Source of the DNA: an uncultured virus (IMG/VR IMGVR_UViG_3300008954_000036)
Lineage: Duplodnaviria > Heunggongvirae > Uroviricota > Caudoviricetes
DNA length: 64,000 bases
Direction: 5' to 3' (one strand)
Virus record (IMG/VR): IMGVR_UViG_3300008954_000036
Shown piece after piece: positions 1-64,000 of the stretch. Position numbers and translations under genes: made by a program. How positions within the stretch are numbered: the first letter of the stretch is position 1; each line of letters opens with the position of its first letter. The notes under the pieces are model-generated. The model had not been told where the DNA came from, did no database searches, and worked only from the letters and a program-made list of their open reading frames with translations.

Positions 1-97
1 ATTTGTATTTTCTTTAGTGGCCATTTCTATTTACTTTTTCCTGGTGTGACAGTGCTTGATTGTGAATCCGCAAGATAAGCTGCAACTGCTTCATTTA

Positions 98-2527
98 TTA
101 GGCCTTTCTAAGAATAAGGTATTGATGGCCTTTCACGCTTCCCTTGTCTGCTATTCCATGTCTTTCACAATGCTCAACGGACTCATTAAAGCTGTCGATT
201 ATTTCGAAGTATTTTTTGGCATAAGGCTTTAAGGATTCAGACATGTCACACTTATCTGAATGACCTAAGTGGAACACTGCATAGCCTCCCTTTTTCAATC
301 TTTCGTGGCATTGAGAAAATATAAAATCATATGCATCAAAAGATTTCTTTTGAATCACTTCTATAAAGCTTTTAGGCTGTGTTTCAAAATCAGTTTTAGA
401 CCAGCCGCTAAACCAATACCGCATCCAGTTAGTCATGTAGAATTTAGTACTATCAAAAAATGGTGGGGAAGTGATAATTGCGTCCAAATCTGCTATTTCT
501 TCTGGCCATGGAGCAAGTATATCGGCCTGATAACAATGTCCGTTAGTAAAAGCATTTGAGCGTTCAGTATCTAATGACTTATTTACTTTTGCCCATAATT
601 TTTCTACCACATTCTTGTATATGAACTCTCCAGTTGGAGCATACGGTGTAATAGGATGGCTGTTCCTACTCAATGCATATGGTCTGTTGCCGTGAAGGAT
701 ATGCATCATGCATGACATTACTAAAGCCCAATTCGCATCTTCAGGCTTGTGATTGCTTGAGAAGAAGTCTCTGGCGCAAAGAATTTCCTCAAAAGTATCC
801 TCATGAAAATAGTCAGGAATTGTTTTGTTAAATTTCACTTCTTGACTATCTTTCGTTGCCTTCTTGGATGGTTTACTTTCCTTAATATGTGCTTCTAGCC
901 TCTCAATGATTTTTGTAACGTCTTCTCTGCAAGGAGCTTTGATTTTTGCATTGCTTAAGCTTGTCGCTAAACCTCCTATATCCATACCATATGAAACCCT
1001 GCCGTTGAGCGCAGCTTCAAATGGAATGGTTCCTGAACCACTAAATGGGTCAAGCACCTTATCACCCGGCTCAGAAAAAACTTCAACTAATTTGAACGCC
1101 AAAGCCGGCTTCATTTTTCCTTGATATGAACATACGGAGTGTAGAGAGCTCCCCCAATTTCTTTTGTTATAAGGACTTTGGAGGTGGGGTAGAGACTCTT
1201 TAAACATGTCCCATTTGATTTCACTCTTATCGGCCATACTGTTAATGGAGATTACTTTACCAGAGTTCTTTTTTTCCAAGACTAGTAATGATTGAGCTAA
1301 GAGAGCGCCTGATTTTGATCTCCTTTCTCTAAGAGTTACTATGTCCCGAGTTTCAAATCCTGAATCTTTTGCAATTTCGCAAAGTATATCGTGTGTTGGT
1401 ACATGTATGCCTGCGTAAATTGAGTCGCCAATATCAATGCAAGCAACTCCACTTGGTTTTAGGTGCTTTGACAGCCCGCTGAAAACAATACCCATTTCTT
1501 CAAAGTAACCAGCAGCCATTTTTGAAATGCGTCCATCGTAGGCGGCCTGAGCAAGTTGATCAATTACGCTTTGGCATGCTGGGTGAATAATATTTCCTTT
1601 GTTCTTAGTTACATCATTAATTCCTGATGTAACAACTTCATCTCTAAAAGACCTTAGGCACTTATCTGTTGAAATGAACCCCATATACCAAAGCTCAAGT
1701 TTGGTGTTTCTAAAATAATTTGTACCGTTTAAATATGGAGGACTAGTTATTACTCCATCAACGTTTAGTGGTTCTAATTCGTGGAGCTGCTTAGCATTGC
1801 GAGCAACTAAGATAGATTCTGCTAGGGAAGTTGGGCAGCGCATGCAGTCATCAGCCATTAGGCGCAACTGCTCTTGAATCGAAGTAATAAAGTCAGGTAG
1901 ACCTTTAGATAACTCCTTTTCGGTTTTAAAACGAACATCGCCAGCTCTTTTGAGCTTTGAGCAAGTTATCAGCTTTGAAATCGCAGCTACTTCTAGAGCG
2001 TTCCCTAATATGGGATTTTGTGCAGAAAGTTTGTTATTAAAATTCCTCAATTTAAGGATGTTTAAAAACATTGCATCATCAAAATATACGCTATTTTTAA
2101 AAGCTGAATTGTATGTGTCCTTCAGGCTACTTTTAGCTGATTGTTCGAGAATATTATCTGGTAGTGAGTCAGCAAGTTCTAAAATGCCTTTGTATACTTG
2201 CTGCTTTTTGCTTTTCGGAAGGGATGCGATTTGGAGTTTAGCATTAATAACTTTTCTCATAGCGGGGTTGATTTCACTATAAAAAGATCTAACCCCCATC
2301 AAACCTAGAGTAAGAGGAGTGGTGCCAACACCAGCAAATGGCTCAAGAATAGATTGAGCTTCAGGCATATAGGTGTCAAAAACTGATCGTACGAATTCCG
2401 AGGAGTAACCTTCTAAATATGCATACCAATCATGCAAATATTCACCTTTACCTCCGGAATGAGTTACATGTTTAGGCTCGATGACAAGTTGTTGGTCAAA
2501 TGATAATTGTTGGGTAGAGTTTTCCAT
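98..2527 (-). CDS. Double-domain amino (N4-C/N6-A) DNA methyltransferase
   Basis: Two sets of MTase motifs: EPFAGVGTT...TSPPY and DPFSGSGT...TSPPF; 809 aa. Confidence 0.85.
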   Translation of the reverse strand: MENSTQQLSFDQQLVIEPKHVTHSGGKGEYLHDWYAYLEGYSSEFVRSVFDTYMPEAQSILEPFAGVGTTPLTLGLMGVRSFYSEINPAMRKVINAKLQIASLPKSKKQQVYKGILELADSLPDNILEQSAKSSLKDTYNSAFKNSVYFDDAMFLNILKLRNFNNKLSAQNPILGNALEVAAISKLITCSKLKRAGDVRFKTEKELSKGLPDFITSIQEQLRLMADDCMRCPTSLAESILVARNAKQLHELEPLNVDGVITSPPYLNGTNYFRNTKLELWYMGFISTDKCLRSFRDEVVTSGINDVTKNKGNIIHPACQSVIDQLAQAAYDGRISKMAAGYFEEMGIVFSGLSKHLKPSGVACIDIGDSIYAGIHVPTHDILCEIAKDSGFETRDIVTLRERRSKSGALLAQSLLVLEKKNSGKVISINSMADKSEIKWDMFKESLPHLQSPYNKRNWGSSLHSVCSYQGKMKPALAFKLVEVFSEPGDKVLDPFSGSGTIPFEAALNGRVSYGMDIGGLATSLSNAKIKAPCREDVTKIIERLEAHIKESKPSKKATKDSQEVKFNKTIPDYFHEDTFEEILCARDFFSSNHKPEDANWALVMSCMMHILHGNRPYALSRNSHPITPYAPTGEFIYKNVVEKLWAKVNKSLDTERSNAFTNGHCYQADILAPWPEEIADLDAIITSPPFFDSTKFYMTNWMRYWFSGWSKTDFETQPKSFIEVIQKKSFDAYDFIFSQCHERLKKGGYAVFHLGHSDKCDMSESLKPYAKKYFEIIDSFNESVEHCERHGIADKGSVKGHQYLILRKA

Positions 2528-2576
2528 TGGAGCCCTATTAACTAATATTCGTTACTGTAAAGATTTGCATAAGATA

Positions 2577-2592
2577 CTGTATATAAAAACAG
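2577..2592. promoter_or_regulatory. LexA (SOS) box
   Basis: CTGT-ATATAAAA-ACAG with the palindrome extended by GATA/TATC flanks, about 50 bp upstream of the MTase start. Confidence 0.8.
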
Positions 2593-2749
2593 TATCAATA
2601 ATTATTTCCAACTTTTTATAGCTTTACGAACGAAATCTGTTTTACTCAGGCCTTCGCTAGCGCAAATTTCATCTAGTTGACTATAAAGTTGCCTTTTAAT
2701 CTCGGGGTCAATTTCTATGACTGTTCGCCCGCTTTTTCCAATACTCATG

Positions 2750-2765
2750 CTGTATGCCTGTACAG
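2750..2765. promoter_or_regulatory. Second LexA (SOS) box candidate
   Basis: CTGT-ATGCCTGT-ACAG fits the CTGT-N8-ACAG pattern. Confidence 0.55.
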
Positions 2766-2816
2766 TTAAAGATGCTGTGCCGTATGTTATATATACGTAT
2801 CTTCTTTTGTTCTTTC

Positions 2817-4343
2817 TTAGTCAAGGCTATGATCTTCATTTACTCTCCTACTAGAAAGCCTATTTAGGGCTTGTTTATAACTACTAGTAGGATAAACCAA
2901 GGGCGTATCTGAAAGCTCTCGCTTAATATCGTTAAAACGGCACTTTGAATGCCTGAGTAAGCCTTCTTGTGCGCTATCTATAAAATCAACGTAAATAAAG
3001 CGTTTATCGTCTCTTGCTCTTAATACTCTGCCTAACCTTTGTATAGATTCAAAGTTGGATAAACCACCAGCTAGGTTAATAAGAACATCCATTTCTTTTA
3101 TGGATAATCCGCTGTTAATAACACTAGTAGCAAGGACTATTTTTAAGGTTCCGGTTTTTATTCTTTCATGAATAATGGGCATAGTTTTTTTAGCGGTTCC
3201 GCCTGTAAGAACTAGCACTTCATCTTCACTAAACTTTTTACTAAGAAGGTGTTTCATTCTCATAATATGAGACTTAAGTTTCACAGATATGAAAACGACT
3301 AATTTTTGGTTTTTGACAAAATCTAAAGTTAGGTTTGCCGCCAATACATTTCTTTCTGAATTAGATTCGATCCAAACTCGATGACGTAATAGGTCTTCAT
3401 TTTTAATAAATCGTAAATCTCCTCTTGGGGTGTGATCCTCTGATAATTCAAAAAATACGCAGTCACCTTGGGCCGTATATCCGTTGTCTTTAAGCTGCTC
3501 TGTGGTGGTCCAAGCTATTTCAGGGCCAAATCTTTGTATACATTTAAGTTTTTGTATATCAGCCTCGGTTTTTTTCTTCTCGCTTTTAGCCTTGAACGGG
3601 GTTCCTGAGAAGCCATAGACCCTAGCACCTTGAAACTTAGCTAAAATTTTATCTGAGCTTTCACATATATGTTTATGGCATTCATCGACTAGTATAAGTT
3701 TGGGCGGGGTTTTAAATTTGTGTAAGTTATTCACTACAGATTTATTAATACCTATGGTAATAGGCTGATCCAAGTTTAATTTACCGTCTCCGACAAGCCC
3801 TATTTTCCAGGGCAGGTATCTCCCTATATTATCCGCATGTTGATAAAGTAATACCTTGCTATGAACAAGAACGAGTGCGGGAAATATTTTTGTAGATTGA
3901 ATGATGCCCGTCATTAATTCGGTTTTACCAGCGTTCACCGCCATGTTTAGGATACCCGTAAAGTTCTTTACAGCTTGATCGTGTGCTTGTTGCTGATAAT
4001 CCCTGAGATTGAGGGGGATAATTGGGCTTGAGTGTACGGAACCTTCAAAATCCTCTGTCTGCTCTTCCTTTGGGCCGTTTACAAGCTGTTTAAAGGGGGA
4101 TAATGCTCTAAAGGTGTAATCTACCCGCTCGGTGTCCAGTATCGTTTTTAACATTGTCCAGGTCCCGTAGGAAATGAATTTTTGATTTTTATTCCTAATC
4201 AGGTAATGGGTTTTGTAGTCGGTTTTCTTCATAAGAAAATTTCTAGTCTTGTATGGGGTTTTAGAAATTTGCCTAAGCCATCCCCTGTCTTGTTCGCAGC
4301 AGTCGATTTCTACTAAATATCCATGTTGTATAAAATTCATCAT
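2817..4343 (-). CDS. Superfamily 2 DNA helicase (UvsW/XPB-like)
   Basis: LRDYQ Q-motif, AVNAGKT Walker A, DECH, SGT, QRLGRVLR motif VI. Confidence 0.85.
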   Translation of the reverse strand: MMNFIQHGYLVEIDCCEQDRGWLRQISKTPYKTRNFLMKKTDYKTHYLIRNKNQKFISYGTWTMLKTILDTERVDYTFRALSPFKQLVNGPKEEQTEDFEGSVHSSPIIPLNLRDYQQQAHDQAVKNFTGILNMAVNAGKTELMTGIIQSTKIFPALVLVHSKVLLYQHADNIGRYLPWKIGLVGDGKLNLDQPITIGINKSVVNNLHKFKTPPKLILVDECHKHICESSDKILAKFQGARVYGFSGTPFKAKSEKKKTEADIQKLKCIQRFGPEIAWTTTEQLKDNGYTAQGDCVFFELSEDHTPRGDLRFIKNEDLLRHRVWIESNSERNVLAANLTLDFVKNQKLVVFISVKLKSHIMRMKHLLSKKFSEDEVLVLTGGTAKKTMPIIHERIKTGTLKIVLATSVINSGLSIKEMDVLINLAGGLSNFESIQRLGRVLRARDDKRFIYVDFIDSAQEGLLRHSKCRFNDIKRELSDTPLVYPTSSYKQALNRLSSRRVNEDHSLD

Positions 4344-4350
4344 ATGATGA

Positions 4351-4380
4351 ATTATAACACAGATTTACGCTATATTCGTA
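4351..4380 (-). promoter_or_regulatory. Extended -10 promoter of the helicase, with upstream TACGAATATAG motif
   Basis: Minus strand reads TGTTATAAT just upstream of the ATG; the 11-bp motif recurs at 16749-16759 and 58212-58222. Confidence 0.55.
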
Positions 4381-4534
4381 CAGGTTTGAAAACCTTTAGC
4401 TTGCCTAAATAGCGGGAAAAATTTTCCCAAAATTCGCCGTCCCCAAAGCACTTTCAAATACCCCTAAATTTTTCAAACAAATATTCAAAGCAAAAAGGTA
4501 AAAGGTGTTTTCTGTTTGTAGGGGTAGAGGGTGA

Positions 4535-4554
4535 AGCTAGCGCTAGCGCTAGCT
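4535..4554. repeat. Perfect 20-bp palindrome AGCTAGCGCTAGCGCTAGCT
   Basis: Self-complementary sequence in the divergent intergenic region. Confidence 0.8.
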
Positions 4555-4730
4555 ACCTGAGCAGGCCTAGAAATATGAGGCCGTGTTACTATTTTCGTGA
4601 TGCGTGTAGTGTATCCTCTTTTTTCACAAAATTTTTCCAGGCCTTGGGATACCACTACCCAAAAAAATAACGCTATCTCTAAAATAAGAACTAGCGCAGA
4701 GCCTGGCGGGGGAACTAAGGGGGTAAAAGA

Positions 4731-5531
4731 ATGAATACTTTAAGGGAACTATTAAATGATTTGGAAGTAGTAGTAGGAGACTGCGAGGCAGAAGAAGATG
4801 CTAAGGCTAGGGATTACGTCGAGGTAGAAAAAGAACTAGACGTAATAATAAAACTAATAGGGGAAAAGGCTTTGGAAGGGAGCCTTTTTGTGTCGCAAGC
4901 AAAAACCATATCCCAGACGGCGGTAACCAGCATCAGTACAGGGATTGAAGCACTTTTTGCCTTGGATTCTTCCTTAGGTATCTTATATAGGGCAAAAGCG
5001 GCGCTCGAGAACCAAAGCCTGGAGGCAGAGGACGAGTTGGCTAATTTAACAACTAGCGAAAAACTTTTAGTTCTATCAAGAACTAAAGGTGACGCTAGTT
5101 CTATACCCGCCCTGGCTAGGGCGTTGAGGGCTAATAGACATGATCCTGTTAAAGTAGAGCTAGGCTTCTACTTTAATCTAGCAACGCTAGAAACAAAAAG
5201 TTTTTCTAGTGTTTCCGAGAAGCTAGGGCTAAGCAAGGAAGATTCCTTTAAATTAAAAGTAGCCTCCAGGCTAAAGAATAGGCTAAAGAAAGAAATAGCT
5301 CAGACAGAAAAAGAGCTGGAAGAATACAGGGGACAGAAATGGGAATACGTTATTAAAGAACAATTTAATAGCGTTGATAAAGTGGAATATGACGCTAAAA
5401 CGGAAACTTGGTCAAAGGTTACTAGAGAAGATAGGCTAGAAAAAATAGAAGGAATTAAAGATAGCCTAAAACTGAATTTCATTTATAGGCAGGCGTATAA
5501 AAAATTGCCAGATTTTAGCTTTAAGGCTTGA
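4731..5531 (+). CDS. Hypothetical coiled-coil early protein
   Basis: 266-aa ORF with a purine-rich leader. Confidence 0.65.
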   Translation: MNTLRELLNDLEVVVGDCEAEEDAKARDYVEVEKELDVIIKLIGEKALEGSLFVSQAKTISQTAVTSISTGIEALFALDSSLGILYRAKAALENQSLEAEDELANLTTSEKLLVLSRTKGDASSIPALARALRANRHDPVKVELGFYFNLATLETKSFSSVSEKLGLSKEDSFKLKVASRLKNRLKKEIAQTEKELEEYRGQKWEYVIKEQFNSVDKVEYDAKTETWSKVTREDRLEKIEGIKDSLKLNFIYRQAYKKLPDFSFKA

Positions 5532-5884
5532 GTCTGGCTTAACTAAGGAGTAAGAATGAGGCCAGGAATTAGCAGATTACCCCTACACAAAATTTTAAGT
5601 TTTAACTAAAGCTCAGGGGTCTATGACCTGGGCTAAAGTTATTAAAGTAGTTAAAAATACGGAACAAATAACCGTATTTTTGGGTAATAAAATTCTCCTG
5701 GGATTTAACCAAGAGAAGTTAGTTAGGAGGATTGTATGAAATTAAAATTAACCGTTTCCAGTAAGGGAACGGCTAATGGAAACCGGATTTGGTAATTACA
5801 TAATCTTTTATGCTATCTTTACGATAGTTTATATACTAAGTATAATCGCTAAAATAATTAGCGAAACTATTAAGGAGTTTGAGC

Positions 5885-6151
5885 ATGAAAAGAATGAACA
5901 AAGACTTGGAGCAAAAAGCCCTAAGTCTAAGAAAAGATCAAGAACTGCTAGGTTATGATTTGGTTGAGGGTAGGGTTCATTTATGTTACCAAGATCAAAT
6001 TAAAATCTACGAAGAAGGATTAAGTAAGCAAATAGGGTATAAAACCTGGGCCGGAGCTTATGAAAGACCTGTTACCTTTAAAGTAGAAAAACAGGAAAAC
6101 AAGCCAAAAGCACCTACCCCTAACCCTATAACTAAGCTTAAATCAAAATAA
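5885..6151 (+). CDS. Hypothetical protein
   Basis: AAGGAG RBS before the ATG at 5885. Confidence 0.55.
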   Translation: MKRMNKDLEQKALSLRKDQELLGYDLVEGRVHLCYQDQIKIYEEGLSKQIGYKTWAGAYERPVTFKVEKQENKPKAPTPNPITKLKSK

Positions 6152-6169
6152 GATAAACAAAGGAGTAAG

Positions 6170-6526
6170 ATGAAAAAAACAGAGGCGGTAGCTCTTGCTA
6201 AAAAAGCAGGGGCTACTTTGACTTTCTCCGGGGCTTGTATTACCGGACTAAAAAGAGGAAGCAGTACAACTAAGCTTAGCATTCAGCTAGGAGATAAGAA
6301 AGCTAAAAATAAGTTACTTTCTAATCTTGAAGTTAGGGAGTACACAGCAGAAGAGAAAGCAAAAATAAATAAGACTAAGAGAAGTATGCTTGTCAGAGTT
6401 AGAGAGCAGATAGAGAACTGCACCTATCTTTTGGACTTCACAACTTTAAGCCCGGAGGAAGGTAAAGAAGTAGAAAGAGTAAAGGCTAAATTTTACGAGC
6501 TTAAAGAAGAGCTTTTAAAACTTTAG
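6170..6526 (+). CDS. Hypothetical protein
   Basis: AAGGAG RBS; 118 aa. Confidence 0.65.
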   Translation: MKKTEAVALAKKAGATLTFSGACITGLKRGSSTTKLSIQLGDKKAKNKLLSNLEVREYTAEEKAKINKTKRSMLVRVREQIENCTYLLDFTTLSPEEGKEVERVKAKFYELKEELLKL

Positions 6527-6551
6527 ACTAAACATTAACTAAGGAGAAAGA

Positions 6552-6830
6552 ATGAAAAAAAAGGAAGTAGAGATAGGACAGTGTTATAGAGTTAAAATTA
6601 GTGGTAAAACCACCGTAGTGCAAATTACGCACTTAGGAAACCAGAAGGGATGGTGGGCCGTTAATTTAAGAACTGGGAGGGACGTAAGAATTAAGTCTGC
6701 GGCTAAGCTTAGGAAGCATGTCGGAGATCGCAAACGAGCAGAAGCTTACCTTTCATTGCTTGATAAAATTAAGGAAAAGTTAGCTTTAAGGAGAGGGGCA
6801 TTTAATGAAGTTCAAAGTCAAAGTGAGTAG
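6552..6830 (+). CDS. Small basic phage protein (SH3-like beta fold suspected)
   Basis: ATTAACTAAGGAGAAAGAATG leader; pattern GWWAVNLRTGRDVRIKSAAKLR. Confidence 0.65.
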   Translation: MKKKEVEIGQCYRVKISGKTTVVQITHLGNQKGWWAVNLRTGRDVRIKSAAKLRKHVGDRKRAEAYLSLLDKIKEKLALRRGAFNEVQSQSE

Positions 6831-7011
6831 AATATTATCGTCTACCCGCACAGTTGAGGTAGAGTTGACAGAAGAGGAAGTAAGTAAGAATGAACAGCTG
6901 GGAGTTTTACACGGAGCCGTAAAACTAGAAGCTTACAAAAAATTAAAAAGGGAAAAATGGTTCTCCCCTAACAGAGAACCAGAATACGTATTGGAGGTTA
7001 TAGAAGAATGA
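6805..7011 (+). CDS. Hypothetical protein
   Basis: Overlaps both neighbouring ORFs; purine-rich RBS. Confidence 0.55.
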   Translation: MKFKVKVSRILSSTRTVEVELTEEEVSKNEQLGVLHGAVKLEAYKKLKREKWFSPNREPEYVLEVIEE

Positions 7012-7319
7012 CTACAGACGAAGATTTAGAGCTAGAAATATATGTGGTTACTGGAAACAGTAACCTGAAAGAATCAGAAAAAATAGTGAATAAGGTAATG
7101 ACTTCTTTTAATAACATACTAGGAGATTTACAGGAAGATAGGTTTACTACTGATGATGTATATGCGGAAGCTCTAACCCTAAGTTTAATGCTAGGTTGTA
7201 AGGTATTAAAGCTCATGGAGTACGGAGTATTTTACATAGTGTTTGATTACACGCATGAGCTAAAACAAGAGGACATAGAGCTAGAACCCTGCTCTATAGA
7301 ACAAAGGAGTATTAACTAA
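7008..7319 (+). CDS. Hypothetical protein
   Basis: ATGA overlap with the upstream gene; GGAGG RBS. Confidence 0.6.
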   Translation: MTTDEDLELEIYVVTGNSNLKESEKIVNKVMTSFNNILGDLQEDRFTTDDVYAEALTLSLMLGCKVLKLMEYGVFYIVFDYTHELKQEDIELEPCSIEQRSIN

Positions 7320-7594
7320 TGAAAAAGAAAAATGAATGGCTAGAAATAGCCAAGAAAGAAAAGGACGTAGAGGTTCTACTAGGTAAGATATGGAGACATG
7401 TAGAACCTAATTACGACGAACTGGAAATTATTGACCCAAAGAAATATAGGGTCAATAGGGCCTGGTTTATAGAGGTGGCAGAGTACGTAAGGGATAACCC
7501 AGATCAGTTTAATGAAAAGTTACAAGCAAAGGGAACTACACCTGCCATTGTATTTAATATGTTATGGCTCAACTACGGGCCAAAAGCTGTCTAG
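7319..7594 (+). CDS. Hypothetical protein
   Basis: TAATG coupling; AAGGAG RBS. Confidence 0.6.
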   Translation: MKKKNEWLEIAKKEKDVEVLLGKIWRHVEPNYDELEIIDPKKYRVNRAWFIEVAEYVRDNPDQFNEKLQAKGTTPAIVFNMLWLNYGPKAV

Positions 7595-7622
7595 GCTTAA
7601 CCATTAACTAAGGAGAAAGAGA

Positions 7623-8786
7623 ATGTTTAGTATACATAATAGAGAATTTAAGAAAGCGCTTAAGGTGCTAAAAACTGTCACCGGTACTAAGTTAGAAAAA
7701 TACCCTAAGCCGGTATTGGATTATGCGGTATTGGACGAAGACTATATTACATATGTACATAAAAGACTAACTATTAAAATACCGATAAATGTAATTAAAG
7801 ACTACTCCGTAAAAGGAGAAGTAATTTTCCCGGTGAAGGATGCTATATATATAGCAGATATGTTAGACGAAAAAGGAGCTATTCTAGTAGGGGCAAACGG
7901 GATTAAGCAGGGGGAAATAAACTATACGTATGCTAAAAGCATTAGACCAGATCAGTATAGCTTAGATATAACGGCCTATACTGATAGGAATGAGCCTGTT
8001 GCTACGTGGGAAACCAGAGGGGTTACTTTAAATAAAGAAAAGGTTTTAAGGGCTATGGAGTTTGGGGAAATCTTTTGTTCTACCAGTAATATAAATGTAC
8101 AAGGCGCACCTAATCTATGCCTTGCGTATAACAAAGCTACTAACGTTGTGGAGCTTGTTGGCACAGACGAATGTGCCTTGAGCTTAGGGGCTGCACCTAT
8201 TGAGGAAAGCTTTTTTAAGGAAGAATTCAAATTTGTTTTTATGGTTAAGCATCCGGCTATCCTTAAGAAGTTACTTAAGCTACTGCCAGACAGAAAACTT
8301 ATTCTGTACTATTCCGAAGATAAGCTAAGGTTTATTTTCCCAGAGTCGGAAGTAGTTTTACAGCTAAAAGCCGCACACAACGATTTTTACAACTACAGAG
8401 ACTATATAACTAAGGGGAAAACTCACTGTACTGTTAGGGCGGCAGAAATCAAAAGCACCTTAGAGCGTGTGGTCAAGATAGGGGCAGTGCCTAACAATAA
8501 ATATAACCCTATAAAAAACAAAGCCGTGAAAGAAGCTATGTGCTACATAAATAAGGAACTAACCTTATTGGTGGCAGATAGAGGAATGGGGGAAATATCG
8601 ACCCCGATTGAGGCGGAGGTGATAGAAAAAATAGAAAAAGAAGTAGCGTTTAACCCTAACTATTTATTGAAACTAGTTAAGGCGGCTAAAAAGTTGCCTA
8701 TAAATATTTCCTTCCGAGGGGCGGAATGCCCTATAGATTTCACAGTGGGGGAACACAGGGCAATAGTAATGGCACTTAGGCAGTAG
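7623..8786 (+). CDS. DNA polymerase III beta-clamp-like protein (divergent)
   Basis: 387 aa, the size of a clamp; C-terminus EVAFNPNYLLKLVKA...AIVMALRQ resembles DnaN FNxxYLxD...IMPMR; VGTDECAL resembles VATDGHRL. Confidence 0.65.
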   Translation: MFSIHNREFKKALKVLKTVTGTKLEKYPKPVLDYAVLDEDYITYVHKRLTIKIPINVIKDYSVKGEVIFPVKDAIYIADMLDEKGAILVGANGIKQGEINYTYAKSIRPDQYSLDITAYTDRNEPVATWETRGVTLNKEKVLRAMEFGEIFCSTSNINVQGAPNLCLAYNKATNVVELVGTDECALSLGAAPIEESFFKEEFKFVFMVKHPAILKKLLKLLPDRKLILYYSEDKLRFIFPESEVVLQLKAAHNDFYNYRDYITKGKTHCTVRAAEIKSTLERVVKIGAVPNNKYNPIKNKAVKEAMCYINKELTLLVADRGMGEISTPIEAEVIEKIEKEVAFNPNYLLKLVKAAKKLPINISFRGAECPIDFTVGEHRAIVMALRQ

Positions 8787-8788
8787 TA

Positions 8789-8852
8789 ACTACGAAACTA
8801 CTTACTAGAAATAGTAAGTAGTCTACAGGTTAAACCTGTACTGATGAGTAGT
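8789..8852 (+). ncRNA. Type II hammerhead ribozyme (copy 1); predicted cleavage after C8823
   Basis: ACUAC-GAAA-C[UACUUACUA gaaa UAGUAAGUA]GUC-[UACAGG uuaaa CCUGUA]-CUGAUGA-GUAGU: complete catalytic core and three stems. Confidence 0.92.
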
Positions 8853-9001
8853 AACGGGCGATAACTCCTGCTGTGTGAGAGTAGGGGGAAGGTGGATAAA
8901 CTAGCAAGTGAGCTGGGCATAGATATACAGTGGCATAGTATCCATCCTTCCTTATTTTACTTGGGGAGGGAATACTACTTCTCGGAAATTAAAAGCTTTG
9001 T

Positions 9002-9301
9002 GTGAAAACTGTGTGCAAATCAGAAAGTGGTAAATATCTAGGCAGATTTAAAGACGGTATATTCTGTAATCCCATAGAGTATGTCTTAGAATCTGATAAC
9101 CCGGGGGCTAAACCTAGAGAGCTGGGTTTAGGGGGCTGGTTAAAGCTTCTAGAGGTAGAGAAGAAAGAAGACCTACAATCATTAGGATTTATCTTAATTG
9201 ATGTGAGGGCTGTTAAAAAAGAGGAGACTAAAGAAGTCTCCTGGGTAGAGCAGGTTAACCAACTACTAAAAGAGTATTGGGAAGTAGTTGAAAAGGAGTA
9301 A
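9002..9301 (+). CDS. Hypothetical protein, sharing a motif with 13020..13421
   Basis: LGGWLKLLEVEKKEDLQSLGFIL vs LGFWLKKMECDSAGELEDLGFIL. Confidence 0.55.
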   Translation: MKTVCKSESGKYLGRFKDGIFCNPIEYVLESDNPGAKPRELGLGGWLKLLEVEKKEDLQSLGFILIDVRAVKKEETKEVSWVEQVNQLLKEYWEVVEKE

Positions 9302-9418
9302 GGCGCAGAATATTTGAGCCTATTACAAATAAAGACAAGAAATTACTTAATGTAAGTAGTGCCGGGATCACTCGAATTGAGTGGAAAAGTTAAGAATTTA
9401 AAATTAAGGAGAAAGATA

Positions 9419-9949
9419 ATGGAAGTTACTTTGTATTTTAAAGTAGAGGAAGATTTAAAAGGCAAACTAGACGTAAGTTTGGATATCTATTCAACCTGCA
9501 TTTTGGAAGCCATAACAGATTTTATAGAAGATAATGAATTAGTCGATTCCGTGGATGACTTGGAGGAAAGAATAACAATTCAAAGATTTGAGGAAGATGA
9601 GTTTAATGAGTTATTAATAAATGCAGGACAAGACCAGCTAGAAACTAGCTGGTCTGAGTTGGCTTTTTTATATAATAACTACTCTGATGAATTAGTGTCG
9701 GCATGGTTATCTTATTTTGTAAAAGACTCTAGTAGTTTTAGATATATAGAGAAGAGCTATTTTATCGATAACCTAGTAGGGGAGTTTAATTCAGAAAGAG
9801 ATTTTGCAGAAACTAAAGCTATAGAAAATGAGGTAATAACAAGACAAAACTTGGAATACTTGGAATGGGAAATTTACCTAAAAGATTTAACAAGCGACTA
9901 CACTATTTTAGATTTACCCCGCGGCGGTATTGTGGTTTTTACGGCTTAA
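9419..9949 (+). CDS. ArdA-like antirestriction (DNA mimic) protein
   Basis: Very acidic; C-terminus GEFNSERDFAE...YLEWEIYLKDLTSDY matches the ArdA pattern; AAGGAG before the ATG at 9419. Confidence 0.65.
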   Translation: MEVTLYFKVEEDLKGKLDVSLDIYSTCILEAITDFIEDNELVDSVDDLEERITIQRFEEDEFNELLINAGQDQLETSWSELAFLYNNYSDELVSAWLSYFVKDSSSFRYIEKSYFIDNLVGEFNSERDFAETKAIENEVITRQNLEYLEWEIYLKDLTSDYTILDLPRGGIVVFTA

Positions 9950-9966
9950 AACAAAGGAAAAAGAGA

Positions 9967-10596
9967 ATGAAAAAAACATACGAAATTAAATTAAATACTG
10001 ATGATAGTTATGTAGTACCGGGGCTAACAAATAAACAACACCGTTTATATATAAGCTTAGATAAATTTATGGGGATTGTAATATTTGTCAACGGTAAAAA
10101 TACCCCCAAATTTAAGAAAAAGCCTACGCTTAAAAGCGGGGAATTAAAAAAGGATGTTTTCAAAATAAGCTGTAATAAAGAATCAGATTTTATATTAAAT
10201 AAGATTAATATAGATAATCTGGTATATGAAAAAGTTACAGGACGGGTAGATAATCGAACTCTAATAATTTCCTTATGGGTAAAAGATATAATAATCTTAG
10301 AATTATATTTACCAGATTTTAACTTTAGTGGTGATACAGAAACAGGAGGAGATAGTCACTGGAACTACAAAGATAACTTAATAAGACACGCAAACGAGCT
10401 AATTAGTAGAGCGCAAAGTGGTATGAAGATAGACAATAAGTGGGTTAAAGCTAATATAGATAACTACGAAAAAGGAAGGAAAGCGCATTTTAAAGACTGG
10501 AAAAAAAGAACCAGAGAAGAGGGTAATAGCATAGCCAGAGAGTTAACCAAATTAGTAAAAGGAGAAAGAGAATGGGATATAGAAGTGATGTTGTAA
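9967..10596 (+). CDS. Hypothetical protein
   Basis: Likely start MKKTY at 9967 after a purine-rich leader. Confidence 0.6.
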   Translation: MKKTYEIKLNTDDSYVVPGLTNKQHRLYISLDKFMGIVIFVNGKNTPKFKKKPTLKSGELKKDVFKISCNKESDFILNKINIDNLVYEKVTGRVDNRTLIISLWVKDIIILELYLPDFNFSGDTETGGDSHWNYKDNLIRHANELISRAQSGMKIDNKWVKANIDNYEKGRKAHFKDWKKRTREEGNSIARELTKLVKGEREWDIEVML

Positions 10597-11147
10597 TAAG
10601 AATAGACAGTAACGCAGTTACAAAAGAGTTCGAGAAGGGGTTAAAGGAGCATGAGATAGACTACCAGATAAATGAATTTTGTTTAGAGATAGAACTAGTA
10701 AGCGTGAAGTGGTACCCGGATATAGAGGAGGTTAAATTTATAATACACTTTTTGGATAAGCTGGCGGATAACCAGTATGGGCTTATAGAAATAGGGGAAG
10801 GAGAAAACATAAGAACAGAGGGGGAATACTGGGAGTTTGATTTAGGCTACTCAGTCACTATAACTAAAGGAGAATTCCAACGATCCCCTAAGCTCTCCCA
10901 TACGCTTAAGGTTTTTTGCTCCTCTAGCAAAATGAAGCTATCACAGTTTTTCATAGATAAAATAAATGAATGTGTGGACAAAAAAGACCCCGTAATAGCG
11001 GGTCAAATTTCAGAAACTTTTCGGTTTAAAGCCGGATTAAACTATACCCAAATCTACGAGCAGGTTATAGCAGTCGCAGAAATTAGCCTAGACGAATGGG
11101 ATACTCTGCTATACGAAGCAGATATCCTTAATAGCCAAACTTACTAA
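10572..11147 (+). CDS. Hypothetical phage protein (MGYRSDV N-terminus)
   Basis: AAGGAG RBS; 191 aa. Confidence 0.65.
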   Translation: MGYRSDVVIRIDSNAVTKEFEKGLKEHEIDYQINEFCLEIELVSVKWYPDIEEVKFIIHFLDKLADNQYGLIEIGEGENIRTEGEYWEFDLGYSVTITKGEFQRSPKLSHTLKVFCSSSKMKLSQFFIDKINECVDKKDPVIAGQISETFRFKAGLNYTQIYEQVIAVAEISLDEWDTLLYEADILNSQTY

Positions 11148-11212
11148 ACTACGAAACCACTTGCTAGAAATAGCCTGTGGTCTGCGGGTTAAACCCGTAC
11201 TGATGAGTAGTT
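11147..11212 (+). ncRNA. Type II hammerhead ribozyme (copy 2); predicted cleavage after C11182
   Basis: AACUAC-GAAA-C[CAC uu GCUA gaaa UAGC cu GUG]GUC-[UGCGGG uuaaa CCCGUA]-CUGAUGA-GUAGUU; compensatory changes relative to copy 1. Confidence 0.92.
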
Positions 11213-11233
11213 AGTTAACTAAGGAGAAAGAAA

Positions 11234-12103
11234 ATGAACGAGTATGAAAAGAAACAACAAGCTAGAAAGCAAAGGTATTTGGATAATGCTGATAAAGCTG
11301 AAAATAGAGCTGAGGAAGCCTTTACTAATGCTAGTAATTTATCTGAAGCTATGGTGCCGGGACAGCCTATCCTGGTAGGGCATCATTCTGAAAAGAAGCA
11401 TAGAAAACATCTTGATAAGATGGATAATCTTATGCGTAAAGGAGTAGAAGAAGATAAGAAAGCAGAATACTACAGAGACAAAGCGGATAGCGTAGGAACT
11501 GCCGGTATTTCTGCGGATGACCCGGGGGCTAAAAGAAAGCTGGAGGATAAAGTTGCAGAGCTAGAAGCCTCAAGAAAGGAAATGAGAGAACACAATAAGT
11601 TTATACGTAAACTGATAGGTAATGCGATAGCTAACAAAGGAGGGTTAACAGAAGAGAGTTCCTTGCTGTGCCGTACAAAATTAGCGGAAGCGCTGGAAAA
11701 AGACCCAGAAAACACAAGAATAAAAAAAGCTATTGATATGCTGGGCGCTAGAATTTGCCCCTTTGCTATGCCTATATACAAGAGTTTTGAATTATCTAAC
11801 TTAGGGCAAAATCTTACTAGGTATAAAAAACGCTTAGCTATGGAACAAAAGAAAGCTGAAATAGTAGAGAAAAACGAGGGTAAAAACCCTGAGACTATGA
11901 GAAACGGGGTACGGATATTGCAGAATTTCGAGGATAATAGACTACAACTATTTTTCCCTGGTAAGCCAGACAGAGATTCCCGCACAAAGCTAAAGAAGGC
12001 CGGTTTTAGGTGGTCTAGGCTTAATGGGTGTTGGCAAGCATACAATAACAACAGGGCGCTGAGTTTACTAAATGAAGTAACTAAAGACTGGGAAAAGGAG
12101 TAA
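11234..12103 (+). CDS. DUF3560-like protein
   Basis: YEKKQQARKQRY...GQPILVGHHSEKKHR...ISADDP, plus a C-terminal GFRWS motif. Confidence 0.75.
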   Translation: MNEYEKKQQARKQRYLDNADKAENRAEEAFTNASNLSEAMVPGQPILVGHHSEKKHRKHLDKMDNLMRKGVEEDKKAEYYRDKADSVGTAGISADDPGAKRKLEDKVAELEASRKEMREHNKFIRKLIGNAIANKGGLTEESSLLCRTKLAEALEKDPENTRIKKAIDMLGARICPFAMPIYKSFELSNLGQNLTRYKKRLAMEQKKAEIVEKNEGKNPETMRNGVRILQNFEDNRLQLFFPGKPDRDSRTKLKKAGFRWSRLNGCWQAYNNNRALSLLNEVTKDWEKE

Positions 12104-12107
12104 GAGA

Positions 12108-12392
12108 ATGAATGATTTTTACTATGCGGGAAACTGTAAGGGATTAGAGGCGGAGGATATAGAGGCTATGGTAGACGCTAGGCAAAGTATTAGCTATGCG
12201 ACTATCACAAGAAGAGTCTGTAAGTCTGATTTAAGAGACTTTAAGAGGCGAAGAGGTTATGTAGTAGGAGATAAATTAACCCTAGAGAACGCCTATGCTG
12301 TGAGGTTTTACAAGTCTATGTTTAAGGGTAAGCTTTGCTACTATATAGAGCATAACAGAATAGAGTATATATTTTTAAGAGATGAGGAGTAA
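12108..12392 (+). CDS. Hypothetical protein
   Basis: AAGGAGTAAGAGAATG leader. Confidence 0.6.
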   Translation: MNDFYYAGNCKGLEAEDIEAMVDARQSISYATITRRVCKSDLRDFKRRRGYVVGDKLTLENAYAVRFYKSMFKGKLCYYIEHNRIEYIFLRDEE

Positions 12393-12396
12393 GAGA

Positions 12397-12684
12397 ATGA
12401 ATGAGATTGATTTTAATAAGGGTTCTTGGCTGTTCAGAACTACTGGCGAAGTTGAACAAATAAGCCCAGAACGTGATAACTGTTTTAGCCTGGAAGAAAT
12501 GCAGAGATACGTTAACGGCTTAATCCAAATTGTAGGAAGCCCTATAGGAGGCAAGGAGGTCTACTGTAATGAAGAAGGCCTACTTTATGATTTACCGGTA
12601 AATATGGCCTATTTATTACATTTTGACCAGGAGCTTAGGGGTAATGTATTGCTACTGTGTGAAAAGCAGTTATCTGTAGGTTAA
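12397..12684 (+). CDS. DUF3846-like protein
   Basis: SLEEMQRYVNGLIQIV...YCNEEGLLYDLPVN. Confidence 0.65.
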   Translation: MNEIDFNKGSWLFRTTGEVEQISPERDNCFSLEEMQRYVNGLIQIVGSPIGGKEVYCNEEGLLYDLPVNMAYLLHFDQELRGNVLLLCEKQLSVG

Positions 12685-13012
12685 AAATTAGTAACAAAGG
12701 AGACGGAAACATGAAATTATACATTTACAAATGCGGGGGGGGCCGGGGCCAAGCCCCTATAACAGAAAACATAAACATTAAGGATGGCGACAGCCCTTAT
12801 GTTGAAAAAAGGGCCATGGCCATATACGAGGAGGTCGGGCCCTTCATTGCAAGGGACCCCGACACCCTGAACGAAGTGCTTTCCGTCGTTTACCTCACCG
12901 ACGGGAAGCCGGCTTACACCTGGGGCTAAAAATGGTCAGGGGGTTAGGGGGTAATGTATTGCTACTGTGTGAAAAGCATTTATCTGTAGGTTAAAAATTA
13001 GTAACAAAGGAG
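12635..13012 (+). repeat. About 68-bp direct repeat (12635-12702 and 12944-13012) flanking an inserted gene
   Basis: Near-identical GGGGTAATGTATTGCTACTGTGTGAAAAGCA(G/T)TTATCTGTAGGTTAAAAATTAGTAACAAAGGAG, offset about 310 bp. Confidence 0.9.
12711..12929 (+). CDS. Hypothetical protein, GC-richer inserted gene
   Basis: 72 aa, lying between the direct repeats; many C/G-ending codons. Confidence 0.6.
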   Translation: MKLYIYKCGGGRGQAPITENINIKDGDSPYVEKRAMAIYEEVGPFIARDPDTLNEVLSVVYLTDGKPAYTWG

Positions 13013-13019
13013 TAAGAGG

Positions 13020-13421
13020 ATGGAAGAAAATACATTAAAAATAGAAATTGAACTAAGCGAAGATAAGCTACTGAATTGGGTAGCGTTAATGAATTCAAAC
13101 CCCGATACTAAAGATACTATTAAGCATATAGACGATATCAAAAAATTTATTGAAACTTATATAAAAACTAGAGTTAATCCTATATCTCATATACAGTTTG
13201 CTAGCAGTGCAAGGCAAAAAGCTAAAAAGGTTTTGGAAAGTTTAATGCTTTACAGCCTGGGCAGGCCCATAGAAGGCGTGAGCTTAAACGGCCTGGAGTG
13301 GGTTTTGAACAAAAACAACGAGGTCAGGATAAAACCTCTAGGTTTTTGGCTAAAAAAAATGGAGTGCGACAGCGCGGGCGAACTAGAAGATTTAGGGTTT
13401 ATTCTGCGAAAGGAGGAATGA
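13020..13421 (+). CDS. Hypothetical protein
   Basis: AAGGAG RBS; motif shared with 9002..9301. Confidence 0.6.
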   Translation: MEENTLKIEIELSEDKLLNWVALMNSNPDTKDTIKHIDDIKKFIETYIKTRVNPISHIQFASSARQKAKKVLESLMLYSLGRPIEGVSLNGLEWVLNKNNEVRIKPLGFWLKKMECDSAGELEDLGFILRKEE

Positions 13422-13485
13422 TGGGAACATATTTTAACTTTAAGACCTCGGACCCGGAAAGGGTAAACGTCTTATTCTAGGCAAG

Positions 13486-13781
13486 ATAGAAAACCTGAAT
13501 ACGGATAATTTTGAGTCAGAATAATTCTGAATGAAAACGAATCCAAGTTGGGTTATAGTATTAGCGTAGTATCTACTACATCAAAAGCAAGACATACCGC
13601 CTTTGTAGGAGGTGGTTAGGCAAAAAGTAAAAGAAAGTCTTTTGCTGGATGCCAGAAAACCCCTAGCATTAAACTTACGATGAGAGGCGTGTTGGGGGTT
13701 TTTGATATCTAAGGAAACTGGCAAAGACACTTAGAGATAGTTTAGCCCTTAACTTAACTATTACTGAGCCTAGTTTTCTAT
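13486..13781 (+). ncRNA. Candidate structured (pseudoknotted) noncoding RNA, family unassigned
   Basis: Nested helices with plus-strand G-U pairs and a TGCCAG/CTGGCA pseudoknot; no long plus-strand ORF. Confidence 0.4.
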
Positions 13782-13838
13782 ACCCTGTCCCTGTAATGGG
13801 GGCAGGGTTTTGTTTATTGAGAAGAAAGGAGTTTAAGG

Positions 13839-14468
13839 ATGGGAAAGAAAAAAGAAGAGCTAGAAACACTGGTTATTGATTACCGGGACGTTGAGCTGGA
13901 AGTAGTGGATAAGCATATCCCTGAAACTGAGGAAAAGTCTGTGTTTACCGGTAGGAAGATTGAACAGTTTAGGAGGCATACTGAGGATAGGATTAAGAAC
14001 CGAAGTGAGTTTCTTAAAAAGCTTTGTATAACAGAGAGTATAGACGGTATAGGTTGGTTTGACATTAGGGGTAGAAGGTTTCGCAGTTCCAGAAAAAGAA
14101 AAGTAGATATTGTTATGTCTGATTGGGGGCTTACAGAAGGTAATGTTTTATCGCAGGAGGTTACTAAAGAAGTTGCAATGCTGAATGTTAGTACTAATAG
14201 AAAACTATACAATTTGCTTATGGGGAAAGAAAACTGTGAGGTTAATTTATACCTGGAAAACCCTGCTTATATTTACCAGATTATTGCTACTCAGTTTCAT
14301 AGTAATGGAATGCCTAAAACTACGGGATGGTATTTGTTTGTGATTTATAAGGTGGATGAGCTAGAGGAGCAGTCATTACTAGCAGAACTACAGGTTAAGG
14401 ATTCTATTATTGTGGCTGTTACTTATGATGGGGGAGCTTTGAGAGAAGATTGTGCAATAGGGATGTGA
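13839..14468 (+). CDS. Hypothetical protein
   Basis: AAGGAG RBS; 209 aa. Confidence 0.65.
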   Translation: MGKKKEELETLVIDYRDVELEVVDKHIPETEEKSVFTGRKIEQFRRHTEDRIKNRSEFLKKLCITESIDGIGWFDIRGRRFRSSRKRKVDIVMSDWGLTEGNVLSQEVTKEVAMLNVSTNRKLYNLLMGKENCEVNLYLENPAYIYQIIATQFHSNGMPKTTGWYLFVIYKVDELEEQSLLAELQVKDSIIVAVTYDGGALREDCAIGM

Positions 14469-14513
14469 GTTGTAATATCCTTTGTTTTATTTGTTCGGTG
14501 TGTCTTGTTTGTA

Positions 14514-14544
14514 TCCTACGTATACTCCTAGAGTATACGTAGGA
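14514..14544. repeat. Perfect 14-bp inverted repeat with 3-nt loop
   Basis: TCCTACGTATACTC-CTA-GAGTATACGTAGGA. Confidence 0.8.
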
Positions 14545-14828
14545 GGGGAGTAGGTTTCAATAGTTGTAATGCGTGGGGAAGTTTGGGTATTTTTTCCCAA
14601 AGTTTGCGCTAAAAGTATAGGGGGTATCGGGAACCAAAAATAGAGGTAGTGGGGGTGGTGGTGTGGAGGGGGTTTTTATAGTGGGGGACAGCCAAAAACT
14701 AAAACTACCCCTAGAAATAAAACTAGGATAACTACTAGAAAAACTACCCATGTTACTATTTAGACGAGCCAGGAGGACAACGACTCGCCGGCTCATAGTA
14801 TTAATAGTTTACAAAGGGAGATGGAAAC

Positions 14829-15026
14829 ATGAATATTATTAAAATGCTGAAGAAGTCAGTTCCTGATTACTATCAGGAACTGGATTTGCGGGTCCATTTC
14901 ACGGACCCAGCCTCAAGAGGGCCGGAGTACGGCCAGCTGATGGAATATCTTGAAGATGGGCGGGACATTTTTGTTCCCGCCCCGGGGTTAGATGCACCAT
15001 TTATTGTGTGCATCAAAGACTTTTAA
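14829..15026 (+). CDS. Hypothetical protein
   Basis: GGGAGATGGAAACATG leader, similar to that of the 12711 gene. Confidence 0.55.
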   Translation: MNIIKMLKKSVPDYYQELDLRVHFTDPASRGPEYGQLMEYLEDGRDIFVPAPGLDAPFIVCIKDF

Positions 15027-15049
15027 TTTTTAACAAAAGGAATGGAATT

Positions 15050-15421
15050 ATGAAAGAAACTAAAACTAATGAAATAGAACTAGATCAAGAGCTTGAGCAT
15101 TTTTTCGCAGTAGCTACTGCGAAAAAAGACAGGACCAGGAGTGGAATTATGGAAGCCCTAGGGCTGAGTCGGGATATTGTCCCGATTCTGGAGGTGGTCA
15201 ACGAGCAAACGCTAGCGCTTGCGCTAGCGTTCATTCAGAAAGATATAGTACCGCGTCTTGGCGGTGCACCTTTGGTCACAACCAAGGGGACGGGGGGACA
15301 ATTAACCTTAAAAGTAGAGCTTCTTGATAAATGTATGCACAAGAAGCTCTTCACAGTGATGAGGATACAAGGAAGGTCGACCTTCGTTCTTTGCGGAGTG
15401 AATCAAATAATCAAGAGCTAG
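15050..15421 (+). CDS. Hypothetical protein
   Basis: Likely start MKETK at 15050. Confidence 0.55.
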   Translation: MKETKTNEIELDQELEHFFAVATAKKDRTRSGIMEALGLSRDIVPILEVVNEQTLALALAFIQKDIVPRLGGAPLVTTKGTGGQLTLKVELLDKCMHKKLFTVMRIQGRSTFVLCGVNQIIKS

Positions 15422-15589
15422 CTATGCTAGCTCTTGGTTTCATACTCGGCTTAGCAGTAGGACTTGCCCTACTGCTAGGCCAAGACTAAAATTATGGGGG
15501 GCCGGTTACCCAGGCCGGCCCCCCAACTACTAGCTAGTGGCCTACGATTATTACTAGATTTTACCGGAAGGGGCGGCGAAATGGTCGTA

Positions 15590-15744
15590 TACAATATTAT
15601 TAAAATTTAGTAGGGGGTAGTAGGTAAAACCTAATAAAATAGTTGCGTACAATATTATTAAAATTTAGTAGGGGGTAGTAGGTAAAACCTAAATAGTCGT
15701 ATACAATATTATTAAAATTTAGTAGGGGGGTAGTAGGTAAAACC
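15590..15744. repeat. Three tandem 42-43-bp direct repeats (iteron-like)
   Basis: TACAATATTATTAAAATTTAGTAGGGGG(G)TAGTAGGTAAAACC at 15590, 15648 and 15702. Confidence 0.9.
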
Positions 15745-15769
15745 CGCACCTAAAGGCGACTGAGGTATA

Positions 15770-16252
15770 TTACTCAGGAAATTGGATATCTTTGTAGACT
15801 ATATTCCAAGCCATAAATACTACAGAATTACAGACCTGCTCCATAGAAATAGACTTAACCTGGATAATCGAATTCCAAGGTAATGATCTCCAAGATTCTT
15901 CTGTTAACTCATCTATAGAAGTAACACCCTGTTTGCATAAGTAATCTAAAATGAACTTATTATGGACAGAGAAGAAATTGATAGCTTTGTCGGTGAAAGT
16001 ACAATCTAGGTAGTCTATTAAAGAGTCAACATCGTGATTATCAAAGAACTGAGATACTTCATTTCCTTTTATTCTTAGAGCCTCTAATTCTGGGTTTATA
16101 AATTCTACTTCTTGATCAGTTTCTTCTACCAAACCCACTTCAACTAAACTTACACCAGAAGTTTCATTATCTACACTAACTGAAACTTCTTCTGAGGAAG
16201 AGGATAAAGTTTTGATAACTGATTTGTTATTCATTAGAATCCTCCTTCTCAT
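15770..16252 (-). CDS. Hypothetical acidic protein
   Basis: 160-aa ORF; the true start may be the second Met (16231). Confidence 0.6.
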   Translation of the reverse strand: MRRRILMNNKSVIKTLSSSSEEVSVSVDNETSGVSLVEVGLVEETDQEVEFINPELEALRIKGNEVSQFFDNHDVDSLIDYLDCTFTDKAINFFSVHNKFILDYLCKQGVTSIDELTEESWRSLPWNSIIQVKSISMEQVCNSVVFMAWNIVYKDIQFPE

Positions 16253-16682
16253 CTTTCTCGATCCTATCTAAAAGGTTTTCTAACTTGCAGTAAAGGGATA
16301 AACTAATAGCTTGAGATTCACTACAAAACCCATTTAAAATCTCACTAATGATTTTTACAGCTTCTATTCTACTTTCTTTTAAATCAATCTCTGGAAACTG
16401 TTCTTTCCAAAAGTCTTCTACAAAAGTAAAGTTTTTATCTGCCCCTACTTCTAACCAACCATGATCTACAGCCAAATAAAGACTCTGGTTTAAATCATGC
16501 CCTGATTGTAAAGAAGAAGTTTGATAACATTCCATACAGTCACGAAGGATAAAAGGTTTAAACCCCTGAAACTTATTAAGCATTTCCATTAACAAGCTAT
16601 AAATAAAAGTGCTTTGGGTATCCAAACTATCTAACTCTATCTTCTCATATTTCATGTTTTTCCTTTTTTGCTCAATATTCAA
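16227..16682 (-). CDS. Hypothetical protein
   Basis: 151-aa ORF overlapping the downstream gene; the start may be at 16655. Confidence 0.6.
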   Translation of the reverse strand: MNIEQKRKNMKYEKIELDSLDTQSTFIYSLLMEMLNKFQGFKPFILRDCMECYQTSSLQSGHDLNQSLYLAVDHGWLEVGADKNFTFVEDFWKEQFPEIDLKESRIEAVKIISEILNGFCSESQAISLSLYCKLENLLDRIEKDEKEDSNE

Positions 16683-16768
16683 ATAATATTATAACTATAC
16701 TTAAGATTACTTAAATACTAGTATAACACAGTGATTAAGAATTGTATGCTATATTCGTATACTATTAT

Positions 16769-16798
16769 AAAAAAGTGAAACCCCCGAAGGGGTTTCAT
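16769..16798 (-). terminator. Rho-independent terminator
   Basis: Minus strand ATGAAACCCC-TTCG-GGGGTTTCAC-TTTTTT. Confidence 0.75.
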
Positions 16799-17359
16799 AC
16801 TCTTTCGCTGTATTTAACTATCTTCTAGCTTTCATTACCTTCTATTATGTGAAGTTATTTTTTATTTCATACTCAGACTAAAAAAGAATTTTAACTTATA
16901 GAGGCGAAGCCTCAAGTTAATCAAAGCAAGTATCTTTAAAAGAGACACAGATTAAAAGTGTTTACCCTGAGGAGTTGTATTGTATACAAACATTCTCAGG
17001 GCTGTAAATTATTAAAACCATCCCTTACTGGCAGTATTGTGATAGTAATGTGATACCCTGAATCATTCAAAGACTTATTTCAACTGTCTAAGCCAGTCGA
17101 AATTATTCGATAAAGCGAAGCTTCACCTAATAAAAAAAAGAAAGAAAAGGGTAAAAGAAAGAAAAACGATGCCCGTAGGGGAACATATTTTTTCATATGT
17201 TGTCAAATCCGAAATTAAAGTTTTTTTGAAAGTAGGGTAAAAACCCTTTAATACGAATTGAAATAGCTCTAATTTCTATACAAATACTAGGAAAAACTAG
17301 GAATTACGGCTATAAGTAAAAAATTTGTAGCCGGAACTACTGATTAACAGCGGAAACTA

Positions 17360-17998
17360 CTATTTTTTATAAATTCCACGAAAAAAGAACCAATTTCCAT
17401 CTTTTTTTATGATTTCGTTTAAAGCTAGGAAATTCATTTTCTTAGGTTGCGGGATATCATACCCGGAGTATCTAAGCATATTCCACGCACTTTGATAGAG
17501 CCTTTCTTGGTGGCGGTCCATTTCTTCTAAAGTACGGAATACCACTTTTATATTTCTACAGGCCAGCTCATATCTTACTTGCCGGATAAGGAGGAACAGA
17601 TGGCGGATGCTTTCTTCCTCTATCTCCATTCTAAAATCGAATTCCCAGTTCTCGTAGTCATCCTCGTTTAGCATAAAAGAGAAGTCTTTGCCTATAACGC
17701 ATACTGTTACTAATTTATCGTTCTTAGATAAGTAGAGCTTTAATTGCTGGTAAATTTCCTGGAGGTAGGCTACTTCCCAAGTATCTTTAACTAGCATAGA
17801 ACGTATGATTGCTCTTTGTTTGCTAACTAAGAATTTGTTATTGAAGAAATCAAACGATATAATACGTATTACATCGTTCTTTTTAGGTAGCCCAAACTTG
17901 AGTTGAACCTTGTTCCTGATCTTCGCCCATTCCCTAGCAAAACTTGGAAGTTTACATAATTGCATTAGCATTTGATTTTTTCGTTTATGAGGGTTCAT
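17360..17998 (-). CDS. Hypothetical protein
   Basis: 212 aa; AGGAG RBS on the minus strand. Confidence 0.65.
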   Translation of the reverse strand: MNPHKRKNQMLMQLCKLPSFAREWAKIRNKVQLKFGLPKKNDVIRIISFDFFNNKFLVSKQRAIIRSMLVKDTWEVAYLQEIYQQLKLYLSKNDKLVTVCVIGKDFSFMLNEDDYENWEFDFRMEIEEESIRHLFLLIRQVRYELACRNIKVVFRTLEEMDRHQERLYQSAWNMLRYSGYDIPQPKKMNFLALNEIIKKDGNWFFFRGIYKK

Positions 17999-18017
17999 CT
18001 AAATAACAATCTCCTAT

Positions 18018-18046
18018 TTGACTTCAAGCTACGTAGACCCGATAAT
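18018..18046 (+). promoter_or_regulatory. Sigma70-like promoter for the packaging genes
   Basis: TTGACT-N17-GATAAT. Confidence 0.55.
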
Positions 18047-18113
18047 ATAACTATAGCGTTATGGTTTGGGATTATCATGCAGATAACCGGGTTTTTCCTA
18101 ATGCTATGTAATC

Positions 18114-19001
18114 ATGCCTGATACAGAAACTCAAAAAGCTAATACTCTCGGCGATCTTTCCGTAAACATAAATAGGCTTATTGATGGGGAGTCTATCGAG
18201 TCTGAGCGTAAAGACTTAGTTGCTTCTTGGTATCTCAATTCCAAGGTGTTTGAAGGGAAGTTGATTCATTCAACTAAAACCCTTGCTAAAACTATTTCTA
18301 AGAAATTAGATACTGAAATTGACCGCAAGGATATAGAACTAGATATAAGGGAAATTAAGTCTACGATTCGGACTTCCCTTTCCAACGAAGATAAGGCGGA
18401 GATAGTACAGGAACAGGTTGGGCTGATTCTTAATGAGGCACAGAAAGATAGGGGGCGGTCAGTAGAACTTTATGAGCAGTTACTTATCTCTATCGAGATT
18501 GAGCAAAAAAGGTTTGAAGAGCATAAAAGGAAAAACCCGGAACTATATGAGGGAACTGTAGAAAATAAAAAAGGCTTAGTACATCCTAGAGCAGTTTCGT
18601 TCTTTGCTACACCGATAGGTAAAAGCCTTCTATTCTATTTACAGACGCAACAACGGGTGTTATTTGAAGCCAATGATCGGGTTTCCTCGATGCTACAGAA
18701 AATTCTGGACTTTGGTAACTCAAAAGAAACAGCCGAGCATATAAACCGTATTTTGAATCAGAACTCAGATAGCGCTAAAGAGCCTCTTACGGTTGAAAAA
18801 GCTATGGAGCTTCTTACTTACAGCTCCCCTGATCAAGATATATTACCCCAAGAATCCGGGGCGGTGGATATAGATTATGATTCGTTTGAGGTTCCTAGCG
18901 AAAATTTAACCCCTGCGCTCCCCGGCCCCTTGCCCGGAAAAGCGCAATTAACGGACCTTACGGATGACCCTTTTTTGGAAGACTACCCGGAAGTAGCTTG
19001 A
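18114..19001 (+). CDS. Putative terminase small subunit
   Basis: Position directly upstream of TerL; helical composition. Confidence 0.45.
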   Translation: MPDTETQKANTLGDLSVNINRLIDGESIESERKDLVASWYLNSKVFEGKLIHSTKTLAKTISKKLDTEIDRKDIELDIREIKSTIRTSLSNEDKAEIVQEQVGLILNEAQKDRGRSVELYEQLLISIEIEQKRFEEHKRKNPELYEGTVENKKGLVHPRAVSFFATPIGKSLLFYLQTQQRVLFEANDRVSSMLQKILDFGNSKETAEHINRILNQNSDSAKEPLTVEKAMELLTYSSPDQDILPQESGAVDIDYDSFEVPSENLTPALPGPLPGKAQLTDLTDDPFLEDYPEVA

Positions 19002-19121
19002 CTTTAATATAAGCTAGAGCTTAGCCTTATATAGTCTATGATTGAATAGGCGTAGTCCGTATCAGGTGTGGCTCCTTGGTTGGCTTTTGGCTTGTCCAAG
19101 GGGCCTTGCTTTTTAGAGACT

Positions 19122-20699
19122 ATGAATCTAATCACCGATCCAAAACAACTTGCAATAATGAAAAAATGCAAGTCAAACCCTGGATTTTTCATAAATAACC
19201 ATTGCAAGATCATTGATGCTGTAAAGGGGTTAATAAGATTTAAGCTTTTTAAGTTTCAATATTACTGTCTTGCTAATTTTCTAAAATCTAGGTTTAGCAT
19301 AATCCTAAAACCTAGACAGATGGGTATTTCCTACCTTGTCTCTAATTTCTGCCTTTGGTATGCAATCTTTTTTCCATACAAAAATATCCTTATTGTCTCC
19401 CTGAGGGAAAGAGAAGCAAAACGCTTTTTAGAGAAAATTAAGATTGCTTATAAGGCGCTACCGGAATATATGCAGTTAGAAATCACTAACGGAAAAAAGG
19501 GGGATTACGGAACTACTACTTTGATGGAGTTTACTAATGGCTCTCGTATAGAGTCTGTGCCTACTTCCAAGGATGCGGGTAGGTCAGAGGGTTTGTCTTT
19601 GCTTGTGATTGATGAGGCAGGCTTTGTATCACATATTGAGGATATTTGGGCCGCTGCTAGACCTACTCTAGCGACTGGTGGATCGTGCATAATTATGTCT
19701 ACCATGAATGGTATAGGAAATTTCTTTTATCAAACCTGGACAAAGGCATTAGAAAAAGCGAACAGCTTTAACCCTATAAAGCTACACTACAAAATGTTTC
19801 CCGGAAGAGACGAAGTATGGGCGGCTAAGGAATTGGCTGATCTTGGGCCTTTGAGATATGCACAAGAGGTTTTATGTGAGGCGTTAACTTCTGGTAGAGC
19901 TTACTTTAATCTACTGTTTATGCGGGAGCAGGAGGAAGAAGTAAAAGAGAAATGGGATAAAAAGCAGCGCCCTATTGATAAGGTAATGCAATATTTTAAA
20001 GAACAGTATGCTATAGATGAGAGTAATTACATACAAAGTGGAAGCCACGGCAGGCCTCCAGTGTATCTATCAGAAGCTTTAATCAGTAAAGAGGATTTAT
20101 TGATTTGGGAGGAGCCACGCCCGGAGGCTAGATATTGCATGGGCTGTGATGCGGCTAAAGCTCTAACAGATGAGCATGATAACCAAGCATTACAAATTGT
20201 AAACTACGAGACAAATGAGTTAGCCCTAGAATACATGGGAAAAATAAGCACTAGTCAATATACTTATTTGATCATGTATTTGAGCTTTTATTACAATGAT
20301 GCGTTTACTGCTATCGAGAGTAATTCTATTGGATGGTCTATAATAGAATTATTACTAGAGCTTGGGTTTCCAGAAGATAGCCTATATACTCAGATTAAAC
20401 ACCAAAGAAAACGTAGCCAATTTGAAGAAGACCAAGATACAGAAACTTTCGGGTTTTACACTAGTCAGACTACTAAGCCTATAATACTGCAGTATTTGCA
20501 AGGCTTGTATGAAGATGGTAGCTTTAAGCAGAGATCGGTTAGGGCTATAAATCAGCACTACACTTATCATTGGCTTAATAATACGGCTATAGGTGCGTTG
20601 CCGGGTTACTGTGATGACTTAGTTATGGCATCGGCTATAACACAAGAATGCAGAAAAAAATATGAGCCTTATTTTGATGTTGGGATGAGAGTTGGTTAA
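19122..20699 (+). CDS. terL: Terminase large subunit (T4 gp17-like)
   Basis: KPRQMGIS, LLVIDEAGFV, STMNG, GCDAA and DDLVMA motifs; likely start ATG 19122. Confidence 0.92.
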   Translation: MNLITDPKQLAIMKKCKSNPGFFINNHCKIIDAVKGLIRFKLFKFQYYCLANFLKSRFSIILKPRQMGISYLVSNFCLWYAIFFPYKNILIVSLREREAKRFLEKIKIAYKALPEYMQLEITNGKKGDYGTTTLMEFTNGSRIESVPTSKDAGRSEGLSLLVIDEAGFVSHIEDIWAAARPTLATGGSCIIMSTMNGIGNFFYQTWTKALEKANSFNPIKLHYKMFPGRDEVWAAKELADLGPLRYAQEVLCEALTSGRAYFNLLFMREQEEEVKEKWDKKQRPIDKVMQYFKEQYAIDESNYIQSGSHGRPPVYLSEALISKEDLLIWEEPRPEARYCMGCDAAKALTDEHDNQALQIVNYETNELALEYMGKISTSQYTYLIMYLSFYYNDAFTAIESNSIGWSIIELLLELGFPEDSLYTQIKHQRKRSQFEEDQDTETFGFYTSQTTKPIILQYLQGLYEDGSFKQRSVRAINQHYTYHWLNNTAIGALPGYCDDLVMASAITQECRKKYEPYFDVGMRVG

Positions 20700-22135
20700 T
20701 GAAAATCTCTAATTTAGTAACTCAGTTTGCAAACCAGATCACAAAACCGGACTTCTCTTTTAGTCTCCTGGAAAAAGGAGGGGAAGCAGAGATTAAACCT
20801 ACGGTCGATTTTGACTTAATGAATATTCTTACTGAAAAATCAGTATTAATTCCTGATGTATCCCAAGCGGTAAAGAATGCTCAAAACACCGGCAATACTG
20901 ATTATACCCTTGAATATGAGTTCGAGGATTCAGTAAACACCGAGGAGAAGAAAGCTGAGATAATCGAAAAAGCGGCGGATGAGATTCGTAAATTTGCCCG
21001 GACTGTTTACCCTTCCTCAAATTTAAAGGGGTTTATTAACGATGCTATCGGTAACATTATGCGTAATGGTGCGATTGGTGTTGAATGGGTTCCAAGAAAT
21101 GACTTAGAGGGAATGCAAAAAGTATTGATTATCCCTACCTACTCAATCCGGTGGTTTAGAAAAAAGGCCGGAAAACTTGAGCTAAGGCAAAAAGTACCGA
21201 TCCGGCTTATGCTTGGACAGAGTAGAACTACCTTTAAGCAGTATATTAAACTCAATGCTAAAACTGTTATTTACAAAGCTTTGGAAACTATCGATGGAAA
21301 CCCATACGGCGTTCCCCCTTTCTTATCTGTTTTAACCCCTCTTCAAACTCAAGAAAACTTCTTTGATAACTTGAGAAAATACGTCAAGAAACTTGGGGTA
21401 ATGGGGTTTTTGAAAATTCTGTTTAGGCCTCCTGCTAAAGGAAGATCCGAGAGTGATTCTGCCTACGCCGCAAGATTGGAGAAACTACTTGATGACAATG
21501 TGGAAAAATATAGAGGTAATTTTTCTGATGGCTTAGCCGTAGGGTTCCAAAAACATCACGAAATAGAACACCAGGATATAGGAGCGTCAGGGAGCGCAGA
21601 CGGAGCATATAAGCTTAATCAGATGAATGAGGAGCAGGTGTTTTCCGCCCTTAATCAAGACCCCGCACTAGGAGGCAGAACCTACTCTACTACTGAAACC
21701 TACGCCGGGGTAGTTTATGACAAATACCTTAACGGTATGCACATGCCTCAAAGTATGATTGCCGATATCTTATCTGTAGGATTGCAGATGCACTTAATAA
21801 TGAAAGGGTTGCCAATAAAAGAAGTAACTGTAAAGTTTAAGAAAGCAAAATCCCTTACTAATAAAGTCGATGCAGAAGCTAGTTTTATGGAGCAGAAAGT
21901 TCAGCATGGTTTGTATGAAGATGGTATTACAGACCAGAATCAATATGCCGGTAATATGGGCTTTGATAAACCCTCTTTATCTGAACCTCGTTATCCCTAT
22001 GCTTCGGATGTTGAAACACAAGCTGAGTTTGATAATCAAGTAAGTAAAAGGGAGGATGAAAATGGCACAAGACAAACTAAAGACGAAAAAGAAAAAGGGG
22101 TTAAAAAATCTGAGTCAAGAACAAAGAGAAAATGA
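20699..22135 (+). CDS. Portal protein
   Basis: Coupled to terL; 478 aa; NPYGVPPF motif. Confidence 0.75.
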   Translation: MKISNLVTQFANQITKPDFSFSLLEKGGEAEIKPTVDFDLMNILTEKSVLIPDVSQAVKNAQNTGNTDYTLEYEFEDSVNTEEKKAEIIEKAADEIRKFARTVYPSSNLKGFINDAIGNIMRNGAIGVEWVPRNDLEGMQKVLIIPTYSIRWFRKKAGKLELRQKVPIRLMLGQSRTTFKQYIKLNAKTVIYKALETIDGNPYGVPPFLSVLTPLQTQENFFDNLRKYVKKLGVMGFLKILFRPPAKGRSESDSAYAARLEKLLDDNVEKYRGNFSDGLAVGFQKHHEIEHQDIGASGSADGAYKLNQMNEEQVFSALNQDPALGGRTYSTTETYAGVVYDKYLNGMHMPQSMIADILSVGLQMHLIMKGLPIKEVTVKFKKAKSLTNKVDAEASFMEQKVQHGLYEDGITDQNQYAGNMGFDKPSLSEPRYPYASDVETQAEFDNQVSKREDENGTRQTKDEKEKGVKKSESRTKRK

Positions 22136-22226
22136 AATAGAGCAACTAAAGTTTAAGAAACAAAATCTTGATGTTGACTTTATTAGGGTAAGTTCGGATA
22201 TTATTAGAGGTAGTACACAGGAGTAA
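22062..22226 (+). CDS. Possible 54-aa basic protein overlapping the portal 3' end
   Basis: GGAGG RBS; open frame MAQDKLKTKKKKG...GSTQE ending just before the protease gene. Confidence 0.35.
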   Translation: MAQDKLKTKKKKGLKNLSQEQRENEIEQLKFKKQNLDVDFIRVSSDIIRGSTQE

Positions 22227-22231
22227 TCACT

Positions 22232-23533
22232 ATGAAATTCACAAAAGAGCAAGTTATACAGTTCTTAAAAGCCCTCACAGAAGCAGGCAAAGAAGTAAGA
22301 ACTGAGAAAGAAACTAAGGCTTTAGCTACTCTTCACGGAGAAGATGGGTCTAGTTTTCAAACTACGTTTTCCCTTAGTGAGGCTGTTGTGCAAGAAGATT
22401 CGTTACCTGAGGAAACTAAGTTAACGGAAGAGGGAGTCGCTAAGTTTGAAAAAGGGCTAGACGGCTCAAAACATAAAAGAAAAATCGAGGCCGATAAAGA
22501 TAACTTTGTTTCAAAAGTTTATCGAATGCTTTCCGAGCAGGTTGTAGCCGGAATTTATGATTTTTCTCATGTCCCAGACGGTAAGAAAATTACCGCTTTA
22601 GCGCAGGCACAGAAAGATAAAAAATTCGATGATCTAAAATTCTATAAAGATCATGACCTTTCTGTGGACAAGTTGGTAGGGCTAACTACTAAATCCTGGT
22701 TCGATAATAAGAGTGAGGTTTCCGGGGTTAATACTTCGGTTTTTGTTTATAAGCCTCTGGACGAGTCTTTTGCTATTAAATTTGCAAAGGAATTTGTGGA
22801 TTCAGTTAGTGTGGGGGTTTCTTTTGAGAAGAAGCGTTCCCACGAATTTGAAGACCCCTGGGATTTTTGGTATCTGCTCGGTCACGAGGTAGATGGGGAG
22901 CTGGTTAGGTTTCTGGTAACTGAGATTAACTTTGTTCAAGAGCTGTCTTCCGTATATGACGGGGCCGATCCTTCCGCTAAAGTGGATGGTGGGTTTAGTA
23001 AGTCAGAAGCAGAAACTTTTTCTAAGCAAGAAGCTCAGGAAATGATAGAAGCAGGCACTAAGCCCCTCACTGATCAAATCACAGCCCTAACGAAAGAGCG
23101 GGACACCCTGGCAGATGACAAAGAAAATCTACAAAAACAGGTAGATGAGTTCGGTAATGCAGAAGAGTTTCAAACTCTAAAATCCGCTTACGGGGTTAGT
23201 TTATCTACTTTTGCCAAGTTTGGTTATGATGAATTTGAACGCAAAAAGAAAGAATTACTCAAGTTTTTGCGTTTGAAAGGTAAACAGAGTTTTATTCCCA
23301 CAATCGAAAAATCAGAAGATTTCAAAATGGTTTCCGATTTCTTTACTTTATACAAAGAGGAGATTGAAACTGAGTTTGCTTTGAAATGTTCGGCTTGTGG
23401 AAATGATACTACTGTAGACAGGCAATCGTCTCAAGAAGTCGAGTCGGAGCCTGTAGAGCTAACAGTTACTAGTGTGGACAAAGAGCAAGAAAAAGCTTTA
23501 GACGTATTTTGTGAAAAAGTTCACGGAAATTAA
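22232..23533 (+). CDS. Prohead protease / scaffold fusion
   Basis: KDHD...SVSVG...ELSSVYDGADPSA resembles HK97-type proteases; followed by a coiled-coil C-terminus. Confidence 0.7.
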   Translation: MKFTKEQVIQFLKALTEAGKEVRTEKETKALATLHGEDGSSFQTTFSLSEAVVQEDSLPEETKLTEEGVAKFEKGLDGSKHKRKIEADKDNFVSKVYRMLSEQVVAGIYDFSHVPDGKKITALAQAQKDKKFDDLKFYKDHDLSVDKLVGLTTKSWFDNKSEVSGVNTSVFVYKPLDESFAIKFAKEFVDSVSVGVSFEKKRSHEFEDPWDFWYLLGHEVDGELVRFLVTEINFVQELSSVYDGADPSAKVDGGFSKSEAETFSKQEAQEMIEAGTKPLTDQITALTKERDTLADDKENLQKQVDEFGNAEEFQTLKSAYGVSLSTFAKFGYDEFERKKKELLKFLRLKGKQSFIPTIEKSEDFKMVSDFFTLYKEEIETEFALKCSACGNDTTVDRQSSQEVESEPVELTVTSVDKEQEKALDVFCEKVHGN

Positions 23534-23553
23534 ACTAATTTGGAGGAATTGAC

Positions 23554-24264
23554 ATGGCTAAAAATCGAATGGTGCAGGAACGGGGCTTACAGCTTACGTT
23601 TACACCTAAAACAGGGGTAACTCTGGCGGAAAATGATCAAGTCAGCCTGTCGGGATCGAAAGAAGTTACTAAGAGTAGTAACGGCAATCCCTTAGCCCTT
23701 GGGCGAGTAATTGTCGATGCGACTGGCGTTGTTAACAACTCCAAAGTAACTGTTAGAACCGATTACGGCTCTTTGATTAATTATGTAGCGGGCGAGGCTA
23801 TTAGTGCCGGGCCTGTAATCTTGGGCGCTGATGGTAAAGTCTACGAATGGCATAGAAATACTGCTAACGGCGGGGCTACTATTACAATCGCAGGAGGAAA
23901 TGCAGCAGGAACTACTGGGAATAAGATCACGATTGACGGTGTAGACATTACGTTTAACACAGCAAACGGGGATACTCCTACAGTTACAGCTACGGCTATT
24001 ACGGCTCTTATTAATGACAATATTGAGCTAATTAATAAAGGATTGTTTGCTACCTCATCGGGGGCTGTAGTTACTGTCTCTGCTCCGGGTAAAACTGGAA
24101 ACGGAATGACAATGGCTAAGACTATTGATGCGGGGGAAACACAGACGTATACTATTCCGGCTACTATTGCCAGCGGGGTAGGGTATATTGACGCAGCTTT
24201 GCATGGATTAGCAATCGAAACCAAGGCTATTACTGAAACTGTGCAAGTTTTGGTGAAGGAGTAA
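23554..24264 (+). CDS. Head decoration/cement-like protein with an inserted beta domain
   Basis: Directly upstream of the MCP; Gly/Ala/Thr-rich. Confidence 0.55.
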   Translation: MAKNRMVQERGLQLTFTPKTGVTLAENDQVSLSGSKEVTKSSNGNPLALGRVIVDATGVVNNSKVTVRTDYGSLINYVAGEAISAGPVILGADGKVYEWHRNTANGGATITIAGGNAAGTTGNKITIDGVDITFNTANGDTPTVTATAITALINDNIELINKGLFATSSGAVVTVSAPGKTGNGMTMAKTIDAGETQTYTIPATIASGVGYIDAALHGLAIETKAITETVQVLVKE

Positions 24265-24268
24265 TATC

Positions 24269-25552
24269 ATGCCGATTAATTTAAACGTAGTTGATAAGCG
24301 GAAAACTCACGAATTCGGAGTTATCCGACAAATCGGTGATGTTACGCAGGAAGGGGAAGAGACTACAGTTAGTCTTACCGCTCCCGATGTTACGCCGAAA
24401 GAGTTCGCTAATTATGATGATTCCCATGTTTTTTATGACAAAGATCATGGAATGGTTAGTATCAAAGAAAATCTGTCTATTAAGCGGATTATGGCTAACC
24501 TTAATAAGCAGCGTAGGGAAGGGTTTCATAACTTAAGCTTGGATGAGTACCTTAAAGGGGCTAATTACAAGAACTTCAAAACTGGAGAGCCATTTACGAT
24601 TAAAGACATTTATCGTCAAATGGGTTTTAACCCCGCAAGGGACACGGTTCAGTTTTTGTTAAGCACGGATAAGGTTACCGGTTCCAGGGAGTTAGTGCCT
24701 GAAATTATTCGGGCTTTTATTACCAAAGATTTGATTGAGCAGGGGATGTGGAAAAGCCTAGTCGCTACTGAGCGCTCTATCTCACAGCCTCAAGAGGATG
24801 CTCCCCATATCAACTATTCCGGGTCTAGCGCCCAGATGGAAGAAATAGGGGAAGCTGAGCATGTACCTCTGGGTGAAGTATCTTTTGGTCGAAAGACTGT
24901 AAAGATTACTCGTACCGGGGTGGGTATTGCTCTTACTGATCCTGTTAAGCAGTATGTAACTGTAGACCAGCTTGGTATTTATTTAGCTGATGTTAGTACC
25001 CGACTTAATAATGATCTTACAAGTAAGGCTATTGATATCCTTCTGAATGGGGATAAGCCTAATTTGACTGATCCTATCGGGGCTTTAGGGGTTGATAACG
25101 TGGGGAATAAAATCAAGTACAAGGATTACATTCGTGCTTTCTTGCGCTATATGAGAACGGCTTATCGTCCTACTCAGATTATCGCAAACGAGGCCGAGGC
25201 TCTAAGGCAATTCCTTGATGCTGATTTTTCTCCTAGTGCTAACAATGCCTCGGCAAGGTTTCAGCTTAATCTGGGAAATACCAGTGTTCTTTCTAGTGCT
25301 ACGATGTGGGTTCATGATGACATTGCTAATGATAAGCAGTTGTTTCTTGACCCAAAAGCAGCTCTTGAGTATTTGGTGTCGGAGCCTATGCACGTTGAAG
25401 AGGAGAGAAAGGCTAGTATTGAAACTAACGCTTACTACATTCGTATGACGAGCGGGTTTGCTAACCTGATTCAGGCGGCTAAGTTCCTTATGGACGGTAC
25501 CCAGACGTTTGCATCAACTGGCTTTCCTTCCTACTTAGCGTTGAAAAAGTAG
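24269..25552 (+). CDS. Major capsid protein (HK97 fold)
   Basis: LVPEII...EIGEAEHVP...KITRTGVGIALT pattern; followed by a terminator. Confidence 0.8.
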   Translation: MPINLNVVDKRKTHEFGVIRQIGDVTQEGEETTVSLTAPDVTPKEFANYDDSHVFYDKDHGMVSIKENLSIKRIMANLNKQRREGFHNLSLDEYLKGANYKNFKTGEPFTIKDIYRQMGFNPARDTVQFLLSTDKVTGSRELVPEIIRAFITKDLIEQGMWKSLVATERSISQPQEDAPHINYSGSSAQMEEIGEAEHVPLGEVSFGRKTVKITRTGVGIALTDPVKQYVTVDQLGIYLADVSTRLNNDLTSKAIDILLNGDKPNLTDPIGALGVDNVGNKIKYKDYIRAFLRYMRTAYRPTQIIANEAEALRQFLDADFSPSANNASARFQLNLGNTSVLSSATMWVHDDIANDKQLFLDPKAALEYLVSEPMHVEEERKASIETNAYYIRMTSGFANLIQAAKFLMDGTQTFASTGFPSYLALKK

Positions 25553-25568
25553 AGGAATTTGTTAACTT

Positions 25569-25602
25569 AAATTAGGGTGGGGTAAAACCTGCCCTAATTT
25601 TT
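25569..25602 (+). terminator. Rho-independent terminator after the MCP gene
   Basis: AAATTAGGGTGGG...CCTGCCCTAATTTTT. Confidence 0.7.
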
Positions 25603-25614
25603 ACACCAAGGATA

Positions 25615-26079
25615 TTGACTATGTTTATTGGAATTTCAAGAATTGGAGACTTGTTCTGCAAGGAAACCAGAGTTTCTTTCGGGCCTAATTACTATACTCT
25701 TTTCTTTGATAAGAGTACGGATGTTATTAACCAAGCAATTAATAACTTTGGTAATCATGAGAATAAGTTTGGGGCAGCTATTGAGCTTATTTCGCCTGAT
25801 GATAAGGCAGACCCTAAACTTTTAAAAGCTTTGATTACCGGGTCTACTTTTCCAGGCTCCGGGGTTGAGACTGTAGACGCTCTTGCGAATGCAAACGAAA
25901 ACCAGCTTATGAACTGGATTAAAGCATTTCCTAAAGCATTTCCTAAAGAGATTGTAGATAAGCTTAAGAATAAGTATAAGACTGCTCCTTCCTGGGAAGA
26001 TCCTGAGGACGAAGACGAAGAGGGTAAACAACCTCATCCAGACCAGAAAAAAGGAAGAGGAAGGGCTAGAGCTGTGTAA
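25615..26079 (+). CDS. Hypothetical head-associated protein
   Basis: ORF between the capsid and neck genes. Confidence 0.5.
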   Translation: MTMFIGISRIGDLFCKETRVSFGPNYYTLFFDKSTDVINQAINNFGNHENKFGAAIELISPDDKADPKLLKALITGSTFPGSGVETVDALANANENQLMNWIKAFPKAFPKEIVDKLKNKYKTAPSWEDPEDEDEEGKQPHPDQKKGRGRARAV

Positions 26080-26498
26080 TGGCTGCCTCCCTGCTAAACA
26101 GAGTAACGCTTAACCTTATCGGGTTTGAGCCTTTGTTTGCAGGGGCTGCTCTGTATACCTTTAACAAGGTACTTACAGATATTATAGCTTATACTCTTGA
26201 AGACTATGGGCTTACTGAGGGTGACTTAGCGGCAGACGAAGTATTAAGGGAAGGTTTTGTATTAAGAGCTACCCTTAATGCTTTACTGCCTATAAAAACT
26301 ATCTATACCAATATACCTAAAAGAAGGCGCATAGAAGTAGGCGTAGAGTCTGAATACCAAGATTATGCTAAAACCTTAGATAGGTTGTCTGATGATCTTA
26401 AAAAAATGATCAGAGAAGTTGATGATAGGCTAGAAGGGTCTAATACTTTTATCCTAAAGTCTATAAACCCAGATACAGATGGCTCAAGTGATGCTTAG
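26079..26498 (+). CDS. Putative head-tail adaptor
   Basis: Synteny and size. Confidence 0.45.
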   Translation: MAASLLNRVTLNLIGFEPLFAGAALYTFNKVLTDIIAYTLEDYGLTEGDLAADEVLREGFVLRATLNALLPIKTIYTNIPKRRRIEVGVESEYQDYAKTLDRLSDDLKKMIREVDDRLEGSNTFILKSINPDTDGSSDA

Positions 26499-26847
26499 CC
26501 CTAGAACTAAAATAGTAACTATTCTTCACCAGCTCCGGGCTTTGGTGCCGGATGAAAAAGATAGCAATAATGAAAGCTTAATGTACGACGATGATTTTTA
26601 TGAGTCGTTAATCACTAGAACAGGGTATAATTCTAATGCTCATTATGCCTCCTTATCCGAGACACAGTATAGAAATATGGTTGTTTCTGTGTGGGCTTTT
26701 ATGGCTGGCGATCATCAAAAAATACGCAAGATGGAAGAGTTAGGCATAATCCAGGGCGAAGCTAATGTCTGGTCACATATAAGGATGCTTAAGTTCCACG
26801 GATCACAATTTGAAAAGGCTGTGTTCGGTGAAGTATCCATCCCATAG
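26479..26847 (+). CDS. Putative neck protein
   Basis: Synteny. Confidence 0.4.
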   Translation: MAQVMLSPRTKIVTILHQLRALVPDEKDSNNESLMYDDDFYESLITRTGYNSNAHYASLSETQYRNMVVSVWAFMAGDHQKIRKMEELGIIQGEANVWSHIRMLKFHGSQFEKAVFGEVSIP

Positions 26848-27166
26848 ATTTAAGCTTACAGTCCTAAAAAACGATGCTTCTGTAGTCGATCCTTGGTCTG
26901 TAGAAGTAATTTCTAAGCAGGCGTGTAACTTTCGCTCTCAGCTTGATACGGCTACACAAACAGCTAACGAGTACCAAGACTTTTTTTCGTCTAAAGGGTA
27001 TTGTGTACTAAAACTCCCCTTTACCGGGTCCGGGGCTATAGAGTCCGGGCAAAGGGCGGTAGTATATAATTCTAAAGAAGAGGAGCTAGGTAAGTTTGTT
27101 ATAAGTAAGGTAATGTCACAGGGCAGAACTATGGTTATGGGACTAGATAGAGATTCCGATGAATGA
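26810..27166 (+). CDS. Putative head closure protein
   Basis: Synteny; beta-rich composition. Confidence 0.4.
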   Translation: MKRLCSVKYPSHRFKLTVLKNDASVVDPWSVEVISKQACNFRSQLDTATQTANEYQDFFSSKGYCVLKLPFTGSGAIESGQRAVVYNSKEEELGKFVISKVMSQGRTMVMGLDRDSDE

Positions 27167-27884
27167 GCTAAATAGTATCTTATACCCGTTGATTGTTGAT
27201 AAGGCCTCAGAAGCCACTTTAAATATAGTTCAGCCTGTTATGAATTTATCAGTAATGCACAGCTTACAAACTCAGTATAAAATGCTTAAAGCTACTCAAA
27301 ACTGGCTACAAAGGAGAGAGTCTTTTCTGTATGGGGCTTTTACTGGGACAGAAGTTGCAAACACAAAAAGAGCCGGGAACCCGATAACTGGCGCAAAAGC
27401 CGGAGCTAGGGCTAGAATGCAGGCCGTGTTTAAAAGGACTAAACTAAGAAATAAGTGGGCTAAGAAAAGGAAAGGTCTTAGAATGCCTTATACAGATCAT
27501 ACCGGGCAGGCCTCTGGTAGTATAACTATAGATTCTCGGTGGGTTGGGTCCAGTAGTGGTTTAGGCTCCTCCGCAAATATTAATATAGGTATAGGCGGTT
27601 TTATCGACATGATAAAAGGGCATGAGTATGTGGAGAATCTTGATAATATATCCCGTAAAAAATATGGAAAAGGGATTATACAGTTTGCGCTACATAGAGC
27701 AAAAATTCCTATAAGGCAAAAAATTCGCTGGAAAGACTCTTATGCTACAGTTAAAAGCAGGCTCGGAGATTTCCAATTAGGAAGGAAAAAGCACGAAATA
27801 TCGAAAGCTAAAATGTTGCGTATGATTGCCACAGCTAACGCTCCCGGTAATATTAATACCAAAAATACTACTAAGATGGACTAA
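27159..27884 (+). CDS. Putative tail completion/neck protein (basic)
   Basis: Synteny; PYTDHTGQASGSI resembles the PxDTGxLxxSI motif. Confidence 0.45.
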   Translation: MNELNSILYPLIVDKASEATLNIVQPVMNLSVMHSLQTQYKMLKATQNWLQRRESFLYGAFTGTEVANTKRAGNPITGAKAGARARMQAVFKRTKLRNKWAKKRKGLRMPYTDHTGQASGSITIDSRWVGSSSGLGSSANINIGIGGFIDMIKGHEYVENLDNISRKKYGKGIIQFALHRAKIPIRQKIRWKDSYATVKSRLGDFQLGRKKHEISKAKMLRMIATANAPGNINTKNTTKMD

Positions 27885-28297
27885 TGGCTACCGGGGATTT
27901 AGAGACTAAAGTATTAACAGCCTTAAAAGCTGATGGTACTCTAACTGCTCAAGTTCTGGCTTCTGGTATGTTTGATGCCCAGGTTCCGGCTAACACTAAA
28001 TTAACAACCCCTTATTTAATAATTTCTAGCGATACTAGAAATGTAGGCCCACAAGGTACTAGAATAGGAGAGGGCCTTTTAGAGATAATTATATTTGATA
28101 AGGCTAATAATTATTCTAGGATAAATTCAATAATTGAAGATTTGATTAGAATTTTACATGATAAACATTTTATAATCACAGGGAGCTACTTCTGTTTTTT
28201 ATCTCATGAAGCAGTTTCTATCATGCCGGTGGATGAGGCGAGACAAAGCTTAATATCAAAAAATTGTGTTTTTTCCATTCACGAATCACATTCTTAA
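27884..28297 (+). CDS. Putative tail terminator
   Basis: Directly upstream of the major tail gene; FDAQVP...PYLII. Confidence 0.5.
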   Translation: MATGDLETKVLTALKADGTLTAQVLASGMFDAQVPANTKLTTPYLIISSDTRNVGPQGTRIGEGLLEIIIFDKANNYSRINSIIEDLIRILHDKHFIITGSYFCFLSHEAVSIMPVDEARQSLISKNCVFSIHESHS

Positions 28298-28309
28298 AAG
28301 GAGTTTGAA

Positions 28310-28855
28310 ATGACAACTAGAAATATTTTGGTTTTCGGTGTTAGGGATTTGAAAATTCAAGCTGTAGCTACCGATCCTGAGGGCAATAACCCTATGACTT
28401 ACCCTAATGTTGCGGGGAGTATTATCAGTATTCATGGTATTAATAATGCTAATTTAACCCTGGAACAGGAAGAGGTCGAGGCTAGAGGAGATGACGTTGT
28501 TCAAGGCATAGTAGCCACCCCTGCTAATGTACGTCTTGATTTAGGCAACGCTCAGCTTAATCTCGATGCTATGGGTGTTTTGTTTGGGGGGGCTAAAACC
28601 GATGTTTCCCCAGATGAAATTTTTACGATGGACGGTAGAACATTCGGCCAGTATTTTAGAGCTGAATTTATTGCGCTTACTGATGATGGTAAGCAGTTTA
28701 AAGTAGAGATTGCCAAGATGAAAGCCAGTCAATCTACTGCCCCTTTCGCCGATAAGCAGTTCGCTTCGCCTACTTTCCAGGCCAGAGGCGTACCGCCTAA
28801 AGGCAAAGGTGCAAGTGCTACGCCGATGCTTAAAATGACTTATACCTATGGGTAA
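28310..28855 (+). CDS. Major tail (tube) protein
   Basis: FGVRDLKI...ARGDD pattern; strong RBS; followed by a terminator. Confidence 0.7.
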   Translation: MTTRNILVFGVRDLKIQAVATDPEGNNPMTYPNVAGSIISIHGINNANLTLEQEEVEARGDDVVQGIVATPANVRLDLGNAQLNLDAMGVLFGGAKTDVSPDEIFTMDGRTFGQYFRAEFIALTDDGKQFKVEIAKMKASQSTAPFADKQFASPTFQARGVPPKGKGASATPMLKMTYTYG

Positions 28856-28878
28856 GTCTTAGTATTAGTTACTAATAA

Positions 28879-28919
28879 GTAGGTAGGGTTGGCTTTAGGG
28901 CTGCTCTGCCTATTTTTTT
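28879..28919 (+). terminator. Terminator after the major tail gene
   Basis: TAGGTAGGGTTGGC...GCTGCTCTGCCTA followed by a T tract. Confidence 0.6.
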
Positions 28920-28936
28920 ATATAAGGAGATTTTGA

Positions 28937-29542
28937 ATGGAGCAATTACCTGTTGCGGAAGTTATGGAAGAGTATAGGATTACAGATAAAAATGGTATTT
29001 CTTTAGTTCTTCAAATTAAAAATGTACCCGTAGTTCAAACAGCTAATAAACTAGCTAAAGCGTTGCGTACAATAAAGAATCATTGGTTTAGTTCCGAGAT
29101 TATGGAATCTAATTTAGTTGAGCAGCTAAAAGATGATATCCGTAAATTGCGGGATGAGTTCGATGACTTGGAGGCTAAGGTTCCTGATTTAAAACAGGAG
29201 AATACAGAAGACTTGAAGGTATTCATTGAAATTAATGAGAAGCTGGAAAAGTTAGGAAAAGACTTAGCAAATAAAACCCAGGAACTAGAGTTTGAAAAGC
29301 TGGTAGTCTCTATAGAGAGAGGGTCCACTATGCCCTTGATCGTTATTAAAGAAGTGCTAGGTATTATATGCCCAGGGACTAACGTAACCGATGATTTAGC
29401 TGAGTGTATTTCTTTTAAGGATATCTTAGGCTTAGCTGAAAAGTTCATGGAGGTAAATAAGCTTGACCAGATACCAAAAAAGCTCCTACCTCAGGGAATG
29501 AAAGAACAGATTCAAAAGCTAATCTCTGGGGGTCTGGCTTAG
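28937..29542 (+). CDS. Tail assembly chaperone (gpG-like)
   Basis: Lies between the tail tube and tape measure genes; slippery site near the 3' end. Confidence 0.7.
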   Translation: MEQLPVAEVMEEYRITDKNGISLVLQIKNVPVVQTANKLAKALRTIKNHWFSSEIMESNLVEQLKDDIRKLRDEFDDLEAKVPDLKQENTEDLKVFIEINEKLEKLGKDLANKTQELEFEKLVVSIERGSTMPLIVIKEVLGIICPGTNVTDDLAECISFKDILGLAEKFMEVNKLDQIPKKLLPQGMKEQIQKLISGGLA

Positions 29543-29748
29543 TATGGTTATTGGGGTTAGGTTATAGTAGAGACGACATTATTTTAAAGATACGGTTTCC
29601 AGAATTGGTTACGCTTATAAGGACGCAATATGCAATGAATGAGCAAATGAACAAAGCTTCTGGTAGCCCAGGAGGGCTAACCCCTTCCTCGGACCCAAGA
29701 ATCCAAGCAATGATTTCACAGGCGGAAGCTAAAAAATCTAAAGGTTAA
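29476..29748 (+). CDS. -1 frameshift extension of the tail chaperone (gpGT-like)
   Basis: A-AAA-AAG at 29476-29482; the -1 frame stays open (APTSGNERTD...LGYSRDDI...) to the stop at 29748. Confidence 0.75.
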   Translation, partial: KKAPTSGNERTDSKANLWGSGLVWLLGLGYSRDDIILKIRFPELVTLIRTQYAMNEQMNKASGSPGGLTPSSDPRIQAMISQAEAKKSKG

Positions 29749-29750
29749 TT

Positions 29751-32700
29751 ATGACAGAAACTCACACTATAGTAGTAAAAGCTGATATATCTGATGTTAA
29801 AAGACAGCTCAGAAGTCTTGAGGACTTCGCTAAGCGTATGGAGGCTCTAAAAGTAGATGGGAAGTTTGACAGAAATAGGGTTATAGAAAAACAAAAAGGT
29901 CGAGTAAGAATCTTAACCCGTGAAGCATCAAATCTTCTACATATTCATGAGCAAATAGAAGAAACACAAGGTAAGATAAATACACAGTATAAGCAGGCCT
30001 TAGCCACTGTTCAGGCAGTAAGAGGCCCTAAACACGCACACCGATTTTTTCAAGAGAGGGTAGTAAATCCTGAAACAGGTAAAATGAACTTTCAGGATAT
30101 TGCAAGAGGGGATACACCTACAGGCGTTTTAAAATTTAAGAGGGGCTTAACCGACGAAGCTAAACAAGCGTATAGGCAGGCGGCGGAGATTACTTCTATA
30201 TCTGCTCTAGGGAATGTAGATACTTACGACAAGCAGCTACGAACAGCTAAAAGAAAAGCAGATAGATTGTTTGGGTCTGATGTGGGGTCCGTAACGGATT
30301 CTATAGACAGGATGGTCAGCTCCGTAACTGAGGAATCTTTTCTCAGAAAGGGCGGAGTAGTAGCAAATAACAGAGGTAATCCGGTATTCCCAGACCCCAC
30401 TAAGCAACTAACAAATGAGCAAGTTGTCAGCATGTTTAAGGCTAATAACCCGCAAGCTAGTAAAGCAGCCCTAAACAATTACTTAAAAAGACTGGATAAC
30501 GACAATTATTTCAGTGATGAATTCGGTAAAGGTAAAACTACGGCTCAGGTAGACTACAGGGTAAAGCAAAGTGAGGAGGCATTTAAAAAAGCTAAAGGGG
30601 CAAAAGACCTTAAGCATATGGAAAAGCTTAGGGGGTCGTTGGAGCAGTATTCTAAAAAATTCATGCACCCTTCTTTATTGGATAAGGTGCAGCGCTCTTT
30701 GGATAAATACGATACGGCTATACGAGTCAGAAGGGATAAGGTAGAGGCGGCGGCCACAAAAGCAGCAACTAGGGCGGCCAAAGTACAACTCGAACAAACC
30801 CACGATAGGCGAATGGGGGAGCTGTCTGGCAAATCCGAGAAGCAAGTTAAAAGCGAGCTTAAGAAGTCTTTAAAAGCAGAGCAAAAAGCAGCAAAGACTC
30901 TTGAAAAATACGGAACCGAAAAGGCTAAAACAGCTCTTGAGCAGGCAACCCTTTATAGAAAAGGGCTTACTACCTTGGTAGCAAACAAGGAAAAAGAAGC
31001 ACAAGCTGTGAGTAAAAAACAAAAATCAGATGCCGAAGCTTCTAAAGTAAAGAGAATAGTTGATAGACAAAGAGACTTAGGTAATAAGTTTAAAGTCGCT
31101 GTTGGTAAAAAAGATTATGCCGATATCCGCAAAGTGGAGGCTATAGCAGCGCAAAGAGGTAAATTTTTAGCAAAGGATTTCCCGCAGGAGGCAGCTAAAT
31201 ATGATGCTTTATCCGCTAATGCTCAGTCTAAGCTGGAGGGGAGAGGTTTAGGCGTAGGAGGAGGGGCAGTACCTAGGGGGGTTATAGAGCAGGCAGCTAA
31301 ACTTAAATCCCTGTCGGAGGCTAATACAGCAGTACAGGCTCAGCAAGCTAGGCTAAGAAAAGCAACCGTAGCTCTAGGTAAAGAAGATAATGACGTAAAT
31401 GCCCAGGCGGTAGAACGAGAACGAAAATCTTTAGACCTGCTTAAGGGAAGCCAAAAGGAGTTCAGGGCGCAGGCGGTAGTACGGAGAAACTTATTCACCA
31501 GCTCCTTGCAAGAGGACGTTAAAACAATGTCTGTTCAGCAGTTAAAGAATAAGCTTCTGAGAACAGAAAAGGAAATTAAAGAGCAGAGGACTAAAACCGG
31601 AACCAGCAGGGATAGTTATGATCTGGCTATTCTTAAGGAACACGAAAAGCGTAAAGGAATTATAGAAAAAGGGATTAACGCTAAAGAAAGAGCAGTCAGT
31701 AACCAGAAGATTCAAAAGCAGAAGGACACTACCTCATTAATAGATTCTGAGATTAACAGATTAAAGACAAAACAAAGAGCGTTAAAAAAGGAAGAAAACA
31801 CCAGAAAAGCTATAACAGAGGCTACTAAGCAATCAGCTTTTGCTAGTAAGGCAGCGGCTTCTATAGTAGGCAGAAGAGATACTTTACTTAGTAAAGGCTC
31901 TTCAAGAACTGCAGCGGAGGGTAGCGAGCTTGACGGGCTTGAAAAAAGGTATGGGAAATTAAGAGGTCTGGAAAGTAGTTTTAATAACATAGTCACTAAA
32001 AACCAAAACGCCAGAGATAGAAAAGCAAAGCAACTCCTGAATCAAAGAGGTCAAAGGAAAAGAAAACAGGAAGCCGACGATAAAAACAGGGCTAGGTTCG
32101 GCAGAAAGGTAGCTGCCGAAGAGTCGAGATTAGCCAAGATTACGGCAACAAATCTAGTAGGCCTTAGAGCAGAGGCCTCCAAGTATAGGGCAGAGCAAAA
32201 CCGCATTACGCAGGAGCTTAGAAAGCAGTATAACGCAGGTGAAAAATTAGGAATAGCCCAAGAAGATATGATAGCCAAAAGTCAAAGATTGGCTAAAAAA
32301 GAAAGAGAAGTTCTTAACTTGATTAGGGCGCAGGAAGCGGCGGAATCTTCTGCAGCGTCATTAAGGGAAGGTAAAATAGCAAAAGCGGTAAGTAACCGCT
32401 ACCAAGGGGTAGATACTAAAGTAGGTGCCATATATAGCCGGGGAGCTGCCGGAAAGAGTAGTTTTCTTCCTACTGTAAGAACTCAAAGGTCTATCTCCCT
32501 GCTTAGTAAAGAGCTGGCGCTTACTAGAGAAAAGCTATCTGTTTTAAATAAAACCAAGGAAACTCAACGTAATACTTTTCTGATACAAAAGAAAAAGAAC
32601 GCTTTATTACAGCTTGAGGCTAGTTTGGTGGGCAGAATAGGCAAACTTCAAAAGTTGCAAGGCAGGTTTTGGGGGGAGGCCCAGAGAAGTTTTACCCAGT

Positions 32701-35700
32701 TTAGGCAAGTATTTTTTACTGCTTTAATCGCCTCTGCTACTTTTGTATATCCTATGATGAGGCTTATACGCACAGCGGGGGAGGCAGAAAAAGCGTTAAA
32801 TGCTTTGAATAGGCAGGCTAGGTTTAGCGGGATATTTGGGGATAGGGCGCAAAAGACCGTAGCTAATTTAGATATTGTTCAGAAAGGTCTAGTATCTATA
32901 GGCGAGGCAGGTAAAGCAGTAAGAAATCTAATGAGGATGGGTTTTACTTTTGATGAGGCCGTAGCAGCAGCAAAACAAATTACAGAAATATCCATTGAAA
33001 ATAAACAGTCTGCATTAACACTGGGCCAAGCCCTTGTTTCTACTACCGAGGGTTTTCGTCAAAACTTGTCCGTGTTGGCCGATGCCGGTGGTATTACTAA
33101 AAATATATCACAGATTAATAAAGAGTATGCTGATTCTATAGGTAAGACTGTGGCTCAACTCACGAAAAGAGAGAGGGTGATGGCCTTACAAAGGGAAATT
33201 AGTATAGAGGCTACCCTTGCTTCTGGGGCTTTAGAATCCGTTATGTCTACTTTGGCTGGGTCGGTTGATAGCACTTCCGGGGCTTTTACTATTATGCAAC
33301 AAAAACTAGGCTTGGAGCTTAAGCCAGCTATTATTTATATAACGAAGCAACTAAAAGAGTGGATCAAAAGTTTCAGCGATACTGCTACCGGAGTAGGAAA
33401 TGTTACATCACGTATAGGGGTTGCTATTTTTGCTATGACTAAGTTTGCGGCTGTTATAGCAATATTGGCTGCGAATATTTTCTTGGTTAAAGGGGTTTTA
33501 AATAGTTTTGCCGGGGCCATAGCCTGGATTATACCTTTGCTTATTAAAGGGGGCGCTGTGGCGGGTTTTTTAGGCTCAGCAGCAGGCCCAATAGCTCTCC
33601 TTGGTTTAGCTATAGCGGGGTTGACTTACTATATTTACTCAGAAATACAGGCAATGGAAGACCTTACTAAAAAGAATAGGGAAGCAGTTAGGCCTATTCA
33701 CCTAGTAAAAAAAGCTGTGAATGATTTAGGCAGAGAAGCAAATAAAAATCAAAGGGATTTAGCCGACCTTAAAGCTAGTGTTGATGCTTTTAAAGACACC
33801 GGGGAAGGGGTAGATCAGCTAAAGAGTAAGTTTCTACAGTTAGCTGAGGTTCAAAATAGTGCTTTTTTAACCGGTATGGTAAATGCTGATAATTTTGGGA
33901 CTAAAGTAGATAAGGTTTTAGGTATAGTTGAAAGACGAATGAAAGAAACTATACGCTTAAAGGCCTTAGCTGAGCGAGATTTAATAAGAACCGAAATTAA
34001 GACTAAGGAAGAGGGCTTAAGGAGCTACGGGTCTAGCAAAGGAAATTTTGTAAGATCAAACATAATAGCTGCCAAGGTTTTAGACGATGAAAACTTTGCT
34101 AAACTACCAGGTAACTTTACCTCGGATGATTCACAATTACTGGAGAGGTTTTTACAAAGTACTACCCCGGAGGAGTTGGCAAATTTAAGGAGCACAGATA
34201 CTAAAAGCAGGACAGGGGATAGGCTACTGCATATGGTGATGGGTTTATCTGATAGTGCTTTTGGCCCAAACGTAGCGAATAATATAAAAAAGTATTTTAG
34301 GCTCAGCAGCAGGCCCAATAGCTCTCCCGGTTATGGACCCGCAGATCCAGTTCCTGGTAGTAATAGGCAATACGCTAATAGGCCTAAAGTGCTAGAGGTT
34401 CTATATTCTTTGATGGAGAGATATACAGAAGAAGCAAGACAAGGGGAAATTAAAAATCTGGAAGAGCTTAGGTCTAGGCTAGAGTTAACGAATAAAATTA
34501 TAGCCGGGAGAGTATTTAAAACTTCTGGGTTATCGTCTGGGGAAGAGGTAACGGAAGACACCACAAAAGAAGATTTGGAAACAACCCTTAAAAAATTCAA
34601 AACATTTGAGAATTTAACAGCCGCTAACTTAGAAATGCAGACCAGATTATCTATAACAGTAAACAACTTACCGAAAGGTACCCCAAAAGAAAAAAAGAGC
34701 TTTTACAGCTCCCTTATCGAGGCTCTAAGAGGTCCTGATAATGAAATAGAGCTAACAAGGGAGGAAATTTCAAATTTAACTGAAGAGGAGGTGGAAATAG
34801 CAGAACAGGTAAAAAAATTGCTAATAGCCAGGGAGAAGGTTAGGGAAGCAAGAGAAAAGCAAGATGCCAAAAACTCTAAGAGAAGAGATGAACGGCTAGG
34901 CAGAGATTTAGCCGCTTATTCTAATCTTGAAGATTTAGTAAAAGATAAAGGAAAAGAGATAAAGGGTTTGGAAACAGAGATTAAAATGCAATATGAGATT
35001 CAGGACTTGAACGAAGAACTGAACAAAGCAGAGGAAGGGGGTAAAGCCTCAATACAGGCACAAATTCAAAATCTTCAAAGAAAGCAAAAACTTGGCAGAA
35101 TAGTAAATAAATTAATGGGGGAGGCTATAAGACATGAAGATACTACTGCCGAAATGACTTTCTACAAAGACAGGAAAACAGAGGAGCAAATAAAGGAACA
35201 CTTAAAAAATGTTCAAGCCCTTATTGCCGTTAAACAGGAGCGATTAAAGCTTGCTGAATCTTTAGGGGCTATAGATAAACAACATATAGAAACACTAGAA
35301 AAGCAAATTAGCGATAGGGAGAAAGAAGTAAAACATTATCGGGCGCAATTAGCAGATAAGCAAGTACAAAACAGAGCTTATACGCAAATCCTGGAAAAGG
35401 AAAAAGCCTTAAATGAGAAGTATAGAAACAGAATTATCCAAGTGTTTGAGCGCATTAAACTTCGTAGTCAATTAAGTAACCTTCTGGAAAAAGCTCAAAC
35501 CGACGCAGCTAAGAATAGGATTAAAAACAAGATATCGACGTTTGATGAAAAGAATCGCCGGGGTATACAGAACTTAAGTGATCTAAAATCCTACGGTATC
35601 GGTGGGGGTATACGAGAGTTGGAGGCCGAGAAGGAAGCAGTAGATAAACTAAGAGAAAGGATCACAAAAGACACTAGTATAAACAGAAAAAGTGAGGAGG

Positions 35701-36173
35701 CTCAGCTTAAAGACTCAGGGGATAGGCTTATACAGATTGATCAACAAATAGCTAATGAGAGAATTCGTATTACTCAGCAAACAGCTAATACTATGAAAGA
35801 AACTTGGACTAGTGGGTTCGCTGATATAATTAAAGGTACTAAAACATGGGGGGATATGCTCTATGATGTTTTTGCCGGGATTATGGATCGCTTAAATAAA
35901 TTAGTTATGGAAAGGGCTATAGAAGAATCTTTTTTAGGTAATCTATTTGATAGCATTGCCGGGTCTGTAACTAAGGGCGGCTTAGGCGGAGCGGATGGTA
36001 TGCCTAGTTATTTAAGTCCTTCATTAAGCAAAGTGGGTGGCGGGGATATTCATATTAATATTGAAGGGGATGTAATGGACCCCGAAGCTATGGTAGAAAA
36101 AAGAATGGCTCCGGCAATACAAAAAGTAGTTTATGATACTGGTAGAAAAACTAACTTATTCAAAGGAAATTAG
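29751..36173 (+). CDS. Tape measure protein
   Basis: 2140 aa; helical, Ala/Lys-rich, with hydrophobic segments; follows the chaperone genes. Confidence 0.88.
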   Translation: MTETHTIVVKADISDVKRQLRSLEDFAKRMEALKVDGKFDRNRVIEKQKGRVRILTREASNLLHIHEQIEETQGKINTQYKQALATVQAVRGPKHAHRFFQERVVNPETGKMNFQDIARGDTPTGVLKFKRGLTDEAKQAYRQAAEITSISALGNVDTYDKQLRTAKRKADRLFGSDVGSVTDSIDRMVSSVTEESFLRKGGVVANNRGNPVFPDPTKQLTNEQVVSMFKANNPQASKAALNNYLKRLDNDNYFSDEFGKGKTTAQVDYRVKQSEEAFKKAKGAKDLKHMEKLRGSLEQYSKKFMHPSLLDKVQRSLDKYDTAIRVRRDKVEAAATKAATRAAKVQLEQTHDRRMGELSGKSEKQVKSELKKSLKAEQKAAKTLEKYGTEKAKTALEQATLYRKGLTTLVANKEKEAQAVSKKQKSDAEASKVKRIVDRQRDLGNKFKVAVGKKDYADIRKVEAIAAQRGKFLAKDFPQEAAKYDALSANAQSKLEGRGLGVGGGAVPRGVIEQAAKLKSLSEANTAVQAQQARLRKATVALGKEDNDVNAQAVERERKSLDLLKGSQKEFRAQAVVRRNLFTSSLQEDVKTMSVQQLKNKLLRTEKEIKEQRTKTGTSRDSYDLAILKEHEKRKGIIEKGINAKERAVSNQKIQKQKDTTSLIDSEINRLKTKQRALKKEENTRKAITEATKQSAFASKAAASIVGRRDTLLSKGSSRTAAEGSELDGLEKRYGKLRGLESSFNNIVTKNQNARDRKAKQLLNQRGQRKRKQEADDKNRARFGRKVAAEESRLAKITATNLVGLRAEASKYRAEQNRITQELRKQYNAGEKLGIAQEDMIAKSQRLAKKEREVLNLIRAQEAAESSAASLREGKIAKAVSNRYQGVDTKVGAIYSRGAAGKSSFLPTVRTQRSISLLSKELALTREKLSVLNKTKETQRNTFLIQKKKNALLQLEASLVGRIGKLQKLQGRFWGEAQRSFTQFRQVFFTALIASATFVYPMMRLIRTAGEAEKALNALNRQARFSGIFGDRAQKTVANLDIVQKGLVSIGEAGKAVRNLMRMGFTFDEAVAAAKQITEISIENKQSALTLGQALVSTTEGFRQNLSVLADAGGITKNISQINKEYADSIGKTVAQLTKRERVMALQREISIEATLASGALESVMSTLAGSVDSTSGAFTIMQQKLGLELKPAIIYITKQLKEWIKSFSDTATGVGNVTSRIGVAIFAMTKFAAVIAILAANIFLVKGVLNSFAGAIAWIIPLLIKGGAVAGFLGSAAGPIALLGLAIAGLTYYIYSEIQAMEDLTKKNREAVRPIHLVKKAVNDLGREANKNQRDLADLKASVDAFKDTGEGVDQLKSKFLQLAEVQNSAFLTGMVNADNFGTKVDKVLGIVERRMKETIRLKALAERDLIRTEIKTKEEGLRSYGSSKGNFVRSNIIAAKVLDDENFAKLPGNFTSDDSQLLERFLQSTTPEELANLRSTDTKSRTGDRLLHMVMGLSDSAFGPNVANNIKKYFRLSSRPNSSPGYGPADPVPGSNRQYANRPKVLEVLYSLMERYTEEARQGEIKNLEELRSRLELTNKIIAGRVFKTSGLSSGEEVTEDTTKEDLETTLKKFKTFENLTAANLEMQTRLSITVNNLPKGTPKEKKSFYSSLIEALRGPDNEIELTREEISNLTEEEVEIAEQVKKLLIAREKVREAREKQDAKNSKRRDERLGRDLAAYSNLEDLVKDKGKEIKGLETEIKMQYEIQDLNEELNKAEEGGKASIQAQIQNLQRKQKLGRIVNKLMGEAIRHEDTTAEMTFYKDRKTEEQIKEHLKNVQALIAVKQERLKLAESLGAIDKQHIETLEKQISDREKEVKHYRAQLADKQVQNRAYTQILEKEKALNEKYRNRIIQVFERIKLRSQLSNLLEKAQTDAAKNRIKNKISTFDEKNRRGIQNLSDLKSYGIGGGIRELEAEKEAVDKLRERITKDTSINRKSEEAQLKDSGDRLIQIDQQIANERIRITQQTANTMKETWTSGFADIIKGTKTWGDMLYDVFAGIMDRLNKLVMERAIEESFLGNLFDSIAGSVTKGGLGGADGMPSYLSPSLSKVGGGDIHINIEGDVMDPEAMVEKRMAPAIQKVVYDTGRKTNLFKGN
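33568..34327 (+). repeat. Exact 33-bp direct repeat (33568-33600 and 34295-34327) inside the tape measure gene
   Basis: TTTTAGGCTCAGCAGCAGGCCCAATAGCTCTCC occurs twice, 727 bp apart. Confidence 0.9.
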
Positions 36174-36175
36174 AT

Positions 36176-36574
36176 ATGGGCGTTCTCTCCCCCTATGTTA
36201 CTAATCCTGGAGATTTTAAATGGAAGCCGAAGCACACTATTTCGGTGGATGAGGATATACCGAAAGTTTTAAGCACTACCGGAACCAATGTTGTAAAAAC
36301 CGCAATTATAGGTAGTGCGCCTGCTAGATCATGGGAGTTAGAGTTTGAGTGTAGTTTAGCTATTTATCAAGAAATTTACACCTTTCTAAGGTCTAAGCGT
36401 TTCGGCGGTTTAGAATTTACTTGGAGGGACCAAGAAATAAATAAGCTCTTCACGGTAAGGCAGGCAGAAAAATTGAAAAGAAAGGTTTATTCAGATAACA
36501 CAGATAACCAAGATACCCTAGCGGTTCATTTTTCTTTATCTCTAATCCAATCTACGGATGTTGCGACGATCTAA
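36176..36574 (+). CDS. Distal tail protein (lambda gpM-like)
   Basis: Follows the TMP; RSWELEF...FTW pattern. Confidence 0.6.
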   Translation: MGVLSPYVTNPGDFKWKPKHTISVDEDIPKVLSTTGTNVVKTAIIGSAPARSWELEFECSLAIYQEIYTFLRSKRFGGLEFTWRDQEINKLFTVRQAEKLKRKVYSDNTDNQDTLAVHFSLSLIQSTDVATI

Positions 36575-37749
36575 TGCCTAAAGTTGACCCAGAAATTTCA
36601 GCCTATTTCCAAAACCATACGGTTAATATAAGCTTTTTTATGGAAATAGAAGTATCTGTAGGAAGCCCTAATATTTACTACCGTTACTGCATTAATAATT
36701 TCCCGCTAATAACAGATAGCGCTACTGTTAATTGGCTCCCTTGGCCTATTGATATAGAAGAGTTTTTACACCGATTAAACGAAACCTCACATTCTGCAAG
36801 GGTTAATATTTTTGATCCTGCCGGTATCAATACTCCTGGGTCTATTAAGTCTTTGTTACAAAATGAGCAAATACTTAATAGGTCTACTTTCAGGATGTGG
36901 CTAGTACCTCTGGGCGTTAGAGATAATACTTTTACTACCTGTAAAATACACAGTACAGACCTAAATAAAGTGGTTAATTTTGCAGGTAATCCGGGGCTTG
37001 GGGTTACTGATCTTATAGAGGTAGGGGATAGTAACGGTAACTATGCCGGAGAAGTAATAGCTGTAACTATGAACGGTGCTGCCGAGGAGATAGAGGTAGA
37101 TTACGGAGGTAACGGGCCTCAGACATTAAACCAAAACGCCACTATAAAAATACCATTTTATAAGGACAGGCAATTTTGGGTACAAATGTATGTAGGAAAA
37201 TTGAATACCGCATCCCCCGGCGAGAGTGGGGTATCTATTGAACTACAGTCAGAGGTTGATTTTTTATCTGGGGAAATTCCTAAAGTAACTTATAGCTATA
37301 CCTGCCCGTATAATACAGGAGACATACATTGCAGTAGAATTACTTCTAATTTTGTTAAAAGTGCCACTTATGATGTTATTTCCGGGTCTGGTAAAACAAT
37401 CACAGTAGACAATATACAACCTAGCGGAACGGTAGTCCCCCCCGCAGGGGCTACTGATTTAGCTTATTGGACAATGGGGTTATGCACTTTCAAAACTGGG
37501 GGGCTGTCTGGTCTTTACAGGATAATCAGGTCTTGTGTTCAAAACGGTACGGGTTACGATTTAACTTTGGATAGGGCAATACCTGGTTCTATATCCTCTG
37601 GAACGGCAGAACTAAAACCAAATTGTAATAGGACTTTCAAAGACTGTAAAGATAGGTTTACTAACAATGTAAATTTCGATGGTAAGCAGTCTATTATTCG
37701 TAGTGTTGGAGGGCTTAATGTGCCACGTACAGAAAATTTTACAGGATGA
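36574..37749 (+). CDS. Tail tip protein (lambda gpL-like, Cys cluster)
   Basis: CPYNTGDIHC ... CNRTFKDCKDRFTNNVNF. Confidence 0.7.
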   Translation: MPKVDPEISAYFQNHTVNISFFMEIEVSVGSPNIYYRYCINNFPLITDSATVNWLPWPIDIEEFLHRLNETSHSARVNIFDPAGINTPGSIKSLLQNEQILNRSTFRMWLVPLGVRDNTFTTCKIHSTDLNKVVNFAGNPGLGVTDLIEVGDSNGNYAGEVIAVTMNGAAEEIEVDYGGNGPQTLNQNATIKIPFYKDRQFWVQMYVGKLNTASPGESGVSIELQSEVDFLSGEIPKVTYSYTCPYNTGDIHCSRITSNFVKSATYDVISGSGKTITVDNIQPSGTVVPPAGATDLAYWTMGLCTFKTGGLSGLYRIIRSCVQNGTGYDLTLDRAIPGSISSGTAELKPNCNRTFKDCKDRFTNNVNFDGKQSIIRSVGGLNVPRTENFTG

Positions 37750-38152
37750 GTTTTTAGGCAAGCCTTACGTTATAGGGGGCAGAGGGGATCAAGGCTTTGA
37801 TTGTTTAACTCTTACTATGGGAGTTCTTAGCAGGTTCAAGGGCATAGTAACAGATAGAGAAGTGATTAAGAAATATCGAGAATTCTACTCTTTCAACGAT
37901 GTTAGGTTTTTATTTAAGGAAATGCAGAAACACTTAGAACTAGTTTGGAAAGGGTCTTACACTAATTTTAAGTGGCCGCCACTCAAACAGTTCGATGTTT
38001 TGATTTTCAGGGTAGAAACTATCCCATGCCACTTAGGTACTTACATAGGAAATAATGAAGTAATAACCACTACGCAAGATAGTTGTGTGCGTATTATATC
38101 CTTAACCGATCCTCATTGGTTTAAAAGGATATACGCACAGTTTAGGGGGTAA
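37718..38152 (+). CDS. NlpC/P60 tail tip protein (gpK-like)
   Basis: GKPYVIGGRGDQGFDC...HLGTYIG; GGAGG before the ATG at 37718. Confidence 0.75.
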   Translation: MCHVQKILQDEFLGKPYVIGGRGDQGFDCLTLTMGVLSRFKGIVTDREVIKKYREFYSFNDVRFLFKEMQKHLELVWKGSYTNFKWPPLKQFDVLIFRVETIPCHLGTYIGNNEVITTTQDSCVRIISLTDPHWFKRIYAQFRG

Positions 38153-38154
38153 CT

Positions 38155-41100
38155 ATGCCCGGCGCAGCTACAGCAATAATAGGCGGCCTAATGGCCGGAA
38201 TGCACGTAGGTCAGTTAATTTGGTATGTATCTAGTAATGTAGCATTAAACGCTTGGACTAGGCATAGAAATAAGAAAAAGCCCCAAGAAATAGGAGGGCG
38301 GCAATCCTCAGCCCCTGGAACCAATGTAACTATAGGTGATCCTATAATAGTTGTATTTGGGGTAGTTAACACAGGCGGGACTTTGTTTGACTCCCTAACC
38401 CCATCAAGCGGGGCTTACCCGGTTCACGGCGGTATAGGGTATGCCTTGCCTAGATACTTTTCAGAGGGTATAGAGCTTATAGATAGAAACTCAATAGCTT
38501 TTGATGGGCCTCAGGAATCCTTAAACTATGCAAAATTAACTAAGGATGCAGAGAGTGGAGCAGCGGTTTATGATCAAACCGAAATCAGAAAAGCTTTAAA
38601 GTTCTCTAACGATTCCAACAAAAAAGCTAATAATTTAATCCTAAAGTTTTTTAGTAAAGGAGGTTTTAGTGCGGGGTCCACTGGGGATATTCTTACTCTT
38701 TATGAAAAAATTAATCCTGATAAAAACCCTTTTGTGGTAATACCGCAAGATAGGTATTCAAGAGGCGTACCAAGCGGAGGTTATGTAAGATCACAAGGAT
38801 TTTATTTAGATTACTCTTTACCTCCTATAAACGGCGAACCTGCTACACAAATACAAAAAGGTGATATTCTTATTTTTTATACTGGTAGTGATTTTGTTAC
38901 TAGGGAAGTTAACGCTGTTGTTTATCCTTATGTAAGAAAGGATTATAGTGGAACTCAGGCTGAGCCTCGATTAGTAGGTACTACCACGTTCCCAAATACA
39001 GTTTTGGTTATGTTCACTACGCCTGTGCGCAGGGATACTTTACAAAAAATAAGCCATGTATGGACTAATTACACTAAAATTGACGTACTTAGATTTAATG
39101 GTGTAACAAACCGTAACCCCGATTCTTTTTTAAGGTTCTCCCAATCAAATTATAATAATAATAATCATCTTGGCTGGCTTAGTGTAGAGGTTAGAGAGCC
39201 CCTCCCCACCACAGACCCTAACGTACAGGAAAAAATAAATAAGACTTCTGTATCTACTGTGCCTAGTATTGTAGGGTTAATTGCTGATGAGTCCATGCAA
39301 ATGAGCGTAACTTTGCCCACAAACGCAAACAATGAAACTTTTGCGTTTAGGGTTTCGGGTATTAGCAAAATGTGGACTAACCCAATAGCGATTATATATG
39401 AGATTTTAACTGATCCAGGTATAGGGCTTGGGCTTGATCCTAAAATTCATATTGATATGGATAATTTTGTAACAAACTATAATAAATGCAAAGCCACGGA
39501 TACTAGTTTAAAACCATCAGGGGGGGATGAGGCTTGGAGGTTCGGCGGTTATGTTTTAGCTAATGTTCAAGAAGCTAGGGAATACATACAAGATATTCTT
39601 AATCACATTCATGGAGACTATGTATGGGATGAAGAAGGAAAATTTAAAATTTTCTTGAATGCAGATGAAGACTATACGCAGTCTTTCACTCAAATCGACA
39701 TGCGACACATTGTTAGATCAGAGGCTAGGAAAGGGGCTTCTATAGGTTCTTTAATGTTTAAAAGCTCATATACGGAAGCTAATGATAGGTATAACGAGCT
39801 AAACGTGCGCTATATAAAACCAGATAAGGAATTTATAGCAGACTACTTTTTGAAGCTGGTAGACCTACCAGATATTACGTTTTCTGGGACTCGTAAAACT
39901 AAGAATATGGATTTGTTAGGGTTTATGGAAGATAAATATGCCAGCAAGTCAGCTAACATCCATATGGCTAGAAATGCTTTAGAAGATGAGTTTTTTGAAA
40001 TGGAGCTTAATACTTCTAGGGTAGAGATAACAGCCGGACAGATAATAGAGTTAGTAGCTTTTGATTCTGCGGAAGATAACGCAAACATAGAAAGCCAGTA
40101 TTTTACGGTTAACTCAGTAGAGTCTGATGCTGGGGATCATATTTTAGTCTTTGATGATTCTGAGAATGTACTTACCCATGCAGAGATAGAAGCTGGTCAA
40201 TCTATAGTTAAAGGGCCGACCGTAGGGCCAATAGGAAGACCCGCTAATACTTTTGGTAAACCTAAGATATCTTGGGGTAAAAACGAGGTTACTTTAACCT
40301 TGGATGTAGACCCTACAACTTTGGGGATAGCTGTAAATTCCTGGTTTTCGGTAACGTCCGGTGGTGTTACTAGAGTTCTGTGCTGTAAAGCTTTGGGCGG
40401 TTTTTATGGCGTAACTGCCGCTCTAAGGATTAATGAACTAAAGCCTGGGGATAAGGTAGAGTCTGGAGGAGAAACCTTAATTATAGAAGAGGTTGGGCAT
40501 AAAGAAACAGGAGAGTATTTCGCTAGAGTTACCGGAACTTTTACTACCCCTCCAGTAGGTATACCCGTAAACCTAAAAAGGCTTAATGGTATTAGACAAC
40601 TTAAAGAAAGTGTTTTAGCTAGGATAATGGAGGTTAAAGTAAGCCCGGAGTTAAAACTTACTGTAACAGCTAGGAAAATAGCACCAGAGGCTTATGGGGC
40701 AGAAAACCTTAACTTTATCACAGCCTCCTCGCCTGATTATGTAATAAATGATAGCTTATTTTTAACTCCGGGCGCTCCGGCTTTTACTGAGTTTAAAATA
40801 TATTCCGCACAAACACCCGCAGGCAGGGGAACCTATGAAGCTTTCGCACAGTTAATAGGGGTTTCTGGTACCAATGTAAATAGAACTATAGTTACTATTT
40901 ATGCTAAAGACTTGAATTTAATGCAGGAAGATCAGGTAGTATTTACTCAAACTTTATATAGAGGGCAAAGCTCTATTACTGCTAATCTTAGTAGGGTAAC
41001 TCAATTTCTAACTGAAAATAATGTTTCTTTTTATGCTTCTGCTATTAACTATAATGAACATAATTTAAGCTCTGAAATTGCTTATTCCGATGGTGCTGTA

Positions 41101-44037
41101 GAGGATGGCGGAGTAGGGGGTTTAGTAGAGTTATCTCCCGATGATTTACCACCAGAGCCGGGCGAGTGGGATTTGGCTTACTATGATTCTGAGGCCGGTG
41201 GTGTGGTATCCGGCAAATTCGGCAAAACGATAACTTTAGCAACTAAAAAATATACGGCTGAAATATACGCCGGATTAGAAATAAGAACCTCAGACTCTAA
41301 CTGGGGGTTAAAAGCCAATAACACAGCAGACGGAAATTTAGTAACTAGAGGTCCACAGCAATTATTTTTTGAAATTAAGGAAAATTTACCTACTACTCGT
41401 AGTGTATCTTACTTTTTGAAAACTTATAACACCGAAGGAACTTATTCTACTTTAGCCAAAGAGCTTCAATTAGTAGACTCCCAGCCGGCCTTAATTCCGA
41501 GCGGTAATATAAGCGTTAAAGAAACAGGAAATGCTATTCACATAGATGTAACTCCTTACATTAGCGGGGCTTACGAAAACGATATAGTTGAATATATACT
41601 GTACGTGGAAAACACGGGGCAGCATATAGACGGGGCGCAAGCTTCAAACGTGTATATAGAAGTTGACAGAAAGACTACCCCCCATTTCCTATACTCGGTT
41701 CCTTACTCTTTATTTACAGGAGAAACCTTTACAGGAAATATAAAAGTAGTGGCGGAAGACAGACTTACTCCTATAGTTGCCGATAACCAAGAACCATCAG
41801 CCGCTATAGTTGCGTATACTATGCGTAAAGTGGCTTCTGCTGATGTAGCGATTGACGCTTTAGCTTCTGATTTAAGTGATAATAAATTCCTATTGGCTAA
41901 TTGGGGATCGGACGAATACCGGGATAATTTTGGGTATTCTTTGGCGGTTTTAAATGCTGATAATTTTTCACAGTCTATAACGCTTAAGGCATCTACTAAC
42001 TATGTCTTATCTTTTGAAGCAAAAAAGACTAATGTAAATATAGGTATTACTGTGTCTGGCAGTAATAACGGATCAGTAACAACAAGCAATACCGGAAATT
42101 TCGAGTTATTAACATTTAAGTTTACGACTCCTGTAAGCACTGTTAATAACCAAACAGTATTTACTATTACGGGCGAAGGTAATATTAAGAAAATTATGCT
42201 AAATGAAGGTACGCATGCTATGGCATATACCCTTCATGCAGACGATCAGATAGATAATGCCAGAAACCGTGAACACAAAAAACAGCTCGCAAACGAAGTG
42301 TTAACAATTCTGTCTAATATGCAGACAGTTAATACTGATGTTGATACAGAAAGGGCTAGGATTGATGTAGCAGAAGATAATATTAATCTTAGAGTTAAAG
42401 GGGATGATGTAATTAATTCCATTAATCTTAGCGAGGAGGGTATAGCTATCGCCGGTAAAGCTCTGATAATAGATGCGGTAACTAGGTTTATAGACAGTAC
42501 TGGTACTGTTTATGGTGTGGTTCTGTCGGTAGATGCCGGAAACCAGACCATAGTCGTATACAATCAGGCTAAAACTATATGGGCTTCCGGGTTAGGTACT
42601 ATGGTTTCTTATGATACAGACGGGCTACAAGCTCCTAGTGGAGGCAGTTTTGATTACGGAGATTTTGTTATAGACCCAGGCAACGGAAGAAAGGTTACTT
42701 TAACTGGGGTTACAGGCACTTTCCCGGCAGTAGGGGATTTTTTCACTAATGATGCTAACGATAAGGGGCAAACCAAGATTAGCGGAGGTAAAATTCAAAC
42801 CGATGCTATTATTGCAAATCATATATTAGCCGGAGAAATAGGGGCGGAAAAGCTAGCTGCGGAAAGTATAACCACCAATTTCCTAAGTTTAATAGGGCAG
42901 CAGAATATAATCTTAGACAAGGATAAGGGCATTCTTATCTTTGATGCTTCCGAGACTGCGACTGTTAATACCACTATAACTACTCAAACTAGGTTTACTT
43001 TTTCTCAGAATTATGGGCTACAAGTAGGGGATTACTTTAAAGTAGAAAACGGGAATAATAAGGGACTGGTTTTAAAAATAACAGCGGTTAATGCGGGTAA
43101 TTTTACGGCAGATTTTAACCAAGTGCCTAATGACTTCTTAGATAACCAGCCTCAACCACAGCACGAAAACGTAGTATCCGTTACTTATTACAAGGCTGCT
43201 GGAAATAATTTTATACAGATAGGGTTAGACTCCGGTAATAAGGGCGTTATACATATCGGGGATGGTAATAGCTCTACAAAACTAAGTACATCGGGGTTGG
43301 AGATTAAAGACGGTAGTTTAAAAGTAGGAGCTGGGCAAGATTGGTTACAGTATAATGGCTCAGAGGGTTTGTGGTTAGGAACTAATACCCCAAACGATTT
43401 TACTTTTGACAAAGGAAAATTTAGGGTTGATCTTGCTGGTAATGTACAGGCTAATAGTATCGATGTTGCAGCATTAAACCAATTTTTTGACGGTATTACT
43501 GTTTCCCAGAGTTTTGTGGATATTTGGAATAACCCAATGAGCGGGTACGACTATGTACCTGTTCTACGTACTGCTGTTAACTTACCCCCTGAGGTAGTAC
43601 AAACATCGAATTTAAAAAGCATTTTTGTAACTACCGCCTTCCAAGTATCTATGAATACTAGTATAGTACGAGATGTTAGCCCTATTGACATAAGAATAAC
43701 CATAGCTCAACCAGACCCTAATGCCCCAGAAGACATTATACCCGTTATAAGAACCGGCTTTGATGTAAATGTTACTTTTCCTTATACTGGCGGGGTAACT
43801 TGGAATAATAGGGTGGTTACAGGTTTAATTAGCGGATCAATTACAGACGCTTTGCAAAACTATTCAGGGTCTAATAATTTTGGTCAACTAAGTGATTTAA
43901 CTCCGGGGCAAATGTATTTAATAAATTTTGACATCTTTCCTTTAAACCCCCCTCCTCCTTTATTAGCCATACAACAAGTTCGAGTTTTTTCTGCTACCGC
44001 ACACTTAAGGTTTCTAACTAAAACAGACTTAATATAG
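38155..44037 (+). CDS. Central tail fibre / host-specificity hub (gpJ-like)
   Basis: 1960 aa; WTNPIAIIYEILTD, YNELNVRY and INSINLSEEGIAI motifs. Confidence 0.75.
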   Translation: MPGAATAIIGGLMAGMHVGQLIWYVSSNVALNAWTRHRNKKKPQEIGGRQSSAPGTNVTIGDPIIVVFGVVNTGGTLFDSLTPSSGAYPVHGGIGYALPRYFSEGIELIDRNSIAFDGPQESLNYAKLTKDAESGAAVYDQTEIRKALKFSNDSNKKANNLILKFFSKGGFSAGSTGDILTLYEKINPDKNPFVVIPQDRYSRGVPSGGYVRSQGFYLDYSLPPINGEPATQIQKGDILIFYTGSDFVTREVNAVVYPYVRKDYSGTQAEPRLVGTTTFPNTVLVMFTTPVRRDTLQKISHVWTNYTKIDVLRFNGVTNRNPDSFLRFSQSNYNNNNHLGWLSVEVREPLPTTDPNVQEKINKTSVSTVPSIVGLIADESMQMSVTLPTNANNETFAFRVSGISKMWTNPIAIIYEILTDPGIGLGLDPKIHIDMDNFVTNYNKCKATDTSLKPSGGDEAWRFGGYVLANVQEAREYIQDILNHIHGDYVWDEEGKFKIFLNADEDYTQSFTQIDMRHIVRSEARKGASIGSLMFKSSYTEANDRYNELNVRYIKPDKEFIADYFLKLVDLPDITFSGTRKTKNMDLLGFMEDKYASKSANIHMARNALEDEFFEMELNTSRVEITAGQIIELVAFDSAEDNANIESQYFTVNSVESDAGDHILVFDDSENVLTHAEIEAGQSIVKGPTVGPIGRPANTFGKPKISWGKNEVTLTLDVDPTTLGIAVNSWFSVTSGGVTRVLCCKALGGFYGVTAALRINELKPGDKVESGGETLIIEEVGHKETGEYFARVTGTFTTPPVGIPVNLKRLNGIRQLKESVLARIMEVKVSPELKLTVTARKIAPEAYGAENLNFITASSPDYVINDSLFLTPGAPAFTEFKIYSAQTPAGRGTYEAFAQLIGVSGTNVNRTIVTIYAKDLNLMQEDQVVFTQTLYRGQSSITANLSRVTQFLTENNVSFYASAINYNEHNLSSEIAYSDGAVEDGGVGGLVELSPDDLPPEPGEWDLAYYDSEAGGVVSGKFGKTITLATKKYTAEIYAGLEIRTSDSNWGLKANNTADGNLVTRGPQQLFFEIKENLPTTRSVSYFLKTYNTEGTYSTLAKELQLVDSQPALIPSGNISVKETGNAIHIDVTPYISGAYENDIVEYILYVENTGQHIDGAQASNVYIEVDRKTTPHFLYSVPYSLFTGETFTGNIKVVAEDRLTPIVADNQEPSAAIVAYTMRKVASADVAIDALASDLSDNKFLLANWGSDEYRDNFGYSLAVLNADNFSQSITLKASTNYVLSFEAKKTNVNIGITVSGSNNGSVTTSNTGNFELLTFKFTTPVSTVNNQTVFTITGEGNIKKIMLNEGTHAMAYTLHADDQIDNARNREHKKQLANEVLTILSNMQTVNTDVDTERARIDVAEDNINLRVKGDDVINSINLSEEGIAIAGKALIIDAVTRFIDSTGTVYGVVLSVDAGNQTIVVYNQAKTIWASGLGTMVSYDTDGLQAPSGGSFDYGDFVIDPGNGRKVTLTGVTGTFPAVGDFFTNDANDKGQTKISGGKIQTDAIIANHILAGEIGAEKLAAESITTNFLSLIGQQNIILDKDKGILIFDASETATVNTTITTQTRFTFSQNYGLQVGDYFKVENGNNKGLVLKITAVNAGNFTADFNQVPNDFLDNQPQPQHENVVSVTYYKAAGNNFIQIGLDSGNKGVIHIGDGNSSTKLSTSGLEIKDGSLKVGAGQDWLQYNGSEGLWLGTNTPNDFTFDKGKFRVDLAGNVQANSIDVAALNQFFDGITVSQSFVDIWNNPMSGYDYVPVLRTAVNLPPEVVQTSNLKSIFVTTAFQVSMNTSIVRDVSPIDIRITIAQPDPNAPEDIIPVIRTGFDVNVTFPYTGGVTWNNRVVTGLISGSITDALQNYSGSNNFGQLSDLTPGQMYLINFDIFPLNPPPPLLAIQQVRVFSATAHLRFLTKTDLI

Positions 44038-44046
44038 GATATAAAT

Positions 44047-47000
44047 ATGAGTAATTTTGATTCAGAAGACCTGCAAACAATAGGCCAGATTCAGACTGAT
44101 ATAAGCACTAATACTCAAACCTTATCTACTGTTCAAGCTGATGTTCTAGCTCAGGATTATCGAAACTATGTTAAAGACACGCAGCATAATTTCGTACTGC
44201 TCGGTTGTTTTGTAACTCTAGGGACTGCTGCAAATAAGATATCTATTGGCAAAGGCTCGGATACTAAAAATAGATTCTATATTCAGGGTAAGTTAATAGA
44301 AATAAATGATTCAGCGGATTTTGTAACTTTCTCTTACCCGGCCACAGGACCACGATACGATATTATTTATATCAAATCAGACGGGACTTTCGGCGTACAC
44401 GCAGGCTCAGAAGGGGGCATACAGCCTAATTTCGCAGCCATTACTAGTACGCAGCTACCTGTCGCACAGGTGTTAGTCCCGCAGTCTAGCGGCGCTATAA
44501 TTATCACTCAAACTAGGCAAATGTACCGGGTAGGGTATTATAACAGTCAGCAATTTTTACCCGGCACTATTTTTGAAGTTCCAGTTGATATACCAGAGAA
44601 TACGGTTACTTCTGGTATTTGGTATAAGGGGTTGGGGGGGTTCATAACGAAAATGGCGGGGTTTAATGAACCTAATGTTACGGCATCTTCGTCCGGGGTT
44701 TTAGGCAGAATTGCTGTATGGACAGATGCAGATTCTTTAGCCGCCGGGATGCTAACTGATGATGGAACGACTATACACTTTAAAGCCGGTAATAATAACA
44801 ACTGGAAAGCTACTTCATCGGGGCATTTAGAGCCTAGTGCTGATAATGCACACGATATAGGGTCTGTAGGGCTTTGGGCTAGAAGCGTGTTCACTTGTGG
44901 CATTTCCGGGATGATGGATTTCGCATCAGCTCAAAACTTAATTACTTTTAATATCTCGTTTACTAACCATTACAAGATGGATACTGCTGCCTTTTTTCCG
45001 GTAGGTGCTAGAGATTTAGGCAAAACTGCTTCGGGTTTTAAAGACCTATATTTTACCAGTGAGCTAAAAAGAGGCGGGAATAATACTATATTTGACGGTT
45101 GGAGTAATAACAAAGCTCAAATAAATTGGAATAATGTAATAAACAGACCTTCTGAGCTTGCTTATTTAACCGGAGTCACAAGCTCAATACAAACTCAACT
45201 AGACGGTAAAACGTCAACATCAGGAGGGGTTTTATCCGGGAATATCGGACGCTCGGCTCATAGTTCGGGTCATCTCGAAGGCTCTTATAGCAATGTCGGT
45301 GTAAACGGAGCAAAAACTAATCCAATCTACACAATAGGAAGTGCTTATAACCCAACAGATACAGCATTATCACCAAATATGTATGGAATTGGGTTTGCTA
45401 GTTGTGCTCCAGTCAGCGCAGGAGGCGCAGGAGGTTCTTTTCTTTCGTCGTTTAACAACTTAGGAAATTGGGGGTTATATGTGGCCGCCGATGGAGATGC
45501 CAGAATTTTCCTGGATGGAACTTATGGACATGTGATGGGGCTTGGTCGGACTTTCATGTGGTCAGGAACATCAACAAATCCAACTTATTCTTTTCGTACT
45601 GATATGAATACCGGAATGTATAATCCTGGGGATGGGAGACTTGGTTTTGTTTGTAATGCGGTCAAACGATTAGAGATTACTGCGAGTGGTCATTTAATAC
45701 CAAATGGGGCCAATGTTTGTGATATAGGAGATGTAACAAATTATTTCCGAACTATATATGCCCAAACATTTCAAGAAGGCGGCACAGCTTTATCTTCTAA
45801 ATACTTAGCTTTATCTGGGGGTAATCTTATTGGTCAAGTAAGTATAGGCTTTGCCGTTGACGGGGGAGCCCAAAGCCTAATACTAAACAATTCTAAACCC
45901 AGTGTGGTTAGTTCGTTAAATGAAACAGTAGAACAAGTATTTCAGTTTGGTGGAGTAGATGCTTGTATTTTGTCTGCTACTAAAGATGAAGATTTTACTT
46001 CTACCGCCAAGGAAACATCCTCTTTTAGTATATCTACTAAACTCGACGGGGTTATGACCCCTATTATTAAAGTGGGCGGGCTTTCCGGAGTTTTGAATTT
46101 CGGTGCAAATAATACCGTATCGGGCGCATACGGAACAGCTTTCGGTACAAATATTATTGTATCTGGTGTATACGGAACAGCTTTCGGGCGTAAAATAAAT
46201 ATTTCTGGTGATTATTCTTTCGGGATCAGCTTAAATGAACCCGTCTCTGATTACCTTCTTACTCAAGCAAACACAATGGCTGTTATGGGTGGGAAGATGG
46301 GGGTTGATGTTCTTTCTCCTGTTGAAAAACTAGAAGTAGGCGGTGCAATTAAAGTAGGTACTACTGCCACCGCTTCCCCCGCTAACGGTGTAATTAGATA
46401 TGAAAATCAAGATTTTGAAGGCTATAAAGAAGGTGCTTGGGTTTCTTTATCTGGTGGTGCTGGTGGTGCTGGTGGTGCTGGTGGGGGTACACAATATCCA
46501 TCCAAATTTACAGACTTAGAGGCTATCAATTCAAAGTGGAAAGGGCCAATGGCTGTTAAAGCCAATGCAGACTGGATTTGTGTTGGCGGGGGTTACACGT
46601 ATGGCGCAACTCCAAATAACAGGAATTGGGTAGCTGTTTTCAATAAAGCCACAGGGGTATGGGCAGATGTGTCTGGAATTAGTATAGCGGCAGTTGGGTT
46701 TTTGGCCTTAGATGGGGATATTTTATGGGCTAAAAACTATAATGGATATGAAAATAATGTTCATAGGATTGATTTAAACACTCTTGCCGTTACTGACACT
46801 ATTAATGCTATAGCTACCGCATCACAAGTCGGGGGAATAGCGCAGGATGCTACTTACGTATATTTTTTATACGGGCAAAGATCGGGAGCTTATATTTCAA
46901 AAATTACCCGCATAAATAAAACTACTAAAGTGAAAGACCCCACAGAAATAGATTTGGGGTATGAGTACATAGTCGGCGGGTGTGTATACGGCGGGTTTCT

Positions 47001-47541
47001 TTATTGTACTACTTATACTGACGGGGGAAGGATACATAAATTAGACTTGTCTACCTGGGGGGCTTCACCGACTGTTACATCAATTTCAACAGCTAGTATC
47101 CACGTTAGTATTGATCGTCCCGTTTATCCGGTTGCTGGTAGTGACGGGTTTATTTATTGCATGAATTTTGATAGTGATGCCGTGCAAAAAATGTTTAAAA
47201 TTCCAGTAAATAATTTCACAATAGGCGGGGCAGTAGTTATTGATTTGCCAAATAACATTGAAACTCATGAAATGGGGGTCGGGGTCGGGGCTGGTGGTAA
47301 AATTTGGGTAGGTATGAATTATTTTCTCAATGGGCCTACCCATTGGTGTCAGATAAATATGGCTACTAATGCGGTTTCTGATTTTAGTGTAATAAATGAG
47401 GTTCCTGGTGCAGAACAAAAAGGGGATTTAAGATTCGACGGAGTGGATGAAATAAATGTTTACGCTGTTCGTCGATCGGAAAATTTTAGTAATTATAGAA
47501 GCGATTTAATAACTTTACCAATAAATGGAACTTTCACATAG
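44047..47541 (+). CDS. Mosaic tail fibre / receptor-binding protein
   Basis: Gly-rich fibre repeats, 14-aa YadA-head-like repeats (VSGAYGTAFG) and a propeller-like C-terminus. Confidence 0.7.
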   Translation: MSNFDSEDLQTIGQIQTDISTNTQTLSTVQADVLAQDYRNYVKDTQHNFVLLGCFVTLGTAANKISIGKGSDTKNRFYIQGKLIEINDSADFVTFSYPATGPRYDIIYIKSDGTFGVHAGSEGGIQPNFAAITSTQLPVAQVLVPQSSGAIIITQTRQMYRVGYYNSQQFLPGTIFEVPVDIPENTVTSGIWYKGLGGFITKMAGFNEPNVTASSSGVLGRIAVWTDADSLAAGMLTDDGTTIHFKAGNNNNWKATSSGHLEPSADNAHDIGSVGLWARSVFTCGISGMMDFASAQNLITFNISFTNHYKMDTAAFFPVGARDLGKTASGFKDLYFTSELKRGGNNTIFDGWSNNKAQINWNNVINRPSELAYLTGVTSSIQTQLDGKTSTSGGVLSGNIGRSAHSSGHLEGSYSNVGVNGAKTNPIYTIGSAYNPTDTALSPNMYGIGFASCAPVSAGGAGGSFLSSFNNLGNWGLYVAADGDARIFLDGTYGHVMGLGRTFMWSGTSTNPTYSFRTDMNTGMYNPGDGRLGFVCNAVKRLEITASGHLIPNGANVCDIGDVTNYFRTIYAQTFQEGGTALSSKYLALSGGNLIGQVSIGFAVDGGAQSLILNNSKPSVVSSLNETVEQVFQFGGVDACILSATKDEDFTSTAKETSSFSISTKLDGVMTPIIKVGGLSGVLNFGANNTVSGAYGTAFGTNIIVSGVYGTAFGRKINISGDYSFGISLNEPVSDYLLTQANTMAVMGGKMGVDVLSPVEKLEVGGAIKVGTTATASPANGVIRYENQDFEGYKEGAWVSLSGGAGGAGGAGGGTQYPSKFTDLEAINSKWKGPMAVKANADWICVGGGYTYGATPNNRNWVAVFNKATGVWADVSGISIAAVGFLALDGDILWAKNYNGYENNVHRIDLNTLAVTDTINAIATASQVGGIAQDATYVYFLYGQRSGAYISKITRINKTTKVKDPTEIDLGYEYIVGGCVYGGFLYCTTYTDGGRIHKLDLSTWGASPTVTSISTASIHVSIDRPVYPVAGSDGFIYCMNFDSDAVQKMFKIPVNNFTIGGAVVIDLPNNIETHEMGVGVGAGGKIWVGMNYFLNGPTHWCQINMATNAVSDFSVINEVPGAEQKGDLRFDGVDEINVYAVRRSENFSNYRSDLITLPINGTFT

Positions 47542-47551
47542 GAGTATATAA

Positions 47552-47884
47552 ATGGACCCAGTTGATGCCCTAAGAATTGAAAAATCAAAGGAACAAAAAG
47601 AGCTTGATTTACCTATTCTTGTTAAAAAGAAAAAGGCTCAATTATCTAAAATCTTGCATGATGCCCTAGTCTCGTCCGACTGGGTTGATACTTCTAAATT
47701 TTTAAAAAAATCTAGTGAAGATAAACACAAAGTGATTAGGAAAAACAGGAAAGCTCAGTATGACATAATTCGTAATCTAAAAGATGAATTATGCAAATGT
47801 GATTATGATTCTGCGTTGGATTTTTATATAGAGCAAAAGCTTATATCCACAGGATTTTATGAATTGACTTATGATTTTAGTTAG
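47552..47884 (+). CDS. Hypothetical protein (possible fibre assembly factor)
   Basis: Follows the fibre gene; AGGAG RBS. Confidence 0.5.
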   Translation: MDPVDALRIEKSKEQKELDLPILVKKKKAQLSKILHDALVSSDWVDTSKFLKKSSEDKHKVIRKNRKAQYDIIRNLKDELCKCDYDSALDFYIEQKLISTGFYELTYDFS

Positions 47885-47893
47885 GAGATTAAA

Positions 47894-48277
47894 ATGAACA
47901 TTATTGAACCTGCCAGCGAACTTACACAAAATGCTTTGAATGTAGATGGATGGAAACTTAAAGAAAGGGCCATTCCTAAGGGGCCAAGAAAACTCAGGAA
48001 TTTGATTTCTATGCCTAACGATTTCCCAGATAATTGTGAGCCTACCTATGACTTCCATAAAGATGAATTCTCATTCGGGGAAGTGAAAGATGGGACAAAG
48101 CTTAATAGGCATCATAGAGATTATTTACACGGCCAACTTCACCGGTTAATGCACCTTGCAGATTACTTTAAAAATAAAGATCAATTTGGTATTCAAAAGA
48201 TTACTACTTCGTCCACGGATTTAGAAACTGATAAAAATGAAGTTACTGAAAACTTCCAGATTTACCAAAAATCTTAA
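47894..48277 (+). CDS. Hypothetical protein
   Basis: AGGAG RBS; 127 aa. Confidence 0.55.
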   Translation: MNIIEPASELTQNALNVDGWKLKERAIPKGPRKLRNLISMPNDFPDNCEPTYDFHKDEFSFGEVKDGTKLNRHHRDYLHGQLHRLMHLADYFKNKDQFGIQKITTSSTDLETDKNEVTENFQIYQKS

Positions 48278-48326
48278 ATACTAATTTTCTACTATTGGCT
48301 ACTAATTTTAGTAGAAGGACGTTACC

Positions 48327-49364
48327 ATGCCTCTACCGTTAGAAGAGGGGAAAGGACTTTTCGTGAATAGGGATAACGCTATGCGGCACATTTTAGTAGT
48401 AGAGGATAGTGAAGGCTTCGCTAACCTAATCAAAAAACGATTCCAGGTAGATGCAAACACCAGAGTAACGATATTAGACTCCGGGGAAAAAGTAATTGAT
48501 TTTCTAAGTAGGTACAACGGTGTCCACGTCTTAGTTGTGGATATGAACCTACCCGGAATGAATGGTATAGATTTATACCTAGCTCTAAAAGACCTCTACA
48601 ATCGAACCGACTCAAAAATCACTAAAAAATATCACAAAATGATGGTATTGGTGAGTGAAGATTATGAGGCAATGTCAGCCGCCGAAGCTCATAAAATCGG
48701 CAGAGTTAAAAAACCTTGCTTTGATGATCCCGAACAAGAAGCTAAAGAATGGTTTACATTTATGCAAATCATTGAGCAGAAAATAGCTCAAACTGAATCA
48801 TTTCGGACAATCAAAGATATAGAAAAAAATGTTGGTTCATTGAGAATATTGTTCGATGATCTAAGCAAGGATACGACCAGTAAATTACAAGAAGCAAGAA
48901 ACGAAACTAAAAAAGATATTCAAGCTCTTAGAGCTTCTACCGATGAACAATTCGCAGGAATCAATTCTAAGCTGGATATCATGACCGAAAATCAAAAAGC
49001 GTTTCAGGAATCTAGTTCTTGTGTTACTGCTATTTCTAGTGATGTAGAAATAGAACCGGGTCAGCATGAAAATGTTATTAAAATGTTACACGGAATAACT
49101 AAGCTCATTGAAAATAATCCAGAAAAATCGCTTAAAGTACATAACGTGGAAATGCAAACTTCTGAATCCTATAAAGAAGTAATCCGCAATACTCCATTAA
49201 CAGTAAATAACCTTGGGACTATTGTAGGTTCGCTGTTTTTAAAAAGTATTTTTTCCTGGGGCGGGAGAATTGCTTGGTTATGTTTCTTGTTTCTTTTGTA
49301 TAAGTTTCAGCCTAAGGCTTTGCCTTTTTTTAAAGCTACTTATACTATTTTAATGGCCCCGTAA
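48327..49364 (+). CDS. Receiver (REC) domain + coiled coil + C-terminal transmembrane protein
   Basis: ILVVEDS...VVDMNLPGMNGIDL...VS...VKKP; C-terminal IAWLCFLFLLY. Confidence 0.8.
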   Translation: MPLPLEEGKGLFVNRDNAMRHILVVEDSEGFANLIKKRFQVDANTRVTILDSGEKVIDFLSRYNGVHVLVVDMNLPGMNGIDLYLALKDLYNRTDSKITKKYHKMMVLVSEDYEAMSAAEAHKIGRVKKPCFDDPEQEAKEWFTFMQIIEQKIAQTESFRTIKDIEKNVGSLRILFDDLSKDTTSKLQEARNETKKDIQALRASTDEQFAGINSKLDIMTENQKAFQESSSCVTAISSDVEIEPGQHENVIKMLHGITKLIENNPEKSLKVHNVEMQTSESYKEVIRNTPLTVNNLGTIVGSLFLKSIFSWGGRIAWLCFLFLLYKFQPKALPFFKATYTILMAP

Positions 49365-49428
49365 AAATTTTAATATCTATGGTAACATGGGTATAGTAAT
49401 CACTTGATACGACTATAAGGAGGCTAAA

Positions 49429-49764
49429 GTGCCTAAACTAAACCTAACCCAAGAGATCAAAGCTTTGGACTATGAGACTACCCTTAAGGACAGTAATTCA
49501 GAAGATGATGTAACTATTAAATCTGTCCTTACTATGTCTCTCAGAAATGAGGGGCAGCAATTAACCAACCATCAAACCGGTAAGATTGATACCGATGCTA
49601 GATATAATCAAGCAAAGCTCTTAGAGAAAATCATGAAATTAAATGGGGATGTGGAAATTGATCTAACACACGAACAGTTAAAACTGTGTGAAAACGCCAT
49701 ACTAAATAATCCCATGATCGAAGGTTTTGTTGCTGCTCAAGCAGTAGATATGATTAGGGGGTAG
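49429..49764 (+). CDS. Hypothetical phage protein
   Basis: AAGGAGG RBS, GTG start. Confidence 0.6.
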   Translation: MPKLNLTQEIKALDYETTLKDSNSEDDVTIKSVLTMSLRNEGQQLTNHQTGKIDTDARYNQAKLLEKIMKLNGDVEIDLTHEQLKLCENAILNNPMIEGFVAAQAVDMIRG

Positions 49765-49766
49765 GT

Positions 49767-50357
49767 GTGCATTTTGATAAATGTATGCAAATAGTATGGG
49801 GCAATGAGGGGGTTTACTTTAACGAAGACGGAACCCTAAAAAAGGATGGAACCTATACCGCAGACGGAACGAGTACAAAATTTGGCATAGCGTATAAGTT
49901 TAATAAGGCCGAACTTTTAGAGTTTGGTATTAATAGCCCAGAACAGATGAACCAGCTTGGGGTTACCGCTGCTGCCGAAATTTACAAACGTAAATATTGG
50001 CACAAGTGCGGAGCAGAGACAATAAAAGATTATGCTCTTGCATACCTGATTTTTGATTGTGCTGTAAACCAGGGCATAGGAGCCTCTATAAGGATAGTGC
50101 AGGAGGCAATAAATACATTATCGGATAAGAAACCCATCAAAATAGACGGGGGCTTAGGGCCAGTTACCAAGGCTAAAATTTTAGAAGTTTCTGCTAATTA
50201 TTCTCATAGTTTTGCTAAGTTAGTTAGGATTCTCAGAGAACGAGAATACTACCAATCTTTATTTAACAGGTGCTTAAAAGCCCCGGACGAGGCAGAAGCT
50301 CTATTTCAAAGATTTGAAACCTCCTGGATGCGTAGACTAACAAAGGTAGAGCTGTGA
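49767..50357 (+). CDS. Endolysin (glycoside hydrolase family 108 with PG-binding domain)
   Basis: NEG...TKFGI...IYKRKYW...FDCAVNQG...DGGLGPVT...SWMRRL. Confidence 0.85.
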   Translation: MHFDKCMQIVWGNEGVYFNEDGTLKKDGTYTADGTSTKFGIAYKFNKAELLEFGINSPEQMNQLGVTAAAEIYKRKYWHKCGAETIKDYALAYLIFDCAVNQGIGASIRIVQEAINTLSDKKPIKIDGGLGPVTKAKILEVSANYSHSFAKLVRILREREYYQSLFNRCLKAPDEAEALFQRFETSWMRRLTKVEL

Positions 50358-51025
50358 ATATATTCAAAAAAGCTTTAAAAGTTCTACGCAAAGGAGCCGA
50401 CTCTGGGTTAATGGATTTCATACCTGGGGGTAAGGTTTTATCTGGTATTAGCAGTATCTTAGGCAAAGGAAAAATAACCGATGCCAGGGGTAATGTGATA
50501 GAAGGGGGGAAGTTTACCCTTACCCCTGAGCAAGGCAAGGAGCTTCAAGTAAAGAGTATGCAAATAAGCTTGCAGGAACTTGAAGAGAACCATGAGCATA
50601 TAGAAAAAAAGATGAGGCTAGAAATTGATCACTTTGAGGCGGAAACCCAAAGAACAGTAGCTTTTGAGGGTAGTTTCAAAGATATACCAGAAGAAGCAAA
50701 GCTTAAGCGATCTATGATTAGGCCCGATATTGTTAGGGATGTTTGGAATTTAGGTAAATGGATGTTCGGCGTAGAGGGTATTATACAGGTAGGAGTTCTA
50801 AGCTTTTCCATGTATAAGGCAGCTTCAATAGGGGGTAGTAGTGAAATAACCCAGGAAGCTGTTAATGCCTCTTTACAGGCATTAGAATCGTTTAAGTATA
50901 GGCTGTACCTACCTTGGGACTTCTATAGTTGGGTATTTTCAGGTACAGTTATGGTCTTTTTTGGAAGCAGAACCTTAGATAAAGGTGTTGCTACATATAA
51001 AAAGGGCGATAGTGCGGGGGTTTAA
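50354..51025 (+). CDS. Holin-like membrane protein
   Basis: Overlaps the endolysin; IRP...TM...TM...FFGSRTLDK pattern of 3TM-type holins. Confidence 0.6.
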   Translation: MNIFKKALKVLRKGADSGLMDFIPGGKVLSGISSILGKGKITDARGNVIEGGKFTLTPEQGKELQVKSMQISLQELEENHEHIEKKMRLEIDHFEAETQRTVAFEGSFKDIPEEAKLKRSMIRPDIVRDVWNLGKWMFGVEGIIQVGVLSFSMYKAASIGGSSEITQEAVNASLQALESFKYRLYLPWDFYSWVFSGTVMVFFGSRTLDKGVATYKKGDSAGV

Positions 51026-51648
51026 TGCCTAATAGAACAGAGATTTTTTTAGATAAAGCGGAATCGGAAATTTTATCTTTCGATTTCTCTGCCCTGCTCA
51101 GCGCAGGTGAGGCATATATAGCTTCGACTTACGCAGCTTTGCTTAATCAGGCTCTTACCTATACGGCAATTAAGCCAGGAACAGCAGGGAACGCAGTTAC
51201 TATTACCCTAGTTGACCCAGGTACATTACAAGCAACTACTACTTTTTCTGACTCAGGGAATGCTATAACTATAACCCTTAGGCACGACGGGGCCGCAATC
51301 ACGGCTACGGCAACCAACTTAGTTTCTGACTTTGCTTCTGCCCCTTCTTCTGTAAAGGCTTTGTTAAATATTACTGGGTCCGGGGCCTCGGTGCTTATGG
51401 CTGTGAGCAGTACGGCTTTATCTGGTGGAGTAGACAATTTAACGATTACTTGTTATGAGGTTTCTGGGACTACAGTAATAGATAAGACAGGGACTACGCT
51501 TCCGACTTTGCCGGTAAATATAATTAGTAATAAAGTAGAAACTAGGTTTGCCGGGGGGGACTCAACTAGGACTTATAGTGTTGAAGTACTAGTAAATACA
51601 GATAAGGGGCGGGTACTAAAAGCAGTACAGTACGTTAGTATTTACTAA
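51025..51648 (+). CDS. Fibre-tail adaptor-like structural protein with an inserted domain
   Basis: SFDFSALL...GE and FAGG...YSVEVLVNTDKGR framework interrupted by an LTYTAIKPGTAGNAVTI-type domain. Confidence 0.5.
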   Translation: MPNRTEIFLDKAESEILSFDFSALLSAGEAYIASTYAALLNQALTYTAIKPGTAGNAVTITLVDPGTLQATTTFSDSGNAITITLRHDGAAITATATNLVSDFASAPSSVKALLNITGSGASVLMAVSSTALSGGVDNLTITCYEVSGTTVIDKTGTTLPTLPVNIISNKVETRFAGGDSTRTYSVEVLVNTDKGRVLKAVQYVSIY

Positions 51649-52010
51649 TGGGAGTAAAGAATTCTACATATTTTAAAATCCCGCAAAAAGCAGATGCTAT
51701 TTTGGAAGATGGATCAATTTATTTTGATCCCGCCGATAAATTAAAAGTAACTGATTACAATTCAGTTGAAAAAACAGTAGCTTTTACTGGGGAAAATTCG
51801 GTAACATTTATTACTGGACCTGCAACTACGCATATAATTAATCACGGACTCGGTAAAGAAGACTTGGTTTATCAGGTAAGACTAGATAACGGGGGGAGTC
51901 CCGGACAATTACTAGAAGTCGAATCTGAGCCTACAGTAGGGAGTGAAACTACAGCAATCACCCATAGAACGGTGCAATCTTTAAAGCTTCACACTACTAT
52001 TTTAAATTAA
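51648..52010 (+). CDS. Structural protein; short paralog of the termini of 52032..53237
   Basis: IINHGLG...DNGGSP vs ITHNLN...DNAGNP. Confidence 0.5.
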   Translation: MGVKNSTYFKIPQKADAILEDGSIYFDPADKLKVTDYNSVEKTVAFTGENSVTFITGPATTHIINHGLGKEDLVYQVRLDNGGSPGQLLEVESEPTVGSETTAITHRTVQSLKLHTTILN

Positions 52011-52031
52011 TTATGACTTTGGAGGTCTAAA

Positions 52032-53237
52032 ATGGCTAAGCGTTTTGGTTCAAATATTCTTTTTCCACTCAATTCGAGTGATCCCGGCACACCTACGGAG
52101 GCGGAAGTCTGGTATAACAGCACTTTGGATAAGTTCAAGTACCAGGACGGTGCTGGAACTAAGGTTATCATGAGTGAGGAGCTTCTTGCTTCAACCACAG
52201 GAGGCGAAGGTTCCGGGCTTGTTGGGTTTTCCGATCCTACCAGTAACTTTACTGCTACTACTGTCCAAGCTGCCCTTGCTGAGATTAGAGATGATCTTCT
52301 TAGCGCAGCTAATGGTAATGGTGCTAGTACCGTTGGAGTAGAGGATTCAGTAGGAAACTTTACTGGGACGGATGTAGAAGCTGTATTGGCAGAAATTGAT
52401 CTACGTATTGATGGTATCACTACTGATCGAGACTTCGTTAATTCCGTTAACTTAGACGTTAACTATCTAATGAATGCTACGGGAACTCCCGCAGCAGGTT
52501 CAGGTAAAACAGAAGGTGAAATTCTGATCAATGCCGTTGATGAAAAGTATTGGAAAGTAGTTTCCGGTGCTTGGGCAGATCAAGGAGCCTTAGGTACTAA
52601 GCGTTTCGTTTTCAAAACAAGCGGTACCGGTACTGGAATGGCTAATGTTACTGCCACCAGCAATAACAAAATTTATGACGGAGAATTTTTCTCTACTGCC
52701 TTTACCCCTACGATTGGAACTACTTTCGATCATGAAGCAGATCAAAGACAGTGGACGTTTAATAATTCAAGTGTCTGGGTTAAAACCGGGGCCAGAATTA
52801 ATCACAATGATCATCCAGATTTGCAGGGCGGGGGAGCAGGAGACTACAACCACCTTACAACCGCAGAGCTAAATCTACTTCAAGAGATTGATAGTACGGC
52901 AGCTACAGAGGGGGCTACTAGAATTGCTCTGGATGCGGCTAGTACGGTTGGTGGTGTTTATTCTAATGTTCAAGCAGCTCTTACAGCCTTGTATGACGCA
53001 GGAGTAAATGCAACCGATACTTATACCGAAGGGGCAACTACCTTAGTAGCCACGGTTGCAGAAACTATTACCCATAATCTTAATAGCCGGTATGTTCACG
53101 TAACGGCTTATACAGACAACGCTGGTAATCCACAGAATGAGGAAGCGCTTGAAATTGCTGTTACAGGTTTAAACACCATTACAGCTACTTCTGTTCCTGG
53201 CGGAGCTTATCACTTTGTTGTATCTGCAAAAGAGTAA
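52032..53237 (+). CDS. Fibre/whisker-like structural protein
   Basis: NFTATTVQAALAEI-type repeats; HPDLQGG...YNHLT; followed by a terminator. Confidence 0.6.
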   Translation: MAKRFGSNILFPLNSSDPGTPTEAEVWYNSTLDKFKYQDGAGTKVIMSEELLASTTGGEGSGLVGFSDPTSNFTATTVQAALAEIRDDLLSAANGNGASTVGVEDSVGNFTGTDVEAVLAEIDLRIDGITTDRDFVNSVNLDVNYLMNATGTPAAGSGKTEGEILINAVDEKYWKVVSGAWADQGALGTKRFVFKTSGTGTGMANVTATSNNKIYDGEFFSTAFTPTIGTTFDHEADQRQWTFNNSSVWVKTGARINHNDHPDLQGGGAGDYNHLTTAELNLLQEIDSTAATEGATRIALDAASTVGGVYSNVQAALTALYDAGVNATDTYTEGATTLVATVAETITHNLNSRYVHVTAYTDNAGNPQNEEALEIAVTGLNTITATSVPGGAYHFVVSAKE

Positions 53238-53253
53238 TAGTTTCTGTTAAGAT

Positions 53254-53295
53254 ATAGTGAGCTGAGGGTTACACCTGTCCTCACTCACTATTTTT
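53254..53295 (+). terminator. Terminator-like hairpin
   Basis: ATAGTGAG-C-TGAGG...CCTCA-CTCACTAT-TTTT. Confidence 0.55.
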
Positions 53296-53312
53296 GTATA
53301 AAAGGAAAGGCT

Positions 53313-53774
53313 ATGTCTAAAATTACTAAAATCAGCAAAAAGAAGGAAGATTTACCAGCATTCGATCCTGAACAGGTAAAACGAATGACAATAAACGAAG
53401 AAGACTCTGAGCGACTTGAGAAATTATATGATAAGCAAACAGAGTATGAGCAGGCTTTTATTAGGGCGCAGCTTCAAATAGAGGAAGCAGAGCGTCAAGT
53501 GGCAAAATGGCAGGGGGTACTTGCAACTTCTAAAAAAGAAAAAACTAAGTATATGATTGGCATTGAAGACAGCTCCAAACAAGCAGAAACGGCTCTGAAA
53601 GCTACAATTCTTAAATACTTACCAGAGGTTGCCAAAAAAGATATCCCTGAGGATAAATTAGATGAAAAACTAGAGGGAGCGATTCGTCTTGGGCCTAACG
53701 TGGAACTAGCAAAAAGGCAAGTCACCATCAACCCCAAGATTGAACTAAGATGGGATGATTCAGTATCTAGTTAA
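53313..53774 (+). CDS. Hypothetical coiled-coil protein
   Basis: 153-aa ORF with an RBS. Confidence 0.55.
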   Translation: MSKITKISKKKEDLPAFDPEQVKRMTINEEDSERLEKLYDKQTEYEQAFIRAQLQIEEAERQVAKWQGVLATSKKEKTKYMIGIEDSSKQAETALKATILKYLPEVAKKDIPEDKLDEKLEGAIRLGPNVELAKRQVTINPKIELRWDDSVSS

Positions 53775-54786
53775 TAATAGCACAGGGAACGCAGAAATCT
53801 CAGAAGTGGGGTTCGTTCCTTATGAGTTTGAATTTACAACTCAAGCTAAATCTGATGGCTATTTTGACTTAGGTTTCCTAGTATCTAACCCTAAAGAAGT
53901 CTTTGCTAAGATACCCGGAGGCCCGTGGCTGGATAACAGTTTATGGCTTTCTACCGATCCCCCGGACTTTATTTTAAGCACAGTATCTAACCAAACTAGG
54001 TTTACTTTTGTTGACCCTAGTTTATCTGCCGGGCTTCCAAAAACAGGAACTAAGCTTATAGTATTGGTTAAGAAGCTGGATAATAAAGGAGAGGTAGCCT
54101 TGAACAGTGGTATAAGAACTAATGTCTCCTATTTAAAAAGTACCGATACCTTATCTATAGAAGCTTGGTTTACACAGAACAGCAAGACTGTACTAACTGC
54201 TACTAGCTGTACCATTACTGTTTATAATGATGACGGAGGTATTATTTATGCTCCGGCTGCAAGCACAGACTCAAACGGGGAAGGCGTATTCAAGTTTAGT
54301 AAAAACCCCTCAGGACTAGTACCGGAAGATTCCTACAGAGCTAAAATTGTAATTGTCATAGACGGGAATACCTATAATGAAATGATCTCCATAGGGAAAA
54401 TTGATATTACTGATAATCCCGTTGGGATAGCAGACCAAGTATGGGACGAGCTTTTAGCAGAACATACTATAGCAGGCTCTATGGCTCAATCTATGGATGA
54501 TGCAGTAGAAGGTAACTTAGGTGATATAGCGGAAGCAGTCTGGGATGCAGTTATCAAAAATTATGACGATCCTGGCAGCTCAGGAAGAGCTTTAAATGAT
54601 ATTTGGGGTATCTCAGGTGTTAATCATAAGAAAACCTTCTCATACCTCGCTAATGGGAGCCTGGATACCGTTACTATAAATCTTTACTGGGATAAGAACC
54701 TTACAGACCTTAGAAAGACTATTACAGGTCAGGTTTCAAGCTACCTAGGAGCTTTACCGGGTCTTTTAGAAATTAAGGATTCATAA
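53755..54786 (+). CDS. Putative virion structural protein
   Basis: IADQVWDE / IAEAVWDA repeats. Confidence 0.55.
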   Translation: MIQYLVNNSTGNAEISEVGFVPYEFEFTTQAKSDGYFDLGFLVSNPKEVFAKIPGGPWLDNSLWLSTDPPDFILSTVSNQTRFTFVDPSLSAGLPKTGTKLIVLVKKLDNKGEVALNSGIRTNVSYLKSTDTLSIEAWFTQNSKTVLTATSCTITVYNDDGGIIYAPAASTDSNGEGVFKFSKNPSGLVPEDSYRAKIVIVIDGNTYNEMISIGKIDITDNPVGIADQVWDELLAEHTIAGSMAQSMDDAVEGNLGDIAEAVWDAVIKNYDDPGSSGRALNDIWGISGVNHKKTFSYLANGSLDTVTINLYWDKNLTDLRKTITGQVSSYLGALPGLLEIKDS

Positions 54787-55034
54787 TGCCTGTGGCTACT
54801 GTTAAGGGGTATGTAAGGGGAGTAGAAGAAGATACCCATAAAAAGCCCCTAGAAATTACCAGTCCGGGGATAACAGGAGATTCTTTAGGGTGCTTAACCG
54901 GGGGTGTTTTATCTGCTAAAGCCCACCTTAAAACCGTGGCTATAACTAAAGGGTATATAACTTCCGTAGCAAAAACCGTAAAAGGGTTTATAGGCAATAG
55001 CCCTATAATTATCAAAGGATTTGTAAAAAGATGA
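54786..55034 (+). CDS. Hypothetical protein with KGY/KGF repeats
   Basis: TAATG and ATGA coupling on both sides. Confidence 0.5.
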   Translation: MPVATVKGYVRGVEEDTHKKPLEITSPGITGDSLGCLTGGVLSAKAHLKTVAITKGYITSVAKTVKGFIGNSPIIIKGFVKR

Positions 55035-55387
55035 GTGTACCTGTAATAAAAATAGGCGAAGGCAGAACTATAAGGTATGAGCATCACACAGACCCGGACG
55101 ATCCTTTGAAAAACATTGATTCCACACCCATCGAAGACCTATCAACGATCACTCTTGCGCTGTCAAAAATGTTCTTTAGAAGCCCCGCTTTGCAGGTGAC
55201 AGAAATAGTACCGTCGTTCACTACAGACGGCTCTGATGGCCTTCTTGAGTATGCGATACAAGGCAATGAGGAGTGGTTGGATGTTGCAGGGGATTGGCTT
55301 TTTTGGACTCAGCCATACTTCTCAGCAGGATCAGCCCCTATGTCCGATCCTAAGCCTTTTACTGTTAAATACGCAGTAGATTTGTAA
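55031..55387 (+). CDS. Putative Ig-like structural protein (BppU N-terminal-like)
   Basis: DLSTIT...DGLLEY...LDVAGDW...FTV pattern. Confidence 0.45.
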   Translation: MSVPVIKIGEGRTIRYEHHTDPDDPLKNIDSTPIEDLSTITLALSKMFFRSPALQVTEIVPSFTTDGSDGLLEYAIQGNEEWLDVAGDWLFWTQPYFSAGSAPMSDPKPFTVKYAVDL

Positions 55388-55474
55388 GTGATATTACAAA
55401 TACAAGCAGAAATATCCCTATTATTAAAGCACAGGATAAATAATCTACTAAATCCTTCTTAAAGCTACGCTTTT

Positions 55475-56002
55475 CTACAGTTTTCTTCGATTTCGCAAGT
55501 CTATTCCGTATTTATTAAGCATTTTAATAAGCACTTTTTTATCGTGTAAATTAAATATGGGTATGCCTAAATCCCTGGCAAATCGTAAAGCTTGACCGGT
55601 TCCGCCGGAATCTAATCCGTCCCTTGTCCAGCAGATAACAGCTTTACTGTGTGTTTTATTAGCTAGTCCGACAATTTGGTGCATGTTTCTAGCCATAAGA
55701 GCTTTCACGCCTCGTTTTAAAGAGTACCAATTTGGGTGGTATTTCTCTGCTAACTTATAGGCCCAGTCTTGAGGCTCAAAGAAAGGGGATTGGTTACCAT
55801 TAAAACCCTCCCAAGGTAGGTATATATGTTTATTTATGTGATTAGTAACTCCAAACTCGAAAGCAGAGTCTGCACCGTAGGCTCCGCCCGATCTAAGCGT
55901 GTACCCTCTGCTCTCTAAGTGCCTAGCAATCCTAATCATGTATGCTCGTATTTTTGTAGGGGTAGCTCTTGCCCCTATGCCTGTATAGTATTTACGTGTC
56001 AC
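55475..56002 (-). CDS. DprA/Smf-like SLOG-fold protein
   Basis: YTGIGARATP...LRSGGAYGADSAFE...ARN...GGTGQALRFA...IPIFNL. Confidence 0.8.
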   Translation of the reverse strand: MTRKYYTGIGARATPTKIRAYMIRIARHLESRGYTLRSGGAYGADSAFEFGVTNHINKHIYLPWEGFNGNQSPFFEPQDWAYKLAEKYHPNWYSLKRGVKALMARNMHQIVGLANKTHSKAVICWTRDGLDSGGTGQALRFARDLGIPIFNLHDKKVLIKMLNKYGIDLRNRRKL

Positions 56003-56040
56003 TCAAGCTCTCCATAACTCTAACGTGGTGGGATATTCCA

Positions 56041-57375
56041 TTACTCTTCCTCCATTCTTAATCTAGTCATATCAACCTTAACCATCACGGTTTTATACTT
56101 ATTCCCTACCCTGTTTCTGGCTATGTAGAAGATAAATTTTACGTCTTCCATATCCTGATTTTCATTCTTCTGCAGTTCATTGATAGATACCAAGCAATCC
56201 GGCACTTGCCCCACGGCTTTAGCCTTTCCACAATTCTGTAATTTCAGGGTTTTTACTCTAGGGTCTTTTTCCGCTGCCTGTATTGCTCCAATACCCGCAA
56301 CCTCCAATTTTCTAAAAACCCTTTTTACTGCCCTATGTATATCTTCTATTTGTTTCCAGTTCCCCTGTCCCCCCTCTTCCCCTTCCACTTTAGTTTCCGG
56401 TTCTAATAGTTGGGGGTAATCAATAATCACAATATCAAGCTTGATACCTTCTACCTTCTCTAGTTTTCTGGCTAAGTTATACACTCCCGTAGGCGTAAGC
56501 TTATACTCATCACGTTCTACCACAAATAACTTGCCTAATCTCTTATTATCTACTAATTCCTCATGTTTTTGTATAGCTTTGCTTGCTGCCATGTCCGGCG
56601 TTAATCTATGCCTTTGCACACCGGTAGCGGCAGAAACATACTTTTTATAGATTTCTGCTTTGCTGTCCTCAAGGGTAATATGTAGTACATTTCTGAGGTT
56701 TAGCCTTGCTTGATGCCCAAGAGCAACCATAGCAGTAGTTTTACATACGTTCGGGTAACTTAGGAAACAGAAGTACTCTCCTCTCGCTATCCCGCCATCT
56801 AAAATACTCTGATCATTCAGCGTAGGGGTAAATGTAGGGCAAACTATCTCCCTGGTCTTAGGGTCTAGTAATATGTGTATATCTTTGGATATCTCTGTAA
56901 AGTCTGCCTCTCCTACTTTTCCGATATCAGCCAGCTTTTCCATATCCACCATCATTCGATTGAAGTCTATTTTTCCGCTTTCTTCAAAAGAATCAACATG
57001 AGAATTTAGAAATTTAATCCCTTCCATGTGCTGAATAAATGGGATTAGCTTATCTGATACCCAATCAGAATCAGGTAGGTTAGACCACACAGATTTAACT
57101 AAAGTGTAAACATCCTGCTTAGCGGCGGCGTTCTTTAAAGCATCCGGTAGATTATTACTGTCGTACAGTGTTTTTATATGTATCCCTATTTCGCTCTTTT
57201 TAGGGCAACGTTCATATTTTTTGGCAAAGTCTACTAATACTGCCAATAGTATTTTCTGTGATGCAGACCTAAAGTATGCCTCATCTAGCACAGAGTAAAA
57301 ATTAAGTAAAAATTCCCTATTCTGTAGGCATAGAGATAAAACCTGTTTTGCAAAGTTGTTGTTATCAAACAGCAC
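56041..57375 (-). CDS. Replicative DNA helicase (DnaB/T4 gp41-like)
   Basis: GGIARGE, PNVCKTT (Walker A variant), ITLED, IIDY, ARNR. Confidence 0.8.
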   Translation of the reverse strand: MLFDNNNFAKQVLSLCLQNREFLLNFYSVLDEAYFRSASQKILLAVLVDFAKKYERCPKKSEIGIHIKTLYDSNNLPDALKNAAAKQDVYTLVKSVWSNLPDSDWVSDKLIPFIQHMEGIKFLNSHVDSFEESGKIDFNRMMVDMEKLADIGKVGEADFTEISKDIHILLDPKTREIVCPTFTPTLNDQSILDGGIARGEYFCFLSYPNVCKTTAMVALGHQARLNLRNVLHITLEDSKAEIYKKYVSAATGVQRHRLTPDMAASKAIQKHEELVDNKRLGKLFVVERDEYKLTPTGVYNLARKLEKVEGIKLDIVIIDYPQLLEPETKVEGEEGGQGNWKQIEDIHRAVKRVFRKLEVAGIGAIQAAEKDPRVKTLKLQNCGKAKAVGQVPDCLVSINELQKNENQDMEDVKFIFYIARNRVGNKYKTVMVKVDMTRLRMEEE

Positions 57376-57991
57376 TTGAATTCTCCTTCTTGTAAAATTT
57401 AAGCCAATACCACGTATTAAACGGGTACATAGCTTTTTCGTACTCCTTCATTATTTGTTTTCCTATCTGGAATTGATTAATTACTTTTAACCTTTTAGTA
57501 AAATCATCCGGCAAAGAACCCCACACTAAGCATGGGTAGTGTAATGCCTTCCACCAAGAGTATATTAAGGGGTTTGCTTGTATTAGAAGGTACTTATCTT
57601 CGTCTTCCCGCATACTGTGATACTTGGTAAAGTATTCTTGAGAGGATTTCTGAATCCTGCTTCTTATTTTCTCCAGGTCTAGCCTATTCCCATTTTCTTG
57701 ATTAAATTTCTCCGGGAAAATGTTTTCTCTATTAAGTAGTATCCTTTTAATGGCAAACTCAAAATCCCCTCTTATCATTCCCGACGGCTTAAAAACCAAA
57801 TCATAGTCTTTGCAGTACCATATCCACCATTTTACTAGAGCTTCTATAGGCATTTTGTATTGGTTTTCCACGTAGCCTAAACAATCCCCTAAAAGTTTTG
57901 TTTTAGACTCAGTTAACCCCCATTTTAATTCTTCATCATAGAATTTTAGGTATAGTCTACTGACTAATTCTTTTATATCTTCATTGTCCAT
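57365..57991 (-). CDS. Hypothetical protein (possible helicase accessory)
   Basis: Overlaps the helicase start. Confidence 0.55.
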   Translation of the reverse strand: MDNEDIKELVSRLYLKFYDEELKWGLTESKTKLLGDCLGYVENQYKMPIEALVKWWIWYCKDYDLVFKPSGMIRGDFEFAIKRILLNRENIFPEKFNQENGNRLDLEKIRSRIQKSSQEYFTKYHSMREDEDKYLLIQANPLIYSWWKALHYPCLVWGSLPDDFTKRLKVINQFQIGKQIMKEYEKAMYPFNTWYWLKFYKKENSSAV

Positions 57992-58229
57992 AAAATCTCT
58001 TACTGTTTGGTTTGGTAGGGTACAGGCATCAATAAGAATAAAGTCTGTACCCCTTGAAAAGAAAAAAGGGTAAAAAAGAAAACTGACCCCATGATGCCCC
58101 GGTTTTTACCCGGTGTCAAATTGGCTATACAAAGCTCAAAGTAAAATACCTGATCCAAGTTTTGAATTTTGCCGAACTTCTCCCAAATTCATACATTTTC
58201 AAACAATTTTATACGAATATAGAAAAAGA

Positions 58230-58259
58230 TTGACAAACCCAAACAAGTCGAGGTATATT
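58230..58259 (+). promoter_or_regulatory. Sigma70-like promoter of the primase/polymerase operon
   Basis: TTGACA-N18-TATATT, preceded by TACGAATATAG. Confidence 0.65.
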
Positions 58260-58296
58260 GAAAATGGGCCTCTGAATCCGGCCCAGGAGTAAGAGA

Positions 58297-59244
58297 ATGG
58301 CCTTAGGCGATAAAAGATTCAAAAGAAAGCAGATTACCTCAAAGTTTTACGGTTTAGTAAATAATACCGAACTTAGGTATGACTGCCCAGAATGTACGGA
58401 CACTAAGGGCCGCTTTTTTCTGAATCGTAATACTCAGAAATTTATCTGCCATAATTGCGGTATCCGTGGTCAAGTTTCTGAATTCGCTGTTGAGCAGTTT
58501 AAGAAAGCGGAAACGGGCGAATTGAAATATGCGGGGATGGCGCTATCGGAAGTAGATGCCTCCGAGTATAAGGTTAGGCTTGACCTAGAAGATGATAAAG
58601 AAGCTTTTACTAAGTTTATGTCTTCTAGGGGTTTTCAGGATGTAGAACAGTTTCCTGTTATTCCAATGTGTAAAAATGTGCAGTACAGAAATAGATTAGC
58701 AATTAAGTGTACTTCTATTTTATCTACTAAAGAGTTTTGGAACTTACGGGATATAACAGGTAAGGCGGATAAGAAAGTATTGTTTCCTAAAACTTGCGCT
58801 AATATTGCTAGAAAATCTAATGCTGTTTTATGGAACCCTGCAGTTAATATTAAAGAATTACTTATAACTAAGGGCAGTATTATACCTGTAGTAGTAGAGG
58901 GGGATATGGCCGCATTATCAGTTTTTAGAAAACTGGGGAATAATTACTACATAGGGTTAGCTGTTTTTGGTAAGGATATATCTGCTGCACAGGCTAGGTA
59001 TTTATCTAGTTTTAAAGAAGTTCTTTATATGCCGGATGCAGACACTACAACTAAAGAACAAGAGAAAGCTATAAATAAACTTATGTTGGGCGGTTGCGAA
59101 GAAGTTAAAGTTTACCAAGGCTCACAGTATTTAGATGGTAAAGATGACGCTAACGATATTTTTAAGAGACAGGGTAACTGGGATTGGTTTAACCCTAGTA
59201 CGTTTACTAAAAGATCAGTTAGTAAGATAAAACTAAAACTTTGA
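58297..59244 (+). CDS. DNA primase (zinc finger + TOPRIM)
   Basis: CPEC...CHNC; VVVEG; PDAD; KDDAND. Confidence 0.8.
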   Translation: MALGDKRFKRKQITSKFYGLVNNTELRYDCPECTDTKGRFFLNRNTQKFICHNCGIRGQVSEFAVEQFKKAETGELKYAGMALSEVDASEYKVRLDLEDDKEAFTKFMSSRGFQDVEQFPVIPMCKNVQYRNRLAIKCTSILSTKEFWNLRDITGKADKKVLFPKTCANIARKSNAVLWNPAVNIKELLITKGSIIPVVVEGDMAALSVFRKLGNNYYIGLAVFGKDISAAQARYLSSFKEVLYMPDADTTTKEQEKAINKLMLGGCEEVKVYQGSQYLDGKDDANDIFKRQGNWDWFNPSTFTKRSVSKIKLKL

Positions 59245-59307
59245 ATCAGTGTTCAAAGATTAACAGGTTACAGGCTGACCTACTAAAAGCCTATAAGGAG
59301 ATTTGAT

Positions 59308-59766
59308 ATGGGAAATATTACTTTTAAAGTAAAAAAGATGGATCAGCTTGAAATTTGTATTGAAGGTGTTGATACAAACTCTTTAGCTCAGGCACTTGCA
59401 TATGCGGGTATTCTTAATACAGAAAGTAAAGTGCAAGTTCCGGGCCATGTAAGGGCCTTAGGTAAGGTCGAAGACTCCGAGGACTTTCTGTCTGAAACAG
59501 AAGAAATTGTTAAAGATACGAAAAGCTCTAAAAAAGAGGCAAGTAAAGGTAAGGCAAAGGAAGATCCTAAAAAGGAGCCTGAGCCTAAGGAAACAAAAGT
59601 TGAAGAACCTGAGGAAAGCTTTAAAGATTCTGTTTCATCGGATGATGATTTTGATGATGAGCCTTTTAAAGATGATGAATCTTTGGGGGATGATTTTGAG
59701 AACGATTCAAAGGAGGCTACTGATACGGACGATTTTGAATTTTCAGACGACGATTTCAAGGACTAA
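59308..59766 (+). CDS. Hypothetical protein with an acidic tail
   Basis: AAGGAG RBS; Asp/Glu-rich C-terminus. Confidence 0.65.
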   Translation: MGNITFKVKKMDQLEICIEGVDTNSLAQALAYAGILNTESKVQVPGHVRALGKVEDSEDFLSETEEIVKDTKSSKKEASKGKAKEDPKKEPEPKETKVEEPEESFKDSVSSDDDFDDEPFKDDESLGDDFENDSKEATDTDDFEFSDDDFKD

Positions 59767-59891
59767 AGACCCCATGCTTTAGTTTTTGAAAGGCGGGTAG
59801 TGAGGCCTTGTTTTCACGTTCTCTAGTGAAACCCTACTTTCACGCTCTCACGGTTTACACTACCCGCCACTAACTTTTATGGAGGAAGATA

Positions 59892-62102
59892 ATGAGTAAA
59901 GAATGTACGAAATGCGAATTACATAGGTATGTAAGTGACGAATATCTGGAACAGTACCATAGGACTATTCAGAAAATTAATCATGTAGAAGGGGAAGCTC
60001 CTGCTTTGCTGGTAATTATGCCTGCTCCTGATTTTGAACAAGATAGAAGAGTAAAGCAGTTTAGAAATCTTATGGACAAACATTATAGGCACTATGATGA
60101 TACTCAGATTTATTTATTTCACGCTGTTAGCTGTAACTACCCGAAGGGGAAAACTCTAAGTAAAAAGTGGATCGGTTTGTGTTCAGATAATCTAAAATTC
60201 GCAATAGAGGCCATAAAGAAAAAGCATAATGTTCTATCGGCCCTAGCTTGCGGGGTTGACTCTATTGTAGCGCTTAAGAAACTAGGGTTTGAGTTCTCAG
60301 ATAAGCATAAGTCTTCAATCATGTATAACCGTAGGGTTAGGCATACTATAAATCCTTATGGTATTCCTACTTTTTGCGCTAGGACGTTCGATAAGCAGAC
60401 TGTGGGTTCTTATAACGAAATGGTATGGGCTAGTGATCTAAAGTTTATGTGTGATTCCTTGGAAGGAAAGGTAAAGAAGCTTTCATATAAGCACCAATTA
60501 GTTTTAGGATCAGATCAAATAAAGAAGTTACATAGAGTAATTGAGAGAAAAATAAAGGAAAATGGAGAAATATGTGTATCAATAGATACAGAAACTAATA
60601 AGCTATCTATATACGGCAGAGAGTTAAGATTAAAGCTTCTAACAGTTCAGCTATCCTTCGAGTCCGGCAGAGCGTTTGTAATTCCTATTCAACATAAAGA
60701 GACTCCTAAGTTTGAGGATGATTTGAATATTAAATTCCTGCGCTGGTTTCTAAAGAATCCTAAAATCAAAAAAATTGCTCATAACGGTATGTACGATTGG
60801 AGAGTTTTTAGAAAGTTAGGGTTTCAAATTAATGGGTGGGATTGGGATACCATTCTATTACATCATCTAGCTTATGCTACTGAACCTCATGCGTTATCAT
60901 ATATAACTAAAGTTTTCACAGACTATGGGGATTACGACTCCGAGCTAGAGCATTATAAGTCAGATAATCCAGAGGCAGACCCTGGAAAAGGGGGAACTTA
61001 CGCTAATGTACCTCTTAAAATACTGGCTAAGTATGGGGCCGGGGATGCGGTAGTTACATACGATTTACTGGCTATTTTATTGGATGCTGTGGATGAGCTG
61101 GGGTTAAAGGAGTTTTATTTTAATCATGTGCGACGAGCGCAATTAGCTTTTCTGAATATGTCACATACGGGGATGAATTTAGATGAGGATAAATTGCGCT
61201 CGTATTTTAAGGAATACCAAGAGGAGCTGGATAGGTATTACAGGGAAGAAATATCACAACTACCCACAGTAATAGAGTTTGAAAAGAATAATGAAAAGAA
61301 TAAGGAATACTGGGAGTTTATTAAAGATAGAGACGCATGGTGGAAAGCTAATCCTAGAAAGAAGAAGCCGCCACAAAAAAAGGAGTTTAACCCTAAAAGT
61401 TCGGATCAGTTAGGGGTATTTTTATCAGAGTTTTGTGATTTGCCTGTATTACTTAGGAGTAAAGGAAAGCAGTTACCTTCCTATAGTAAAGAAGTAAGGG
61501 AGCATTTAATGTCCCTGCCTGAGGAGAAAAACGAGTATGGGGTAAGCTTTAGAATAGTCCATATTTTACATGACCATCTTCTACAACGTCATGAGTTTAA
61601 TACCTATATAAAAGGGATGTTAAATTCGGATATTATAGGATTAGATGGACGAATTCACGGTAATTTCAAGCTATTTGGTGCTGTTACTGGTAGAACTAGC
61701 TCTAGTGATCCCAATATGCAGAATATCCCAAGAAAGCCGCTGGTTGAGAAGTTTAATATTAAAGGACTGTTCACCGCGCCTAAAGGTAAAAAAATAATAC
61801 AAGCCGACTACGGGCAAATGGAGCTTAGAGTAGCGGCCTCGGTATCCCAGGATGAGGGTATGCTTAAAGCTTTTAATGACGGGGTGGATATTCATACTCT
61901 TACGGCGGCTAGGTTATATGGAATATCTACAGAAGAAGTGACAGATTTACAAAGGTTTTCAGCCAAGGCTATTAACTTTGGGCTTATTTACGGCAAGGGG
62001 GAGGCTGCCTTAGCAGCCGACTACTACAAAGCGCTAGACGGGGATAAGGAAAAAGCTAAGGAAATGTATAGGAAGCTAGAACTGGAGGGCTACGGTGTAT
62101 AG
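59892..62102 (+). CDS. polA: Family A DNA polymerase, N-terminal part (UDG-like domain, 3'-5' exonuclease, motifs A and B)
   Basis: IDTET, HNGMYD, YGAGDA, TGRTSSSDPNMQNIP, ADYGQMELR and RFSAKAINFGLIYG; stops before motif C. Confidence 0.9.
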   Translation: MSKECTKCELHRYVSDEYLEQYHRTIQKINHVEGEAPALLVIMPAPDFEQDRRVKQFRNLMDKHYRHYDDTQIYLFHAVSCNYPKGKTLSKKWIGLCSDNLKFAIEAIKKKHNVLSALACGVDSIVALKKLGFEFSDKHKSSIMYNRRVRHTINPYGIPTFCARTFDKQTVGSYNEMVWASDLKFMCDSLEGKVKKLSYKHQLVLGSDQIKKLHRVIERKIKENGEICVSIDTETNKLSIYGRELRLKLLTVQLSFESGRAFVIPIQHKETPKFEDDLNIKFLRWFLKNPKIKKIAHNGMYDWRVFRKLGFQINGWDWDTILLHHLAYATEPHALSYITKVFTDYGDYDSELEHYKSDNPEADPGKGGTYANVPLKILAKYGAGDAVVTYDLLAILLDAVDELGLKEFYFNHVRRAQLAFLNMSHTGMNLDEDKLRSYFKEYQEELDRYYREEISQLPTVIEFEKNNEKNKEYWEFIKDRDAWWKANPRKKKPPQKKEFNPKSSDQLGVFLSEFCDLPVLLRSKGKQLPSYSKEVREHLMSLPEEKNEYGVSFRIVHILHDHLLQRHEFNTYIKGMLNSDIIGLDGRIHGNFKLFGAVTGRTSSSDPNMQNIPRKPLVEKFNIKGLFTAPKGKKIIQADYGQMELRVAASVSQDEGMLKAFNDGVDIHTLTAARLYGISTEEVTDLQRFSAKAINFGLIYGKGEAALAADYYKALDGDKEKAKEMYRKLELEGYGV

Positions 62103-62511
62103 GGGCATTATAGATTATAGGAATGCAGAGCTGGAAGATCATTGTTTATGTAATGACCTAAACACAAGGCGGAAGTTTAAGGCTACCCATGAAAGTACGC
62201 CATCCGAGATAGTGTGCATTAGGTGTTTTAAAAAGTATTGGTATGTGTATTCTGATTATTTTACAGATAAGAAATTCTTGTTCCCTATAAGAGCTTATAC
62301 AGAACTGGAAAAGGCTATAAGCATTTTAGGGCTGCCCGAATTAGGCGCACCTAGTTCATGGACTGAGCGCAGGTATAACGAAATTTGTGAGCTTGTTTGT
62401 ATTGACGAAGGGCATAGATCGGAGTTCTTTAATTTTTTTGATGCTTTTAGGTACGGTGTGCTTGAGCATAAGGCAGATTTGGGGGTTATGAATGGCTCGT
62501 TTAGACATTGA
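62095..62511 (+). CDS. Inserted gene: Cys-rich N-terminus plus degenerate J-domain-like C-terminus
   Basis: GGAGG at 62084 and GTG start; CxC...CxxC; AISILGLP...RRYNEICELVCIDEG. Confidence 0.55.
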   Translation: MYRGIIDYRNAELEDHCLCNDLNTRRKFKATHESTPSEIVCIRCFKKYWYVYSDYFTDKKFLFPIRAYTELEKAISILGLPELGAPSSWTERRYNEICELVCIDEGHRSEFFNFFDAFRYGVLEHKADLGVMNGSFRH

Positions 62512-63007
62512 AAGACCTGAGATTTTTGATAAATTAGCAGGCGCTATGATGAAGAAGTATTTTGCGGAATTTCCAGGGATTGCGGATTGGATTAAGCATA
62601 CGCAAAGACAGGCTACCCAGGATCAAGTAACGGTTTCTATTTGGGGTAGGCGGGAAGATTTACCAGATATAACTTCTAAACATAGGATGAAGAAAGAGGA
62701 GGCCCTTAGGCAGGCTATTAATATGCCTATTCAGTCTGCTGCTAGTGATATCACTTTAGCAGCAGTATTTAAGGTGCATGAGTGGATTAATACTGACCCG
62801 AAATGTGAAGAAGCGGGATTGGTGATGGTGAATTCGGTTCATGATTCTATCGTATTTGAGTGTAAGGAGAACTATGTAGAATGGGCATGTAAGAAAATTA
62901 AGTTAATCATGGAGGACAAGACAGGATTAGATTGGTTACTGTGTGTTCCTTCTGTAGATTTTGAAGTTGGAGATAATTACGGGGAGCTGGAAGCTCTCGA
63001 TATTTAA
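62492..63007 (+). CDS. polA: Family A DNA polymerase, C-terminal part (motif C)
   Basis: YFAEFPGI...WGRR...RQAINMPIQSAASD...VHDSIVFE...GDNYG. Confidence 0.9.
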   Translation: MARLDIERPEIFDKLAGAMMKKYFAEFPGIADWIKHTQRQATQDQVTVSIWGRREDLPDITSKHRMKKEEALRQAINMPIQSAASDITLAAVFKVHEWINTDPKCEEAGLVMVNSVHDSIVFECKENYVEWACKKIKLIMEDKTGLDWLLCVPSVDFEVGDNYGELEALDI

Positions 63008-63018
63008 GGAGAAATATT

Positions 63019-63828
63019 ATGGCTTTAAATAGAGCTAATTTTAAGGGTAGAAAAAAGCTGAGCGATAAGTACCAAAAGAGTAAAGGGTATGGCCTGGAGT
63101 TTAGACCAGAAAAGGACGTTGAATATCAGATAGCTATTATTCCTTTGATGGATATGGAAGGTAATACTTTCCCTAATCCAGATGCCGATTTGGTGGATAC
63201 TGTTAGAGTTCATCAACAAGTAGGAAAAGATAAAAAGCAATCTGTTCTATGTGCTTCTTCTTTTGGCGCTAGGTGTCAGGTTTGTGAAATTGCTAAAGGG
63301 AGGATAACTACCAGGGCTGTTCATACAGTAGTTCTGCTTAAGGAGAGGAAAACTGAGGCAGGTAGTAAGTTTATTCCAGTTAGTTTACCTATGTCTTTTA
63401 ATTGCCCTCTTCAAGAACTTGGGGATGGTTACATTGACTGTATTATGAATGAGGATTTTCCTGCTAATGATGATATCCGTAAACTTGCGATATTTAAGTA
63501 TTTTGTGACCGGGGAAAAGATTGATACAGAACATAAACTTACAATCCGCCCCTCCGGTTTTATTTTTGATGTTGCTACTCTTAGGCGGATAAGGAAGGAT
63601 GATAATGGGAAAGTAGTCTATGATCCACAAGCCGATAAGGATGAGCTAGTTTTTAAAACTAAGACCGAGCTAATGACTGAGCTTTCGTTGCCAGCAGTAG
63701 AGAGATTAAGTTGTCCGTATGAAAATCAGCAACTCGCAGCCGCTCGCGGGTTTGATGCTTATGAGAAGAAAGACAAGCTAGAAAGAATTCTTAGGAAGAA
63801 TGAAATTATAGGAGGAGAAAATGAGTAA
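63019..63828 (+). CDS. Putative single-stranded DNA-binding protein (gp32-like)
   Basis: Follows the polymerase; H...C...CxxC zinc pattern; TGEKIDTEH resembles GxGxDTxY. Confidence 0.5.
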   Translation: MALNRANFKGRKKLSDKYQKSKGYGLEFRPEKDVEYQIAIIPLMDMEGNTFPNPDADLVDTVRVHQQVGKDKKQSVLCASSFGARCQVCEIAKGRITTRAVHTVVLLKERKTEAGSKFIPVSLPMSFNCPLQELGDGYIDCIMNEDFPANDDIRKLAIFKYFVTGEKIDTEHKLTIRPSGFIFDVATLRRIRKDDNGKVVYDPQADKDELVFKTKTELMTELSLPAVERLSCPYENQQLAAARGFDAYEKKDKLERILRKNEIIGGENE

Positions 63829-64000
63829 AGTAAAAAGTTTAAGTTTTGCGCTAGGTATGACTATAGCATTGCCTAACTATGAGAATATCAAATTGGATGT
63901 TAGCGTGGATATTGATACAGACGTAACAAGCAAGGAAGATATTACAAAAGCATGTAACAAAGCTAAGAAGATTTTGTTCGCTCAGTTAGAAGAATGCTCA
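63821..64000 (+). CDS. Partial hypothetical phage protein (runs off the window)
   Basis: AGGAGG RBS; MSKVKSLSFALGMTIALPNYENIKLDV... Confidence 0.55.
   Translation, partial: MSKVKSLSFALGMTIALPNYENIKLDVSVDIDTDVTSKEDITKACNKAKKILFAQLEECS

Follow-up and report, generated by a model that had tools for sequence, protein, structure and literature searches.

Why does a phage operon carry two similar motifs, each with the look of a hammerhead ribozyme, on either side of four genes? They could cut the operon mRNA into pieces, close the piece between them into a circle, or do nothing. The locus lies in a circular marine phage genome of ~76.7 kb, of which a 64,000-nt stretch was analysed (the window). 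The first-pass annotation had paired hammerheads bracketing a four-gene early cassette at 8789-11212; the start is right, but the end is one base too far, since copy 2 ends at 11211. Each motif lies between genes, on the coding strand of one long plus-strand operon. Their claimed placement within 3 nt of a stop codon is borne out, as a TAG at 8784-8786 ends 2 nt before copy 1, and a TAA at 11145-11147 abuts copy 2, which sits between that stop codon and the next ribosome-binding site. The genes and possible operon borders are as follows.

5818-5846, plus strand: best promoter-like site upstream of the plus-strand gene run, possible operon start (consensus match only)
7623-8786, plus strand: upstream gene, sliding-clamp-like DNA polymerase processivity factor (phrog_947, E 2.6e-15)
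9002-9301, plus strand: cassette ORF 1, 99 aa, GTG start, weak ribosome-binding site
9419-9949, plus strand: cassette ORF 2, 176 aa, putative divergent ArdA-like acidic protein, pI 4.05
9967-10596, plus strand: cassette ORF 3, 209 aa, basic, no known family (Pfam, PHROG)
10572-11147, plus strand: cassette ORF 4, 191 aa, acidic, no known family, stop codon abutting copy 2
11234-12103, plus strand: downstream gene, DUF3560 protein (Pfam DUF3560, E 5.1e-33; phrog_6744, phrog_19458)
13782-13808, plus strand: strongest intrinsic-terminator-like hairpin on this strand, possible operon end (12 pairs, 7 G-C, T-run)

The clamp-like gene also has a weak Pfam match to DNA_pol3_beta_3 (E 0.0039, below the cut-off). 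ORF 1 matches nothing in Pfam or PHROG; its codon-usage score is 0.316 bits per codon in frame versus -0.78 in the other two frames, and codon usage is coding-like in all four cassette ORFs. The ribosome-binding site of the DUF3560 gene (11222-11227) lies 11 nt 3′ of copy 2. Between 6217 and 13782 the plus strand is free of strong terminator-like sites, none there having more than 3 G-C pairs, and the operon possibly extends from roughly 5.85 to 13.8 kb on this strand, although promoter-like sites found by consensus match are as frequent as chance expects. The cassette may be an early one, judging from gene content alone.

Whether the motifs are ribozymes was examined from their sequences and folds, with these elements.

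8789-8852, plus strand: hammerhead copy 1, type II, 64 nt (RF02276 25.5 bits, model R1 95.9 bits)
8789-8793 with 8848-8852, plus strand: copy 1 stem II, read from the sequence
8794-8797, plus strand: copy 1 GAAA
8797-8822, plus strand: copy 1 stem III, 11 bp, GAAA loop
8823, plus strand: copy 1 C17
C8823/U8824, plus strand: predicted self-cleavage site of copy 1, from the GUC position relative to the core
8824-8840, plus strand: copy 1 stem I, 6-7 bp, UUAAA loop
8841-8847, plus strand: copy 1 CUGAUGA
11148-11211, plus strand: hammerhead copy 2, type II, 64 nt (RF02276 21.0 bits, model R1 94.9 bits)
C11182/U11183, plus strand: predicted self-cleavage site of copy 2, read from the sequence

Both copies have the layout ACUAC-GAAA, stem III with its GAAA loop, GUC followed by the cut, stem I with its UUAAA loop, CUGAUGA, and GUAGU. 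In the minimum free energy (MFE) folds of both 64-mers, stem II is open and stems I and III are loop-capped, which is the type II permutation. These folds are exactly the three-way junction, at -23.1 kcal/mol for copy 1 and -23.0 kcal/mol for copy 2, with z-scores of -4.57 and -4.25, and an equally good fold appears in none of 200 shuffles. The two copies agree throughout the core, both loops and stem II, so the identity of core, stem I loop and stem II noted earlier is confirmed by reading. Stems I, II and III have 7, 5 and 11 bp in copy 1, and 7, 5-6 and 5+4 bp in copy 2, where a 2x2 internal loop (U.U, U.C) lies within the long stem III, 5 bp from the core. Stem II of copy 2 can reach 9 bp if a one-base bulge is allowed (11143-11147 paired to 11211-11215).

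The hammerhead core rule, as quoted in PMC3088659, is C3-U4-G5-A6-N7-G8-A9, G12-A13-A14, A15.1-U16.1 and H17. Both copies obey it, reading CUGAUGA, GAA, an A-U closing pair and C at position 17, and their core-adjacent pairs 10.1-11.1, 1.1-2.1 and 15.1-16.1 are G-C, U-A and A-U, free of mispairs; the rules also disallow multiple mispairs within short stems, and the 2x2 loop of copy 2 sits in a long one. The pattern CGAAA..GTC..CTGATGAG matches twice in the window versus 0.02 expected, with two or more matches in 0 of 100 shuffles, and a repeat finder recovers these two as a direct repeat of 65 nt with 86% identity and a spacing of 2359. These two are the only such motifs in the whole genome. 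Incidentally, scanning for type I or III hammerheads yielded no more than two candidates, both spurious.

At Rfam gathering thresholds neither copy has a match. In E-value mode at full model length, Hammerhead_II (RF02276) is the top family for both, as the first-pass reading would have it, but the scores of 25.5 (copy 1) and 21.0 bits (copy 2) do not reach the gathering score of 37 bits. The RF02276 alignments flag no non-standard pair in either copy, and for other RNA families an E-value-mode search of 4300-18200 brought up nothing beyond sub-threshold, chance-level matches. Covariation was assessed with 10 hammerheads from five sources (the window and contigs L001, L012, L025 and L026). The alignment was fitted to the model, and its members were found by patterns in which the core and parts of stem I or II are fixed. 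Of its 193 cells 96.9% are paired, and both sides vary in 19 of its 22 pairs. That level was matched by none of 500 shuffles, and slid controls were 24.0-42.7% paired. Core, three helices, MFE folds, shuffles and covariation thus confirm two complete type II hammerheads, and it is supported in silico that both motifs satisfy the sequence and structure rules for active ones.

The copies differ at 9 positions, all within the 32 stem I and III positions of 65 (P = 0.00088 for random placement). These changes had been described as compensatory or wobble, which holds for three double (compensatory) changes and one A-U to G-U change, but not for two mismatch-making changes, which give copy 2 an internal loop of adjacent U.U and U.C mismatches midway along its stem III. 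Confinement of the changes to stems at 86% identity, together with three pairs altered on both sides, indicates selection on the fold. This bears on a quite improbable reading, in which the copies are inert repeats, the scar of a recombination that inserted the cassette or a hot spot of module exchange, and have lost any ribozyme role. They are indeed a direct repeat flanking an ORFan cassette. A second direct repeat in the operon (65 nt, 98% identity, 12638-12702 and 12948-13012) flanks a 72-aa ORF and folds no better than shuffles (z-scores of -1.1 and +0.2); therefore, gene insertion with duplicated junctions does happen in this operon. However, all nine changes between the hammerhead copies spare core, loops and stem II, and among contigs from four other metagenome runs none joins across the cassette. 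Both explanations are compatible in that the pair can have originated by duplication and then been maintained as ribozymes.

We consider it likely that the locus holds two functional type II hammerheads in intergenic gaps, which cut a polycistronic phage mRNA into separate pieces. Each motif would fold and self-cut during transcription of the operon, after C8823 and C11182, and the operon RNA would become three pieces. The first would end with the sliding-clamp gene as the last of the upstream genes, the second would be 2359 nt long with four genes including the ArdA-like anti-restriction candidate, and the third would begin with the DUF3560 gene as the first of the downstream genes. The predicted cuts are 2359 nt apart, and the geometry proposed earlier, in which double cleavage would release 8824-11182 with its four ORFs, is correct.

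Hammerhead cleavage leaves a 2′,3′-cyclic phosphate on the upstream piece and a 5′-OH on the downstream piece. Because the open helix is stem II, the product ends would be capped by hairpins. Each upstream piece would end with the 10-11-bp stem III hairpin followed by UC bearing the cyclic phosphate, and each downstream piece would start with 5′-OH and the stem I hairpin from the very first base. The products would be held by a 5-bp stem II only, and so should separate. Terminal hairpins and 5′-OH ends protect RNA. Such ends would be poor substrates for 3′ exonucleases and 5′-end-dependent decay, so the pieces can differ in lifetime and expression level, an effect on mRNA stability that we infer.

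The arrangement matches one already described for phages in 2011, including the ardA link (Perreault et al., PMC3088659). For prophage hammerhead arrays of the same arrangement, also with ardA, that study showed cleavage in vitro and in E. coli. Its phage and prophage type II clusters (RF02276) share with the present pair the topology, the canonical core and a location between genes on the coding strand; a short block of genes, whose identity varies, is flanked by several copies and includes an ardA-type gene, and the proposed role is the processing of long phage transcripts. A 2019 review (PMC6765202) suggests that polycistronic transcripts are processed into pieces of different stability, and also states that the purpose of these ribozymes needs more work to define. 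The present pair differs from the 2011 clusters in that neither copy reaches the Rfam gathering score, a long stem III of 10-11 bp is combined with a stem II of 5 bp, the pseudoknot between loop I and the tail is weak or hard to make out, and the ArdA-like gene is second after the ribozyme rather than immediately downstream. Host and phage lineage are also new (marine, about 76.7 kb, no close GenBank phage relative).

The phage contig L026, which is unrelated, has five hammerheads within 3.7 kb, and four of the five are just upstream of a ribosome-binding site. Engineered insulators of the RiboJ type likewise place a hammerhead before a ribosome-binding site, where it trims the 5′ leader, leaves a 5′ hairpin and uncouples expression from upstream sequence. 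Unlike the phage pair, they are synthetic, single-copy and of plant satellite ribozyme origin.

One clean, unusually simple case is thus added to a class of unsettled biological purpose, and the association of hammerheads with an ardA-type gene, first noted in 2011, recurs in a distant phage. Since there are only two sites in the whole ~76.7-kb genome, the locus would make a tidy test system for whether ribozyme cutting alters the stability or expression of the released piece, whether ligation products can form, and whether the complementary segment 3′ of copy 1, described below, modulates cutting.

In the majority of type II hammerheads, according to the rules of Perreault et al. 2011 (PMC3088659), loop I and the tail immediately 3′ of stem II form a pseudoknot of at least 4 pairs. 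By eye, copy 2 can form 4 A-U pairs (UUAA 11189-11192 with UUAA 11215-11218), in competition with the stem II extension. Copy 1 can form about 3 pairs (UUA with UAA at 8852-8854 or 8862-8864), and a fourth pair requires stem I opening, again by eye. With so few predicted pairs in this typical pseudoknot, the speed of cutting at cellular Mg2+ is uncertain. In the L025 and L026 hammerheads that share the same loop I, a tail matching that loop was not seen by eye.

The downstream context of copy 1 contains a further element.

8972-8986, plus strand: segment able to pair with 8841-8853, the 3′ half of copy 1, duplex -13.3 kcal/mol, noticed post hoc

A duplex of this energy was reached by 9 of 1000 shuffles and by 0 of 139 natural windows, and copy 2 is without such a local partner (best -5.7 kcal/mol). 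The MFE structure of 8770-9010 uses this helix and also pairs 8790-8793 with 8783-8786. At equilibrium in this context, a structure that breaks stem II is favoured for copy 1 (-78.0 versus -73.5 kcal/mol), and the probability of the copy 1 hammerhead helices is about 0.0014. Since folding of 8770-9010 breaks its stem II, copy 1 may cut only partly. The modelled helix could be an alternative structure that inactivates the ribozyme, or could sequester the 3′ half of copy 1 after cleavage.

On this basis copy 1 could be conceived as a kinetic or regulated switch, cutting only before 8972-8986 is transcribed, or while ribosomes or other factors keep these bases unpaired, after which the alternative helix would make the core inaccessible. 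The proportion of RNA cut 3′ of the clamp gene would thereby become adjustable, and the helix would make copy 1 set the amount of cassette mRNA released. In folding of transcript prefixes the hammerhead is kept in 7 of 8 (ends 8872 to 8992 in steps of 20) and lost in the shortest (end 8852), although this check covered only the outermost pair of each helix. Regulated cleavage in phages is suggested as a possibility in PMC3088659. On the other hand, the complementarity was noticed after the fact in one sequence, the leader as a whole has a z-score of just -2.2, and the helix may form only after cleavage. Taken together, such a switch is unlikely.

The first-pass annotation went beyond processing to propose the pair as an excision and circularisation device. 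In that proposal, double cleavage is followed by assembly of a hybrid hammerhead from the 5′ half of copy 2 and the 3′ half of copy 1, and either a host RtcB-type ligase or the hammerhead reaction run in reverse closes fragment 8824-11182 into a 2359-nt circle. The product would be an exonuclease-resistant mRNA for the ArdA-like gene and three others and, if real, a protein-coding circular RNA programmed by a phage. Bacterial ribosomes can initiate internally, so a circle could be translated, and the ends would have the right chemistry if both ribozymes cut, as established for the class. The two copies have the same stem II, and in silico the bimolecular hybrid does adopt the hammerhead fold, at -23.8 kcal/mol versus -25.4 and -25.3 kcal/mol for the native pairs. 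However, when flanks are included, stem II of this hybrid is the weakest of the four combinations (-4.2 versus -7.7, -6.4 and -7.4 kcal/mol), and complementarity between the 200-nt ends of the fragment is not unusual, being equalled or exceeded by 11% of 271 control pairs of operon segments. A stronger partner for the 3′ half of copy 1 lies close by, at 8972-8986 as described above (-13.3 kcal/mol). An RtcB gene was not found in the phage among the window ORFs scanned or in G001, a record of the same genome that runs from window position 15679 round to window positions 1-119 and is without the ribozyme region. Nor does the shared stem II need special explanation, because paralogous copies show the same, as in the five-copy array of L026. 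With the weakest hybrid stem II, ordinary end complementarity, no RtcB found and a competing local helix, the device as proposed is not supported, and we regard a circular cassette mRNA as very improbable.

The closest likeness for such a circle is to retrozymes and viroid-like circles (Cervera and de la Pena; PMC7761336), in which two like hammerheads in direct orientation bound a unit and the cut ends can re-form a hammerhead and be ligated. Those units are compact, about 150-300 or about 700 nt, non-coding and strongly self-paired, have type I or III motifs, and their circularity is shown (PMC7761336). The phage unit, in contrast, is a translated 2359-nt (2.36-kb) four-gene mRNA with type II motifs and ends that are not specially paired. 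Circular or spliced products of phage arrays had already been raised by Perreault et al. 2011; in that study, such products of comparable arrays were sought and none was detected, with data not shown (PMC3088659). A search of literature outside subscription journals returned no paper showing circular RNAs from phage hammerhead pairs.

The converse ligation, of the 8823 end to the 11183 end, would remove the cassette from some transcripts and rebuild a hammerhead at the joint. In the hybrid concerned, formed by the 5′ half of copy 1 and the 3′ half of copy 2, stem II matches the native ones in strength (-7.4 kcal/mol), and the possibility is named in PMC3088659. But the rebuilt motif would self-cut again, spliced products went undetected in the 2011 study (PMC3088659), and the benefit is not obvious, so that splicing-out of the cassette is hardly credible.

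The piece that processing would release carries ORF 9419-9949, which had been called ArdA-like. The C-terminal half does align with ArdA, but there is no direct Pfam hit. The protein is strongly acidic (41 D+E versus 13 K+R in 176 residues, pI 4.05), as are ArdA anti-restriction DNA mimics (PF07275). No Pfam family, PF07275 included, was found even at E up to 10, no PHROG matched, and phmmer found no PDB sequence at E below 0.06. Among 1.84 billion representatives a single distant match, P0004, was obtained (E 2.7e-4, residues 82-175), which is itself a bona fide ArdA (E 4.1e-32). An hhalign comparison with P0004 and P0005 gave 82.9% probability and E 9.2e-6 over 84 columns, in the C-terminal half only, and the N-terminal half is unmatched. 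In the nearest Atlas clusters, with scores of 0.89-0.90, ArdA is assigned to 20-47% of members. The single-sequence AlphaFold2 model is too poor to use (mean pLDDT 37.8). From sequence comparison, this protein is a candidate for a divergent ArdA-like acidic protein with anti-restriction function.

No close relative of the phage was found. Against GenBank phages, blastn of 8600-11400 and tblastn of the clamp protein gave no match, a search for related loci with the clamp gave none, and terminase matches were all below 60% identity (best 34-35%). With the DUF3560 protein as query, L003 and L004 were obtained, both distant (62 residues matched, 42% identity), and no hammerhead was found in either. 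Homologue searches with ORF 9419-9949 and ORF 10572-11147 returned only near-identical copies.

Pattern scans for the same stem II gave 1 viral, 19 metagenome and 14 genome loci, none a relative of the phage. Among the 19 metagenome loci, only L007 and L012 score E <1e-4 with model R1, and by eye most others do not have a hammerhead fold; the best of the 14 genome loci scores 22.4 bits (E 0.0033, model R1). Among genes neighbouring the hammerheads of L025, L026 and L001, Pfam recognises a serine recombinase and a DUF2997 protein only, with neither ArdA nor DUF3560. The six sequencing runs listed as matching 8600-11400 come from two studies, one of which may be the source; all are DNA metagenomes of marine or seawater origin, and no RNA run is among them. 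In four of these, the contigs equal the window except for C>A at 9925 and show no joints, and being identical they offer no natural variation in the ribozymes to exploit.

Two 64-nt units of common layout were found at 8789-8852 (copy 1) and 11148-11211 (copy 2) of the + strand by reading 8700-11300. In both copies, ACUAC and GAAA are followed by a long hairpin closed by a GAAA loop, then by GUC, a second hairpin of 6-7 bp closed by a UUAAA loop, CUGAUGA, and lastly GUAGU. This order is that of a hammerhead ribozyme whose open helix is stem II, that is, the type II form. The conserved core is complete, with C3-U4-G5-A6-U7-G8-A9, G12-A13-A14, the A15.1-U16.1 pair, C17, G10.1-C11.1, and U1.1-A2.1. 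The cut sites predicted from the positions of GUC and the core, and the flanking stop codons, are as follows.

8784-8786, + strand: stop codon TAG of the gene upstream of copy 1, ending 2 nt before copy 1
8823, + strand: predicted cut of copy 1, after C8823
11145-11147, + strand: stop codon TAA of ORF 10572-11147, abutting copy 2
11182, + strand: predicted cut of copy 2, after C11182

Cuts after C8823 and C11182 would release a fragment of 8824-11182, hence 2359 nt, the same value as in the first-pass annotation. Its span for the whole arrangement, 8789-11212, starts correctly and ends one base beyond copy 2.

The pattern CGAAA..GTC..CTGATGAG has 2 matches in the window, where 0.02 are expected, and two matches occurred in 0 of 100 shuffles. 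A repeat finder independently returned the same pair (family D6, 65 nt, 86% identity, spacing 2359). The MFE fold of each 64-mer is exactly the three-helix junction, at -23.1 kcal/mol for copy 1 and -23.0 kcal/mol for copy 2, with z-scores of -4.57 and -4.25 and none of 200 shuffles as stable. With the full core and the three-helix fold present in both copies, the earlier call of two hammerheads is confirmed in silico.

All nine differences between the copies lie within stems I and III, which occupy 32 of the 65 positions (P = 0.00088 for random placement). Six of them form three double changes that preserve pairing and one turns an A-U pair into G-U, in agreement with the compensatory and wobble changes claimed before; the other two do not fit that claim, being neighbouring U.U and U.C mismatches that open an internal loop midway along stem III of copy 2, with five pairs on the core side and four on the side of the hairpin loop.

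Rfam, proposed as a check in the first-pass annotation, gives no match in the window at gathering thresholds. In E-value mode, RF02276 (Hammerhead_II) is the best family for both copies, covering the full model with no non-standard pairs flagged, but the scores of 25.5 bits (copy 1) and 21.0 bits (copy 2) fall below the gathering score of 37. Both copies have the consensus core, are free of mispairs beside it, and contain no short stem with more than one mispair, and so agree with all the rule-based acceptance criteria of Perreault et al. 2011 (PMC3088659).

G001, the nearest record, is 100% identical and represents the same genome: bases 1-4325 of G001 correspond to window 15679-20000 and its last 119 bases to window 1-119. 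Because of this overlap at both ends the genome is circular or circularly permuted with a size of about 76,667 bp, in line with the length of the longest contig listed for the ArdA-like protein. When the window and the part of G001 beyond it were scanned with a type II descriptor, 12 hits were obtained, and stems were longer than 4 bp in copies 1 and 2 only. Over the same sequence, a covariance model made from copies 1 and 2 found them alone, apart from one match of 14.4 bits on the reverse strand, to the palindromic stem III. Separately, a scan for type I/III layouts yielded two candidates, both spurious. Contigs of four other marine metagenome runs carry identical sequence except for one difference at 9925, and no joints were found in them. 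A look for RNA runs with this sequence gave none. At 15579-15746, in a gap between convergent gene blocks, a 56-nt unit also occurs three times in tandem (100, 93, and 77% identity). G001 starts inside this array, at window 15679, so the array probably breaks assemblies; it could be the site of promoters, an origin, or a packaging site.

A word scan with stem I and its loop led to four viral contigs. One identical hammerhead is common to L025, L027, and L028. L026, an IMG/VR contig of an unrelated phage, has five type II hammerheads within 3.7 kb (2607-6325). Four lie immediately before a ribosome-binding site, and stem II is nearly the same in all five. One of the five shares its exact stem I hairpin with copy 1.

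An alignment of ten hammerheads, drawn from five sources (the window and contigs L001, L012, L025, and L026), was then made using the model with filters off. In this alignment, fitted to the model and made of members retrieved with patterns in which the core, and portions of stem I or II, are fixed, standard pairs fill 96.9% of 193 cells and both sides change at 19 of 22 pairs, which 0 of 500 shuffles match. Sliding the partners as a control reduces pairing to 24.0-42.7%. Stem III, free of any pattern constraint, has double changes at 9 of 11 pairs. Searches of GenBank phages, IMG/VR contigs, metagenome contigs, and genome contigs gave no close phage relative. The arrangement belongs to a kind already described in 2011.

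The window is a tailed-phage genome with terminase, portal, capsid, tail proteins, a DnaB-like helicase, and a family A DNA polymerase. From about 5.85 to 13.8 kb, every gene is on the + strand with tight spacing, and near-identical strong ribosome-binding sites (repeat families D2 and D3) recur along this run, which has the following features.

5818-5846, + strand: best promoter-like site, a consensus match only
directly upstream of copy 1, + strand: sliding-clamp-like gene (phrog_947, E 2.6e-15)
directly downstream of copy 2, + strand: DUF3560 gene (E 5.1e-33)
13782-13808, + strand: strongest terminator-like hairpin, a consensus match only

None of the four ORFs between the copies (9002-9301, 9419-9949, 9967-10596, and 10572-11147) has a match in Pfam or PHROG, and all four have coding-like codon usage. 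ORF 9002-9301, which starts with GTG and has a weak ribosome-binding site, reaches 0.316 bits per codon in its own frame versus -0.78 out of frame. Their proteins are ORFans apart from near-identical copies. Farther down the operon of the ribozymes, a 65-nt direct repeat of 98% identity (12638-12702 and 12948-13012) brackets a 72-aa ORF at 12711-12929, its first copy overlapping the 3′ end of ORF 12382-12684. The repeat has no fold signal (z-scores -1.1 and +0.2) and looks like a scar of gene insertion or duplication.

ORF 9419-9949, previously called ArdA-like, encodes a very acidic protein (pI 4.05, 41 D+E versus 13 K+R). Pfam does not bear out the call, with zero direct matches at any E up to 10. 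One distant relative, P0004, came out of an exhaustive HMMER search over 1.84 billion representatives; it matches residues 82-175 at E 2.7e-4 and 38% identity and is itself a full-length ArdA (PF07275, E 4.1e-32). A profile of P0004 and a second protein, P0005, aligned with the C-terminal half at 82.9% probability, and the nearest clusters in a language-model Atlas are ArdA-bearing (scores 0.89-0.90). A single-sequence structure model was unusable (pLDDT 37.8). The call is thus moderately supported for a divergent protein that appears ArdA-like in its C-terminal half only. Just upstream of this gene, a 30-nt element with a small hairpin, CACUC-GAAUU-GAGUG, lies at 9359-9388 and recurs with 100% identity in opposite orientation at 52061-52090, 42.7 kb apart. 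Divergent from the ribozyme operon, window 98-4343 (- strand) encodes a large DNA methyltransferase of 809 aa together with a 508-aa helicase of the ResIII/SNF2 type.

The best explanation for the pair, and in our judgment a probable one, is mRNA processing by the two ribozymes. The polycistronic RNA would be cut by both during transcription. Because the open helix is stem II, each product end would carry a hairpin: upstream products would terminate with the stem III hairpin and, after it, UC bearing a cyclic phosphate, and downstream products would begin with a 5′-OH and the stem I hairpin from the first base. Only the five stem II pairs would hold the products together. The usual decay routes, exonucleolytic and 5′-end-dependent, act poorly on such ends, and the three RNA pieces could therefore have separate lifetimes. 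Masking of the next ribosome-binding site by stem II does not apply to copy 2, whose folds leave that site (11222-11227) essentially unpaired.

Perreault et al. 2011 (PMC3088659) suggested the same role for comparable arrays and reported their cleavage in vitro and in E. coli; a 2019 review repeats the role as unproven (PMC6765202). In Agrobacterium, according to Perreault et al., ardA is one of the hammerhead-flanked genes, and in Legionella strains it directly follows a hammerhead (PMC3088659).

Cutting at copy 1 may be conditional. Its CUGAUGA-GUAGU half (8841-8853) is complementary to 8972-8986, about 120 nt downstream, with 12 pairs and a duplex energy of -13.3 kcal/mol, a level that 9 of 1000 shuffles attain and none of 139 natural windows does, in a post hoc observation on one sequence. 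Copy 2 has no such partner. The full-context MFE fold of 8770-9010 (-78.0 kcal/mol) pairs 8841-8853 with 8972-8986 and 8790-8793 with 8783-8786, thereby breaking stem II of copy 1. Enforcing the hammerhead costs 4.5 kcal/mol, so its probability at equilibrium is about 0.0014. Among eight transcripts whose ends are spaced 20 nt apart between 8852 and 8992, the MFE fold retains the hammerhead in seven (8872 to 8992) and loses it in the shortest (8852), as judged from the outermost pair of each helix. Copy 1 possibly has a kinetic window with partial cutting, or the helix may form after the cut; the 8972-8986 pairing could be an anti-ribozyme or a post-cleavage structure.

The same helix would prevent 8841-8853 from reaching a distant partner of 5 bp, which bears on a further proposal of the first-pass annotation, that the fragment could close into a circular mRNA through a hybrid hammerhead (5′ half of copy 2 with 3′ half of copy 1) on the basis of the common stem II. 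Such a circle is possible but unsupported, and we consider it very improbable. The common stem II results from the copies being paralogues, and is also seen in the five-copy array of L026. With flanks included, stem II amounts to -7.7 and -6.4 kcal/mol in native copies 1 and 2 and -7.4 kcal/mol in the splice hybrid (5′ half of copy 1 with 3′ half of copy 2), but the circle hybrid is the weakest of the four at -4.2 kcal/mol. Complementarity between the two 200-nt ends of the fragment is not above that of random operon segment pairs, of which 11% (271 controls) do as well or better. An RtcB gene is present neither in G001 nor among the window ORFs scanned. Circles of the retrozyme and viroid-like kinds are small (sizes in PMC7761336), encode no protein, and pair strongly with themselves, whereas the fragment here is a 2.36-kb translated mRNA. 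For comparable arrays, Perreault et al. considered spliced or circular products and reported them as undetected, with data not shown (PMC3088659). Circularisation is favoured by none of our computations, and these several points weigh against it.

Elsewhere in the window, the family A DNA polymerase is split across two ORFs within 59892-63007, where Rfam at gathering thresholds gives no intron.

59892-62102: first part, with the exonuclease domain and polymerase profile positions 27-242
62095-62511: ORF between the parts, 138 aa, of no known family
62492-63007: second part, with polymerase profile positions 232-381

Amid the late genes, the ORF at 48327-49364 has a response-regulator receiver domain (PF00072, E 1e-9).
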